A program made the translations under genes and the position numbers. From the NCBI RefSeq assembly GCF_037042905.1, contig NC_087259.1:24180001-24244000 (forward strand): 64,000 nt of DNA, in the 5' to 3' direction. Position 1 is the stretch's first letter; the number at the start of each line of letters is the position of its first letter. Under the pieces are notes generated by a model. It saw nothing but the letters and a program-made list of their open reading frames with translations, was not told the DNA's origin and made no database searches. The stretch is from Lytechinus pictus. Taxonomy: Eukaryota. Positions 1 to 64,000 of this stretch are shown here, piece after piece.

Positions 1-106
1 TAAAAGGGTGATGTAAAGGCATATCTAACAACATCTAATACATTTCCACCTACTGATACACTCAAAGAGTATTATACAGGATTGTAATGTTTTTATGTCA
101 CAACAC

Positions 107-247
107 AGGGGGCATTTCTTGAAATAAATTTTCAGTGAGTTTTACTGGCTATTGTTATGAGCTACTACATATCCTTGTTTCTGAAATTCTGATAATCAAA
201 ATAAGATTATGAAAATCTCAAAAAAAAAATTTCATGAAGTCCTCCCC
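107..247. mobile_element. ~140-bp MITE, GGGG(A)GCATTTCATGAAA-terminated family (PIF/Harbinger-like); related copies at ~1705-1830, ~11357-11455, ~20803-20939, ~50881-51020
   Basis: Degenerate terminal inverted repeats (GGGGGCATTTCTTGAAA ... TTTCATGAAGTCCTCCCC). A shared internal segment GTTATAAGCTACT...ATCCTTG.ATCTGATTGG recurs in the other copies in both orientations. Confidence 0.6.
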
Positions 248-409
248 AGAACTTTGATTTTGTCTCTGTATCATTGCTTCAAGAACATTTTATGCTTCAT
301 AAACCACAAAATTTATCCAGTGATTAACAATTGACTAGAATAATTATTATATAGACATTTTGTGCTTGAATGATCTGATATTTAATAGTGTGGAAAAGGT
401 TTTTTCAAA

Positions 410-1500
410 CTGTGACCACACTGCAGGACACTGTTACCACACTATTGGATACTATGAAAAAACACTGTCACCACACTATGGGACAGTGTGACCACAGTAA
501 GGGACACTGAAAAATACTATAGGACACTGTGACCACACTATGGGACACTGTGAACACACTGTGACCACACTATGGGACACTTTGAACACACTATCAGACA
601 CTGTGACCACACTATTGGATACTGTGAAAATACTATAGGACACTGACCACACTGCAGGACACTGAGACCACACTATTGGATACTGTGAAAACACTATGGG
701 TCACTGTGACTACACTATGGGACACTGAAAATACTTTAATAGGACACTGTGACCACACTATTGAACATTGAAAAATACTATGGGTCACTGTGACCACACT
801 AAAGGACACTGAAAAATACTATAGGATACTGTGACCACACTATGGGACACTGACCACACCATTGGATATTGTGAACACACTGTGACCACACTATTGGATA
901 CTGAAAAATGCTAAAGGACGCTGTGACCACACTATGGGACATTGAAAAATGCTATAGGACGCTGTGACCACACTATTGGACATTGAAAAATACTATGGGT
1001 CACTGTGACCGCACTAAGGGACACTGAAAAATACTATAGGACACTGTGACCACACTATGGGACACTGAAAAATACTATAGGACACTGTGACCACACTATG
1101 GGACATTGAAAAATACTATAGGACACTGTGACCACACTATTGGACATTGAAATATACTATAGGACACTGACCACACTATGGGACATTGCAAAATACTATA
1201 GGACACTGTGACCACACTATGGGACATTGAAAAACACTATAGGACACTTAAATCACTATGGGACACCGTTACTACACTATTGGATACTGTGAAAAACACT
1301 ATGAGACACTGAACACACTATGGGACACTGAAACACTATGGCCGGGACACTGACCACACAAAGGGAAACTTTGAAAAAACTATTGGACACTGACCTCACT
1401 GTGGGACACTGAAAACAATATGGGGCACTGTGACCACACTATAGGACAGTTCGACCACAGTATGGGACACTGACTACATTATGGGACAGTGTGAACAAAC
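410..1500. repeat. Minisatellite, ~41-bp unit built from two related ~20-bp subunits (GACACTGTGACCACACTATGGGACACTGAAAAATACTATAG)
   Basis: Tandem copies are directly visible, best conserved at ~900-1240 and degenerate at both edges. Confidence 0.95.
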
Positions 1501-2339
1501 TGTGGGGTACTGTTTTTTTTTCCAGCCGGGATATTGCTTGCCAGACCACAATGCTACCTGTACCTCCAAGCCATGGCACCACTGGTCAATGACAGTCTTT
1601 ATTATTTTATTCACAAAAATATATCTAAAAATAAATTGCACCTTTTTCAATCTAACCTAAACAATCTACAAAGTATTTTCGAAGACAACTACCAAACTTT
1701 ATGTGGGAGTGTTTCATGGAAGTTTTGATTGATGCTGACTTTGTTTGCTCTCAGCCAATCAAATGCAAGGATTTGCAGTAACTTATAACATTATCTAGAC
1801 TATTTGTCCATAGTTCATGAAATGCTCCCTCGGCTTGTCTCATAATCTACCTTTGTGTTGGTCCACTGATTTTTATATACTGTATATGGAAAACAGCATT
1901 GAGCCTGTTCATACTGCTTACCCATCCATTTCACATGTCCACTCTCTTGTGAATAAATGCTTCCATTGTGCCCCCCATGGCCCATCAGTTTATCTACCTG
2001 TGTTGTAATATATGGGGACATAGACAGCGACATGATCTGTTTGTCAAATTTTGTCATGACATATTTGTAATGTTGTTACTTCTGGATATGTAATCCCACC
2101 TACCCACTCGAATTACTCCAGTCTGCGTCAAAGCCATCCTTCAGCGGTGTCTTTCTCCGGCCCCTCGGTTCCCCCTCGCTCATCTTCCCACACCGTGAAT
2201 TCCAGGGAGCGTGAAACGCATCATGGCCTGAACGTCAGCCGCCATTTAGCCCCGTGTCAATCAGTGTCAGGGTTTGAATGCGAAATAGAAGCTTGGAGTG
2301 GCATCCGATTTGACTTTTCATCTCTCACGGATCAATGCT

Positions 2340-3065
2340 TCTGTCATTCCCATCTCTTCATTGCCCTGTCTTTCCATTGCCCTATCATTCATATCCTATC
2401 CCTCCACCCCCCTATCCCTTTATCATCTATCCCTCCCTTATTTGCCCCTTCATCACCTATCTCAACATTATCCTATCCTTCCATTGCCCTTTCTCCTTAT
2501 CCCTTCATCCATTCCTCCTTTGTCTATCCCTTCATTATCATTTCTTCATCAGTTCTGCCCCATATCACTTCATCACCTATCCCTCCTTTCTTTATTCCTT
2601 CATCACATATCCCTTCATTGCCCTATCCTTCATCATTTATCCCTCATTTGTTTATCCTTCCATGACATACCCTTCAATGTCCTATCATTTCACCACATAG
2701 TCCTATTTTATCTTTCCCTTCATTACCCATCTCTTCATTGCCCTGTCCTCCCATCGTATTCCTCCATCATGCTATCCCTCCTCTGTCTATTCCTTCATCG
2801 CCTATCACTCCATAGCCTAGCCCTTCAATGCCCCCATCACCCAATCCCTCTTTTGTCTATCCTTCATCACCTATCTCTCCATAACCTCGCCCTTTAACAC
2901 ATTATTCCTCCATCACCTATTCCTCCATCATCCCATCCTTCCTTCGTCCCTCCAAAACCAATTCCTCTTTATCTATTCCTTCATCACCTATCCTTACATA
3001 GCCTTGCCCTTCATCACCTATATCTTCATAGCCTACCCCCCCCCCCCCATCATCTTATCCCTGTA
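2340..3065. repeat. Pyrimidine-rich degenerate low-complexity repeat (CCTATCCCTTCATCA-like)
   Basis: Recurring CCTATC/CCTTCATCA motifs; explains the overlapping Ser/Pro/Leu/His-rich ORFs in all three frames. Confidence 0.85.
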
Positions 3066-4796
3066 TATTTTATTCCCTTCTTTCTAGTGGTAATTTACAA
3101 AAATGATGTGCAGATTCACAAAAGTTTTCTACATGTACATATGAAAGGATTTTTAAAATACATGATGTTCACTGTGAATATTCCTCTTCTCTGCCCCCCC
3201 CCCCTCCTTCCTTTCTTTTGTGGTCATTATACATGTACACATTTACAAATTTCAGAATATCCCCCAAATATTTTGTAACCATTATATTCAATCTCACCCA
3301 TGCCTATCCTTTAATCTTTTGAGGGTCTGGGGCTTTTTCATAAAACTGAATTTCACTTACAACTGATAATCTTTTCTTGTGATAAATGATATATCCATGT
3401 ATGTAGCATATTCAAATCATGCATAAATTTGCTCATAACTTTACAAACAGTTTTATGAAACAGCACCCAGGTTCCTTTCACTGTTTTATCTTCTATTCAT
3501 TTCACTTCCATACACATCCATCATTCCCCCTTTTCTTCATAGTGTAACCTCTGAAAATATGTCAGATATCTTGCGCTTGATCCCATTCCACAAGTTAGTG
3601 CTACACAAACTATGTATGTCACCCAAAAACTTATTTGAAAACCAATATCCTGGCATCTTTCACCAGAGTCTCCAAATGTCACATTCCTTAATATAGCTCT
3701 CCGCAAGTGTCTAAATGAAAATAAAAAACTATGTGGGGTCCATAATTGTATCTATTGACTTTCCTCTTACACTTCCTCTTGTTGGGGTTCAGGTCGTGAT
3801 CGAGGTTTAAGGTTGAATGAGGGGATTTTAGTCATTTCTTTTGTTGTTGTTGTTGATGCTAATGTTCATCTCATCATTTTGCTACCAGTCTGTCTTGTAA
3901 AAATTTCCCATTTTATAACCCAATTGTGGCATTCATTCCACATACTGCGGGTAATTAATTTCAATATTGAATGTTTTTAACAATTTGCAGTATATGAGTA
4001 GAAGGGGTTGGAGTATTTATGAATCTCTTCTTATCTTTTCCTCATATTGTACTTTGTGTGAGAGATTTTTGAAAATGCTTTATGAATATGCTTTAATATC
4101 TGAGCATTTGCATACCAGTAAATTGGCAAATTCAAAATCACAATGTTTTCATTGAAATTCTCATCTGTCGCAAATTTTTTTCAAAAAATATAAACCATGA
4201 AATCACTTTTTTTTTTCATTGAAATTCTGTCACATTCATCCTTTTCAGGGAGTTTTGATGATGTTCTTTTTAGGATCTGCATTCAATTTAGTAATGCAGG
4301 GTTAGAAATGCAGCAAAATGATAATTTGAAGAATATCATGCAGTCGATTAAGTTCAAAATAAAGCTTAACTGAGGGAATTACGCATTTAGTGAAGGCAAT
4401 GCTCTGTCTTACTTTATTAACCATTGCAGGGGATAATTGGTAGATTTTGGAATCCTCCATGATATTCTCCAGTTGTGCATCCCCCGAATGTGAGGAACAT
4501 GCATCTAATAATTTAACCATTGCTTTATTTGAAAATAATGCCCCCTTACCCCCTAAAAAAATAAAAAATAAATTGATGATAAAAATAAAATATGGGAATT
4601 CTCAATTTCAACTGCACTCATTTATGGAGAATGTTTCTATAAAGGTTTAGGTAATATTTATTTTATTTCATATCCACACTATATACATTGGACTGATTAT
4701 TATATGATAAAATCTCTTGGCTATATTTATTAAATCATTTCAGTTGAGCTTTGAAATTACAAATATTTTGTTGTTGTTTTTACCTACCGTATGCAG

Positions 4797-5185
4797 GCTC
4801 AGAGTTTGACCCTCTAAAGCTACGCCTGCCGACCGATGCACTTCTAGTGGTGGTCAACCGTCTCCCTCAAGCCGCATCCACCCTGGAGCTACTCAGTATC
4901 CATGGCAACAGCTCCACCTTCTCCGACACCTCCACCACCTCCTCGACAGACGGTCCTGGCCGTCCGACCGACCTGGTGCGCCTGGCTAGCAGACAGCTCC
5001 TGACCCACCTCAGGTCACTACAAGATTACATACGCAACACCGTTAGGAGGTCACGAATCCCTGCGGAGTCAGAGACGGGGGTGAAGCGCAGCAAGCACGT
5101 CAGGTTTGCTGAGCATCTCAATAAGAAGGCATTCATCTACAGGTATTCATCGATGTCCTCCGACACCGATTCTAGCGGGACGTGA
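4797..5185 (+). CDS. Terminal coding exon of an unidentified protein (...GSEFDPLKLRLPTDALLVVVNRLP...KRSKHVRFAEHLNKKAFIYRYSSMSSDTDSSGT*)
   Basis: Polypyrimidine tract plus CAG acceptor (tttacctaccgtatgcag|G) at 4796/4797, phase 1. GC-rich open frame to TGA at 5183-5185 in an AT-rich background. AATAAA signals at ~6928-6946. Upstream exons not found in the window. Confidence 0.75.
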
Positions 5186-5579
5186 AATGCCATAAGCCTT
5201 CTTTCAAAATAATGCAACATGGTCAAACCCTTCTAAATGGCCACTTAACATAGCGATTATATAATTTATATTCCTCTTTCTTATCCCAAACATTTTGCCC
5301 CTGAAAACTTTCATCATTAAGTTCTTGTTCATTTATATATTAGAAAAATTGCCAATACTAGTAGTCCTCAACATTTATCAAGTCAAATATGAAAAAAGGC
5401 TTTATTGGCTCATGAGAAAGATCTCGTTCCTGAGGCATTGCATAAAATTAGTTAAAAACAAGAAATTCTAGAAAATCAGCAAGATTTTACATCTAGTTCT
5501 ACATTTGAATTTTTACTTCATATACATGTATGTACTGGGATCCACAATTTTCAAACCACAGAATGTTTCACTGACTATT

Positions 5580-6310
5580 TGATCGTTAGACATAGTGATA
5601 ATTAGCCCTAAGTTGGTATTAGACCAAGTTTTACTTCGACCTAATGGTAGTTTAACCAAGTGGATTCAGACAGAATGCGATGTAAAGCTAGATGATCTGG
5701 AAAGTAGACCAGTTGGTATTAGACCAAGTGTTATTTGGTCCAAATGCCAATTAGACCAATTTGTTTGTAGTCATAAATGCAATGTATTCAGGAAAGTAGA
5801 CCTAATGGTATTATACCAAGTGTTAAATGGTCCAAATGGGTTTAGACCTAATGCAATATGAGGCTAGATTATCTGGATGATAGACCAATTAGTATTAGAC
5901 CTAGTGATAATTGGACCAAATGGTCATTAGACCAAGTTGATTTGGAGATGCAGTGGGTTTAGTCACGATGCAGAGACATGTACATGTAATACATAGTATG
6001 GATTAGACCAATTGGTAATATACCAAGTGATGATATCGACTGCAATTAGACCGAATGAGTTGAGACTAGTTGTAACTGGACCAGAAGGAAATAAGACCAA
6101 ATAGACAGTAGATCAAATGGGTTTTTCATAATACATTGTGGTATCATATGATTTGTAGATTAAACCAACTGATATGAGATTATTGAATGATTGCACCCAA
6201 TAGCAACATGACAAAGTTGATTGTATGCCAACTGGGTTAAAGACATATTATATAGTGGTCTTAGGTGCTTTGAGAATTAAGGTACATGTAACTGGTATTA
6301 TACCAAGTAG
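5580..6310. repeat. Degenerate ~15-16-bp periodic repeat with TAGACCAA core, probably within the 3' UTR of the + strand gene
   Basis: AGACC/GACCAA motif recurs at ~16-nt spacing; related arrays at ~40110-40650 (reverse orientation) and ~42880-43560. Confidence 0.75.
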
Positions 6311-9300
6311 CTATAGTCCCACAATATCAACACTGCCATGCCATGCAAAATGATTCACAAAACCTTTACAACAAAAATTGGAGTAACCATTTCTTAAATA
6401 TACAGTAATGAACAAAAAAATTTAGTCAAAGGGTTATGGTCAGGGGGGCTCTGGTAATTGCCTTCATGTATTTAGTAAATATAGGCTTATTATATGTTAA
6501 TTTTATTGAAATATCACTGCTTGTTGCCCAAAATTAATCAGAATGTTTATGTATAAAGCATTGTGGAAACGACTAAACAAATAGCATAGCATAGAAGTCT
6601 CATAAATGTTTCACATCCTAGAAGTGCCAGATATATTTTCAGGGGGAGGGACTATTTGATGGTGTAAAAAGTGTACATATTGTCAACATTTTATTTCTGC
6701 AGTATAGTATACCTCTCAACAGACATTTTTTAGTACATACATATGTATATATACTTGACCAGTTTAACAGTATTGGATGTAGAATACATGTATTTCTATT
6801 TTCAATGACTGATGTTATTTAATCTTAATTGGCAATTAATTTGTGAATAATGTGTAGAAATCTTGTACAAATTGATAGATAAAGAAATTTTGACAAGCTA
6901 GGGTTTGCCTGAAATCACACTGCTGTAAATAAAAAAAAATTAATAAATCATATAAACGTGTGTATGTTTATGTAAGTAAATAATTGCAATTCAGTAATCA
7001 TTTTATAGAATTTGTACGACTGCGCAAACAGGTATTTGCAATGGATGGATATACTTCAAGTTGTAACATAGGTGTGTACATATGTAGTTGCAAATACTAA
7101 AAAAGATTATGCTCACTTATAATTGACGATTCATGGTTCAAAGGACATTTACGTGTACAGTGTATGCTCAAAAGATTGAGAGAGAAACAGAGAACATTCT
7201 TGGCATCACAATACTTTTTAATCTTAATTTGAAATGGAACAATAAAAGGGAACAATAATCAAACGGAAAAATATCTGAGAGCCTACAGTGTTTTTCAAGG
7301 GAATTTTAATGAATTTACGAAACCAAAATTGTTATCTGTTGCTAAAGTGTTCCTGCCTAGGTGAGAAAAATATGTAAAGTATTGATCAGTAGGAGTGTGT
7401 ACAATGTACCCTCAAGTTAGAATGGGACTATACTTGAAACTAGATTACTAGATATTATTATAGAAGTCATTACACTCCCCCCCCCCCATTCCGAAGTCCT
7501 CTCCCTCTCTGTATCTCTCTCTCTCTCTCAACACAAACCCCCCCCCCCTTCTGTCAGTTCATTGCATATAAATGAATGAGAAGGATTAGGCCCAAAAGAT
7601 GAAATTGCTATCCTTCAATTAAATGGGCCTAGCTCCCAGCTGAGCCTTCCTAATGAGGTTTACTGAAAGATGCCGGCTGAAGCGATTAGCGGCCGGCCGG
7701 CCACCGTGCATGCCGAACATGACCTATAAAGTTATGCCCAGACCAAGGCTGAAACTCTGACCACACTGTCATTGCCATGGTAAAACCATTCCAGATATGG
7801 TATGTGGATCTCTGCATCTGAAAATGGCGGATCAGCTATTTTTAGGAGCCGACTGTCCTTTGGTTGTGTGCCGTAATTAGGGGAAGTGGGTGTGAAAAGA
7901 TGTCTTCTGAGTTTTGTGATGACAGGTACTTGATAATGATAACGGCAATTATAAAGAAATTATTGTGAACTCAATGTAATTAGAGGTATCATGAAATTCA
8001 TACAGAACATGATGACCTTTGAACTTTAATTTGGTTGTTGCTACAGCGGTGATAACAAGTTAGCGAACCCCTCCACAAAATGCACTCCTCCATGCTGAGT
8101 GTTGAATGTAGACAACAACACTACAAAATTTATTGAATGTAATATTTTATCACCTGACTTCACAATTGAAGATCTATAAACATGGCATAATTTGAACACT
8201 TTTTAGCACCACTGTATTAGCCTTCACCAGACGGGGCTAATATTGAATCAATATCTCAGGAAACTAGAAAATATAAAAAGTGTCCATTCCTAAGTAAAGT
8301 TTAATGGCAATCAGAGCATCAAAATAAAAGGGAAATAGCAGTGAGCTTAATAAAATGTTTACGTTTTTTAGACACGATATTGATGGGAATAGAATCTATG
8401 GTGTTGGAAGTGATTTAGCATATGGCAATTACAGATAAAAGAGACATGAAGAAGTTAAGGAGTTTGTGCCATTTCAGCAATTGATAGAGGCCAACATGCC
8501 AGGTCAAGATTTAAAAGTTCATTTCTGTAGACTTTTGACATAAAAGTCTGTTGATAGATGTACATAGGTTTCTTGTAAATACCACTGTGCGAGAATAAGT
8601 ACGTGTGTGTCACTCTATTGTGAACTGCATGCAATCTGAATCATGATGTCAATGTATAATTCGGTATGAGGGATGAGCGCTAGAGCAAACTAGCCCATAA
8701 TAAATGGATTGAAGCTTAGCCAAGCCTATTGTGGAGTATTTGTCAGTGTCTCTACGGAATGCCTGTATGATGGATAGCGAAACCCCCCACTCGTCTTCTT
8801 GATTGCCCCACAAGTCTTTAAGTCCTAGATTAGAATAGGTTGTAAACAGATTATTGGTAGGGGTGACTCCCGGCCCATTTTGCAATCCAGCAGGTTTTTT
8901 TTGTCAGAGGAGGCAGGCGGGCGCAAGAGGATCAGGGAGTTGGTCCAACGCTTCCCCCCATGAAAACCTTGGGGGAGTGGCCCTCTGGAAAGGGTGCGTT
9001 ATTCTCCAAGGCTAATTTGTCGGGATCACTTCGTCCAAAACACTGAGCACCTTAATTTAATTTCCTGGGCTGCGAATCCATTGTGCGAGTTGGCAGTTGG
9101 CAGTCGGTGCGAGCGTTCCATGCCATCTCCAATAGTGAGGGTGATACATCATCGTCAGCAACATGCGGGTATGGAGGAACAGAGAGTTGAAGGTAGAAAA
9201 GGAGAGACGTGGGTCCCACCCCGAACCGACCCGCTTGCATTACCGCCACCACTCTTGACGTCTTGTGAATTGGGATCAGCGTAACCCCAGGAGTGGGGTG

Positions 9301-12300
9301 AGCACCATCGGCATCCTGGGATTGGGATTGGGTTCTCGCTCGGTGCTGACAGCGGGGGTCTAAGTCTTCGAGCCAGAATAGAGGTCAGGTGACAGTCAGG
9401 AACCAATGAGTGATGGGGATTAACCCCGAGGTCAACCCTCTTCTAAACCAGAACCTAGAGAAGTTCCCCTGGTCTTGGGTTGCTTTAAGACTCATTGTCA
9501 TCCAACCGTGACTTATCGCTGGAAGCCTGAGCTGACATCCTTTATACCCTTACAGTGCTAGTTTGTTTTGCGCGGGATTGCAGCCCACAAACACACGTCA
9601 CATCGGGGAGATCCACCGGGGAATGATACGTGCGCAATCAAATCGCAGGATTACGTGCCCACTCCAGCACCTCATCCCCGGCTCAAACTGGAAGATACGA
9701 CCCTAAGACTGAATTAACATGCCAACATTTTTTTCCCTCTCTATCTCATCCTCCCTTCCTCTCCCTTGCATCCCTCTCTATCCACAAAAGTCACATGATA
9801 GAGGCTGTGTCGCATCCCTGTGGTGGAAACGACTCTTTTTTCAGCTACCACTACCTTCATACTCCCTTGCGGGTCTTGGATGAGACTCTGCGGCGCCAGC
9901 GCTAATGACTTTCCCCCCTTCTGTACCCCTAGTTTGGGGTTTTCACTGGTATCTATGGTTCATGGTTCCCTATAGTAACAAAAAATATATAAAATAAAGG
10001 AAAAAAGGAGAATGGATGGTGTCTAGTAACATTGATCAGTGATCAGGTAATGAATCATAATATTAAAGATTTGTAGCATTCCTTGACTTTGTCAATTCAT
10101 TTGAATATAATATTCAATTCGAATTTGTTCAGAAATATCATACAAATCATTATATAATTTGAATTGGTAATATGATTGAGATAACATGAAATACATGTAC
10201 AGAATTTTTTTTTTATTCAATTTTATTTTGAAATGATGATACTAAAATTATGAAAAGAGTAAATGTAAAAAATAAGTCATAGACCCACTTCAAAGTTGAA
10301 TTAATTGAGATAATAAGAGTGCATAATTCATTTACACTTATCCGAATTGAAATAACAAATTATATAGATGTAATGTCACTCCTCTCAATGTAGCGCTCAT
10401 GGTGTGTAAATTGATTCTTCAAATCTCTAGATTTGGGCAAGTTTTGATTCTACATGTTTTGTGCACAATCTTTATTGTGCATATTTGAGCTGTCATGCAT
10501 CACCTGAAAATTAGGGGGAAAAATTCAATTCATTTTATTTAACTTCAAAAATACAAACAGACCCAGCTATGATATTAATGATCAAAGTTAATCGATTACT
10601 TAGAATTGATTTTGAAAGTTATATGATTAAATGACAATATGATTACAATTGAGAGAAACATATTATAAGCTGTTGTAGTGTTGGTTGGAAGAGCATTGGG
10701 GTCAAGATACAATAAAAGTTTGTAAAAAAGGTAAAAATGCAGCCCAACAGATGGAGAATACATATAGGCCTACAGAGTACAAGTGTCAGCTAATTGCATT
10801 AGTGTGTTAAAGGCTCATATACGCTACATCTACATAATATATTGATGTATTTATATATTCTGTGTATTAGTTGTCATTACTTAAATACTGTCATTTGAAG
10901 ATTGATTTGGGGATGAGAGAGATTGGTTGACAAACTTCTAAAAAATTGTTAAGCTTTTTGATCCATGACATACAATATGAATTGATAGTTTTTAATCTTT
11001 GATGATGATTGAAATAAATTAATCTTGAATTCCTAGTGTGCTTATTCAGCAGATTCAGAGGGCTACACAAAATTCAAATTATGGGTTGAAAGTTAGTGAA
11101 TATGTTAGAAAAGAACAGTTTTCCGATTCTGAAATGCATTGATAGAGTGAAAGTTTAAAGAAATATCATATTGCTTCACAAATGCTTACATGTATCTTTA
11201 TTTTAAATGGTTATTTGTGATTTATGCCATTAGAAAATGTATAATATCAAAATTTCATTCATGGCATAGGTATTATGTACGTTATACATTCGTACATTAT
11301 TCGCTATCTGAACGCAAAAGGGATGTAAAGTCGAAACATTCATGGTAATACTACCTGGGGAGCCTTTCCTAAGAGTTATTTTCACTGACTATATGTTATA
11401 AGCTACTAAAATACTTGCATCTGATTGGATCAGAAGGAAGATGCTTCATGAAAAACTATCTTGGTATTGTTATTCCCTTGGATAATAAAGATACAATATA
11501 AAAAAAAAGTGTACAATGCAAAAAATCTTTATAAGATGAGATGGACTAATAGTAATAATAATAATAAACAGTTCTTGTATAGCGCATATCACAATTATGA
11601 ATAATGTCTCTATGCGCTTCCAAAGGACTTGGATATTCTGTAGCTGGGGTAGCTAATAGGCTCTTTGTAAATGATGAGTCAAGTTTCTCATGCAATAAAC
11701 TTGCAATCAATGGCAATTATGGCATATCACTTTTAGGCCCCCCAATCAATCTTAAATCATTCAATTTAATATGCACATATTTTGCTTGTCTACTTCTTGC
11801 AACAAAAAGATTATTGATTTGCTAGAGTTAATATTGACCCATTTACTGAACATTTGAAATTGAATTTGCAATCAATTGCTGATAATTTTTTTCTTGTAAA
11901 CTCTCCTAGGGTATTCATACCACTGCCCATCTTTAAACTTTCATGGCTGTAATGCAATTAGGTGACACTTGTACTTTGTATCTTTGAACCATCGTCCTGT
12001 TGCCTTGAATTTTCACCCCCTTTTTATAATTCTCTTTCATTGAATCTTGACCTTATACCAATCAATCTGTTTCCATTACAACCGCGCATTTCTACCATTC
12101 ATCCACTAATTTTTCACCCATCTACAGTCAATTAGTTTCATTTTGGTTTTTTTTTTTAGACAGTCGTTCACCTCTATTTCCCCACCTGGAAGACAAGGTC
12201 AGGGTAGATGTAGTCTAGTTCTAGACGATATTAAACGAATTTATTTGCACCGATATATACGTTCTATTCCGTGCGTACGCCCAGCCGAGTGTGCGCGCAA

Positions 12301-12889
12301 AACCGAGAACCTGTACTCCGAGGAAATATCGTCTAGATCAGTTGCTCAGCGGTGACGTCACTCCCTCAGATTTTTGAGGGAAAGTCGTTAAAAGTGGACA
12401 CGCCTCCCGTTCAGCTGTTAGTCTTTGTTAACAGCAGGGAAGATTACTGGGTTGAGAAATATGGTGTGATCTACCGATAAAATGAATATTAATTACCTAA
12501 GAAAGGACTTTTCGTTGTAAATAATTATAAAAGAAATCAAATTAAACACACAAAAACATCATAAATGAATCGCATCGTGTATGTTTCCCCTGATACCTAC
12601 AATAAGGTTTTTGAGCGTAGACTATCGTATATGGATTACATAATCAATCGGATCGCACAAAGCAGCACAACATAAGCCATAGACTTGTGTACTGTACCGT
12701 CTGCCGTGCTGTTGTATTAGGGAGACTCCCAACTCCCTGGTTGTATTGTGTAGGCCTATACATAATTATACAGCGCGCGGTTTCCAAATTTAGTTTCTTG
12801 CGTGTTTACCAAATCAGACAAGTCTTGATCACTTATCTTCGTTTTTTTTCATATATGGTGTGATGGTGACGGGAAATTAACGTCATTCT

Positions 12890-13035
12890 ATCAGAGATTC
12901 CATCCTGCATATTTCCAAACAGTTGGGAACAACGACTTTGAAGATCCTACAGAACAAAGCTAGCTCTCGAAAGTTTCCTCCGAGGCCACGATGTCTTCTT
13001 GAATATATCTACTGGGTATATATGGAAAGAGGGTA
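12890..13035 (+). pseudogene. Frameshifted RecQ-like superfamily 2 helicase fragment (motif 0 / Walker A region)
   Basis: Joining frames gives SKQLGTTTLK..EQ.LALESFLRGHDVFLNISTGY[+2 nt]GK, matching the RecQ pattern EQxxAlxxxLxGxDVFxxxPTGxGKS. Confidence 0.7.
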
Positions 13036-13295
13036 GCGACTTTATATCCTTCAAAATTGACACTCCCCTTGATTTGGGTTAATTATGTAATTTCTTCATG
13101 ATGCCAGTTTAATTGAAGTCACGTGGCCCCAAGTTTCATAAATGGAGTCACTTAAAAAGCAAGAAATTCTATATTTCCACATGTAAAATGACAATGACAA
13201 TTTTACACATTTCCTCATAAACTTGTTCCACAGAGTTGCTTCTTTTGTTCGCATGACAGTAATATATAGCAGGAAAATAATGGCAAAGTCATTAA

Positions 13296-13891
13296 AGGTC
13301 AAGTCCACCCCAGAAAAAAAATGATTTGAATAAATAGAGACAAATCAAACATGAATAATGGTGAAAATTTCATCAAAATCGGATGTAAAATAAGAAAGTT
13401 ATGACATTTTAAAATTTGGCTTATTTTTCACAAAACAGTTCTATACTCAACTCGGTGATATGCAAATGAGAGAGACGATGATGTCACTCACTCACTATTT
13501 CTTTTGTTTTTGTTTGAATAATACACTATTTCAATTTTTACGAATTCGACAATATTAGTACCCCTTTGCTCGAACCACAAAATGTTAGAATAATGGAATT
13601 ACATGTGTTCAGGGAGGAATGAAACTTTGTTAACAGACAATGACGAGAAAATCAAAATATTTCATATTTCATAAAATAAAATACAAAAGAAATAGTAAGT
13701 GAATGATGTCATCGGTCCCCACATTTGCATGCTGACTAAGATGTGCATATAACTGTTTTGAAAAATTAAGCGAAACTTGAAATTGTTATAACTTTCTTAT
13801 TTTACATCCAATTTTGATGAAATTTTCAGAGTTATGTTTGTTTGATTTTTCTTTATCTATTCAAGTCAGCTTGTTGGGGTGGACTTGTCCT
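13296..13891. mobile_element. TTAA-flanked MITE (~596 bp, Kolobok-like termini) nested in the AcademH element
   Basis: TTAA at 13292-13295 and 13892-13895; TIRs AGGTCAAGTCCACCCCA / TGGGGTGGACTTGTCCT with 1 mismatch. Confidence 0.85.
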
Positions 13892-13966
13892 TTAACTGGC
13901 AAGTTTGGTCTGAAATGTACTGTTCTTTCATAATATGGCTGACCAAACAATAATTGGAATTTGCAG

Positions 13967-14035
13967 GAGAACAAGAATACAGTAATTGTCTCCCTTTTGC
14001 ATATATTGAAGTGGACTGAGTAAACTCTCTCTGGA
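13967..14035 (+). pseudogene. Second decayed RecQ-like helicase exon remnant (motif Ia)
   Basis: After a ttgcag acceptor: ENKNTVIVSLLHILK, then a frame shift to D*VNSL, resembling RecQ motif Ia (VIVSPLxxLMxDQVxxL). Colinear with the upstream motif I fragment. Confidence 0.5.
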
Positions 14036-14116
14036 ACAAAAAAAATCCTAAAGAACCATGACCAAAACAAAACTCACAAGTCGGTCATATTTGTACGTAC
14101 AGTATAGCACTTTAAA

Positions 14117-15012
14117 CAGTGGCGTACCTACAATTTTCCACAGGGGGGGGGGGGCAAAACCGTCCGCCAAAAAAATTGACAAGCAAGAAAAAAGTCTTCA
14201 ATCACAAATAAAGGACTTCGTACCTGGAAAAAAAATTGACAAGCAAAACAAAAAAAGGTCTTCAAGCTCGTCAGGGGGGGGGGGCAATAAAGGTCTTCAA
14301 GCTCGTCAGGGGGCAAAAAAGGCTATTTTTTCAAGCTCGTCAGGGGGCCAAGATAGTCCTTCGCCCCACCAATAGAAATGATTGGGGGGCAAACATATCG
14401 TTTTGCCCCCCCCCCCCCTCCTCCAATAATTCCGCATGTACAAAAATAAAATAAGATATAGTAATGTTACACAGAAATCAGCAAGCGATATTGAGCTACA
14501 CAACTCGTTCTTTGTTTAAAATCGTGCTCAAATTGTCCGCTTTTCAGATTGGAATACAAAAATTTTCAGCTCGCGCTTCGCGCTCGCACCATTTCTGTAG
14601 CAAAACCCCACACTTTTCATCATTAAATAGGTGAATAGAATGTCCCGTTCTCAGTTCTAAGCCTCAAAAGAAGTCCCGCTTCGATTTGCAATAATCTTTT
14701 GTTGGATATAATCTTGTTCTTTATTAAAAACGTCCATTAAACTGTCATTTTTTTTCAGATCGAAATATCAAAATTTTAAGCTCGCGCTTTGCGCTCGCAT
14801 GTTTTGTCTTTTTTAGATACCCATCTTAATCATAGGTACCAAAATGCAGAGGATATCAAGCTTTCTGGTCAGAATATAAAGAAATTTCAGCTCGCCCTCG
14901 GCACTCGCATTATCTGTGTAGTGAGATATGTATTCTCCTCATGAGTTACTACAAACAGTCTTTAAAAGGCACCTTTTTCCTATTTTCAGGTCAGTTTACT
15001 AAAAAAATTCAG

Positions 15013-15059
<47 letters not shown>

Positions 15060-15156
15060 TGTGTGTGAGTTTGTTTGTTTTGTGTGATCGAGCGCCGTTG
15101 GAAAGTTGATTCATGATTCCCCCCCCCCCAATGTGAAAAAAAGATTGACGCCCCTG
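14117..15156. mobile_element. Composite hAT-like non-autonomous sequence nested in the AcademH element
   Basis: Starts CAGTGGCGTACCTA, highly similar to 59947-60316. Contains GCTCGCGCTTCGCGCTCGC repeats and a (TA)n tract at ~15015-15056. Ends GACGCCCCTG. No clean TSD. Confidence 0.6.
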
Positions 15157-17767
15157 TGTATATATAGTAAAAAAATTGCATCTCAATTAATATACACAAG
15201 TATCGGCCTCATCGCAATAAAAGGGTTAGTACACGAGATTTTGTGTTACTTTTTGCTTGTTTCTTTCTTTAATAAGTTTTTCAATCTCTCTCTATATATG
15301 TCTAAGAAAGATTATATGTCTAAATTCATGTATATTTTATGTTGTAATGATATATGTTTAAGTGGACTTCAGGGAATGGTCGTACGCAGCAAGGGGGAAG
15401 GGGGGGGGCAAATTCCCGATCAGTTGTTGTGAAAACACATTTTTTCCCTTAACATTTCATGAAAACTATGAAAAATGTGCAAATGTGAGATGTGTACCAA
15501 ATACTTTTATTACACTTTATAAAAAAATAATAATCGCCACATGAGCAGCTCGGTCCGTTTTTATTTTTCAAAAATATGTTCGAGATTTGCCCCCCCCCCC
15601 CGGAAATATTATCTGCGTGTGGTCATGCAAAATGGCATGACTGGAAATCCTACATTTTGAAAAGAGCATTTGACAGGGTCAGACTTCTGTCAAGTCATCA
15701 TTATTACTTTAAACTACAATTAAAACATAAAATAATTATTATCCTTTGTTTCTTAAAAAAAAAAAACTGACACAAGTCCTTCTCAGATGTGCTCATTATT
15801 GTGTCTATCCTCTCCTCTATTTTCTCCTCTCCGCTTATCCGCCTTCCTACGTACAGCAGCACCCATCCATCTTCTCAGGGCATTCTCCCCCTTTTTTTCT
15901 TCTCTTTTTCTGGGGGGGGTGGGAAGGGTAGATATTTTTAGGACGGGTTGTTTTGCCCTTCACCAAACTGTATATTTTTTATTACTTTGTATTTATTTTG
16001 TGAGTATTTCCCTCTCCTTTATTCATTCTTTTCTCATTTGATTATCTGTATTTATACTTTGTTATTTTGTTATTTGTTGTGTTATCTATTTCTTGAGGGG
16101 CCCACATTGTACCAGCATTGCTTTTTAGTGGGTTCCTCCATTTCCATCTTAATTTAATTTCTATTGAAAAATAGTATATATATTTAAAACCTACAATGTG
16201 TTGCCCAAATCGTCTAAGTGTTTTTTTTCACAACATATGTATTATTAATTTTGTTTGCAACGGATACAAATATTTATGTTTATATATGGTATACAATTTG
16301 TTTTTGTTTGATGGAAGTGAAATAAATGAATTTGAATTTGAATTGAATTTGACTTTTCCCCTTTTCATTTTCATTTATAGTGCAAAAATATGTGCGCCGC
16401 TCGGCGGTCCCCCCCCCCCCTTTCGCCAAAAGCTGGATCCGCCTATGCAAACTACATGTAAAAGTTACACTGCAATGGAATAGTTACTAGCAATTTAATT
16501 AACTGGCAAGGTACATGTAGATCTGAACATAATGCTCTTTCATAATGGCTGCAAAAAATATATTTCATAAATACTGTACTTCAAAGGTAATGAGAAAAGA
16601 TGCCTTTATTTATAGATCCAGACCGGACCCGAAAATGAAATTCATAAATTATATACCAATCGAAAGCTTATAAGCTACTAAATACAGCAAGGTATGCTAT
16701 ATTAATTTTCACCGCTTCCCAGCTGAGTATTTTGCTTAAGAATATTCCAATTATCGGGCTTCGAACCCCGCTTAGAAAATAGGCTTTATTGTGCTTTTCA
16801 CTTGCCTCGAGACCCTAACGTCACGTTGTGTAAGAAGCGTCGTGATTCCATAGGTTTGTACACAGAAACACTGGGTGATTTTTTTTTGCTTTCCAGATAA
16901 CGCATTTCATTCTCTTCACTTCTATCACAGAGGGATATCACATATATTTTTACCCACAAGCTTGAATTTATGAAATCTACAGTTTTGAACTAGTTTTTGC
17001 CATATTTATTTCCTGCTTACTTGGCGCAAATTTCAATTCTATCTGCATTTAGATTATGTATAATAACTTTTTCTGACATAGCAATTTAGGCCCAATAAGA
17101 GCCAAACAAAGAAATCACAAAAAAGTAGTGAATAGTTGTAGGTTTACAACAATTTGAACAGTGAATAATTTTGAGTGCCATTTTCATCTGAAAACGAAAA
17201 AAAAATGGATTCATAACATGGAAATGGAAGAAAATACCCAATGCTTTTGTACACAAACCTATGGAACCACAACCCTCCTGACACAACGTGACGTCATCAT
17301 TTCCAGGCGACATGGGGATGCTCAATCGAAGCGTACTTTGGAGGAGTAGTTTCTTTGATTTTTATTTAATATTTTTAACTATTGGAAGAATCATTACCTT
17401 TATTTTAATATATGATTGTTTTTACACCGGTCAGGGTCTTTATCGAAGAGGCTTCATGTACATCATTGGCAATATCATTTCCTGGCTACCTGTAGCTAGA
17501 TAATAATGTAGCTGAACAACAAAAATAATTGTACGCATTATCTACATGTTCATGTAAAGTAAATAAATAAACTAAAAGTTCCAAGGACAATTGTAAAGAT
17601 TTTCTTCCAAAATCTAATGCACGCATCAAAATCCACATTTGTGAGATTAATCTACTTTTAAAAATCAATAATGATTTTTATTCTGTTTTCCTTATCCCTT
17701 TCACAGCTCTGTACTAATCTGTACAAAGTACATGTACTTCTCAACCCTTTTTGTCATACTCTCTGAC

Positions 17768-19980
17768 CATGGGTGTCGATCGGTATGCTTGGTTGGGGGG
17801 GGGGGGTGATTGACACAAATGTTCTTGTGGATGGGGATCTTTCAACATTACCCCCACTAAAATTACAAGTTAGGACATTTGAGAGTGGTTGATATGCATG
17901 GTGTTCTTGGAAATTGCTTAATGCAAAAAGCATGAACTAGCGTTTCTTCACTGGACGTAGGGGAAAAGTAGGGGATTGTTGCAGTGTACTTTACTTATAT
18001 AATTTTTTTTTAAATTCAATTTGTGTTACAAGTAAGCTTATTATAAACCCATACGAAAGAAAAATGACAAAAATTGTCTGGACCATGTACAAAGTGATAT
18101 GTTTATTGAGCATGATGTATACAACTTCTCTCTTAAATCTAACCCGACTGGCAATATCTTTTTTCTTCTTAATGCATGATCATGATAAAATGCACATTCG
18201 GACAAAAAATATAAGACTAGCACAAATTACAAACTGTGTGGCTTCTCGTGTGCCATCGGGCTTACCGTCATTCCTTAGACGATTTTAACCCTGGATTTTA
18301 ACATGTTTTAAATACTTTATAAGTGCATGAAACAAAAACAAACATTAAAACAATCAAAACTCAACTGTCATGTTATGATATTTCTCCAACATTTTCTTGA
18401 ACCATCAGTGTGTAATATCAGCTAATATACATTATGTGTTAAAATGAAATTTACGTACCGCATGAGTGTGCTCATATAGAATGTAAAACTGCCATCCCTT
18501 TCCAAACTCAAAAGATATTTCTTTTTGCCAAAATAAGAAAAAAATAATCAAGTTTAGTTATTCAAGTCCATAACAATAACAAGAATAACATGAAAAAAAC
18601 ATCCGATGTTCATATCCTCATATCCGCTTTAGAGAGAATGAATGATTATTCTTTCTGAAACCATCAATTGATTTCACTTATTAAAAAAATTGTAAAAATA
18701 TGATCATATTATATTGAGCTCACTGAACCTCAATATTTTCATGAGAGGTATCTGATGGGGTCACATGATAAAATGTTTTAATATCAATTACATCCAACCG
18801 CATACAACAAAGGCACCATATATGAGCTACTGATCACCAAACGACCATTATGACTTTTTTTAAAGTGAAATTTTTGCATTTGATGTGGGCTCACTCTTTC
18901 ATGACTATAGGCACCTCATTTCCACATAGATAGATAATGAGGACATCGATGCTCTCCTGCAAAATATTATTGACCAAAAGTTATCGTTCAAGTCAAGGTA
19001 TTTGGATATACAAGTAGGGGTGACTTTCGTTTTGTGCACATCTTGCTTTTGGTATATTTTCTTGTTCAAGTTACTGAATGCCGAACTTAATATATAACTA
19101 CCATGACATACATCGGTAAAGTGTGTATAACCAGGCAAATAAATGAAGTGATAAGCCTATACTCTATAGAAACGCAAAGGTATTTTTCTTTTTCTCTGAA
19201 TTTTCTGGGAATGAATAAGAAAAAGGTGAAATAGAACAACATCTATTTCAGGTAGTCTCAATAATGTCCGAAAATCTTTCGCCTCATGTCAGACCTCATT
19301 GCAAATAACTTTTTATGACAGCGATCCCTGGCGATTTACTTATTTTACATAACTTCAAAAATGAAATGATATTCAAAAGGGTTGTAGATTAAATGGAACA
19401 AACATCATGCACTTGGATGTGGGGAGGGGTAAATCTGAGAAAAGTTATTTGTACTTTTTCAAAATTGCGGCCCTCTGGGATTTACGTCCATGGGGTTTTC
19501 CCTGTTTACTCCCGTTTATTTTTCCACCCGTTTATTTTCCCACCCTTTTGAATTAATTGATTTATTAAAATGTATTTATTCACCAATGCCTGGTGGGATA
19601 GAACACCCTATCAACAAAAGTTGTTTTTAGTTCATCGGGGTCCTTTTATGTCATGTGTTAAAAAATATCATATACATAAACATTTAAATTTTTGTCATCT
19701 TGAACCTCCACCCATCTGTTTTAAAGTCCTGGAAAAGAATGTTCTTATTTAATAACAATATACACACATTGCGACGGAAACAAACTGATTGATGGCATAC
19801 TATAATCATCACTATAATTATCATGATCATACTTTTTCATTTTTGATCATCATTATTTAATTTTTCTACCCTAAATTATTGGGGGGATGATAATACAGGC
19901 CATCCCCCCACTTGAAATATTAGGGGGGATATATCCCCCCATCCCCCCCCCCCCCCCCCCCCCGGTGATCGACACCCATG
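17768..19980. mobile_element. 2.2-kb non-autonomous hAT-like element nested in the AcademH element
   Basis: 14-bp TIRs CATGGGTGTCGATC / GATCGACACCCATG. 8-bp flanks TCTCTGAC (17760-17767) and TCTTTGAC (19981-19988), 7/8 match. Subterminal poly-G/poly-C tracts. Confidence 0.8.
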
Positions 19981-21333
19981 TCTTTGACAGTGAAATATGT
20001 GAAGAAGACTTTGAAAATGATATATTTACAAGTGCCCACAGTAAAATGTACCGTGATGTGATCCATTCACAAGAATGAGACTTTAATTACATTGTATGAG
20101 TCTAAATTTTCAATACCCATACTAAGACAAAATGCCTTTATGTAATTACATGTGTAGATGAAGAAGAATATAAAATATATCATTCAAACATGTACATTAA
20201 TCATTCCATCTGAGTAAAGTGGAAAAACTAGTCTGTATTGTTTTGAAGTTTGAAATTTGGTACATTAGCACCTTCTTTCATATATCATGATGGTAACATC
20301 ATACCCACAGATTTAACCAAGATATGCACATAGAGTGAAATAACTATTATGCATGTAACAGTAATTTCCCAACAATGAAATGTCTATTTGTAGCCTTAAA
20401 AGTAATGAACTATCTTAAACTGTCGTATGATACATGTACATGTATTCACATCACATAGATCACGGACGCTCACGTCCCTGCGCTGCATAGATCTACTACA
20501 TCAATCCCACGTGCACAATGTATGCACACAGCTGATAACGAGTGTGCAAAACGTAAACAACGTTGCACTGTTCGGCGCAGCGAGATTGACAAGTAACTCA
20601 TGCATATTCATGAGCACTCGTCCGTTGACCTTTGACCTCTGACGTCACCGCTGAGCAACTGATCTAGACGATATTTCCTCGGAGTACAGGTTCTCGGTTT
20701 TGCGCGCACACTCGGCTGGGCGTACGCACGGAATAGAACGTATATATCGGTGCAAATAAATTCGTTTAATATCGTCTAGAACTAGACTAGGGTAGATGCT
20801 GTGGGGGGATTTTCATGAAATTAATAATCAGTGATTTTCACTGGTAGCTGTTATAAGCTACTGAAATCCTTGTATCTGATTGGCTCAGAATGCATTAATT
20901 GGTGAAAATCACTGACTATTTGCTTTGTGAAACTCTCCCTTGTTCTCTACCACTGAGGTTTGCAATTCGTGAACTCTTTCGAGGATTCTTCATCGAAGGT
21001 TTCCAGTAAATGAGCTTTTCAGATGCTTTCATTCGAGTCCTAATTTGAACCCCTATTTAGGGATTCATTTTCTCATTTATTTTGTGTTGAGTTTTCTGTG
21101 TCTGTCGCTATCCATCTGGCGAAAGAAAAATTGTATTCACACCTCTTTTCATCTCCTCTCTCTATCTTTATTTCTATCTCTCACTTACAGTTGTTATATA
21201 TTTCCCTCTTGTTCTATTTACCTCCGCCACCCCCCCCCCCCCTCTACAGGCGCATAGATGGGGCAGAAAAGGGTCCACGTAACAGTTGTGGTGGTGTTGG
21301 TGGTGGTGGTGAAATAGTCAATAGTGGTAGAGG

Positions 21334-21716
21334 NNNNNNNNNNNNNNNNNNNNNNNNNNNNNNNNNNNNNNNNNNNNNNNNNNNNNNNNNNNNNNNNNNN
21401 NNNNNNNNNNNNNNNNNNNNNNNNNNNNNNNNNNNNNNNNNNNNNNNNNNNNNNNNNNNNNNNNNNNNNNNNNNNNNNNNNNNNNNNNNNNNNNNNNNNN
21501 NNNNNNNNNNNNNNNNNNNNNNNNNNNNNNNNNNNNNNNNNNNNNNNNNNNNNNNNNNNNNNNNNNNNNNNNNNNNNNNNNNNNNNNNNNNNNNNNNNNN
21601 NNNNNNNNNNNNNNNNNNNNNNNNNNNNNNNNNNNNNNNNNNNNNNNNNNNNNNNNNNNNNNNNNNNNNNNNNNNNNNNNNNNNNNNNNNNNNNNNNNNN
21701 NNNNNNNNNNNNNNNN
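21334..21716. other. Assembly gap (N run), followed by a (CTT)n-type microsatellite to ~21850; further gaps at 23595-23748 and 27310-27444
   Basis: Runs of N. Confidence 0.99.
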
Positions 21717-24700
21717 TTCTTCTACTTCTTATTCTTTTTTTTCTTCTTTTTCTTCTTCTTCTTCTTCTTCTCCTTCTCCTTCTTCTTCTTCTTCTTTTCC
21801 TTCTCCTCCTTCCCCTTCATCCTCACCTCTTCCTCATTCCTCCTACTCATCTTCCACTCCCTGGCATCATTCGAAAGAGTGCGGGTGGGGAGGGGTAGTA
21901 GCAAGTTGATGATGGGAGGGGGATTGAGGCTTTATAGATGAGAGAGGAAAAGAAGTGAGAGTGAAAATATTTCCATACACCTTTGTTGATCCTCTTTTCC
22001 CTAGAAAGCACTTGTTTACTTTTCTCAGTTCGTTGAAGTATCCTCTCAATAACATTGATTGAACATGATGAATGTGAAACATCTTTTGGCTCTTCCCTTC
22101 TCGTATTCCATTTCTTTAACCCTCTCGATCCCTCAAAACCGGCGAACAAGCCCTACTTACAAAGTAATATTGAAATGCCTATTATCTCGTGATTATAATA
22201 TCTAGCCCCTCCCCGTTCCTAAATCAAAGCATAAGTACAGGGGCGGAGGAATCGGGGGGGGGGGGGCTTCAGCACCCCCTTAGGTAACCATGTACAAACA
22301 TATGAAAACGAACATCAGATTGTGATTATATACATTTTCACCCCACCCCCACACATTCAAAATCGAGGCCCTTGGTGTCAACTAAAGATATTTATGTTTG
22401 TATTGCCCTATATATATTTCTTTTATTTATTTTCAGCATTTTAAGACCCCCGATCTTCCAGTTTTCTCGGAAAATTGATCACAATTATGGGCTTGAACGA
22501 ATGATAAAGTTACTTGGGCAGGACCAGGGTACACCCCGCCCTTCTTGCACAAAACATTTTTTTTTTAAATATAGGCATACCTTTTCATTTTTAGGGGGTG
22601 GGCTATTGGGGGTGGAGGGGTGCGTGAAACATTTTTATTTTTATTTTTTTTTTTTTTTGAGAAAGGCTACTGGTCACCCCCTCTGAGGGCTACTCCATGA
22701 GTGCCCACGCACTAGAAGCAAACATCACCTATCATCCGAGTTGCTCCAATCCGCTCCACCAACTCACCCGTCCCAGCGGCAATTTGGTTTGACAGCTCGC
22801 CTAATCCGGCCCGCCTGTACTCCGACAGCAAGAGCCTATTCACCACCACTGGACTTGCCTGACTCTCTCTCCCTGCCCGCCAGCCGAACCCTCCCCGCAA
22901 CACGGTTCGTGATTATTTACGAAATCTCGCAGTAATCCTCAACTGTCAAAAGCAGGCAATGGGATCTCTTTTTGACAGGCAATTCAGTAAAACCTTCTTA
23001 TTTATCATAGGATAGTGAGGTTAACGTAACCCATGTCTTCCTTAGCACGGCATTAGGAGGACAAGTGAGCACGGGAAATAACAGTTCATAAAACTCCAGA
23101 CGAAGGGGGTAGACCGATATGATAATCTAATATTGATTTTGTCGGTTGTTACCATTTTGAAAGTTTTGGCTTGATTTTATCATTTACTTTTTCAAGTGAT
23201 CGCTCCATTTTCTTCATGGGAAGAAAACTTTGCAACTAGTTTTTAGCTTAAGTTATAGTTTCAACATCGCTATAGATAACTTTATTTGAAATATTTGTGT
23301 TTTCTTTATTGTGATTCGCCAGATTCTTAAGTTTCATTTAATTATAGATAATTACACAAAAACAAAAGGCCCAAATGATTAAACAGCAAGAAATTAACCA
23401 GTTTGATTGGCAACGTGATATGAAGACGTTGGCATAATCAATACATCAACAATCGTCAATTTACTTCAGTATAAAATGTTTAATATTAACCTTCATGTGC
23501 AAAATCGCATTTTTTTTCAAACCTTGACTGCACTTCCATCACCAATATCTTTATGACATCATTTTCAAAATCATCATCAATCTTTAGACCTATTNNNNNN
23601 NNNNNNNNNNNNNNNNNNNNNNNNNNNNNNNNNNNNNNNNNNNNNNNNNNNNNNNNNNNNNNNNNNNNNNNNNNNNNNNNNNNNNNNNNNNNNNNNNNNN
23701 NNNNNNNNNNNNNNNNNNNNNNNNNNNNNNNNNNNNNNNNNNNNNNNNGCAGCCATCTTCATCGTCGTCATAATAATCGTAATCATCGTTTTATTGCATC
23801 ATAATTGTCAATTTTGTTGTCATCCTTTGACAAAATGCAGATCAACATCAACTTGTTTCGTTCTCACAGTGAAGAAAACAATAATTTAAGTAGTGGTTTT
23901 ATGTGACAAAGTAAAATTAGTCATGCGCGTGAATGTTTTGTTATTTAAATAAATAAAGCTATATTTGTTTTGTTCAATGAACATTACAAATTATTTTTGT
24001 CATTACAAACATTTCTATGACTCATGGATTCATAATTTTCAAATTGAATGACGAATTAATGAACAGGATATAATGAGATGCTGATTTGTCATTTTCACTT
24101 CGTCACAAAACACATGGCTTGTCTGTTTATATTGTTGATAATTGTATATTTTTGTTACTTGGTGGCCCCTTTTTGTAACCTTCACTTTATCCGGGGTCAC
24201 CTTTACATTATTGTATTTTTGTATAAAACCTGTTGTCAATCTGTCTGTAATGTTTTGTATCTGATGGTTAAACAAACAAATTAAATTGAATATTACAAGA
24301 AGAATTATATATTCATTCGATATATCCTCCACAATTTCCTTATTCACATCAAGAAGAAGACATATGATAACAGTTCTTATAAATGTATAAATTCTCTCTT
24401 TCTAAGCTGTGATTGCAAAGATAATGTTAATTTTTAATGATTTTGGCGGGCCAATATGGAGATATTGCCCAAATTAGTTATCACCGCCGGAGTCATCAAC
24501 CGAGGGCAATAGATTATAAATAGTGATGAGGGTATATATTTTGGAATGGTGAGTCCATTTTATGAGTATTAATTGCACATATCTCGTATAATCTCTTGAC
24601 AAACAAGAGAGTGATTCCTGTTTCCCTTTTTCCCCTTTCTCTTTAATTTACTTTTAATCACTTCCGAAGAAGATATGTTAGAAATGCAATCCTAAAGCAT

Positions 24701-27700
24701 CGCGCTCGCTTATATTAACTATGTATCTGAATAAAATTTCCAATTGCTGTTGTATAACCGGACAAAACGACAATTTTGATAATTTTGCACACCATTTTAT
24801 AATTTGTTACAAAGTAATGTTTGAACATATTAAATGCTGAGGACGAATGTCCACAGGTTTCTTTTTTTCGATGAACATGTTGTGGAAAATCCAACGGCAT
24901 CCATCCCATCCTTCTTTTCTTTAAACTGATGTAACAATATACTTGTCTAGTACAGGTAAAAATAACCTAGGTCATAATGACCGATGAACGTGATGAAGTA
25001 AATCATTACTCTAAAAGATTTCGAAATAATTGTCTCCTCGTTTGTGAGGAGTGACAAAGGAGAACTGCCAAGATAAAACGAGTCTGTCAGTCATTGGTCA
25101 ATGAATTCACCCTTTTATAGAATTTTAAAGTTAATCATCGTCACCAAAATATTTACTTCTATTTTCAGATATCTGTCAAATATTAGTATATTCTTAATAT
25201 CAATAAGCTAAGTGTTACCAACAAACAAATTAGGTGGTCATCGAGAGTGAATAAGAGTTAGTCATTTAGGGATGCTCTTTCGAATTAGCATTTATTGATA
25301 AACCTGATATAAAGCGATGTCTCAATGCATTTATCGACTCTTATTTCAATTGTAGAGAAGATGAAAACTGGAAGTCCTCTTTAACTGAAGAAATGTCGAT
25401 GTCAGAACAATCTGGATTGAAGACTAAAGAAGGAATGGGACGGGGGAATCAAAGCTTCCCAAATTTCGTTGATACTGTGTAAACATATTACTGTTCGATT
25501 TATTGGTCAAACATTGATACCCGACAATTTGAAAGTTTCGTTGTTGTAGAAAGCGCATCAAAGGAAAATGCTTGTAATTTTTCATTAAAGCGCTACTCAA
25601 TTGACATGAAATAAAACCCGCACTAACATTCGCAATGTCTCTAAACGCTTCTAGAATTTCATACTTTTCATATTCGTTCGGAAAAGTAGAAGAAAAAAAA
25701 ACATCACATCGGGTTAAACTATCTCAATCGAAAACCGCGCCAAAAATGTCGGGAAGTGGGTCACTTGCATCGCGTCCTTGGATCCAGTGTGCAGACGATT
25801 TGTCATCCTCAACATTTCGAAGTGCACACTAGTTTAGGGAATTGTGAAACAAAGGTGGACTTAACTCGGAGGGAATGAACTCCAAGAGGGCTTAACTAGC
25901 CTGGTTCAAAACCTGTGGCCTTATTTATTTGTCACTATTTTACAGTAAACTGCAAGCCCCCTTCTCTCTACAATTCATGATCAAACTTCAGTTTAAGAGT
26001 CGTCCATAAAGAGTTTGTCATTAATTCTCCTACTTTTACATGATGACATACATGTCTACATTTGTAAATGAAATTCATAAGATTTTAATGCAGCACAAAG
26101 AAATTGTGTTACGCTACTTATGGCCTTTAGATTGATTGAGAGTGATATTTAAAGAAAGGAGGATTACAAGATTAAACCCTTGAAAACAATCATTCAAAAC
26201 GGTTCTTGGCGACACGACCAGGGCGACTTCGGAGCCGGGGCTTCGATTGCGAGAATGGTAAATAAAAAAGGCATACATATCTATCGATGTTCGATTTTCT
26301 GTGCTTTAATCAGAAGAAAACCTTTTCTCTCTTTGCTTTATCAAAATGCCTGATTTGGAATGACGACTGTATTATTTGGCTCTGTCTACCGTGGTGATAG
26401 TGGCGGTGGAGGGGTTGGTTCCTACCAATCTATCTCTGTCAAAAAGCAATGGGTGAATCACGGCATGTTTCTGTGGTGGGGGATCGAAGGCTTTAGGGTC
26501 ATTTTTTTCACCGCGAATAGTGGCATATATATACATGTATATGTTGTATCTATCCTAGGAGGCAAAGGGTGTAAGTCTATTGAATGAAATGGGCATTGGA
26601 TGAAATGCCATTTATAATAAAGTCAAAGACTAATGGACGGTTAAATAATATGCAATATGGATGACTGATCTATGATGACTTTACATTAAGCTGGACGTTT
26701 GATTAACTCCTTTAAAGAGATCATAATTTTTAAGTTCACATTGAAGGACACGTGTATCCACCATACTTATGAAACTGATGTTAATGAAGTTTCTTTTACA
26801 CAGCGCGTTCGCCAAACATAATGAGGAGATGCAGGAAACTTTTACAATGTCCCATTACTCGGGTTTTCATTTATTTCTTTGTCATTATATGATTTGTTTG
26901 ATAAAATTAATTTTTTGCGTTATTATTGTAACTTGTTGTATCCTTGTTCAATTGTTGTTATCACGCCCTTGCTGAAAAACAGATTGATGCAAATTGTGGG
27001 CACTTCTGTATATTGCATAAGTATCTGATTTTCAAAAAAAAAAATCACTGTGATAATTACGGTAACTTTGCAATTGAAATATTTCATTTCTCCAATAGAA
27101 ACCAGATTCGGTATAATAGGAATGAAGCTCATCGACCTGAATTAGTAATATCACGACAAAATATATCATAAATATTGCGAATAATTACACACTGCATGCA
27201 GCTACAGGTGTACAGGGGGGCAACCGCCTCTAATGGGTTTCTTGTTGCTGTTTTTTTTGGTCGTTTATAGAATGATATAAACCAAACTATGGATAAATGA
27301 AAACAAGAANNNNNNNNNNNNNNNNNNNNNNNNNNNNNNNNNNNNNNNNNNNNNNNNNNNNNNNNNNNNNNNNNNNNNNNNNNNNNNNNNNNNNNNNNNN
27401 NNNNNNNNNNNNNNNNNNNNNNNNNNNNNNNNNNNNNNNNNNNNATTTTGAACAAGAGATTGCGTTACTTGTATGCAATACTCCCTTTTTTAACCATTCC
27501 CCTCCTCATTTTCTATAACTTATTTATGTACATTATTACTTTTATACATTGTTATTCAATGTCTATTTTATGTATTATGTATTTTATCTGATAACTTGAG
27601 GGGAAATAAACCAAACTTGAAACTTGAATAAATCAAATCCTATACCGACTTTGGTCGTCTTACCCCTTCAGCGAAAATCATGCGTAATGGAGGAGTGGTA

Positions 27701-30700
27701 AGAAATCCCGAATTTTAAAATGATAAACCCAAATAAACTATATGTTTGCGTTCAATCAAAACACTTATGCTTGATTTATGTTTGTTACTGACGTTTGATT
27801 TGGAATTAAAACATAAGTTTCTTGTAACACCCCATTAGATGAAGAGGGTCGCGTAAAGGGGTGCTGGGGCACCGTCCCTATCCCCACCAACCAAAGACCG
27901 CGTGTATGATGTAACATGTGGTGATTCGGAGTGGCGAGAACATGAGATGTAAGAGAAGCGAAACCATTGGTTCACCACCAACGGGAGTCAATCGACTCAT
28001 CTCCCTCAATCACCCGACCGCGCGCTGTCTCCTCAGTCCCGACAAAAACTTTGCCTCAAGAAATCGAATACTTTCGGAAGAAAGGGGTCGCCGAGACAGA
28101 ACGATGACAGAATATCGACAATTAGAATTAAACCCCTCATCGTTTATACTCTTTGATGAAAAATTATCAACAGTTCAATTCAAGGTATAAACATATTGCT
28201 CAATTTGAATTAATATTTCACTTGACAGCAGTGTAACGGCTGTTATATCTATTATCAAGCACGCTTCTATGATGAGGAAAAGGCCGGGAAAAGGGTAGAA
28301 CAAAAACATTTATATCATGACCAATACCATTTATTATTTCTTGCAACCGCTTATAATTTCTACCAAATCCTGATACTTCACTCTGAGAATATAATACAAA
28401 GGATGACACAATTTTGTGTTGTAGAGGACTCCTTAAACGCCATGAAGAGTGGCAATAACATCAATGAATGGTTGAGATAAAACCGAAATACCCTATTTCA
28501 TAATTATTTCAAATTTATAGAATGTTGATGTTCGCTTGTTAGCTTGCTTAGCTGTTTTTTTTATATATTGTTCTCCCATTTCTCTCTATTATATTGTACA
28601 CTGATAAGAATATCACCTTTAATTAGGGTGTAATATTGTATGTCACATCCTGATGCGATTCCCCAAGGTCAAACCCATCATGTCAAGGTCACGGTCACAT
28701 GTATCCCAATGGCAGTATCTTGCCAAAATACATTTATTATCATACTTGTGGAGCATCTTTTTTACCCCTCCGGATTTGAGAGGGAAACGGGCAGACAATA
28801 TGATGCGGAGTGCGGACAGACAAAGTGAGAGGGAGAAAAAAGCATCGAGATTAAAGAAAGATGTTTTTGAAGTTTCAAAAGTGTACTTCCTAACAATGTT
28901 AGACTACATCATTGATGTCATTAAAAAAAAATGGGTTAATGCTATAAAATTGTCTGATGAATCATTTGCTTAAGTTTGGCCAGTTTATCATGGTGACATA
29001 TGCCTACATGTATACAGATAGCCTTATTGAACTGTGATTGCGTGTAATTAGTTTACTTTACCGTGTTTACTGTAAAATTCGACCCAATCACACATCCACA
29101 CCCACACATGCACAATCGTGCTTTACCTTCCCATACACCCCACGGACTGGAGCAAATTTCCAACTCACACACGAAGAAATTGTGCAGATTTACAATTTTG
29201 CATCATTTAATGCAACATATCGAGCTTCTTTTTTAATGCAACTTTGCACCATGAGCAGTTCTTTACACCTCATTGCAGTCAGCTACATTGCTTTTTGCAT
29301 CCTATTAGAGTGCAGAGTTGCACTCTTAAGGAAAGTTAATGTGCACCAATTGGACGCAAAAATCTTAAAAGGCGATAAGGCCGAACATTTTTGGAGTTTA
29401 CCAGGCATTTCCGTTAGGCATATTTGCAAAAGGTACATTTGCACCTTTTATCAATAGGGTGCAAGATCCCCCCCCCAAAAAAAAAAAGTGATGTCGGTGT
29501 TGCATTTGAACAGTGCTCAATTCCAGCGATTAAAACATGTTAGAATACAACTGAAGAATCACCCCCATCGTGTCGAACACATATACGTATTCGTTTTTTT
29601 TTTATAGTTTAGTTTAGACAGCATTTATGGTTATAGTTTAATTTTACTTTTCTTCCCCTATTATCAGTATTATCGTTATATTCATCATCATGGTTGACTG
29701 GAGAAGCTCATTTCGAGATAAAGTGCTAGCTAATTGAAATACTTATCTATGAAGATCAACCTTGCCATCTCTCACTCCACTCATTTGATTTTATCAATAA
29801 ACTGACGGTCACCCCTAGAAAAATAACTTTCTTAACTCGAAATTGGCCAATGGTTCGACTTTCGTGGTGCCTTTAACTTACACGAAATGGAAACATTTTG
29901 CAACGGAGGAATAAAAAATGATACCAATGTCATGAATCGAGGAAGATGGATAAGGGAAAGAATAGTTTCTGAAAGTCGAACATCTGCCAAATTAAATGCT
30001 ACAGTCAAACCCGCGAGACCGAATCACGGCCGACAAAAGCCGGTCGGTTTGGAATCTCATTCGGCCTTAAGGGTCATTATTGTTCAAGATTTTTTTTTCT
30101 ATGAATGAAACATTACATAAATCAGTGTTCACGAAAAGAAGGGGGTATTGTGAAGACCTAACGCCATTTTGCAGTCAGTTGCAAATTAATTGACAAATTT
30201 ACAATTGACGGTTATATTTGGAACAATATCACTGAAATCAATTTTGTTTTCTGCATGAGCTTGGAGTTATAAATAATTTTCAGATCTAATTGATAGCAAT
30301 TTCTTGCATCTTGCACTATCTTTATTTTGTATTTTTCCCAAACTTTTGTCATTGGCATTACAAAATCATTCTTTTATATAATGTCACCCACCCCGGAAAA
30401 AAATAAATTATCAAAGAAAGACACGAAAATAAAGATAAATCAATAAAGAAATGAATAAATAAATAAACAAATAAATAGATAAATACAAAGTATATATATA
30501 TCAGTAAAGAAACCCTAAAAATGCTTGGAAAAAATCAAATTAAATCAGATATCGGCCAGTTCATATCCAAATCTTGCCAATCTTCAAAGAAATAGGCGAC
30601 AGCCTTGGACTTGACAGTGTGATGAATGGACGCCATTTCACGGCCAAGGGCACTGATCAGTGGGTGTAAAACGGCAACGCCAAACTCCATCGCTTCGCTA

Positions 30701-31615
30701 GTTTCAACTTAATTTCCCCACCACATTCGGTTGACTTCAAATAAAACCCATTTTCCCTTTCGTATATTGAAAATACACAAAGAGTGGGGGTCTATTCATA
30801 TTCTCTTTGAGTATGAATGATAATAATGATCTTAATATTTCGTTCTAAATTCATATGAGATTTTTATCATTAAAAAAACTATTGTAATATAATCCGCGGA
30901 TTTTGAATATTTAGATTACAAAATATACTATAATAGTTATAGATTTGATCTGCAACGCGTATTCCCCCTTTTAATATTATTGATCCTTTGAAGATAAGAT
31001 ATAGGCCTATTGCGAGTGTTGACATTAAACCTTGCAGAATAATCCTATGTCATACAAGTTATGATATACATTTCTATGTGATGACAGGAATTAACCTAAA
31101 TTGGTTTTATCATCACGGGATGTTATTAAACTGATTTGTTTTTCTTATTCTTATATATTTTTTTCAAATTTATTCCTTTTTGCGAAACCAGTCAACTTTG
31201 AGCTCTAAAAAAGTACATCGATGAATCAAAGTGTGATAGTCTCCTTTTTTCAGGCAGTTTAATACCTTCTCCCTCACCTCCCCACACTTTCAAGCCTGTT
31301 TATCATACTGCATGAATACGATGATATTTTATGAAAGTGGATAAGAGTCTGTTTGTTGAAGGTTAATGGTTGTGTCTGGTTTGCGCGGTGAATGGTGAGT
31401 GATCTTAGGTAGTAGATCGCTTTCTCTCCGGGCCGCCGCCCCGAGGTTGATGAGTTAAACATCGACTTGAACTTGCGAGCCACATGATACAAAAACCAGT
31501 TCGATGTACAAGGTTGTAATTGGAGAAGATGCACTTGGTTTTTAGTCAGCCCCCCCCCCCCCCTCTGTCTCTGTCTGTCTCTCTGACTTCTTCTCTCTAG
31601 CTGAAGAATTTATAT

Positions 31616-33411
31616 CCCCCGGATCCAGGGGGCGAGGGGCCTGCCCCCCCCCCCTATTGGCGGAGAAAAAAAGAAGGGAAAAGAGAGGAGATAAAAAGAA
31701 ATGGAAACATAAGAGGTGGAAGACGAGTGAATAAAATAAGATGAGGGGAAGACTTGGAAAATAATATAAAAAAATCTCTTATGTCATTATATATAATTTT
31801 CGCTCGCGCTTCGCTCTCGCATTGCCTTTGAGGTGATTTTCATATCTTCCTCAATATAGAGCTTAAAATATCAAATCTTGAAGTCAATATACAAAACATA
31901 TTTCAGCTCGGAAATCGAACTTTCATTATTTTGTTTGATTTACAAATTGATTTTTAAAAGGTGCTCTGTAAAAATTTCTGTTTTATGGTCTGAATATTAA
32001 TATTTTCGGCTCGCAAAATTTTATTTGTTTGGTACCTATAATTTTCCTGTATTCCATAAAGTTCTCAAAATATCCCTATTCAGGTCAGATTCTCAAAACG
32101 TATCAGCTAGCGCTGCACGCTCGCATTTTATGTAAATCTCAATATTAATTCTATAACAAACTACTTAAAATCCCCATTTCATGACAGTTTATCAAAAAAT
32201 TCGGCTCGCGATTTGCGCTCGCATTGATTGTTGTAAATATATTAACTTATGCATCTTATTCATAATTACAAAAAAGCTTTAAATGTCCAGTTTTCAGGCC
32301 ATAATATTAACAGATTTCGCGCTCTCCTTAGGCTTATTAGATTAATAAATAAGATATTAATTTAAATGATCAAATTGTCCCTTTTTCAAAATGGAATATC
32401 GACAAGTTTCATCTCGCGCATAGGAAGAGAAATAGGAAGATAGTCATCATTTTCATATGATGACATAATTAATGTTCTTAGAATATCCCGGTCCTATGTC
32501 AAAACTCAAAGTAATAATAATGAAACATATTATAAAACAGGGCTTAAATTGACCCTTTTTAAGATCAGAATATCAAATATTTCAAGCTCGCTTTATTGAT
32601 TTTCATGATAAGAAAAGGTATTTAGAATGCCCAGATTCTTGGTCGAAATCTGAAACACGCCTGCGCATTTTTATTCAGATACGCAGCTTGTTCTCTATCT
32701 AAATCATTATCCAGTTTCAGATCACATTATAAAAAAAAATCTGCTCGCGCTTTGCGCTCGCATTAATGTAGGAAGATTTCCAATTACTCATCATTTTCAT
32801 GATTTACAAAACATGAATAGAGTGTCCCATTTTTAGGTGTAAATTTCTAATTTTTCCCGCTCGCACTTCGCGCTCGCATCAATATTGTTTAGTTATATAC
32901 TTATCCTTTTCACGATTACAAAAAGTCCTTAGAAGTTCCATTCTTAAGGTAGAAATGTCGAAATTTTCAGCTCGCGCTTCGCGCTAGCATTATCTGATTG
33001 TTGAAATATGTAACGTCTTCATAGCTAACTGCAAGCAGCCGTAAACAGATCCTTTTTTGACCAGATGAAAACGTATATTAAAAAATTTCTGATCGCGCTT
33101 CGCGCTTGCAGTAATTGTTTAGTTGGATACACATCTCGTTTAGGATCACAAACATTACCCAGAATGTTTAAATTTTAGGAAAATATACATAAAATAAAAA
33201 AAAAATAGCTCGCGCTTCGCACTCGCACAATTTAAATAAGGCTTATGAGATTATCATATATTTATGTTGATTTATAAGAATGAAGCTTAGAAGTGACTAT
33301 TGGGATTACCTCTTCAAATCAACAAACAAAAATCAACTTCGAGAGGCCGATCTGTGAAAATGTGGCTGAAAACCCCCCCCCCCCTATTGGCAAAGGCTGG
33401 ATCCGCCCCTG
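31616..33411. mobile_element. ~1.8-kb non-autonomous element of the GGATCCGCCCCTG-terminated family, containing a degenerate ~115-bp satellite
   Basis: Left end CCGGATCCAGGGGG (degenerate), right end CTGGATCCGCCCCTG. Internal repeats with core GCTCGCGCTTCGCGCTCGCA at ~32743, 32859, 32970, 33091, 33208 and weaker copies from 31802. Confidence 0.75.
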
Positions 33412-33942
33412 CCCCTTTCCCCCCTACCCCTCTCTCTTTGTTTTGTTTTTACCCAAAAGCTCAGGTCCATTTTCATTCAGTTCTTTAATTTTAGAAAATG
33501 TATTGCTCCCTTTCCTATATGCCTTGTTCCTTTTTTGTTTGGGGGAGGGGGTGATTTAAATGAATAAATAATGCAGTAGCACTAATTGATCCACTTTTCC
33601 CCCCATAAAGCAGACACTGTCTCTCATTCTATTATTCACTTATTGTTTGCCGAGCTATGATAGCCATCCTCCACACAAAGTGTATATATTTGTAATTCCA
33701 TATTATTTATTGGTTTTCTGCGAAGGGAAACAAAAATTACCGCGTCAAGTGTCCAGGTCTATCACAAGTCATACATTATCACGCATAGCTACATAATAAT
33801 CCACAATCTCAACACATTGAGACTTTTTGTATTATGTCACTTAAGCCATCGATGAACTTTATACTGGTATACCTGTATATTGATTGCGACTTGAAACCAT
33901 ACGAAGATGTACAATATTTGCAATATCAAAAAATAATGATTA

Positions 33943-34178
33943 CACTCTTAAACTATATAGTTGGGCGAAAAGTGCCCAACTTTTAACCAACCCTGGACAA
34001 CATACTGTTCACACAACCATTGGTTAGAATCTGTCCAAATTGGGTAATAAAAACTAATAATTGGGTAATAAATTTGCTCAATTGGATAATAATTGCCCAG
34101 AATATAATTTTGTTAGCAACAGACATTACCCAACACAGTGACACGGTGGACAGAACGTTGCCCAGCATTTTAAGTATG
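33943..34178. mobile_element. CACT-terminated MITE, TA-flanked
   Basis: TA-CACTCTTAAA...GTTGGGC and GCCCAGCATTTTAAGTATG-TA imperfect inverted ends; related to the element at 44592-44841. Confidence 0.55.
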
Positions 34179-34865
34179 TACATAAGTTTAAAGTTCGAAT
34201 TGATACGTTTCGATGGAATATTGACATATAATCCGCAAAAGTAATAAATTCGTCTTTTTTCGTGTAAATTCTTAAAAATAAGTAAATAGCACGTGATACG
34301 AATTATATCATTCTATCGAAACTCACTCATGGTGCATACGGTCATACTCAATCTTTAGGCGTCATTAATGTTTCTATGATTTTAGAAGATGTATTACTCT
34401 TTTCCCCAAATTATTTCATTTTTATTTCTTTGCACAAAATACAAGGTGTACTATCGAAACATTAACCTATATTCTAATTCAATTGTAATACTTGATTTGA
34501 TTTTCTAAAAGCCCGATTCAATTTTATAGCCAACATTCAATAATGCGTTTTGACACTTTTAGCATGAAGATTTTCTGACAATTCTTGCTCCACGTTTTGA
34601 GCTTCGAGATCGATGTGCTATATATAGCTTTCACATAGTACGTTATCTGAATTTTAAATGAGGTACATACATTGAGTAATAGTTTTGGTTGGAGATATAC
34701 AGTAATAGTCCATTCCTTGTATTTTGTATAAGGCTTTATAGGAGGCTACATAAAAAAATTAAATCATTGGTTAAAATGACAGATGTGGAATACGTTTCTA
34801 CATCATCAAATGTGACCGGTAAGTATCGGTGTATTGTCCATGGTAGGCATGTAGTAAAATAGAAT

Positions 34866-35334
34866 CAGGGGCGGATCCAGGATTTTTCCAAAGGGTGGGG
34901 CACATTTTACCCAAGGGAAATTTGACAAGCAAAAAAAAGAAAGAAAGAAAAGTTAAGGTTGTCACTAAAAATGAAAGTCATTTTGTCCCGCGTAAAATTT
35001 GACAAGCAAAAAAATAAAAAATAAACGCCACATTCACATTAGGAATAATGACTATTGGGGCGTTGCAAGAAACTTGCGATCAATTGCAAGTCTATTTTCG
35101 GTACCTGAATCAATCATATCTCTTGTAATTGATTGTATATTTGCGATTGATTGCCTATCTGCTTCTTGAAACAAGGAGTGTAATCTGATCTGCTAGAGCT
35201 AAAATTGATCTATTGATTGTAAATTGCAACAGAATATTTGCGATTGATTGCAAGTATTTTCTTGCAACACCCCCTATGACTCTCAAAAGAGCATTTCCGG
35301 CCTGTGCCCCCCCCCCCCCTTGGATCCGCCACTG
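34866..35334. mobile_element. hAT-like MITE with a nested Harbinger-like MITE (35056-35274)
   Basis: Outer TIRs CAGGGGCGGATCCA / TGGATCCGCCACTG with 8-bp flanks AATAGAAT/AGTAGAAT. Inner TIRs TGGGGCGTTGCAAGAAA / TTTCTTGCAACACCCCC with TAT on both sides. Confidence 0.8.
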
Positions 35335-37125
35335 AGTAGAATAGTCCAATTCGACTATACTGGAGCTTGCGGGTGATAGTAAAACTTTAGGTTTCTTTAC
35401 CGTAAAAGCGAACGAGCTAGACCTTGCATGAATTCTCGGTTCTCCACATTATAGCATTTATATAGCGCTTTTTCATTGGAACATGCTCAAAACGCTTTAC
35501 AAAATATATTGAATTAGTAATTATACTTTCTCTGTGCTACAATATATTAAGGGGATGTTAAAGAGAAAACAAATAGTTTTTTTTTGCGTTTTTGATATTT
35601 GTAATGAAGAACATGAACGGATATTCATGATCTTATTCCTTTGTTAATGGTGCATGTCTGGGCTCTCATATCTCTAATTCTAAATTTTGATTTTTTGATT
35701 TGATTTGATTTATTGGTTTCTTCTGCATCCATAACATTCGTATAATACATTTTTCATAACATAACATGCTAGCATTTTTGGCATGAATCATAAATAAAGA
35801 GTATTAAAAAGATAATTTCAGACAAAAATGATTAACTATATGATATTCACAATTTGCAGGAGAAGGATTGTCATCATAAGCAGATTGCTTGAAAAAAATG
35901 ACAATCCCAAACTTATACTAATTGAATTAATTAATACATTTATAAAGCAGAATGGGCATACATTTTCAAATACGAAACATGAATTCATGCAATATTATAG
36001 TATGAAGATGAAGATGATAAAGCTGAGGGTGACGGTGATATGATGTTGATGATGATGATGATGATGAAGGCCATGGAGATGATGGTGGTCATGATGAAGA
36101 TATTGGTAATGATGTAAATGTACTTTCTTTCATGAACAAAGTTTTCAGCATTGAATATGATCGGATATTCATGATCTTTTTCCTTGTTAATTAATGAGTG
36201 TGCTCTCATATCTCTAAATCTGAATGTAATTTCTTTCATGAACAAAGTTTTCAGCATTTTAAAAGATAATTATTCAATACATGCAGAGCTGAATGGGTCC
36301 ACTATTATTGCCGCGTGCCATTTTTGTTCCCTTATGTTTTTTTTACCAATGGCGTCAGACCGAACTGCATGGGGCATTAAACATCGGGTCCTATTTACGC
36401 TCATTAAAGCCTACTTTACATCGTGTAAGGCTCCGTATGTGACAAACAGTTACACTAACCTAAATACCCAAATTCCTAAGCAATAATCTAATAATATACC
36501 CCGGTAACATCTTTATAAAAGTGCGTTCACATTGCTGGCTTGAGGTTTCATTTACAGTTGCATAGCTACAAACATGCACTCTCAGAAATATGTTTAGAAC
36601 AACCGCAAAGTTGGATTTTTAAAAAAATCCCAATTAATTTTGCATGTAGTTTTGTTTTAACAAACAGTAGATAGATTAATATTTGAAGTAACCAATAGGT
36701 TGGTTGAATAAAATGTGAAATTGTGCCATATTATTGATTGTTTATTCTGTAAGTTTTGCTTGATAGTTGCTTGTTTATGTTGGTTAATTCTTTGTTTACT
36801 TTTTACTGACGTAAATAACTATCTTGGTACTCCTGGCGCAGGTCTGTTCGAGCTGAATTTAACTTATTCTTAAACATTTTTTTTTCATTTACGTTACACG
36901 TAACTATTTGTCTCTTTTGTACTCATTTGTTTTGGTAAATTTCAATCATTATCCGTATCATCATTTCTTTCTTTTCAAACATCGTGCATACTTTCTATTA
37001 GACGCGTCTACGCAGTAATATTCATATAACATCGATCCTCTTTCTTGATTAAAAACCAAATAAAAAATCACTCAGTTTGGTCGATAAGAAAGGAAAAGAC
37101 GCTATATCAAAATTGGATTAGATTG

Positions 37126-37367
37126 CACCGCAAAACTCCGGTGTGGATTTACCACCAGCCCGGAATCTATATGTCCACACCAGCTGACCAGAGAAGTGTT
37201 AAACAACACCAGTTTGGTTTTGGTCTATAACATGCAGATAGGTGTTTATACAACACTAATTAGTATTAAAACACCATCAGTTTGATTCCAAACTGGTGTT
37301 GTTTTTCAATACGTCTCTGATGTTGATTCCGGGCTGGTGGTAAATCAACACCGGAGTTTTCGCAGCC
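37126..37367. mobile_element. Palindromic MITE (~240 bp)
   Basis: AAAACTCCGGTGTGGATTTACCACCAGCCCGGAATC is inverted at the right end as GATTCCGGGCTGGTGGTAAATCAACACCGGAGTTTT. Confidence 0.8.
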
Positions 37368-38850
37368 GGAATTAAATATAATTGTTGTAAAGTTTGCTTA
37401 TCAGTAAAGTCAGCTTATTTCAACATTCGGTAATTATATTATATAACATATTTCAGCTATAATCACGATGTTGTTGTCCTTTTTTGTGTTCATTACAAAA
37501 ATGAGGTGATTCATAAGCCCACGTGAAGGGTGCGTTGTCATGGTAACGGTTGAGGTATTAATTCTTCTGTGTCACGGTTGCATCCAGAAATCGAAAGGGA
37601 TATATTTAAGGTATATCGGCGCCAAACCCATGCTGGGATCAATGCAGGAGGGATTTTTAAATTTCCGAACATATTTTTGTTATTGGGGATTTTTTTATTC
37701 TATGAAAAATTTCCCTTTCCTTACGAACATGACGAAAGGGGAATCGAATGAAGGATTTACAAGTAACTGAAAACTTAATAGTTCTATCAAATATATATAT
37801 AGTTACAAAGGTATTGATTCTAACGCAATGTGAACAAGCGCTTTTGTATTAGCAGGATGAGGCTGTTCCCATTTCTATTAATCTACCAATAAAGCTCCAC
37901 TTGATGCTAAGAACATAGGGCGCGTTCCGCATGTTCCGGGGCGGGCGCGTCCTTATTTCAATCCTGAACGAGCTTAGTTGGGCATCATTTAAGCTTGATT
38001 TTTATGCATACCAGGGGAGATAATTACGATGAGAGGGCGGAAGCCCATATCCCCATTTTCAAATTAATATAGGCAATAATTTATGAAAATCGTCAAAATT
38101 TTGCCATTATTTCACGAGATCACCGCGTGACCCTTTTCTAGTAAAAATTAACAGAATTTAGGTTATATTTCTGCATTTTTTCTAAAGTACTTTGATATCG
38201 TTGATATTGCTTACTAAAACGTTTTTCCAAGAAATATGCACGAGAAAATAAAGAGGAGCAGACAAAGAAGAAGAAGAAGAAAGGAAAGAAGAAGACGAAG
38301 CAGAACAAGGACATGAAGAAGAAAAAAAAGTAGAATAAGAAGGAAAATATTTTTTTCTCGTATTCATTTATGAAAAATAACTAATCATTGCTTTAAATCC
38401 ATAGGGAAAACTAAGAGAAGTGCATTTGCCTCTTAACTCAGTCCCACATATTGATGCAGATGTTTGGTCATACTTGAAGGACACTTCAATGTCCTTGAAG
38501 CCTCGCTTGGCTACAAACCAATCTATCATTCCATACCTCGCTACTTCTCTTGATTTGTCAGCGTAAAATGCTTCAACGGACGACTGGTTATTGCTTTTTT
38601 TTCTGAGTGTCTCCAATATTTTGCAATTATACCCTTTCTTTCATGTTCTTTTCGTATTTTATTTCTTCAATTCGAGCTGCTTTGTCCTACTTTTCACCAA
38701 GATTGTAGCAAGCGACATTATTATTTCCTTCTTTTGCTTTTGTTCTCTAATTTAAAACATTAAAAACATTTTCTGTGATTTTGTTTTGTATGTATCCTGA
38801 TTGTTCTCTGTCTGTTTCATGTTTTGTCCTATCTTTAATATCAAGGATTA

Positions 38851-39123
38851 CAGGGGTGGATCCAGGTTACAAAGGGGGGGGGGTGTAAAGGATAATTTTG
38901 ACAACCACCCACCCCCCCCCCAAAAAAAAAAAAAAAAAAAAAAATCGCTTCCAAATAGAGGTCATTTTGTGCATGAACAATTTGACAAGCCCCCAAAGTC
39001 CTTACTTACCTTTGCATGGCATTTTCCTCCAATATATATATATATATATATTATTTTTGTGCCTCTCAGGGGGGGGGGGGCACGGGCCAGATGTGCCCCT
39101 ACCCCTACCTGAATCCGCCACTG
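38851..39123. mobile_element. hAT-like MITE of the CAGGGGCGGATCCAG family
   Basis: Ends CAGGGGTGGATCCAGG / CCTGAATCCGCCACTG; internal TTTGACAAGC motif shared with 34866-35334. Confidence 0.7.
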
Positions 39124-40186
39124 AATGATAATTTTTTTTCAAAGATGGCGCTCTCAAAACAGCATAATCTTTTTATATATTTATTCTCCATTAATATTGT
39201 TCTCTTCTTTATTGAACATTCTTAATTAGACGGTCGTTTTATTAAACAAATTTCGATTAAACCTCGGAAAGGGTATATATAGGGACAAGAGAATTGGGGA
39301 TTAATCCTTTCTGTAGTAAGATATAAAAGATAATGCAAGTGAAAGCATGTACTGAATCATGGGAAATCATATTTCTGTCCAGTAAGTATAAAATCAAATT
39401 ATCGCAGTGAAAATGTCCTACAATTAAAATTGTAGCCTATCCTCATTTTTGCGACATGATAAAGAAAAATATATTTCTTTTTACATTGAGAGCAATGCTG
39501 TATTATAAGCATTAGCATTCGGTTGAAGTCCGATAATTATGTAAAATTTGATTATTTTGATCAATGTATAATGCTTGTTAACATTGTCAATATGGTTAAT
39601 GTTGCGGTTTAAAAAAAAAAGTATTTAGTGTGTGTAGGCCTATACATATTTGAGTGCATCATTATCTGTCAAGCTATTTTGCCCCACCAAGAAAAAGAAT
39701 CTTTAATATGCCTACTTATAGAAAGACATTGGTCATCTCTTAAAAAAATAGAGAGAATTGTCATTTACACTAACGATTCGCAGGTTTTTAATGTCTGTAC
39801 CATAGACAAACCAAGGTTCTTTTCACCAAGTGGCATGACATGCCTCTCTGTACGGGCACAGGCCCACAGTCGAGGCATGCAGGGAGACATGGAGCCCTGG
39901 TTGCAAATCCTTTCTCCTGAGATGTTTCTTGTCTTGTCAAATTAGTATAACAAGTCGGCAGACTTTAATCACTGTTTAGTAACTACGATGAACAGCGGTA
40001 ATGATGAATCCAGGCCAAGACGAGGTTTTTTACTCTCTCTCTTTAACAACCATTCCAGAAAATCTTCTATTGAATGAACAGACGGATTGACTAGCTAGGC
40101 AAGTGGCCTTCTGTCGACTTGGTTTGGTCTAGATGCACTTGGTTTACAAGCAGTTGGTCTACTTTTCATCCAAAGTTAAACCTATT

Positions 40187-40501
40187 GGCCCGTACGTATT
40201 CTGAAATCGGGTTTAACTTAAACTCAGGTTTAAAGTTGTGGTTTAAGTATGGATAGCCAATTGTTACATAAATCACTAACAGTAGAGATATCATATTGCA
40301 GCTCTTTTGGCTCTCAAACCATTCGTAATTGTCTAGGAAGTATAACTAGATGATTGTCTTCACCATCGATGAATCAGGAAAGAGCACAGTAAACATAAGA
40401 ATTATACAACTTAATAAACATTTTGAAACTTTTGGCTTCCCATAATTTTAGCACAGAGTTAGACCACAGTCTAAGTTAAACCTGACTTCAGAATACAGGC
40501 C
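40187..40501. mobile_element. PIF/Harbinger-like MITE (~315 bp), 3-bp TSD ATT
   Basis: GGCCCGTA..TTCTGAA / TTCAGAATACAGGCC ends flanked by ATT on both sides; inverted near-identical copy at 43122-43432. Confidence 0.85.
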
Positions 40502-43121
40502 ATTGGTCTACCGTCAATTTGATCTAATTGCCGTTCGATCGAAACTGCACTTGGTCTTCTACCCACCAGCCGAATTCAATTTAGTCCAATAACCAATTGC
40601 TGTAATTTCTACCCTCGTCTTGTAGTACGTCGTCTAGTAAGTCAGACCATCCCAAAACGTAAAAAAAATCTATTTCAAAACGTGGTCATGGCATTCCAAA
40701 CTAAATTTACTAATTTTTTTTAAGAATTAGGGTATTAAATACATAGATCAATAAAGAGTTTTACCAATTACTGATAGCGACTTGAAAGTGATTTTATTTT
40801 ACATTTCATTAAAAACCGACATCTTATTTGATATTATTTTGCTAGTGGAATAATCACTGCAAATCGTGAGATTTATAATCAATACTTTTAGACAAACCAG
40901 CGTCCAATTTATTAGGCTTGCTTTTATGACATTATGATTAAGACAGTGAGGATATACATGACGTACTTGCTCAAGATTTGTGGGAGATTATCAATACATT
41001 ACATTAAAACAACCTTAACACTGAAGAAAACTTATTGTTTAGACAGGCTATCAAATATTCTAATCATTCCTGATACAGTAGAGGGAGGGACCATGGAGGT
41101 GAGCAAGGGGAGTGCGACTAAAGAGAGGGAAAAAGAGGAAAGAGGAGGAAGAAGATATGAGATAGAAGAAAGAAGTTATAAGAGAGAGAGACAAGTTGCA
41201 GTCATGTAACTATTTACTATCCATGTTATTCTATTGTAAAGTCGTCTTGCCACCCCCCCCCTAAAAAATCAAAATACCCTGGCGTTGCCTCTGGAAAGAG
41301 TAACCATTCTTAAATACTAAATACTGTCGTACGCTGTAATGTACTGCACATGGCGTCGTACTACCACTTTACTCAGTTGCACATAAAAACACGCAGGCTC
41401 GGGCAGACGACGATATAGACAACGATAATTCAAGTTGAAATCGATATCAAAAGAACAACGTTTCGTCTGTCTGAAGAGCGAGAGACACAACGAGAGGAAC
41501 ATCTTTTCTAATTGTCTTATCTCTCATTCCTTTGTTTTGAGTACGTTAATGATTTTATATTAATTGATGAGAAGATTGGGACTAAAGATGTTTGTTTTAA
41601 TCTCCATTCCACTTGCCCCACTTTAGTAGTACGCCATTACGTGTTACAAATAATTCTTATTTTATGTATTTAACTTATTTGGAGAGACTGTCTGGCGCCA
41701 GTGTTTTTCCGAAATTAACCCATATGTTATCCTAAAAATGGGAATATAGAAAGTGACATAAATAGGTTTGAGAGAAATGTTGGGAAATTGCTATTGAAAT
41801 AAGCGAATTTAGGACATTTTCTAAAAAAAAAAAAAACCTAACCCAAAATAATAAATAATTGAATAATAATACAAAAAAGAAAATAAATTGTGACTTATTC
41901 TACTTGTGACCCCTTCCCATGCTTTTTTCTTATAGTGTTAAATAGTTCCATTACTGCTTCAAAACCATCTCCATTACTAATTCTATACAATACTTCACTT
42001 TTCAAGAGAGAAGGACACCCCCACCCTCAAGTATATTTCCGCTCGTATAAACTTTGATACATTTTTCTAATCATTAAACATGTTAAATCTTACTGAATGT
42101 TAGATGGTGTTGCAGGTTTGCATGGTGGTGTGGATAATCGCAGAATAGGTTTTGCCCTTCACATCACATGGTGTACCGTAAACCTCTTCTGTGGTTAATG
42201 AATGCTAAAGATGATTTTCAAGATTTTTTTTTAAACAATTACTTCGCCATCCGGTATATCTTTCATGGAAGATAGTGATTGGTTGTCGAGCAATGTTATC
42301 AATTTAATGGATGTCAAATCTGCTATATGGGGTCAGATGGTTAACTGAATTTACCCTTGTACTGACATTATTATTGTTTGACTATACTTGCAAAGTCTGA
42401 AGTAAAAAAAAATAAACACACACACGCACACACCTTAACACTATAAAAATAGTGAATGCAGAATGATGTATTGTATAAATTATTACGCGCCCTCCGGCTG
42501 AAATTGTCGACCTGTTTTGAAGCTTATGTCAGCAATGTGATTATCATCCTACGTGATGGGAAGTGGCAAAGATGTAAATGGTCGCTTAGTTCGCATCCTC
42601 GGTATAATATTTATTATTTTCCACAGTGGATCTTTATCTAAACCGACTTATGTTTCATGTAAATATAGTTTTAATTTTGAGGGGGATAATCTCTGTGGCC
42701 CGTATTCTGAAGTCGGATTTGATTTAAACTCTGGTTAAAATTGTGGTTTAACTATGGATAGCCAATTGTAACACAAAACTCTTACAGTACAAGTTCGATG
42801 AATCAGCTCATTTGACTCCCAAATCATTGATAACTGCCCGGCAAGAAGAAATCGTTCAATATAGTCCTCGCTCATCTGCAACCAATTCGCCTTCTTACAA
42901 ATGTAGTCTAATTGTAATTATCCCATTTACCATTTTGTATCATTTCCAATTAGGATCTACCCATTTATATCTATAATTTCACTTGGTTTAACATTACTTA
43001 GTCTATTATGAGATGAACTGTTTATGAACCAAATTTTCATTTGACAAAGAAACGATTCATAAGAAGACGAGGTGGAAATTAGACTATTTAATTAGACTGT
43101 TTAATGAGAATTAGACTAAGT

Positions 43122-43432
43122 GGCCCGTATTCTGAAGTCATCTTTAACTTAGTCAATGGTCTAACTCTGTGCTAAAATTATGGGAAGCCAAAAGTGTCAA
43201 AAAATTTATTAAGTTGTATGTTTCTTATGTTTACTGTGCTCTTTCCTGATTCATCGATGGTGAAGACAATCATCTTTTTATACTTCATAGACAATTATGA
43301 ATGACTTGAGAGCCAAATGAGCTGAAATACGATATCTCTACTGTTAGTGATTTATGTAACAATTGGCTTTCCATAATTAAACCACAATTTTAAACCTGAG
43401 TTTAAGTTCAACCCGATTTCAGAATACGGGCC
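43122..43432. mobile_element. PIF/Harbinger-like MITE, 3-bp TSD AGT (same family as 40187-40501; truncated third copy at ~42697-42840)
   Basis: TIRs GGCCCGTATTCTGAA / TTCAGAATACGGGCC, with AGT at 43119-43121 and 43433-43435. Confidence 0.9.
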
Positions 43433-43630
43433 AGTGTGAATAAGACCGAATGCAATTTAGACCAAACAACAATTAATGATTAGATCAAATTGATGGTAGA
43501 CAAAATGTGTTTAGTATATATCTGAGAAGCTAGACCAACTGTTTGTAGACCAAGTTATTAGAAAGAAAAGTCAACATTTGCACGTCTTTCTATTGGGGTA
43601 TATGATGCCCCTCCTTTGACTATAGTTAGT

Positions 43631-43916
43631 GGGAGCTTCGTGGTCTAGTGGTTACGAATTTCGTCTTTCAATCAGAGGGACGTGGGCTCGAATCCCAGCC
43701 ATGGCATGTTTTCCTTCAACAAGAATTTTATCCATATTGTGCTGCACTCAACCCAGGTGAGGAGAATGGGTACCCAGCAGGATTAATTCCTTGAATGCAC
43801 CAAGCACCTTTAGCAGCTGGAGCTAAAGTCGGGGTAATATACATGTATAGTTCTCCAAAGAATAGGCAACCAGATAATCGTCGCCTCATAAATGCTATAT
43901 GTTATTATTATCATTA
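43631..43916 (+). mobile_element. tRNA-derived SINE
   Basis: Pol III A box TGGTCTAGTGG and B box GGCTCGAATCC in a tRNA-like head. Central CACTCAACCCAGGTGA...AATGGGTACC body. Tail ATAAATGCTA...(TTA)n. Similar tail fragments at ~11550-11660 (-) and ~63300-63340. Confidence 0.75.
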
Positions 43917-44591
43917 CCCATATATTTTTTATTCATTATTCTGTAATTTGTATATTACTTTGTTTATTGTTCCGTTTATTTACTTTTCTTTTTCTTTTTA
44001 CTTCAATTTCTCTTTTATTAAGTTTCACCTTATTTTCAAGTTTTTATTATTATAATTTCGTTGATATTTATTCATAAATTGATTTTTTATTCTTTTGCAT
44101 TTTTCGCAGCCTTGTTGAAAAACAGCTTTTAGCTGATAGGTTTTTTTTTACCGCTATTAAATAAACAAAATACAAAATATACAAAGTAAACCTTATTAAA
44201 TTGCTTTGTCATTTCTGTCTTCGCCCGAGATCGAGCTCGAGGGGCGGCCCCAGTACCCCATCAGGGCTGGCTCCGTCAAACGAGCCACGACGATCAAATG
44301 GTTCAAAACTAGGTTTCACCCTCGGGGGAAGAGGAAAGATTTGGTTCAGATAACTTTTAGGAAGATTTTTATCGTCGAGACGAAACGAGAAAGAAATAGG
44401 CTGCGAAGATGGATGGGTATTCATATTTCCATTTATAAAGATCACAAACATGTCCTGTTCTCATGGGTTGTCGATATTTTTTTTTCTTTCGCTCGCTCTG
44501 AAACGCTTCCCCCAACTATGAAGTCTGCAGCCCTCTTGCAATGCAATTCAACCAATGCTAATTTCAGAATGTCCGTTTAGGCCTATTTGTA

Positions 44592-44841
44592 CACTTTAAA
44601 AAATATTGGGTAAAAATGCTCCATGGAGTAATTATGTGTCCAACCAACATTGGGCATTTCTTTTGGGCATTTTTATTTATCCAGTGTGATGAAATTTTTG
44701 CCCATTCTATAATTGCAGTTTATTTTTTTAAACCTTACTGGACAATATGCTTCCCGCATTGGGTAATATACTGCCCCAAATTGGATAGACACTTAATTAC
44801 CCTCGTGCTGGTTAAAATTTTACCCAATATTTTTTACAGTT
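44592..44841. mobile_element. CACT-terminated MITE (~250 bp)
   Basis: CACTTTAAAAAATATTGGGTAAAA / TTTTACCCAATATTTTTTACAGTT inverted ends, TA flanks. Confidence 0.75.
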
Positions 44842-44959
44842 TATTGAAGAATATGATATCAATCATTTTTGCTTAAAATACCAGTGAATTAAGGATGTAC
44901 CACTACCTCTTATGCGATGAAGCTGAATTCCAAAGCGATCTTCTTCCAAGAAAAGCCTA

Positions 44960-45330
44960 TCATCATTGCAATCGTCTTAATCAATGTCCTTGTGATCATC
45001 TAGGCCCGTAGTCATCATCACCACCGTTGCCATCACCAATATAATCGTCATCTTCATTGTCGTCGTAATTTTCATCAACGCCATCATCATAATCATTATC
45101 ATCATCATCGTCATCATCAATATCAACATCATCATCATCACTATCATCATCATAATCATCATATTTATCTTCATCAACGTCATCATCATAATAATATTGT
45201 CATTATCTCCATCATCATCGTCATCACTATCAACTTCGTCGTCATCATCATAATCATCATTATCACCATTATCACCACCATCATCATCATCAGCCTCATC
45301 ATCATCATTATCATCATCATCATCATTCCT
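44960..45330. repeat. Degenerate (CAT)n trinucleotide microsatellite
   Basis: Directly visible; generates the Asp/Met-rich pseudo-ORF 44977-45348. Confidence 0.9.
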
Positions 45331-47315
45331 GTCACAATATAATTTCATTTTCCTCGTCCTCTTTTATCCACCGAAATTTCATCTTTACAAAAATATTAAA
45401 CTCGGAAGAATTTCTCCAATAGATTATGAACTACGAATTTATTTACACATGCTCGTTATGTCGCAATAAGGAAATGAAAATGGTTTAATATCAACAATTT
45501 AAAAGTCAAATCTACATAATTAAAAATGTATCTTATCTACACACAAAATTATAGTTGTATCAATATTGTTACATTCACGATTTAAAATCATCAATATTTG
45601 CATGGTGTCAGTCTGCACCGCTGCGCTTCGCTGGCGGTTTTTATTTTACATGGAATAATATCTTCAAATTCGCGAAACATTTCACGTAATACCAACATTT
45701 GCATCAACTCCTTGAACAACTCCACAAATCATGAGATCGATTCCTTAAATACATTCATCGTACATTTCAACATTCCACATCGATTCATTAATAAAAGTAA
45801 TTTATAATTTCATTTTAGTGAACATTTTTATATTGCTTTTCTTTAACTTCATGTATACATCATTATTTCAGTGCCTGAAAAGTAATAACATTGCCATGAA
45901 AAGGGAAACAAACTAATAAATTTCAATTAAAAAAGGACAAATCATTTGAAAGATCCTCTTAAACCGTTCCAAATGAGTCATTTGGGATCAGTTTGCATGA
46001 GGACTTTTATTCATTCTTAGAATATAGCAAAGAGTTCTAACCAAAACGTTTAACACGGAGAAATAAAGGAGTGTTTACAAAATGAGTTGTAATCGACATT
46101 ATTGTCAAATGTTTCAAACTTCAATGGAAGCAGGATGATACTTGCTGTATGTGTGCACCCCTCCTTTCACCCCAAATAAAAAAAAAATATTCCACTCTAT
46201 TTCGTAAGCAAATAATTTTGCCAGGCTGGATTTTTTTGTCGGGAGGGGGGGTACAGGTGGGAATGCCATGTCTGGGAGCGTGGACGATCCTTTCTCATTT
46301 ATTACTTTACAAATTCAAAATTTCAGGTGAAACCCTCCACCGGCCCCCACCGCCCCGCTAATCACATCCCAAGATCACAGTCCACTTATAACGAGATTTG
46401 TTGGGTTTTAATAAGATTCATGAAAATAGCAAAATGCTAGTCTCAACTCTCTCTTTTTTATCAATTCGTTCTTATATTGAATATTGTGTCTAATACTTTA
46501 AACAAATCATACAGTTACAGGTAAACACTGATAAGAAATTTTGATCTTAGGTATGAAGAATTTCACCTTTGGATCGAAACTATTTTTATGACGTTCATTA
46601 GGTGTTTCAACGGTGTTTAAGTTTCGTTGATGGAGTTTTGTAATAAAAGTAATTACACGAGGAATATAATTCCACTTCTGCTTAAAAAAATTAAAATTTT
46701 AGAAAGTCTCTGTAAAGCTGGTTCGATGTAAGAAAAATATTTTGTGGGATAAAATCACATTGAAAATATGTTGAAAGGATTTTTACAAAAACTGAATCAT
46801 CTGATCATCTGTACTTACTTCTAGCTCATTTATAGAGACTGCAAGATTATATAATAGCCTTGTTTTCTTTTTCAATTACTGAATAGATATACATTTTTAT
46901 TTCATCCAGTCATAATTAGATATACCGCTCCTTCACAGAATCGAAACAAAACCAAGTATAAGATGTTCATTTTAACTCCTCTATCCTTTCAACAAATTAC
47001 AACAATGATCACTTGTCACAAAAGTGGACGAATCTTCCGAAAAGACCAATGTCGTTTAATCCACAATCAAACCGAATTGTGTCCTCCAAAAATATTTTTT
47101 GGCAAACGGAATTTCCCAATGCCTTATTGATGAAGGAAAGATGTTTTGTGACGTCATACATCTTGGTAGGAGCTAAGCTAGAAGATTTATCTGACGTTGT
47201 AGTCGTAATCAAACTTGGTCCGTATTTTTTTTTATTTTGTGTGAGAACCGTCAGTTTACAGATGAACACGTCTGACGCATGAAAGTGAGATAATAGAAAG
47301 CCTCGAATCTCGCTC

Positions 47316-47663
47316 CTAGATAAGTGGAATTTGTTGCATGCTGTATTCTCTCGCCTTTAACCTCAAATTAGCCCAACTTGAGCTTAGTCCTCCGGCGTTT
47401 TCCAACGCATTCATGTTCATCATTGACATGTGGCCAGCGGCTGCCTGCGACATGACACCGGCTAGTCTCCCGTAGGACGCCGCTGCGGCTGCGGCGGAGT
47501 TCCACGTGCTGCCGAGTTCTGTGCTGGTTGGGCAGGGACGCGGCGCCACTGGTTGTTCGACATTGACGCCGTTAAAAGGTCTTCTCCTGGCTGCGGCGAC
47601 CTTGGCGGCTTGGAGGCTTCTCTCGTTACGACGAAACTTAGCTCGTCTGTTCTGAAACCAGAC
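47316..47663 (-). CDS. Prrx: Prrx (paired related homeobox) terminal exon: homeodomain helix 3, EQPVAPRP motif and OAR domain
   Basis: Acceptor tatttag|GTC at 47664/47663. Translates VWFQNRRAKFRRNERSLQAAK...VEQPVAPRPCP...LSSSWANLRLKAREYSMQQIPLI*. RAKFRRNER, VEQPxxPRP and ANLRLKAxEYS are characteristic of PRRX1/2. Confidence 0.93.
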   Translation of the reverse strand, partial: VWFQNRRAKFRRNERSLQAAKVAAARRRPFNGVNVEQPVAPRPCPTSTELGSTWNSAAAAAASYGRLAGVMSQAAAGHMSMMNMNALENAGGLSSSWANLRLKAREYSMQQIPLI

Positions 47664-47764
47664 CTAAATATAAACGAAAAAGAAGAAAAGTAATATAACA
47701 ATGAAAGAAGAGCAGGTCAACATATACATAAGAGAATATCATGATACTGCTATGATACAAAACA

Positions 47765-48034
47765 GGGCCCGACTTACAAAGAGTTACGATTGATCCAATC
47801 AATCGCAACTCTATGGAAATCTATCAGTGTCATTTTTTACAGGAAATGTGCAAAATGTCCTTTTTAAACAAAGGAGAACACACCGAACTGTCAAGAAATC
47901 AATGAATTTATGGATGTACATTCATATCTAGAAAAAGAAATGGAGCAAACATCAATTTTATATGTTGACTTTGCTGGCTTTCCACAGGTAAAATGATTGA
48001 TCGGATCAACCGCAACTCTTTGTAAGACGGGCCC
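47765..48034. mobile_element. Harbinger-like MITE (~270 bp) in the Prrx intron
   Basis: GGGCCCGACTTACAAAGAGTTACGATTGATCC / GGATCAACCGCAACTCTTTGTAAGACGGGCCC inverted ends; CAG on both flanks. Confidence 0.8.
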
Positions 48035-51000
48035 CAGAGCAGCTTTTGATGAATTACGAGAATGATAATTTCATATAGGCAAAATTTATCAATCAATGAT
48101 TTACCAATGACACAAGATATATAAAAGTGATAGAATAAATATTATAACAAAAATATCAGGAATAAATAAATAAAGTGATTAAAGAAATATATTATAAATA
48201 TCAGAAAGAAAAAAAAAATTGATATAAGTAAGACGTAAAGTAAACTCTGCCGCATAAGAGCGAACATTCCCCAGCTTTCTGAAATAAGTATTTGCCTTCT
48301 TATTCATGTTATTGTTATTGGATAGTTATTTCTCCTTTTCTGAACAGTTTTGAAAGTGGGGGCTGAGACGGAGGGGGGGGGGGGGGTGGCCATGAAAAAG
48401 AACACGTGAAATCAGATGTTCATAAGGTTTTTTTTACACGTTCATTATTTTGAAGGGGAATGAAGCCCACCCCCACCCATTCCACGGCTACTGTCTTTTA
48501 ATAAGTTTAATAAATTTTAATTTATTTATCTCGATTTCAATATATTTCATTAAAACATTATCGTTTCGTTTGGGAGAGGAACGTCATTCAGGCCCTTTGA
48601 TCCAATTTCTCTGCGCTAAATATTGGAAAGTCGTAAAACATCCCTTATTTTATGGAGGTGAACTTCTCAGTCCTCCCTGTGAGATAGTATATCCTTAAGT
48701 CCCTCAGGTTCACCGACAATAAACAACACTTCTGTCTGTATGTTATCATAACCGTGAAGAAACCTAACGAAACTAAAATATACAAATCAATAAATTATTT
48801 CATAATGTCTTAATATCCTCACGATGAGTCATTCGATCGGTATGAGAAGTTCATGAGGTAGAGTATGCATGTAGAAAAAACCTGTGTTTAACCTACATTG
48901 CTAAACAGTACTATACGATGGAAAGTAAAAACGCATTATGCATTGCCTGAATTACTTCATAAACTTATTAGGTATTGGGGAAGAAACATCTATGTTCAAT
49001 TTGTATATTTATTGCTTTATTATTCAACATTGTTGTTTAAATTCTGACGCTTTCGTTAGAATTTAATTCTATTCAACTCTCAAAGACCAGCCGAAAGTTC
49101 TAGTATTTTTTTTTTGCTGTGCATCACTGCATGGAAATATCAATAATCAACATGCCGGAGTTTCCTGAGTTTAATATTACTACTTAAGAAAGAAAAGTCA
49201 GTTGACATTCACTCGTATAGTTTGTACAGATTTTATTGTGTTTGCATCTATATATTCACATTTCTAAACTTTCAAGTGACAGTGGCGCTTTTGTTAATAT
49301 TGCTATGAACAAGAAGGCTACTTTGGATACGTTGAACTTAAAGTAGCATACTGAAAATGAATAATGAGACTTTAATGCATGAATAAGGAAAACATGCGTG
49401 TCAGCAAAAATCTAGTTTTATTTCTTATTCTTATTTTTATTTGTTCATTATTTTTATTTTTAATCTAATAAGATGCCAGGATTCACAGTAGCTTTTATCA
49501 TCTGTCGATGAAAACCACTTACAAACTTTTCATGAAACGCTCCCAGGCCTTAAATCTCTGTAATTTACTATTTAAACAAATCGAATGAATAATCCACCCA
49601 TTGGAGGAAATGTGTATCAATTCAATAGATTAAGAATGATTTTCACTTGTTATTGAGTTAATTTCACCATGTTATAGTGAAATTAGTATGAAAATAATGT
49701 TCGTGTGGCCACTCTAGATTCACTATAAATTGACGTCAATATATCAGAGTAGAGTGAACTAGTAATCAACCTTCGACGAAATGTGGCTGAACCAAACCCC
49801 TTTTTACACAAGATCCTTTATAGCATCAAAAGAATACAAGAAGGAAACAAAGTAAGAAGGGGTTACGAATCTTCAATGAACGAAGAGAAACGGAAATTAT
49901 TCTTGAGAATATTTACAAATTGACGCCAAGGCTGGAAAGCAATGCTGAGACCACTTCCCTTTCTATGGAAACCCTAACTTAATTACCAATGGAAATCAAC
50001 TGGCATCAAATCAAGCAGAAATCTGGAACCTTCTCGAATTTGTTTGAAAAAAGGCGATATTTGTTAAGAAATTACCGATCTCCCAATTGCACAATGTCAT
50101 GGGCGTGATGTAAGAGCGTGAAAGAATTGTGTATCGATTTAGTTGTTGCGATTTAAAAAAAATTATCTTTAACAACCTTTAAATCGGTATAATTTTGGGG
50201 GGTTAAATATTCTATGGTGGACCATCCCTCCTCATAAAAAACACAACCTCTTCCTCCTCCTGCTCCTTACTCTTTTCTTACTCCTCCTCCTCCTTTCACT
50301 ATCATCACTGACTTCCTCTTCGCAGCTTTCCACTCTGTATATCTTGTTTCCATCTTTAACTTTTAACCTTCTGCCTATCCATGCACTCAGTAGCGTTATG
50401 AGCCCAAATGTTTGGGGCGCACATGCGGCTGTGGCGCAAAATTTAAAAAAAATCAAAATGTTGACCTTTCTAATAGAAAAATCAAATTTTGTGATAAGAT
50501 TTTGACATAATATTCAGAAATTATATCATATTTCACCTCATTTCCTTTCCTTTTCTTTCTGCCTTCTCCCTTTTTCTTAGTCATTAATATTTTGAGGATC
50601 AATTGCCCCCAAGTCGCCCACATCTTGTATGCAAGTGATTCCACTCTCCATTATATTCAGTATGATCGATAAGAAAGTGGGTCATGGACAACAAAAACAA
50701 AATATGAGACCATTCCTTGGGAATGAAAAGAGAAAGATGACGTTGCTGGGTGCAAATTTATGGTATCCATATAATACTTCGTGGGGCCAGGCACCACTCG
50801 TTTCGTCTTTCAGCAGACAGGGTGCTGTATACGCAACTTCGGCCAAACCTCTCAAAAGAAACACCGAACAAATGAAAACAGAAGGACGTTTCATGAGAAG
50901 TCTTTCCATTCATTTGATCTTATTATCAGCTCTCAGCCAATCAGGTGCAAGGATTTGCCGTAGCTTATAACAGTCATTCAAACAATTACTGACGATTTGT

Positions 51001-54000
51001 TTCATGTGAAATGCTCCCCCTGGTCAATGCCTCCCCCCCCCATCTCTCTCTCTATCTCTCTCTTGTTCCAGCGGTCGCACTTTAACAACACCGGGGCATC
51101 GTAAATTTACTCTTAAGTTGTGTTTTTCAATTATTTCTGGCAAAAGTTTATGAACTTTTCTCCTCCGCTGACCCTCAGAAAGGCCAGTGTTTGGCGGCAG
51201 AGGCTCCTACTATTTTGGGGAGTTTATCATGCACCGACGTATAAGCCCTTCATATTTTGTTCATATACGTTGTTATTTTGTTCACATACGTTTCGAGAGT
51301 GGCATGGTTTAAATACAGTCATGCAACTAGTGGAATGAGTCTGTATGTTTAACATGGCAAAGATGTTCTCCCGCATCGTAAATAAAAACCAAATAAAATT
51401 TAATTGGTTTAGATTTTAGTTTCGGAATGAAGGGTACCTTAAAGAATTACTGTGAAAGATGAATGGTACAGTGATCCCATCGAATGTGATTACGAGGAGC
51501 AAGCTCAAAGCCAGAAAAAAAACCTGGACCTGGCTTAACACTATACTTAACACGAACTCTCCAACTAAGCATTGAGTTGAATTGTGAAATCATGAACTTT
51601 TCTCAAGTTATTCGTATTAATTATTTTCTATTAAGAGAAGTGACATTGCTAAGACAGTAGTCAGGAAAATTTGAGAGAAAGCGTAAAATGGAAATACATG
51701 AAGAATTGTCTTCCATTAATTTGCAATGATTACGCATGATGAAGGTTGTGGTAAAGGAATTATCCGACCTAATGCAATTTTAGTTGATGATAGTGATGAT
51801 GGTAGTGGTGGTGGTGGTTGTAGTGGTAGTGGCGGTGGTAGTGGTAGCGACGGTGGTGGTCACCTGGTGGTAGGGCCGATGGGTGGGTTATATGGTAATG
51901 ATGTTGATGTAGTAGACTTTTGTTCTGTATTCCGGTGTAGAGTATGTTGACAACGACCATGGCCATATAACAAATTCAATTTATAGTGATAATGACAATG
52001 ACGTTCATTGTGATATGTTGATAATGAATTTGCTTAAAACTCTATTTGTAATGATAAACCTTTAGTACAATTAATCAGGTTGCATAAAATCGATACATTT
52101 TTTTGCTAAATATTTACTGTGTAGCCCTATATTTTGGTGACATCACGCTCTCATCATTCTGATCGTGATGAAATGTTATTATACACGACTTTGATTATCA
52201 ATTCCAACAAATCACATTTGTCATATGATTGTTCCCATGAAGGCCTACGTGAGGGGAGCTCTTCCCGACTTCACACCCCGAAAAAAAGGTGATAAAGCCC
52301 CTCTTTTCCATCACAAATACCATACACCTGGGGACTGTCACACTTTCCTCAGAATATCGATACTCAACATGAATTATTGCTTGATTCAACCGATTTAATT
52401 TATCCCTAAAGTGCACTTTGGCGGTATTAATTGCCCATCCTGGCACGGAGCGGGTAACCCGGCTGCACGTATATCTTTCACTAGCTCCTGACTCGGGCGC
52501 AGGGATCTAGTTTTGACACTAAACATGTGCAGTTAGAGATCATGTTGTCATTAATATTTAGAATATTTGATGTAGTTAGTTGTGTTGTCTGTCTCTTTGT
52601 CTCATCATGTTCATCGCAGCTGGTTCCAGAAGAATAGGTTCAAATTTACTTTACTCAACATTACTGTTTTACCAATATTAAATTGTAGAATAAAGCAATG
52701 AGTTTATCGGAGTATGAACGTATACAACAAAGAGATACCTACATACATGACATAAATAAACATGGTAAAAGGAAAGAGACATATAACTTGGATTATATTA
52801 ATTTCTTTAAAAGAATAACAAACATTTAAATCGTGTTTCTTTCCAAGTTGACGCTTAGGGACAGTACACAACTTTTGGCGGGTTTTTTCATCATAATATG
52901 CACTCTTTGTTGTTGTTGTTTGCTTTTTGCGCCCCGAGAATGGCGCCTATGACACCCTATATAATGAAAATTCACCGTTTACTATAAAATAAAGGTCTTT
53001 GGTTGAATTCGATCACGTGACCACTCCTTTATTTCAGCTAACGTACATGTAATTATGCACGTTCTAAGTAATGATTCGTAATAAGGCATAGTTCTATTGA
53101 CAAAATAATTAATAACACGAATCCACGTCACTATCTTAAAATACAAAATAACATATATCATTTTGCTCGTGTATAAGAGTAACGCTGTATATGCCTACAT
53201 TTTCGTTGATGTTTCCCCTAATAAGTCTCCTATACTTTTGACCGTGACGTATTTTATTTTGATGAAAGGCGGCGATAATACCAGATCTTGTTGACTAGTA
53301 TTTCGGAAGCACCAGCCTTGGTGGAATGGGTGGCCTGTCGGAAAAACCTCGACTCTATTTCACTTTAATTACACTCATGAGGGAGATTGGGGCATTCATT
53401 GTTTTTGTTTCGATGCTAAACAGATCAATATTTTGCCAAGATCCCATGGTTTAAGTCACAGGAATGCCACTGATAATGGGAAAACGTACTCTTGTCCCCA
53501 TATATAATACTGTAAATATAAATAAGATGGTAGATTTATCTTAGTTCGTATGATATTGATATTAGATCTTATACTCTTCAGTATATACTTTAGATATTTG
53601 TAATTTATCCATAAACAACCAAAGTTTATAGCAGTGTCTCAAGAACACCTGCAATCAAGTTTTACTGCACTGTGTATAATCTTACATGTATTGTCCTAAG
53701 TTGCAGAAAAAAAAAACACATGAAAGAAAAAAAAACACTCGCTGAAAGTCAACACGGGATTACCTTCAATCTAACATTTCAAAGAAACGAGCAAGAATTA
53801 TTCGAATTCGGAGACATTCGAATCCGAACGCCATTCCTATTTACGCTTTTAGGCAGTCACATACCTGTCAACGTCAATTCCATATCAAGTAGCGAACTTC
53901 AACTTAACATTTGACCTCTAAGAATAACATACTGAATAATGTTAGTTTGACCCGTGACATGGGGCAGAGGTATACCGGAAAACATAGTAATCATAGTTTT

Positions 54001-54624
54001 ATGCCATTTCATGCATTTAGTTATTCCTTCCGAATTTGCATGAGCTTGCAATAATTTTGTGATGAAAATGCTCAAATGACGGGAACTGACAAATAGGAGA
54101 ATTTTTTGCCGTTGAATGTCATGAAAACCAATTTCAAAATGAGATGATTGTAATGAATATTTTGCCAAGTTGATATGGTTACATTTGGGCGGGAAAGATA
54201 CAACTGTTGAATATCTGTTTAACAGTTTTGTCCTTTTTTTTTACAAAAGGGATTTATGCCAGTATTTCACATTTGATTAATATAAGATAAACCGTTTTAC
54301 GAACATATGAATAAACCTGATAAAGCATTCTTTCTAATTTTGCCTAGCAGCAAAACTCTTTTTCCATAAAGCAATTTATTTCCATCTACCTTCTTACGTT
54401 GCTATAAAATACATGATTAAAAAACAACTTTTATTGCTGTCATAGTTTTTTTTTATCGAGAGTGAAATTGAATGATTTCTTTTGCATATTTTTTAATTTT
54501 TTTTTATTTATCTATATATTTATTTTATTTTGTTTATTTTTTTTTCGGGGGGGGGGGCGCTTTATTTTACCGAACCAATCAACAACAATTTACAAACAAT
54601 GATTAAAACACATCTCGCCCTCAC

Positions 54625-54830
54625 CTGGACTCGTGCTTCCGTGAGATCGACCTTCTTTGCAAGCTCCTCGCGTAAGAAAGCATCAGGGTAGTGTGTCCTT
54701 TCAAATACCTTCTCCAGCGCATCGAGCTGAGCGGTGGTAAACGTAGTCCGATTGCGGCGCTGTCGTTTTGATTTGGCCGAGATGATTCCGTTGTCTGACA
54801 ACGAGCCACATGAACCATCATCTAATAACC
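54625..54830 (-). CDS. Prrx: Prrx homeobox exon (homeodomain residues 1-46)
   Basis: Acceptor tttattgcag|GG (phase 1) and donor CAG|gtgagg. Translates [68 protein letters not shown] and splices in frame to 47663 at the conserved PRD-class intron position. QRRNRTTF and [10 protein letters not shown] match Prrx. Confidence 0.95.
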
Positions 54831-54995
54831 CTGCAATAAAATTAATGAAACGAAGATAATTATTCATTTTATCGCATTTATGTTAAGATTATTATGTTGG
54901 TGGTGCCGATGATGGATATTTGTTTAATCAGGGAGTAAGAGTTAGTTTAATCAGGAATATAGATATTTGAGGTGGTGTGGTAAAAGTAGTCACTG

Positions 54996-55104
54996 CACTG
55001 TAAAAAATGAAGTGCTAAATTTGAACTATAGAAAATCAGCACTCGTAGTGCAGTCACTATACAAGCACTGTAAGTGCTAAATTAGCACTTCATTTTTTAC
55101 AGTG
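54996..55104. mobile_element. 109-bp CACTA/EnSpm-like MITE
   Basis: TIRs CACTGTAAAAAATGAAGTGCTAA / TTAGCACTTCATTTTTTACAGTG with a 2-bp TG duplication. Confidence 0.8.
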
Positions 55105-57414
55105 TGGCATCCCTGGCATAAAGAGGATTGGGATGGACTTGGGGCCCTGTCACCAAGCCCCCTCTCTTTATATCACCCCCCCCCCCCCAAAAAAAAAAAA
55201 AAGATTCGCGACAAAGAAATACAAATGAAAGTAAAGGAGAAAAATAAATCGTGTGTGAAAAATTGTGTGAACGCATAATAAGGTCATAAAACGTGTTAAT
55301 ACGACAGACAACAGGTTTCAAAGAGACAGTAATTTCTCTAAAATCGTGCTCACTTGAAGGTCAGAAACGATGGTCGCACATTCGGCCTTGCTCGTTCCAA
55401 GGGAAATTATTAATTAACTTTAACAAAATGATTTATATAACTTTCTAAAGAGAAACGAGATTGTACAGACACACCAACGACACTGACTCTGGTACACCGA
55501 CCGATGGTATGTCACTGGTAATAACGTAATAGATTTGATCGGTATCGTTGTTATGACTATCGCTGAATAAAGATATCTATCTGCACTCTTCACGATCACC
55601 TGACCTTTTGATATTTCTTGGGCTGTAATGTCTGAATCACCCCGATCGGAATATATTTAGGATTTTAGCCCAAAAAAAAATCATCAATTTTTACTGTTAG
55701 CCGGCAATCGTTGTGCTTGAAAGTTACAGTTTAATCAAGTGACTATACATGCATTCATTGCTTAAATCTTGTTTGCTATACCTCGCGGATAATTTCCTTT
55801 CATCTTCAGAGATTGTCTCAGGGAAAGGAATTCACTGTGACGTGCTCACATTGTGGAACACTAACTATATATGTAAAATGTCAGCAGCATGAATAACAAC
55901 CTGACATCGTCCACAGTTCTACCACCACACTGTGAACACACTGGTGTCACTCTGTCCTCTTTGCAGCATGGATTATCTGATAAAAAATAGTAAATTACAA
56001 ACCGGGGACGATTCTATTGCTGGGGACCACTGCCCCCTATGATGGGAAAAAATTAGGAAAACGGGTCTAAAATCTGATATAGGACATGTAGAAAGAAAAA
56101 GGAGTACGAAGCATGAAATTACATACAAATGGATTTTGTGGATTTGGCGCCATGTCGGACCAACTCGCAACCGACAAGATTTGGTGAGGGGTTATCTTTT
56201 ACATTTGGTATAATTGGAATAAATCCAAACTTGACTGCGCTTGTGGTCTTTCTTCCGTCCAGATTAGGGTATTGTCTCCTTTACTTGGCCTACATTTTTT
56301 AAATGGAACAGTGTAAAAACCAAACAACAACAATACATTTTATATCTGGTAGTTAAAAATTGATAGATTTGTGTAAGATTTTATCTTTTTGTCCCAGTAG
56401 GAAGTTTAAGTAAATGGGTCAAGGCTTTACTCCTTTTACGGGCAATTTACTCTAACGGAAAGAGGATAAATTTTTGAACACGTGCTGTCTGAACTGGATG
56501 TCGTAAGTCGTAATGTGAGGATAATTATCAAAAGACTGTATTTCAAAGATGACACCCGCTGGCCTGGCCTGGCAAACTAAAAAATGAATCGGGTATCTTC
56601 CATTTGTCACTTTCCATCCATCGGTTGGAATCATCTTCTTGTGATGTCTTCATCATTACTGCCTTCCTTCGATGGCGATTCCCAACAAACTTTCTCGATT
56701 GTGAAACCCGATTGGGCCGACGCGCGATTCCGGTGCAATTTATTCAAATGTCAAACAAGATTAGTTAGTTAACAGGCATTGCGAGGCTTCAGCCCAGTTG
56801 CAACAAGGCGCGGCCAAGACGTGTAACAAGATAGAAAAGAAAGAAAACGAACTGAAAGCAGATAAATAACAAGAATCATCCACAAGTTCAGGTGTCTATA
56901 TTTTTCATTAGCCGAATTGATAATTTTCTTGGCATTTCGAAAAAAGTACACTGGATTAAGATTCATTTAGCTTCTTGCGAAACAAGACATGGACGCCGAG
57001 ATTCGTCCGAAAGTGGCATTCCTTGGAGCATATCGCCGAGCGAAGAAAATATTTTAAACCCTCGTTGATTCAGGATAACCGAATCGTTATAATCAGTACG
57101 ATACTTAGGGAACATTAGAGACATGAAGGAAATTATGTGGGAGTATGACGAGCAAATGGATCCATATTTAGGAACATTTTGAGCTTGCTAAGTTGATTAC
57201 ACGATTACTGGCATCTAAAAATAAGACGCTGGAATCGTAACAACTACAAATTTTGGGCAATATCGAAAAAGCTCATAATAGTCATGTAGCATATTGCAAA
57301 GAAAGTTGTGACCACGAAAACCTCACTGCCCTGAACTCACATACACACATGATTTTGAAAACAAAGATGGAAATATCACCACAGCTAAAAATTTGAGACA
57401 GGCAACCCCCCCCC

Positions 57415-57445
<31 letters not shown>

Positions 57446-59946
57446 GTCATAAGAGAAATACCAAGTTTGGTATTTGGAGTCTAAAAATATTATATTTAAA
57501 CAAACGCTATTTATTTTTATTAGAGTCCCGTTTTGCAGAGTTAAATCTGAATACAAAAAAAGTCATGTATATACACTCTATAAGAAACCATCTATAATTA
57601 ACTTCTAACCGATAGAAACAAAACGAGAAAATCAAAGTGTGAATGGATGCACATCAATCATGTCATTTTGAAAACACGTTGATAAGAAACCTGCATAGTT
57701 TTGACATGCTGGTCAACAAAAAGAATAATTAGTGAGATTTAACGGACCAACACTCCCGGCGTCACTGCATGTGAAGTACGCCAAGCTATATCAAAATCAA
57801 ACAAAATCAACACGACTTCACACGCCAAAGTGCACATTGCCAAAATTAATTTGCACATAGTGGATACGTATTTTGCTGTTGGAAATAATAACTAAATGTA
57901 AACGTCACAATATACATGGCAGGCGAACATTAGCCAAATCTATTTTTACAGGAATTTGTGTTGACGCTGTAATTGCATATTCGGCGCGAAAGTCTGCACT
58001 TTTGTTCGCGTTTAGCAGACGACTCTCTCTCAAACCTACAACCTTAATCCCCTCCCGTCAGGGGTGGTGTAATGAAAGGAATTAAATCAAGGTGAATTGA
58101 AGCCCTCTTCTGAGTAACATCATGTCAGTCATAATTCTCAGGTACATGACTGCATTAAATGATGAGCGATTCAATGCCAAAAGTGATATCGGTTATTAAT
58201 CGCTTCAAACGTCTAGACGACAACAGTTGTCGCCCGTAAACCGGAAACGGGATTAAAATGTGCCACACACGTTCTTTGGCCGTGATTCTATGCCAATGAC
58301 TTTCATATCAAAATGACAGTGCTCCGTCACTACTGCGATAATTATTGAAACTCGTATAATGACTCATTAAAACAAAAGGAATTGCTTGCACCGAAAAAAC
58401 CTTCGATGGTATAATATACCTGAAACCACGGTTCATAATAATTTCTGTCTAACGCCACCTATATATTTTTTGGGGAAAAGTTTCGTCAAAGATCAAACAA
58501 TACACGCAGAAACGGCACCATAGTATTCTGATATAGGGGGCAAGTATACCTAAAGGCAATTTGTTTTCTTCTCTAATTTGAATAACAGGGGTAATACAGA
58601 GTTACACGACCCACATCTTTCATTTTATACACTTATTTCTCACTCTTTGTCTTATTTTTGTCCTATGTTTTTCACTTCATGAAAAATAATGGGGGTCGCC
58701 CTTGTCGCCATTAGAGCAGTCCATGTTATCATGTAAAAAGAAAATTAATTTACATCACTTAGATCTTTGGTTTATTCGATTAATTTTTAAACTCTTTATT
58801 ATCTAGATACCCTGCAAATAACACACTGGCTATATTACACGATATTGTCTTGGATGCAGTCCTATATATTTAACTCGAATCTTGTGATAAAAAATAATAG
58901 GCCCTATTTTGGATATGAATGCTTTCGGTGTTACATGCAGGTTTACTGCAGACTGATTTTGTTGGTTCACATAATTCGCATCATACATCACAACAAAGGG
59001 ACCGTCGTAGAATTTTTAAAGATGTTTGTTTAACTGTTTAACTTGAATAAAATATAGTTTTGTCCTTCAACGACTGAAGAAAATGTGTGCCGAGACGGTC
59101 GTATGGCAATGGGAAGCCGCCCGTCGGTTCGGCAACAGACACCATCTTTCGATGTCCAGCACTTGCACAACTGCGCGCATTTTAAAGGGAAAACATTTCT
59201 ACTTCCTAGTTGATTTTGATAAAAAGCAGAAATTATTAGAAATATAATTACTGAACTTTTGGCAACAATCCATAAATGACTAACAGCATCATGATTTTTT
59301 TAATTCAGTGAGTGACGTCATGACACACCATTACGTCAAGTATTATAAATTCAATAATTACACATTTTTAGTGGTTCGTGATGTTCTTTATTATTATTAT
59401 TTTTTATACAGAAGCGTGAATAAAATAGTGTGTCTGATGATATATTGTAGGTACGTAAAATTATTTTAAACTTTCCGAGAAAATGAAAAGCAAGAAAGGC
59501 AATTACCCCGTATGCGAGAACGCTGCTCGCAAGTGATGTCACAAAAAAATTGACAGATTTTTCACCAAATCTATAATATTCTTTCACTTTAATGAGTGTA
59601 TTTAAATCAGATTGATAGAGGAATTAACGGACTTTTCATCTAAAGATACGTGGTAAACATAAGGAATATTTGGAGAGAGAAAGAAATGAAATTCAATAAA
59701 GTGGATCGGAGAAAGAAAGAAATGAGATGATGCAAAACAGTAAATTGATGGCAAAGAAACATGGGGGGGGGGGGCAAAAGGGAGAGAATCAGTGTTTTCT
59801 TTAAATAAGTCCTAAACATAGTTGACATTGTGAGAAGTGGGCTGCAGTGCAAGGTTATGATACTTAAACTTGGCTGATTTGATTTTATTGCGACAAAAAA
59901 AAGTTCTTTTCTAATCGAAATTTGTGAGCATGTAATCAGGTTTAGG

Positions 59947-60316
59947 CAGTGGCGTACCTAGGATTTTCCACAGGGGGGGGGGGGCAAAACCGTCCGCCAA
60001 AAAAGTTGACAAGCAAAAAAAAAAAAAAAAAAAAAAAAGGTCTTCAATCACAAATAAAGGATTTTCTAACAGAAAAAAAATTGACAAGCAAAAAAAAACA
60101 ACTAAAGGATTTTGTACCAGAAAAAAAAATTGACAAGCAAAAAAAAAAGGTATTCAAGCTCGTCGGGGGGGGGGGCAAAAGGTCTTCAAGCTCGTCAGGG
60201 GGGGGGGGCAAAAAAGGTATTTCAAGCTCGTCAGGGGGGGCAGTGATACGTCCTTTGCATGAGTTGTGGCTCGTCAGGGGGGCAGACTGTCCCCCCTCCC
60301 CGTAGGTACGCTAGTG
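59947..60316. mobile_element. hAT-like MITE with a perfect 8-bp TSD GGTTTAGG
   Basis: Ends CAGTGGCGTACCTA / TAGGTACGCTAGTG. GGTTTAGG at 59939-59946 and 60317-60324. Internal TTGACAAGC and TCAAGCTCGTCAGGGG repeats. Confidence 0.9.
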
Positions 60317-63044
60317 GGTTTAGGGAATACATACACCAACAAATTAAAAATGTACAGCCAAAAATTTAAGGCAAATAATTAAGTTCCTTAAAATCACAAG
60401 ACATTCCGGAAATAAAATGAGACACACATAATAAGAGTAAAGACAATCTAATTCAATTACGTTTTGAGCTATACCATTATAATCTATTCAAATGCTAATA
60501 AACAAAGAACTATTTTCCCCAAAACAAATTTGGGCAAAAAGAACGAGGAAGTATATATTTTTTACAAATGCATAATCATATCACATTAATCATGTTAGTT
60601 ATTCAACATATAAAATACTAAGGAAATAACATTATAACTGCATTCTTATTTTTATTATGTAGAATATGATTATGCCAAATTCAACCAAATTAAATAATAG
60701 TATATGTATAGGCATACTAGACCTGAAAATAATAAGCCAGGAGGCAGAACGCTGCCGTATTGTTCTCATTGTTTGTCATGTGATTTGTCACGTGACTCCA
60801 TCATTTCATCACCATCTCATTAACCTACTTTTCATGCATCCTTGTCTATCACGAAGAGGAACGATCTTCTATTTTTTTTTTTTTCTATCCCGCCATTTTT
60901 TCTACAGCTGGTATCTACTACGTGCGCGTTATGAACTTTCGGGCAGTGAGCGCTCACACTTTGGACAAAGGATTGCTTTTGTTGTTGCTGATGTTTGTTA
61001 ATTACTTGCATTTTCAGTGTGTTTTTTTTCTATGTTCTGATTTCTTAATTATTACAATTATTGTCGAAGGCGATTCGGGCCTTTGAATTATATCAGGCGT
61101 TTATAATTACATTTAAAATTCAAATCGGGATACACGTTTAAAAGAGATTCGGAAGGGGTTTGCATTTATTTTGAGAAATATTTATACATTATTATCCTTT
61201 ATACGCAACCTTTGTTTTATATAATCTTTCGTTTTATCGCGACATTTTATTTCTGCTTTGCTTTAAATCATCTTTAGAATAACCAAAGAAAGCAATGCTT
61301 TAAAATCCATGTCTACAAAACGCTGTGAAGATCGATTTGGAGACTTTACGATTCCTTCTTGACATTTGAGAAACTCTTAACAGTAACGTAATGAGCCAAC
61401 AATTTTTTTTGGGGGGGTCAGACATGGCATATTAGGCAAAATTTCTCCAAAGCTAAAATTTTCCACATTTTTAATACGAAAATCTAATCGTGTGATAGAT
61501 TTTGCCATATCATATCCAGAAAAATAAGATATTTTACCCTTTTACCTTTCCTTTTCCTTCTCCTTTTCTCCTATTGTTCTTGGTCGTGAAACTGTTTGGG
61601 CGGGGCCCATGGCCCCAGCCCCTCCCCCTTCTGCACACCAGTGCATCCTAATGTGTCACATTGTTAACTCAAAAAGGTAAGATTCAACAACATAATTCAA
61701 ACAGCTAATGTTCAGTTCTGTTTATTTGTGGTTAATATCGCGTGTGTGTGAGTTATCATCGTGTATTACGTTTTGATGATCAGACGACTGAATAAGATTC
61801 AAGCGGGAATCTGAGTGCATAAAGTTAAAGCATGTGACCTGTGCACGCATCTACACGGTGTCCAGTGCAAAATTATGACTTGTAGAGACTCAGCGACATT
61901 TTAATTTATCGCCTTTTCTGAATAATGGTATTAATATTGAATTCACATGGCCAATAAAATAAAAATGTTAGAATTAAGGGGCTAAGTTTGAGCCTGATAA
62001 AGCTTTAAGTATGTGTTTCTATCATAATCGTTTCTATCATAATTAATTTTATGAAGTATAACTATAATACAATTTTTTTTTTCACATGCTTAGCCTAATA
62101 TAACATCGAATGGAGTGATATTGTTTCATTGAGAAATCAATTCTGGATAGATTATTCAATTTGAGTTAAGTAATTGACGCTACAAGCATTACTATCATTA
62201 CGTTGTTTGTGAGTTTTGTTTTCTTTTGTTTTGTAATGCGTTTGTTTTATTTCTTCTTCCCTGTCCGAGCGTATGGTTTTGTATTTGTTTGCTTTAATCA
62301 TGATAAGGGGCTTTATAAAAAACAAAACAAAAAAAAAACGTTTATTTATTTTGTTATAACGGGGGTTGGGTTGCTTCATAAAGCATAATGTCAGTGGAAA
62401 GTCAACTATGAGATGCAAGGAGTTCAAGAAATTACATACAAGATCCACTCTGTCAAGGTCAATGCCGCAATGTTTGATATTGTCAACCGCAGGGCCATTC
62501 TCGAAAGGTCAATGGTGTCCCTGAAAAGCAAAACACGAAAGGGTATTTTTGTTTTGTACTCCCTGTCCTATCCTATTTTGATCTATCGGACCTCGCCGAA
62601 CACATAAGCCTCGGTCACACCGGCATCGCCGACCAAAGACCGGCGGAGGCTACTACGTTATGACCAATTACAGACCATTAATCGGTTTGGAGTCGGTCTC
62701 ATTGGTGTGAATGGGTCATCCCCACACATAAGGCATGCCATACTCGTTAACATTGCTGCATCAAACGAACGAAAAGCCTTTCTGTGATGTGAGTTGTCAC
62801 ACACGTCTACATGGTCAGTAACAATGCAGCGGAGAATGATGGCTTTGGCAGGCAGAGCGGCGGGGGAGGGGGCAATGAAGAGTGTAAATTAAAGGGGGGC
62901 CAGTCAAAATCAGTAACTCTTCATTATGTTCAATTGATCAAGTTTATGATGCGCACAAAACATCAGCAATTATTCGGGGGAAACTATTACCTAACCTGAA
63001 AGAGATTTAGGCACGATCAATATTTTTGTAGTTACGTATGCCGT

Positions 63045-63156
63045 TGATAATAATAATAATAGTAATAATGATAATAATAATAATACTACTAATAATAAAT
63101 AATGATGATGATAATAATAGTAATAATAATAATAACAACAAAAACAATAATAATAA
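63045..63156. repeat. (AAT)n microsatellite adjoining retroposon-like tail fragments
   Basis: Directly visible. Confidence 0.85.
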
Positions 63157-64000
63157 CGTTTTATTTACCCAAGGAAGCCACTTCAGCTAGTAAACTGCTC
63201 TACCAGTAGGCCCTGATTAACATAATTATGTTATGATTATCACCCTCCGCCAAATGCTAATCGAGCGCCTAGAAAGAAGGCAGAAGATCCCATTTATAAA
63301 GCGCTTTATAAATGTTGTATTTTATTATTATAATTATTAATATTATAATTAAATAAACAAACATGACAAATAAAGTACATGTAGAAATTGTATCGAAATC
63401 GGATGAAAATCTCAGTTAAAGCATTAAAAGAAAAGGGTAAGTCAAGGAGAATGCGGTGATTATGTAATAAGCCCCCTTTTGAACAACTTCGTTTGTATTA
63501 TATCATACTAATTTACAAATATTAGATTTTCTACGCCAACAATGTCAAAAATAATTGGTTCGTCTCATGGAATATGTGAAATAATTTTACATTACGGAAA
63601 CTTGTTTAAAAAATATTCATAATACAAAATGAAAAGGCGGGCTTTTGTTATAAGCTAATCATATCAGGGATGCCTATACAATGTAATGATAACGTGTTTT
63701 TACCAAAAGCAAAATTTGAACTCTTGGGTCAGCATAAACTAGTTCATCACAATGCTCTATTTGGTGACACGGACATATTGGATTAGTATCAATTCATATC
63801 AAATTAGAAATATCGACGCCCTCTATGATACATGTATCATAACATGTATCTTACTAACCACATCCTACAATAATTCATCTGAAAGACATAAGATATGAAT
63901 CACTTGTATCTAGTTCACAGTAATCAGGTATAAAATTCACCAAAGACTTTGGTGTTGATTGGTGTACACCACACCAGTCGTTTTAGTTCGGTGTTGATAG

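What the first reader, a model, noticed from the sequence alone, without database searches (positions are those of the whole stretch)
12202..20798. Recently inserted 8.6-kb AcademH-type transposon with perfect ends and a dead helicase
Seen in sequence: exact 150-bp TIRs with TAG/CTA termini and an exact 9-bp TSD enclose 8.3 kb with no intact ORF but with frameshifted RecQ helicase motifs 0/I and Ia in order. Established: the AcademH lineage of Academ transposons encodes a RecQ-like SF2 helicase and makes 9-10 bp TSDs, whereas AcademX makes 3-4 bp TSDs. Inference: pristine ends around a heavily decayed interior mean a non-autonomous derivative that moved recently. That implies an active or recently active autonomous partner in this genome for a poorly characterised superfamily.
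Basis: partly seen in the sequence, partly recalled or inferred. Interest (0 to 1): 0.8.

Follow-up and report, generated by a model that had tools for sequence, protein, structure and literature searches.

The report
Non-coding transposon, no dead helicase
An 8.6-kb mobile DNA element with perfect 150-base inverted ends and a 9-base target duplication is really there, but it carries only non-coding filler; the claimed broken helicase gene is a chance pattern from runs of G, so its assignment to the rare AcademH group has no positive support.

Summary
The structure is confirmed. There are 150-nt, 100% complementary terminal inverted repeats (12211-12360 / 20640-20789), flanked by an exact 9-bp direct repeat GGGTAGATG, with no long ORF between them.

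The "frameshifted RecQ motifs" are not confirmed:
- All 201 stop-free pieces of at least 27 aa give no DEAD, Helicase_C or transposase hit in Pfam.
- E. coli RecQ matches the element no better than it matches shuffled sequence.
- The Walker-A-like strings (GGGGKT/S) are translations of poly-G/poly-C runs. Two of them lie in a dispersed non-coding repeat that has a second copy outside the element carrying the same string.

The interior has the GC content, CpG depletion and ORF-length profile of the surrounding non-coding DNA, and it holds a nested MITE and other repeats. The arms, in contrast, are strikingly CpG-rich.

Best reading: a non-autonomous cut-and-paste DNA transposon carrying passenger DNA, probably inserted recently, in an echinoderm-like genome downstream of a Prrx-type homeobox gene.

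The superfamily is unresolved. A 9-bp TSD with long TIRs fits Mutator-like elements at least as well as AcademH. No other copy could be retrieved. This is an ordinary finding of low interest.

The parts
12202..12210 (.). Left target-site duplication, GGGTAGATG
   Evidence: identical 9-mer immediately outside both arms.
12211..12360 (+). Left terminal inverted repeat, 150 nt, starting TAGTCTAG. It is CpG-rich (15 CpG, o/e 1.84).
   Evidence: I1, 100% complementary; identity ends exactly at base 150; CpG.
12220..12232 (+). 13-nt motif TCTAGACGATATT (outer copy, left arm). It is a candidate transposase-binding site (inference).
   Evidence: the motif occurs four times in the window, all in the arms, as an inverted pair 92 nt apart in each arm.
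12325..12337 (-). 13-nt motif, inner inverted copy, left arm
12353..12360 (.). Palindrome TGACGTCA at the inner edge of the left arm. The mirror copy is at 20640-20647.
   Evidence: Read. Its role is unknown.
12361..20639 (.). 8279-nt non-coding interior (passenger DNA). It has no helicase or transposase remnant detectable with Pfam.
13292..13895 (.). Nested MITE-like element with about 114-nt arms (82% complementary) and TTAA at both ends
   Evidence: I2, I14.
14111..14420 (.). Copy of a dispersed G-run repeat. It is the source of the pseudo 'Walker A' strings at 14144(+) and 14416(-).
   Evidence: a second copy lies at 59941-60330, outside the element, with the same translated string FPQGGGGKTVRQK.
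16804..17308 (.). Second internal inverted-repeat structure (81-nt arms, 77% complementary)
   Evidence: I3.
20640..20789 (-). Right terminal inverted repeat, 150 nt, ending CTAGACTA
20790..20798 (.). Right target-site duplication, GGGTAGATG

Best explanation
This is a non-autonomous cut-and-paste (TIR) DNA transposon. Two identical, CpG-rich 150-nt arms enclose 8.3 kb of non-coding passenger DNA that never encoded, or no longer detectably encodes, any protein.

Inferred mechanism:
- A transposase made elsewhere in the genome binds the arms. The paired 13-nt motifs TCTAGACGATATT are the obvious candidate binding sites.
- It excises the element and inserts it at cuts staggered by 9 nt.
- Gap filling then produces the GGGTAGATG duplication.

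A 9-bp stagger with long TIRs fits a Mutator-like (MULE/Foldback-type) transposase best and an AcademH-type transposase second. The superfamily cannot be decided from this single copy. The insertion is probably young.
For: Shown:
- Perfect 150-nt arms and an exact 9-bp TSD.
- Abrupt loss of arm similarity at base 150.
- No protein-coding signal. 101 stop-free pieces of >=40 aa and 100 of 27-39 aa give no helicase, transposase or nuclease family in Pfam at E<=1. The same procedure finds the host homeodomain exon at 6.7e-15.
- RecQ tblastn scores at shuffle level.
- The stop-free length profile equals that of flanking non-coding tiles.
- Interior GC is 0.350 and CpG o/e 0.68, against 0.361 and 0.74 outside. 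The arms have CpG o/e 1.84, reached by only 0.3% of outside 150-nt windows.
- The interior contains a nested TTAA-flanked MITE and copies of repeats found elsewhere in the window.

From the literature:
- MuDR TSDs are 4-10 bp; AcademH TSDs are 9-10 bp (PMC10045372).
- Long TIRs are typical of MULEs (PMC3310237).

Inferred age: no difference in 150 arm positions plus 9 TSD positions bounds arm-to-arm divergence below about 2% (95%), if the arms were identical at insertion.
Against: - Only one copy is available. No second copy, autonomous partner or empty site could be retrieved, so mobility and family size are inferred from structure alone.
- The Academ transposase domain has no Pfam model (PMC5751038), so a badly decayed Academ transposase remnant cannot be excluded.
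- The TAG terminus is not the G-rich terminus I recall for many MULEs. That is memory only and was not tested.
- At 8.6 kb the element is large for a non-autonomous element.
Confidence: 0.8

Rival explanations
1. One reading: a non-autonomous AcademH element whose interior is a decayed RecQ-like helicase gene.
For: - The 9-bp (or 10-bp) TSD falls in the AcademH range of 9-10 bp (PMC10045372).
- Three GGGGK[ST] strings lie inside the element.
Against: - AcademH helicases are recognised by Pfam DEAD and Helicase_C (PMC10799480). None of the 201 pieces hits either at E<=1.
- The RecQ tblastn best score is 20.8 bits, against a shuffle mean of 20.2 and maximum of 23.9.
- All three strings sit on poly-G/C runs, and 33 such runs are scattered over the window.
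- Two of the three lie in one copy of a dispersed repeat. Its other copy, outside the element, carries the same string.
- The strings are on different strands and about 1.2 kb apart, not 25-30 aa apart as helicase motifs I and Ia would be.
Confidence: 0.04
2. An AcademH-mobilised non-autonomous element without any helicase remnant. Only the ends are AcademH-derived.
For: TSD length (PMC10045372). AcademH is reported from animals, as the title of Kojima 2020 states (cited in PMC10045372).
Against: There is no positive sequence evidence. TSD length is shared with MuDR. Terminal sequences of AcademH families could not be consulted because the paper and Repbase are not held.
Confidence: 0.2
3. A Mutator-like (MULE, Foldback or Pack-MULE-like) non-autonomous element that has picked up or retained genomic DNA between long TIRs.
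For: - A 9-bp TSD plus 150-nt TIRs is the classic MULE signature (PMC3310237, PMC10045372).
- The interior is compositionally indistinguishable from host non-coding DNA and full of other repeats.
Against: - No MULE transposase fragment, SWIM domain or DNA-binding domain was found.
- No recognisable captured gene fragment was found.
- The terminal motif could not be compared with known MULEs.
Confidence: 0.4
4. Not a transposon: a local inverted duplication or an assembly artefact that creates two identical 150-nt arms.
For: There is a single copy in the window, the arms are 100% identical, and assembly gaps lie nearby (21334-21716).
Against: - The exact 9-bp direct repeat lies precisely at the outer edges of both arms, which neither process predicts.
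- The arms have sharp edges and a composition unlike their surroundings.
Confidence: 0.03

Closest known systems
Non-autonomous Mutator-like elements (MULEs, including Pack-MULE and Foldback-type) of the MuDR superfamily
   Same: 9-bp TSD, TIRs over 100 nt long, no transposase of its own, and an interior of unrelated or host-like DNA.
   Different: No MULE-derived sequence of any kind was detected. The terminal motif is TAG rather than the G-rich start I recall for many MULEs (memory only, not tested). No captured gene fragment is recognisable.
AcademH lineage of the Academ superfamily (Kojima 2020, cited in PMC10045372)
   Same: TSD of 9-10 bp, and occurrence in animals.
   Different: The defining helicase (DEAD/Helicase_C) leaves no trace here. 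The Academ transposase and the characteristic termini could not be compared.
hAT-superfamily non-autonomous elements
   Same: TAG terminus (hAT ends are often YARNG, from memory).
   Different: The TSD is 9 bp, not 8. The fifth base does not fit YARNG (TAGTC). The 150-nt TIRs are far longer than typical hAT TIRs.

Membership tests
AcademH (Academ superfamily) | TSD of 9 or 10 bp | tested here: met
   The 9-bp repeat GGGTAGATG (10 bp if the shared A is counted). Criterion from PMC10045372.
AcademH (Academ superfamily) | Encodes, or visibly derives from, an SF2 helicase (Pfam DEAD + Helicase_C) | tested here: not met
   201 stop-free pieces give no such hit at E<=1. RecQ tblastn scores at shuffle level; the pseudo-motifs lie in a dispersed repeat. 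Domain identity from PMC10799480.
AcademH (Academ superfamily) | Academ-type DDE (RNase H-like) transposase or a remnant of it | not testable with these tools
AcademH (Academ superfamily) | Terminal sequence similarity to described AcademH families | not testable with these tools
   Repbase is not available, and the Kojima 2020 paper is not held.
MuDR / MULE | TSD of about 9 bp (range 4-10 bp) | tested here: met
   PMC10045372.
MuDR / MULE | Long TIRs (about 100 nt or more) | tested here: met
   150 nt; PMC3310237.
MuDR / MULE | MULE transposase (Pfam MULE, Transposase_mut, SWIM) in the element or in TIR-sharing partners | tested here: inconclusive
   None is in this element, as expected for a non-autonomous copy. 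Partners could not be retrieved.
hAT | 8-bp TSD | tested here: not met
   The direct repeat is 9 bp. An 8-bp reading needs an asymmetric extra terminal base plus a 1-in-4 coincidence.

The most novel reading that the evidence does not exclude
The element is a currently mobile, possibly polymorphic member of an undescribed echinoderm DNA-transposon family. Its partner might be an AcademH-type or an unclassified transposase. Its unusually CpG-rich, perfectly identical 150-nt arms with paired inverted 13-mers would define a new end architecture, and it can carry more than 8 kb of host DNA.
Probability: 0.12. Interest if true: 0.4.

Novelty: new member of a known kind. Interest (0 to 1): 0.15.

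Why it matters
As it stands this is routine repeat annotation: one more non-autonomous TIR element in a repeat-rich invertebrate genome.

The useful result is negative. G-run-derived 'GGGGK[ST]' strings in this genome mimic Walker A motifs, and a 9-bp TSD alone must not be used to call AcademH.

If the family proves active, it would be a handle on a transposase able to move cargo of 8 kb or more in an echinoderm. That would be of modest interest for transposon biology or tool building.

Tried and rejected
1. Other copies of the element:
- TIR 30-mer in the window: only the two arms.
- Low-stringency blastn of both 400-nt ends against the window: nothing.
- Exact 27-mer and a gapped 13-mer pair pattern in JGI metagenome contigs: 0 hits. 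Viral contigs: 0 hits.
- Exact look-up of two end-overlapping ORFs among called genes: not on record.
- The 47-aa TIR-derived peptide against 5.8 billion proteins: no candidate.

2. Empty site:
- No paralogous uninterrupted site in the window.
- No Pfam-recognisable exon within about 10 kb on either side that could fetch an orthologous locus.

3. Helicase: rejected.

4. RNA genes: no tRNA and no Rfam family anywhere in the window.

5. Arm hairpin: the single-strand fold of one arm is not unusual (z = -1.1), so a structured-DNA end is not indicated.

6. The AcademH source paper could not be read.

7. Considered and rejected:
- A MITE swollen by later nested insertions. That would make the arms old, yet they are identical, and no inner TSD or TIR abuts the arms.
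- A Polinton. That needs a 6-bp TSD and polymerase and integrase genes.
- A composite of two short elements. Each end is a single arm, not a full element.

Full report
**1. Observation**

Reading the two ends and the repeat finder (pair I1) confirm the structural claims:
- The arms 12211-12360 and 20640-20789 are 150 nt and 100% complementary, with 8279 nt between them.
- The arms start TAGTCTAG and end CTAGACTA.
- GGGTAGATG lies immediately outside both arms (12202-12210, 20790-20798).
- The last base of the right arm (A) also matches the base before the left repeat. The duplication can therefore be read as 10 bp with a 149-nt arm, but 9 bp with symmetric arms is the simpler reading.
- The terminal 30-mer occurs nowhere else in the window, and shuffles give 0 matches.
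- Similarity between the two ends stops abruptly at base 150.
- Each arm carries an inverted pair of a 13-mer, TCTAGACGATATT, 92 nt apart. This 13-mer occurs only in the arms.
- Each arm ends internally with the palindrome TGACGTCA.
- The longest ORF is 108 aa and the longest stop-free piece 115 aa.

**2. The helicase claim**

The only Walker-A-like strings in six frames are at 14144(+), 14416(-) and 15600(-). Each sits on a homopolymer run: G12 at 14143, C13 at 14406 and C12 at 15590. The window holds 33 such runs.

I cut the element into all stop-free pieces, 101 of at least 40 aa and 100 of 27-39 aa, and scanned each against Pfam.
- No DEAD, Helicase_C, ResIII or RecQ-specific domain appears at E<=1, and no transposase or nuclease family either.
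- The best values (0.013 and 0.0057) are unrelated families at the level expected from about 100 queries.
- The same procedure on the rest of the window recovers a homeodomain exon at 6.7e-15 and an OAR motif, so it can see real exons.
- PMC10799480 states that AcademH helicases are recognised as Pfam DEAD and Helicase_C. This is therefore a direct test.

A deliberately permissive tblastn with E. coli RecQ (L001) gives a best score of 20.8 bits. Thirty shuffles of the element give 20.2 on average and 23.9 at most.

The stretch 14111-14420 is one copy of a dispersed, G-run-containing repeat. A second copy lies at 59941-60330, outside the element. That outside copy translates to the same string, FPQGGGGKTVRQK. 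The 'helicase motifs' are chance products of non-coding repeats.

**3. What the interior is**

- It contains a nested MITE-like element with TTAA at both ends (13292-13895).
- It contains a second inverted-repeat structure (16804-17308).
- It contains copies of at least two repeat families seen elsewhere in the window and several microsatellites.
- Its GC content (0.350) and CpG o/e (0.68) match the rest of the window (0.361, 0.74). Each arm has 15 CpGs in 150 nt (o/e 1.84), a count reached by 0.3% of 150-nt windows outside.
- Its stop-free length profile (101 pieces of >=40 aa, 13 of >=75 aa, maximum 115) matches equal-sized tiles of flanking non-coding DNA (92.5 +/- 8.9; 15.2; about 133).

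The interior behaves like ordinary, compositionally equilibrated genomic DNA carried between two compositionally distinct ends. It does not behave like a decayed gene.

One limit applies. The Academ transposase domain has no Pfam model (PMC5751038), so a very decayed Academ transposase remnant cannot be excluded with these tools.

**4. Context**

The window carries a paired-type homeobox gene on the minus strand, with exons at 54565-54882 and 47319-47663 (homeodomain plus OAR). The closest named proteins are 'paired mesoderm homeobox protein' of the starfish Asterias rubens (56% identity) and of the sea cucumber Holothuria leucospilota. The source is therefore probably an echinoderm (inference). 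The element lies about 26 kb beyond the 3' end of that gene. No Pfam-recognisable exon lies within about 10 kb on either side.

**5. Mechanism**

Shown: a discrete segment bounded by perfect inverted ends and a 9-bp direct duplication of flanking sequence.

Inferred from the established behaviour of DDE cut-and-paste transposons:
- A transposase supplied in trans binds the arms. The paired 13-mers are the natural candidate binding sites.
- It excises the element and inserts it at a 9-nt staggered cut.
- Repair of the gaps creates the duplication.

The element is non-autonomous because it encodes nothing.

Age:
- Zero differences in 150 arm positions and 9 TSD positions bound arm-to-arm divergence to below about 2% (95%).
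- This dates the insertion only if the arms were identical in the donor, because TIRs, unlike LTRs, are not regenerated from one template at each transposition.
- The undecayed CpG-rich arms beside a CpG-depleted interior point the same way.

**6. Comparison with known families**

A 9-bp TSD is within the AcademH range of 9-10 bp. It is also within the MuDR/MULE range of up to 10 bp (PMC10045372). Long TIRs are the MULE hallmark (PMC3310237).

With the helicase evidence gone, nothing favours AcademH over a MULE-type partner. hAT is disfavoured by TSD length and TIR length.

My split is roughly MULE-type 0.4, AcademH 0.2 and other or unknown 0.4.

Every route to further copies or an autonomous partner failed:
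- the window itself;
- metagenome and viral contigs;
- called-gene look-ups;
- a protein search with the TIR-derived peptide.

No empty site is available.

**7. Verdict**

This is a real, structurally pristine, probably young non-autonomous TIR transposon of unresolved superfamily. It is not demonstrably AcademH and contains no dead helicase. It is ordinary, and the interest is low.

Noticed in passing
window 47319-47663 (-) and 54565-54882 (-): Two exons of a paired-type homeobox gene (homeodomain split across them, OAR motif near the C-terminus). The closest named proteins are Prrx-like proteins of Asterias rubens and Holothuria leucospilota, so the window is probably echinoderm DNA.
   Followed up: partly
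window 13292-13895: MITE-like element nested in the transposon: about 114-nt arms (82% complementary) with TTAA at both ends. This suggests a piggyBac- or Kolobok-type TTAA-targeting family.
   Followed up: partly
window 14111-14420 and 59941-60330: Dispersed repeat with G11-13 runs and about 35-nt subrepeats (GGTCTTCAAGCTCGTCAGGGGG). Its translation mimics a Walker A motif (FPQGGGGKTVRQK) in both copies.
   Followed up: yes
window 14504-14978 and 32190-33057: Another repeat family sharing the core TTTTCAGCTCGCGCTTCGCGCTCGCA. Three copies lie inside the element and several lie near 32-33 kb.
   Followed up: no
window 12353-12360 and 20640-20647: The palindrome TGACGTCA (the consensus of a cAMP-response element, from memory) forms the innermost 8 nt of both arms. 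It might be a promoter or binding element, or it might be chance.
   Followed up: no
window 2060-3275 (+): Strongly C/T-skewed low-complexity tract (GC skew -0.44) that gives overlapping 170-200-aa Ser/Pro/Leu-rich open frames. It looks like simple sequence, not a gene.
   Followed up: no
window 4748-5182 (+): 145-aa open frame with a balanced, protein-like composition that includes KHVRF (reminiscent of a PP1-docking RVxF motif, from memory). It has no Pfam hit and may be a terminal exon of an unannotated gene.
   Followed up: no
window 21334-21716, 23595-23748, 27310-27444: Three runs of N (383, 154 and 135 nt). The first is only about 540 nt from the right end of the element.
   Followed up: no
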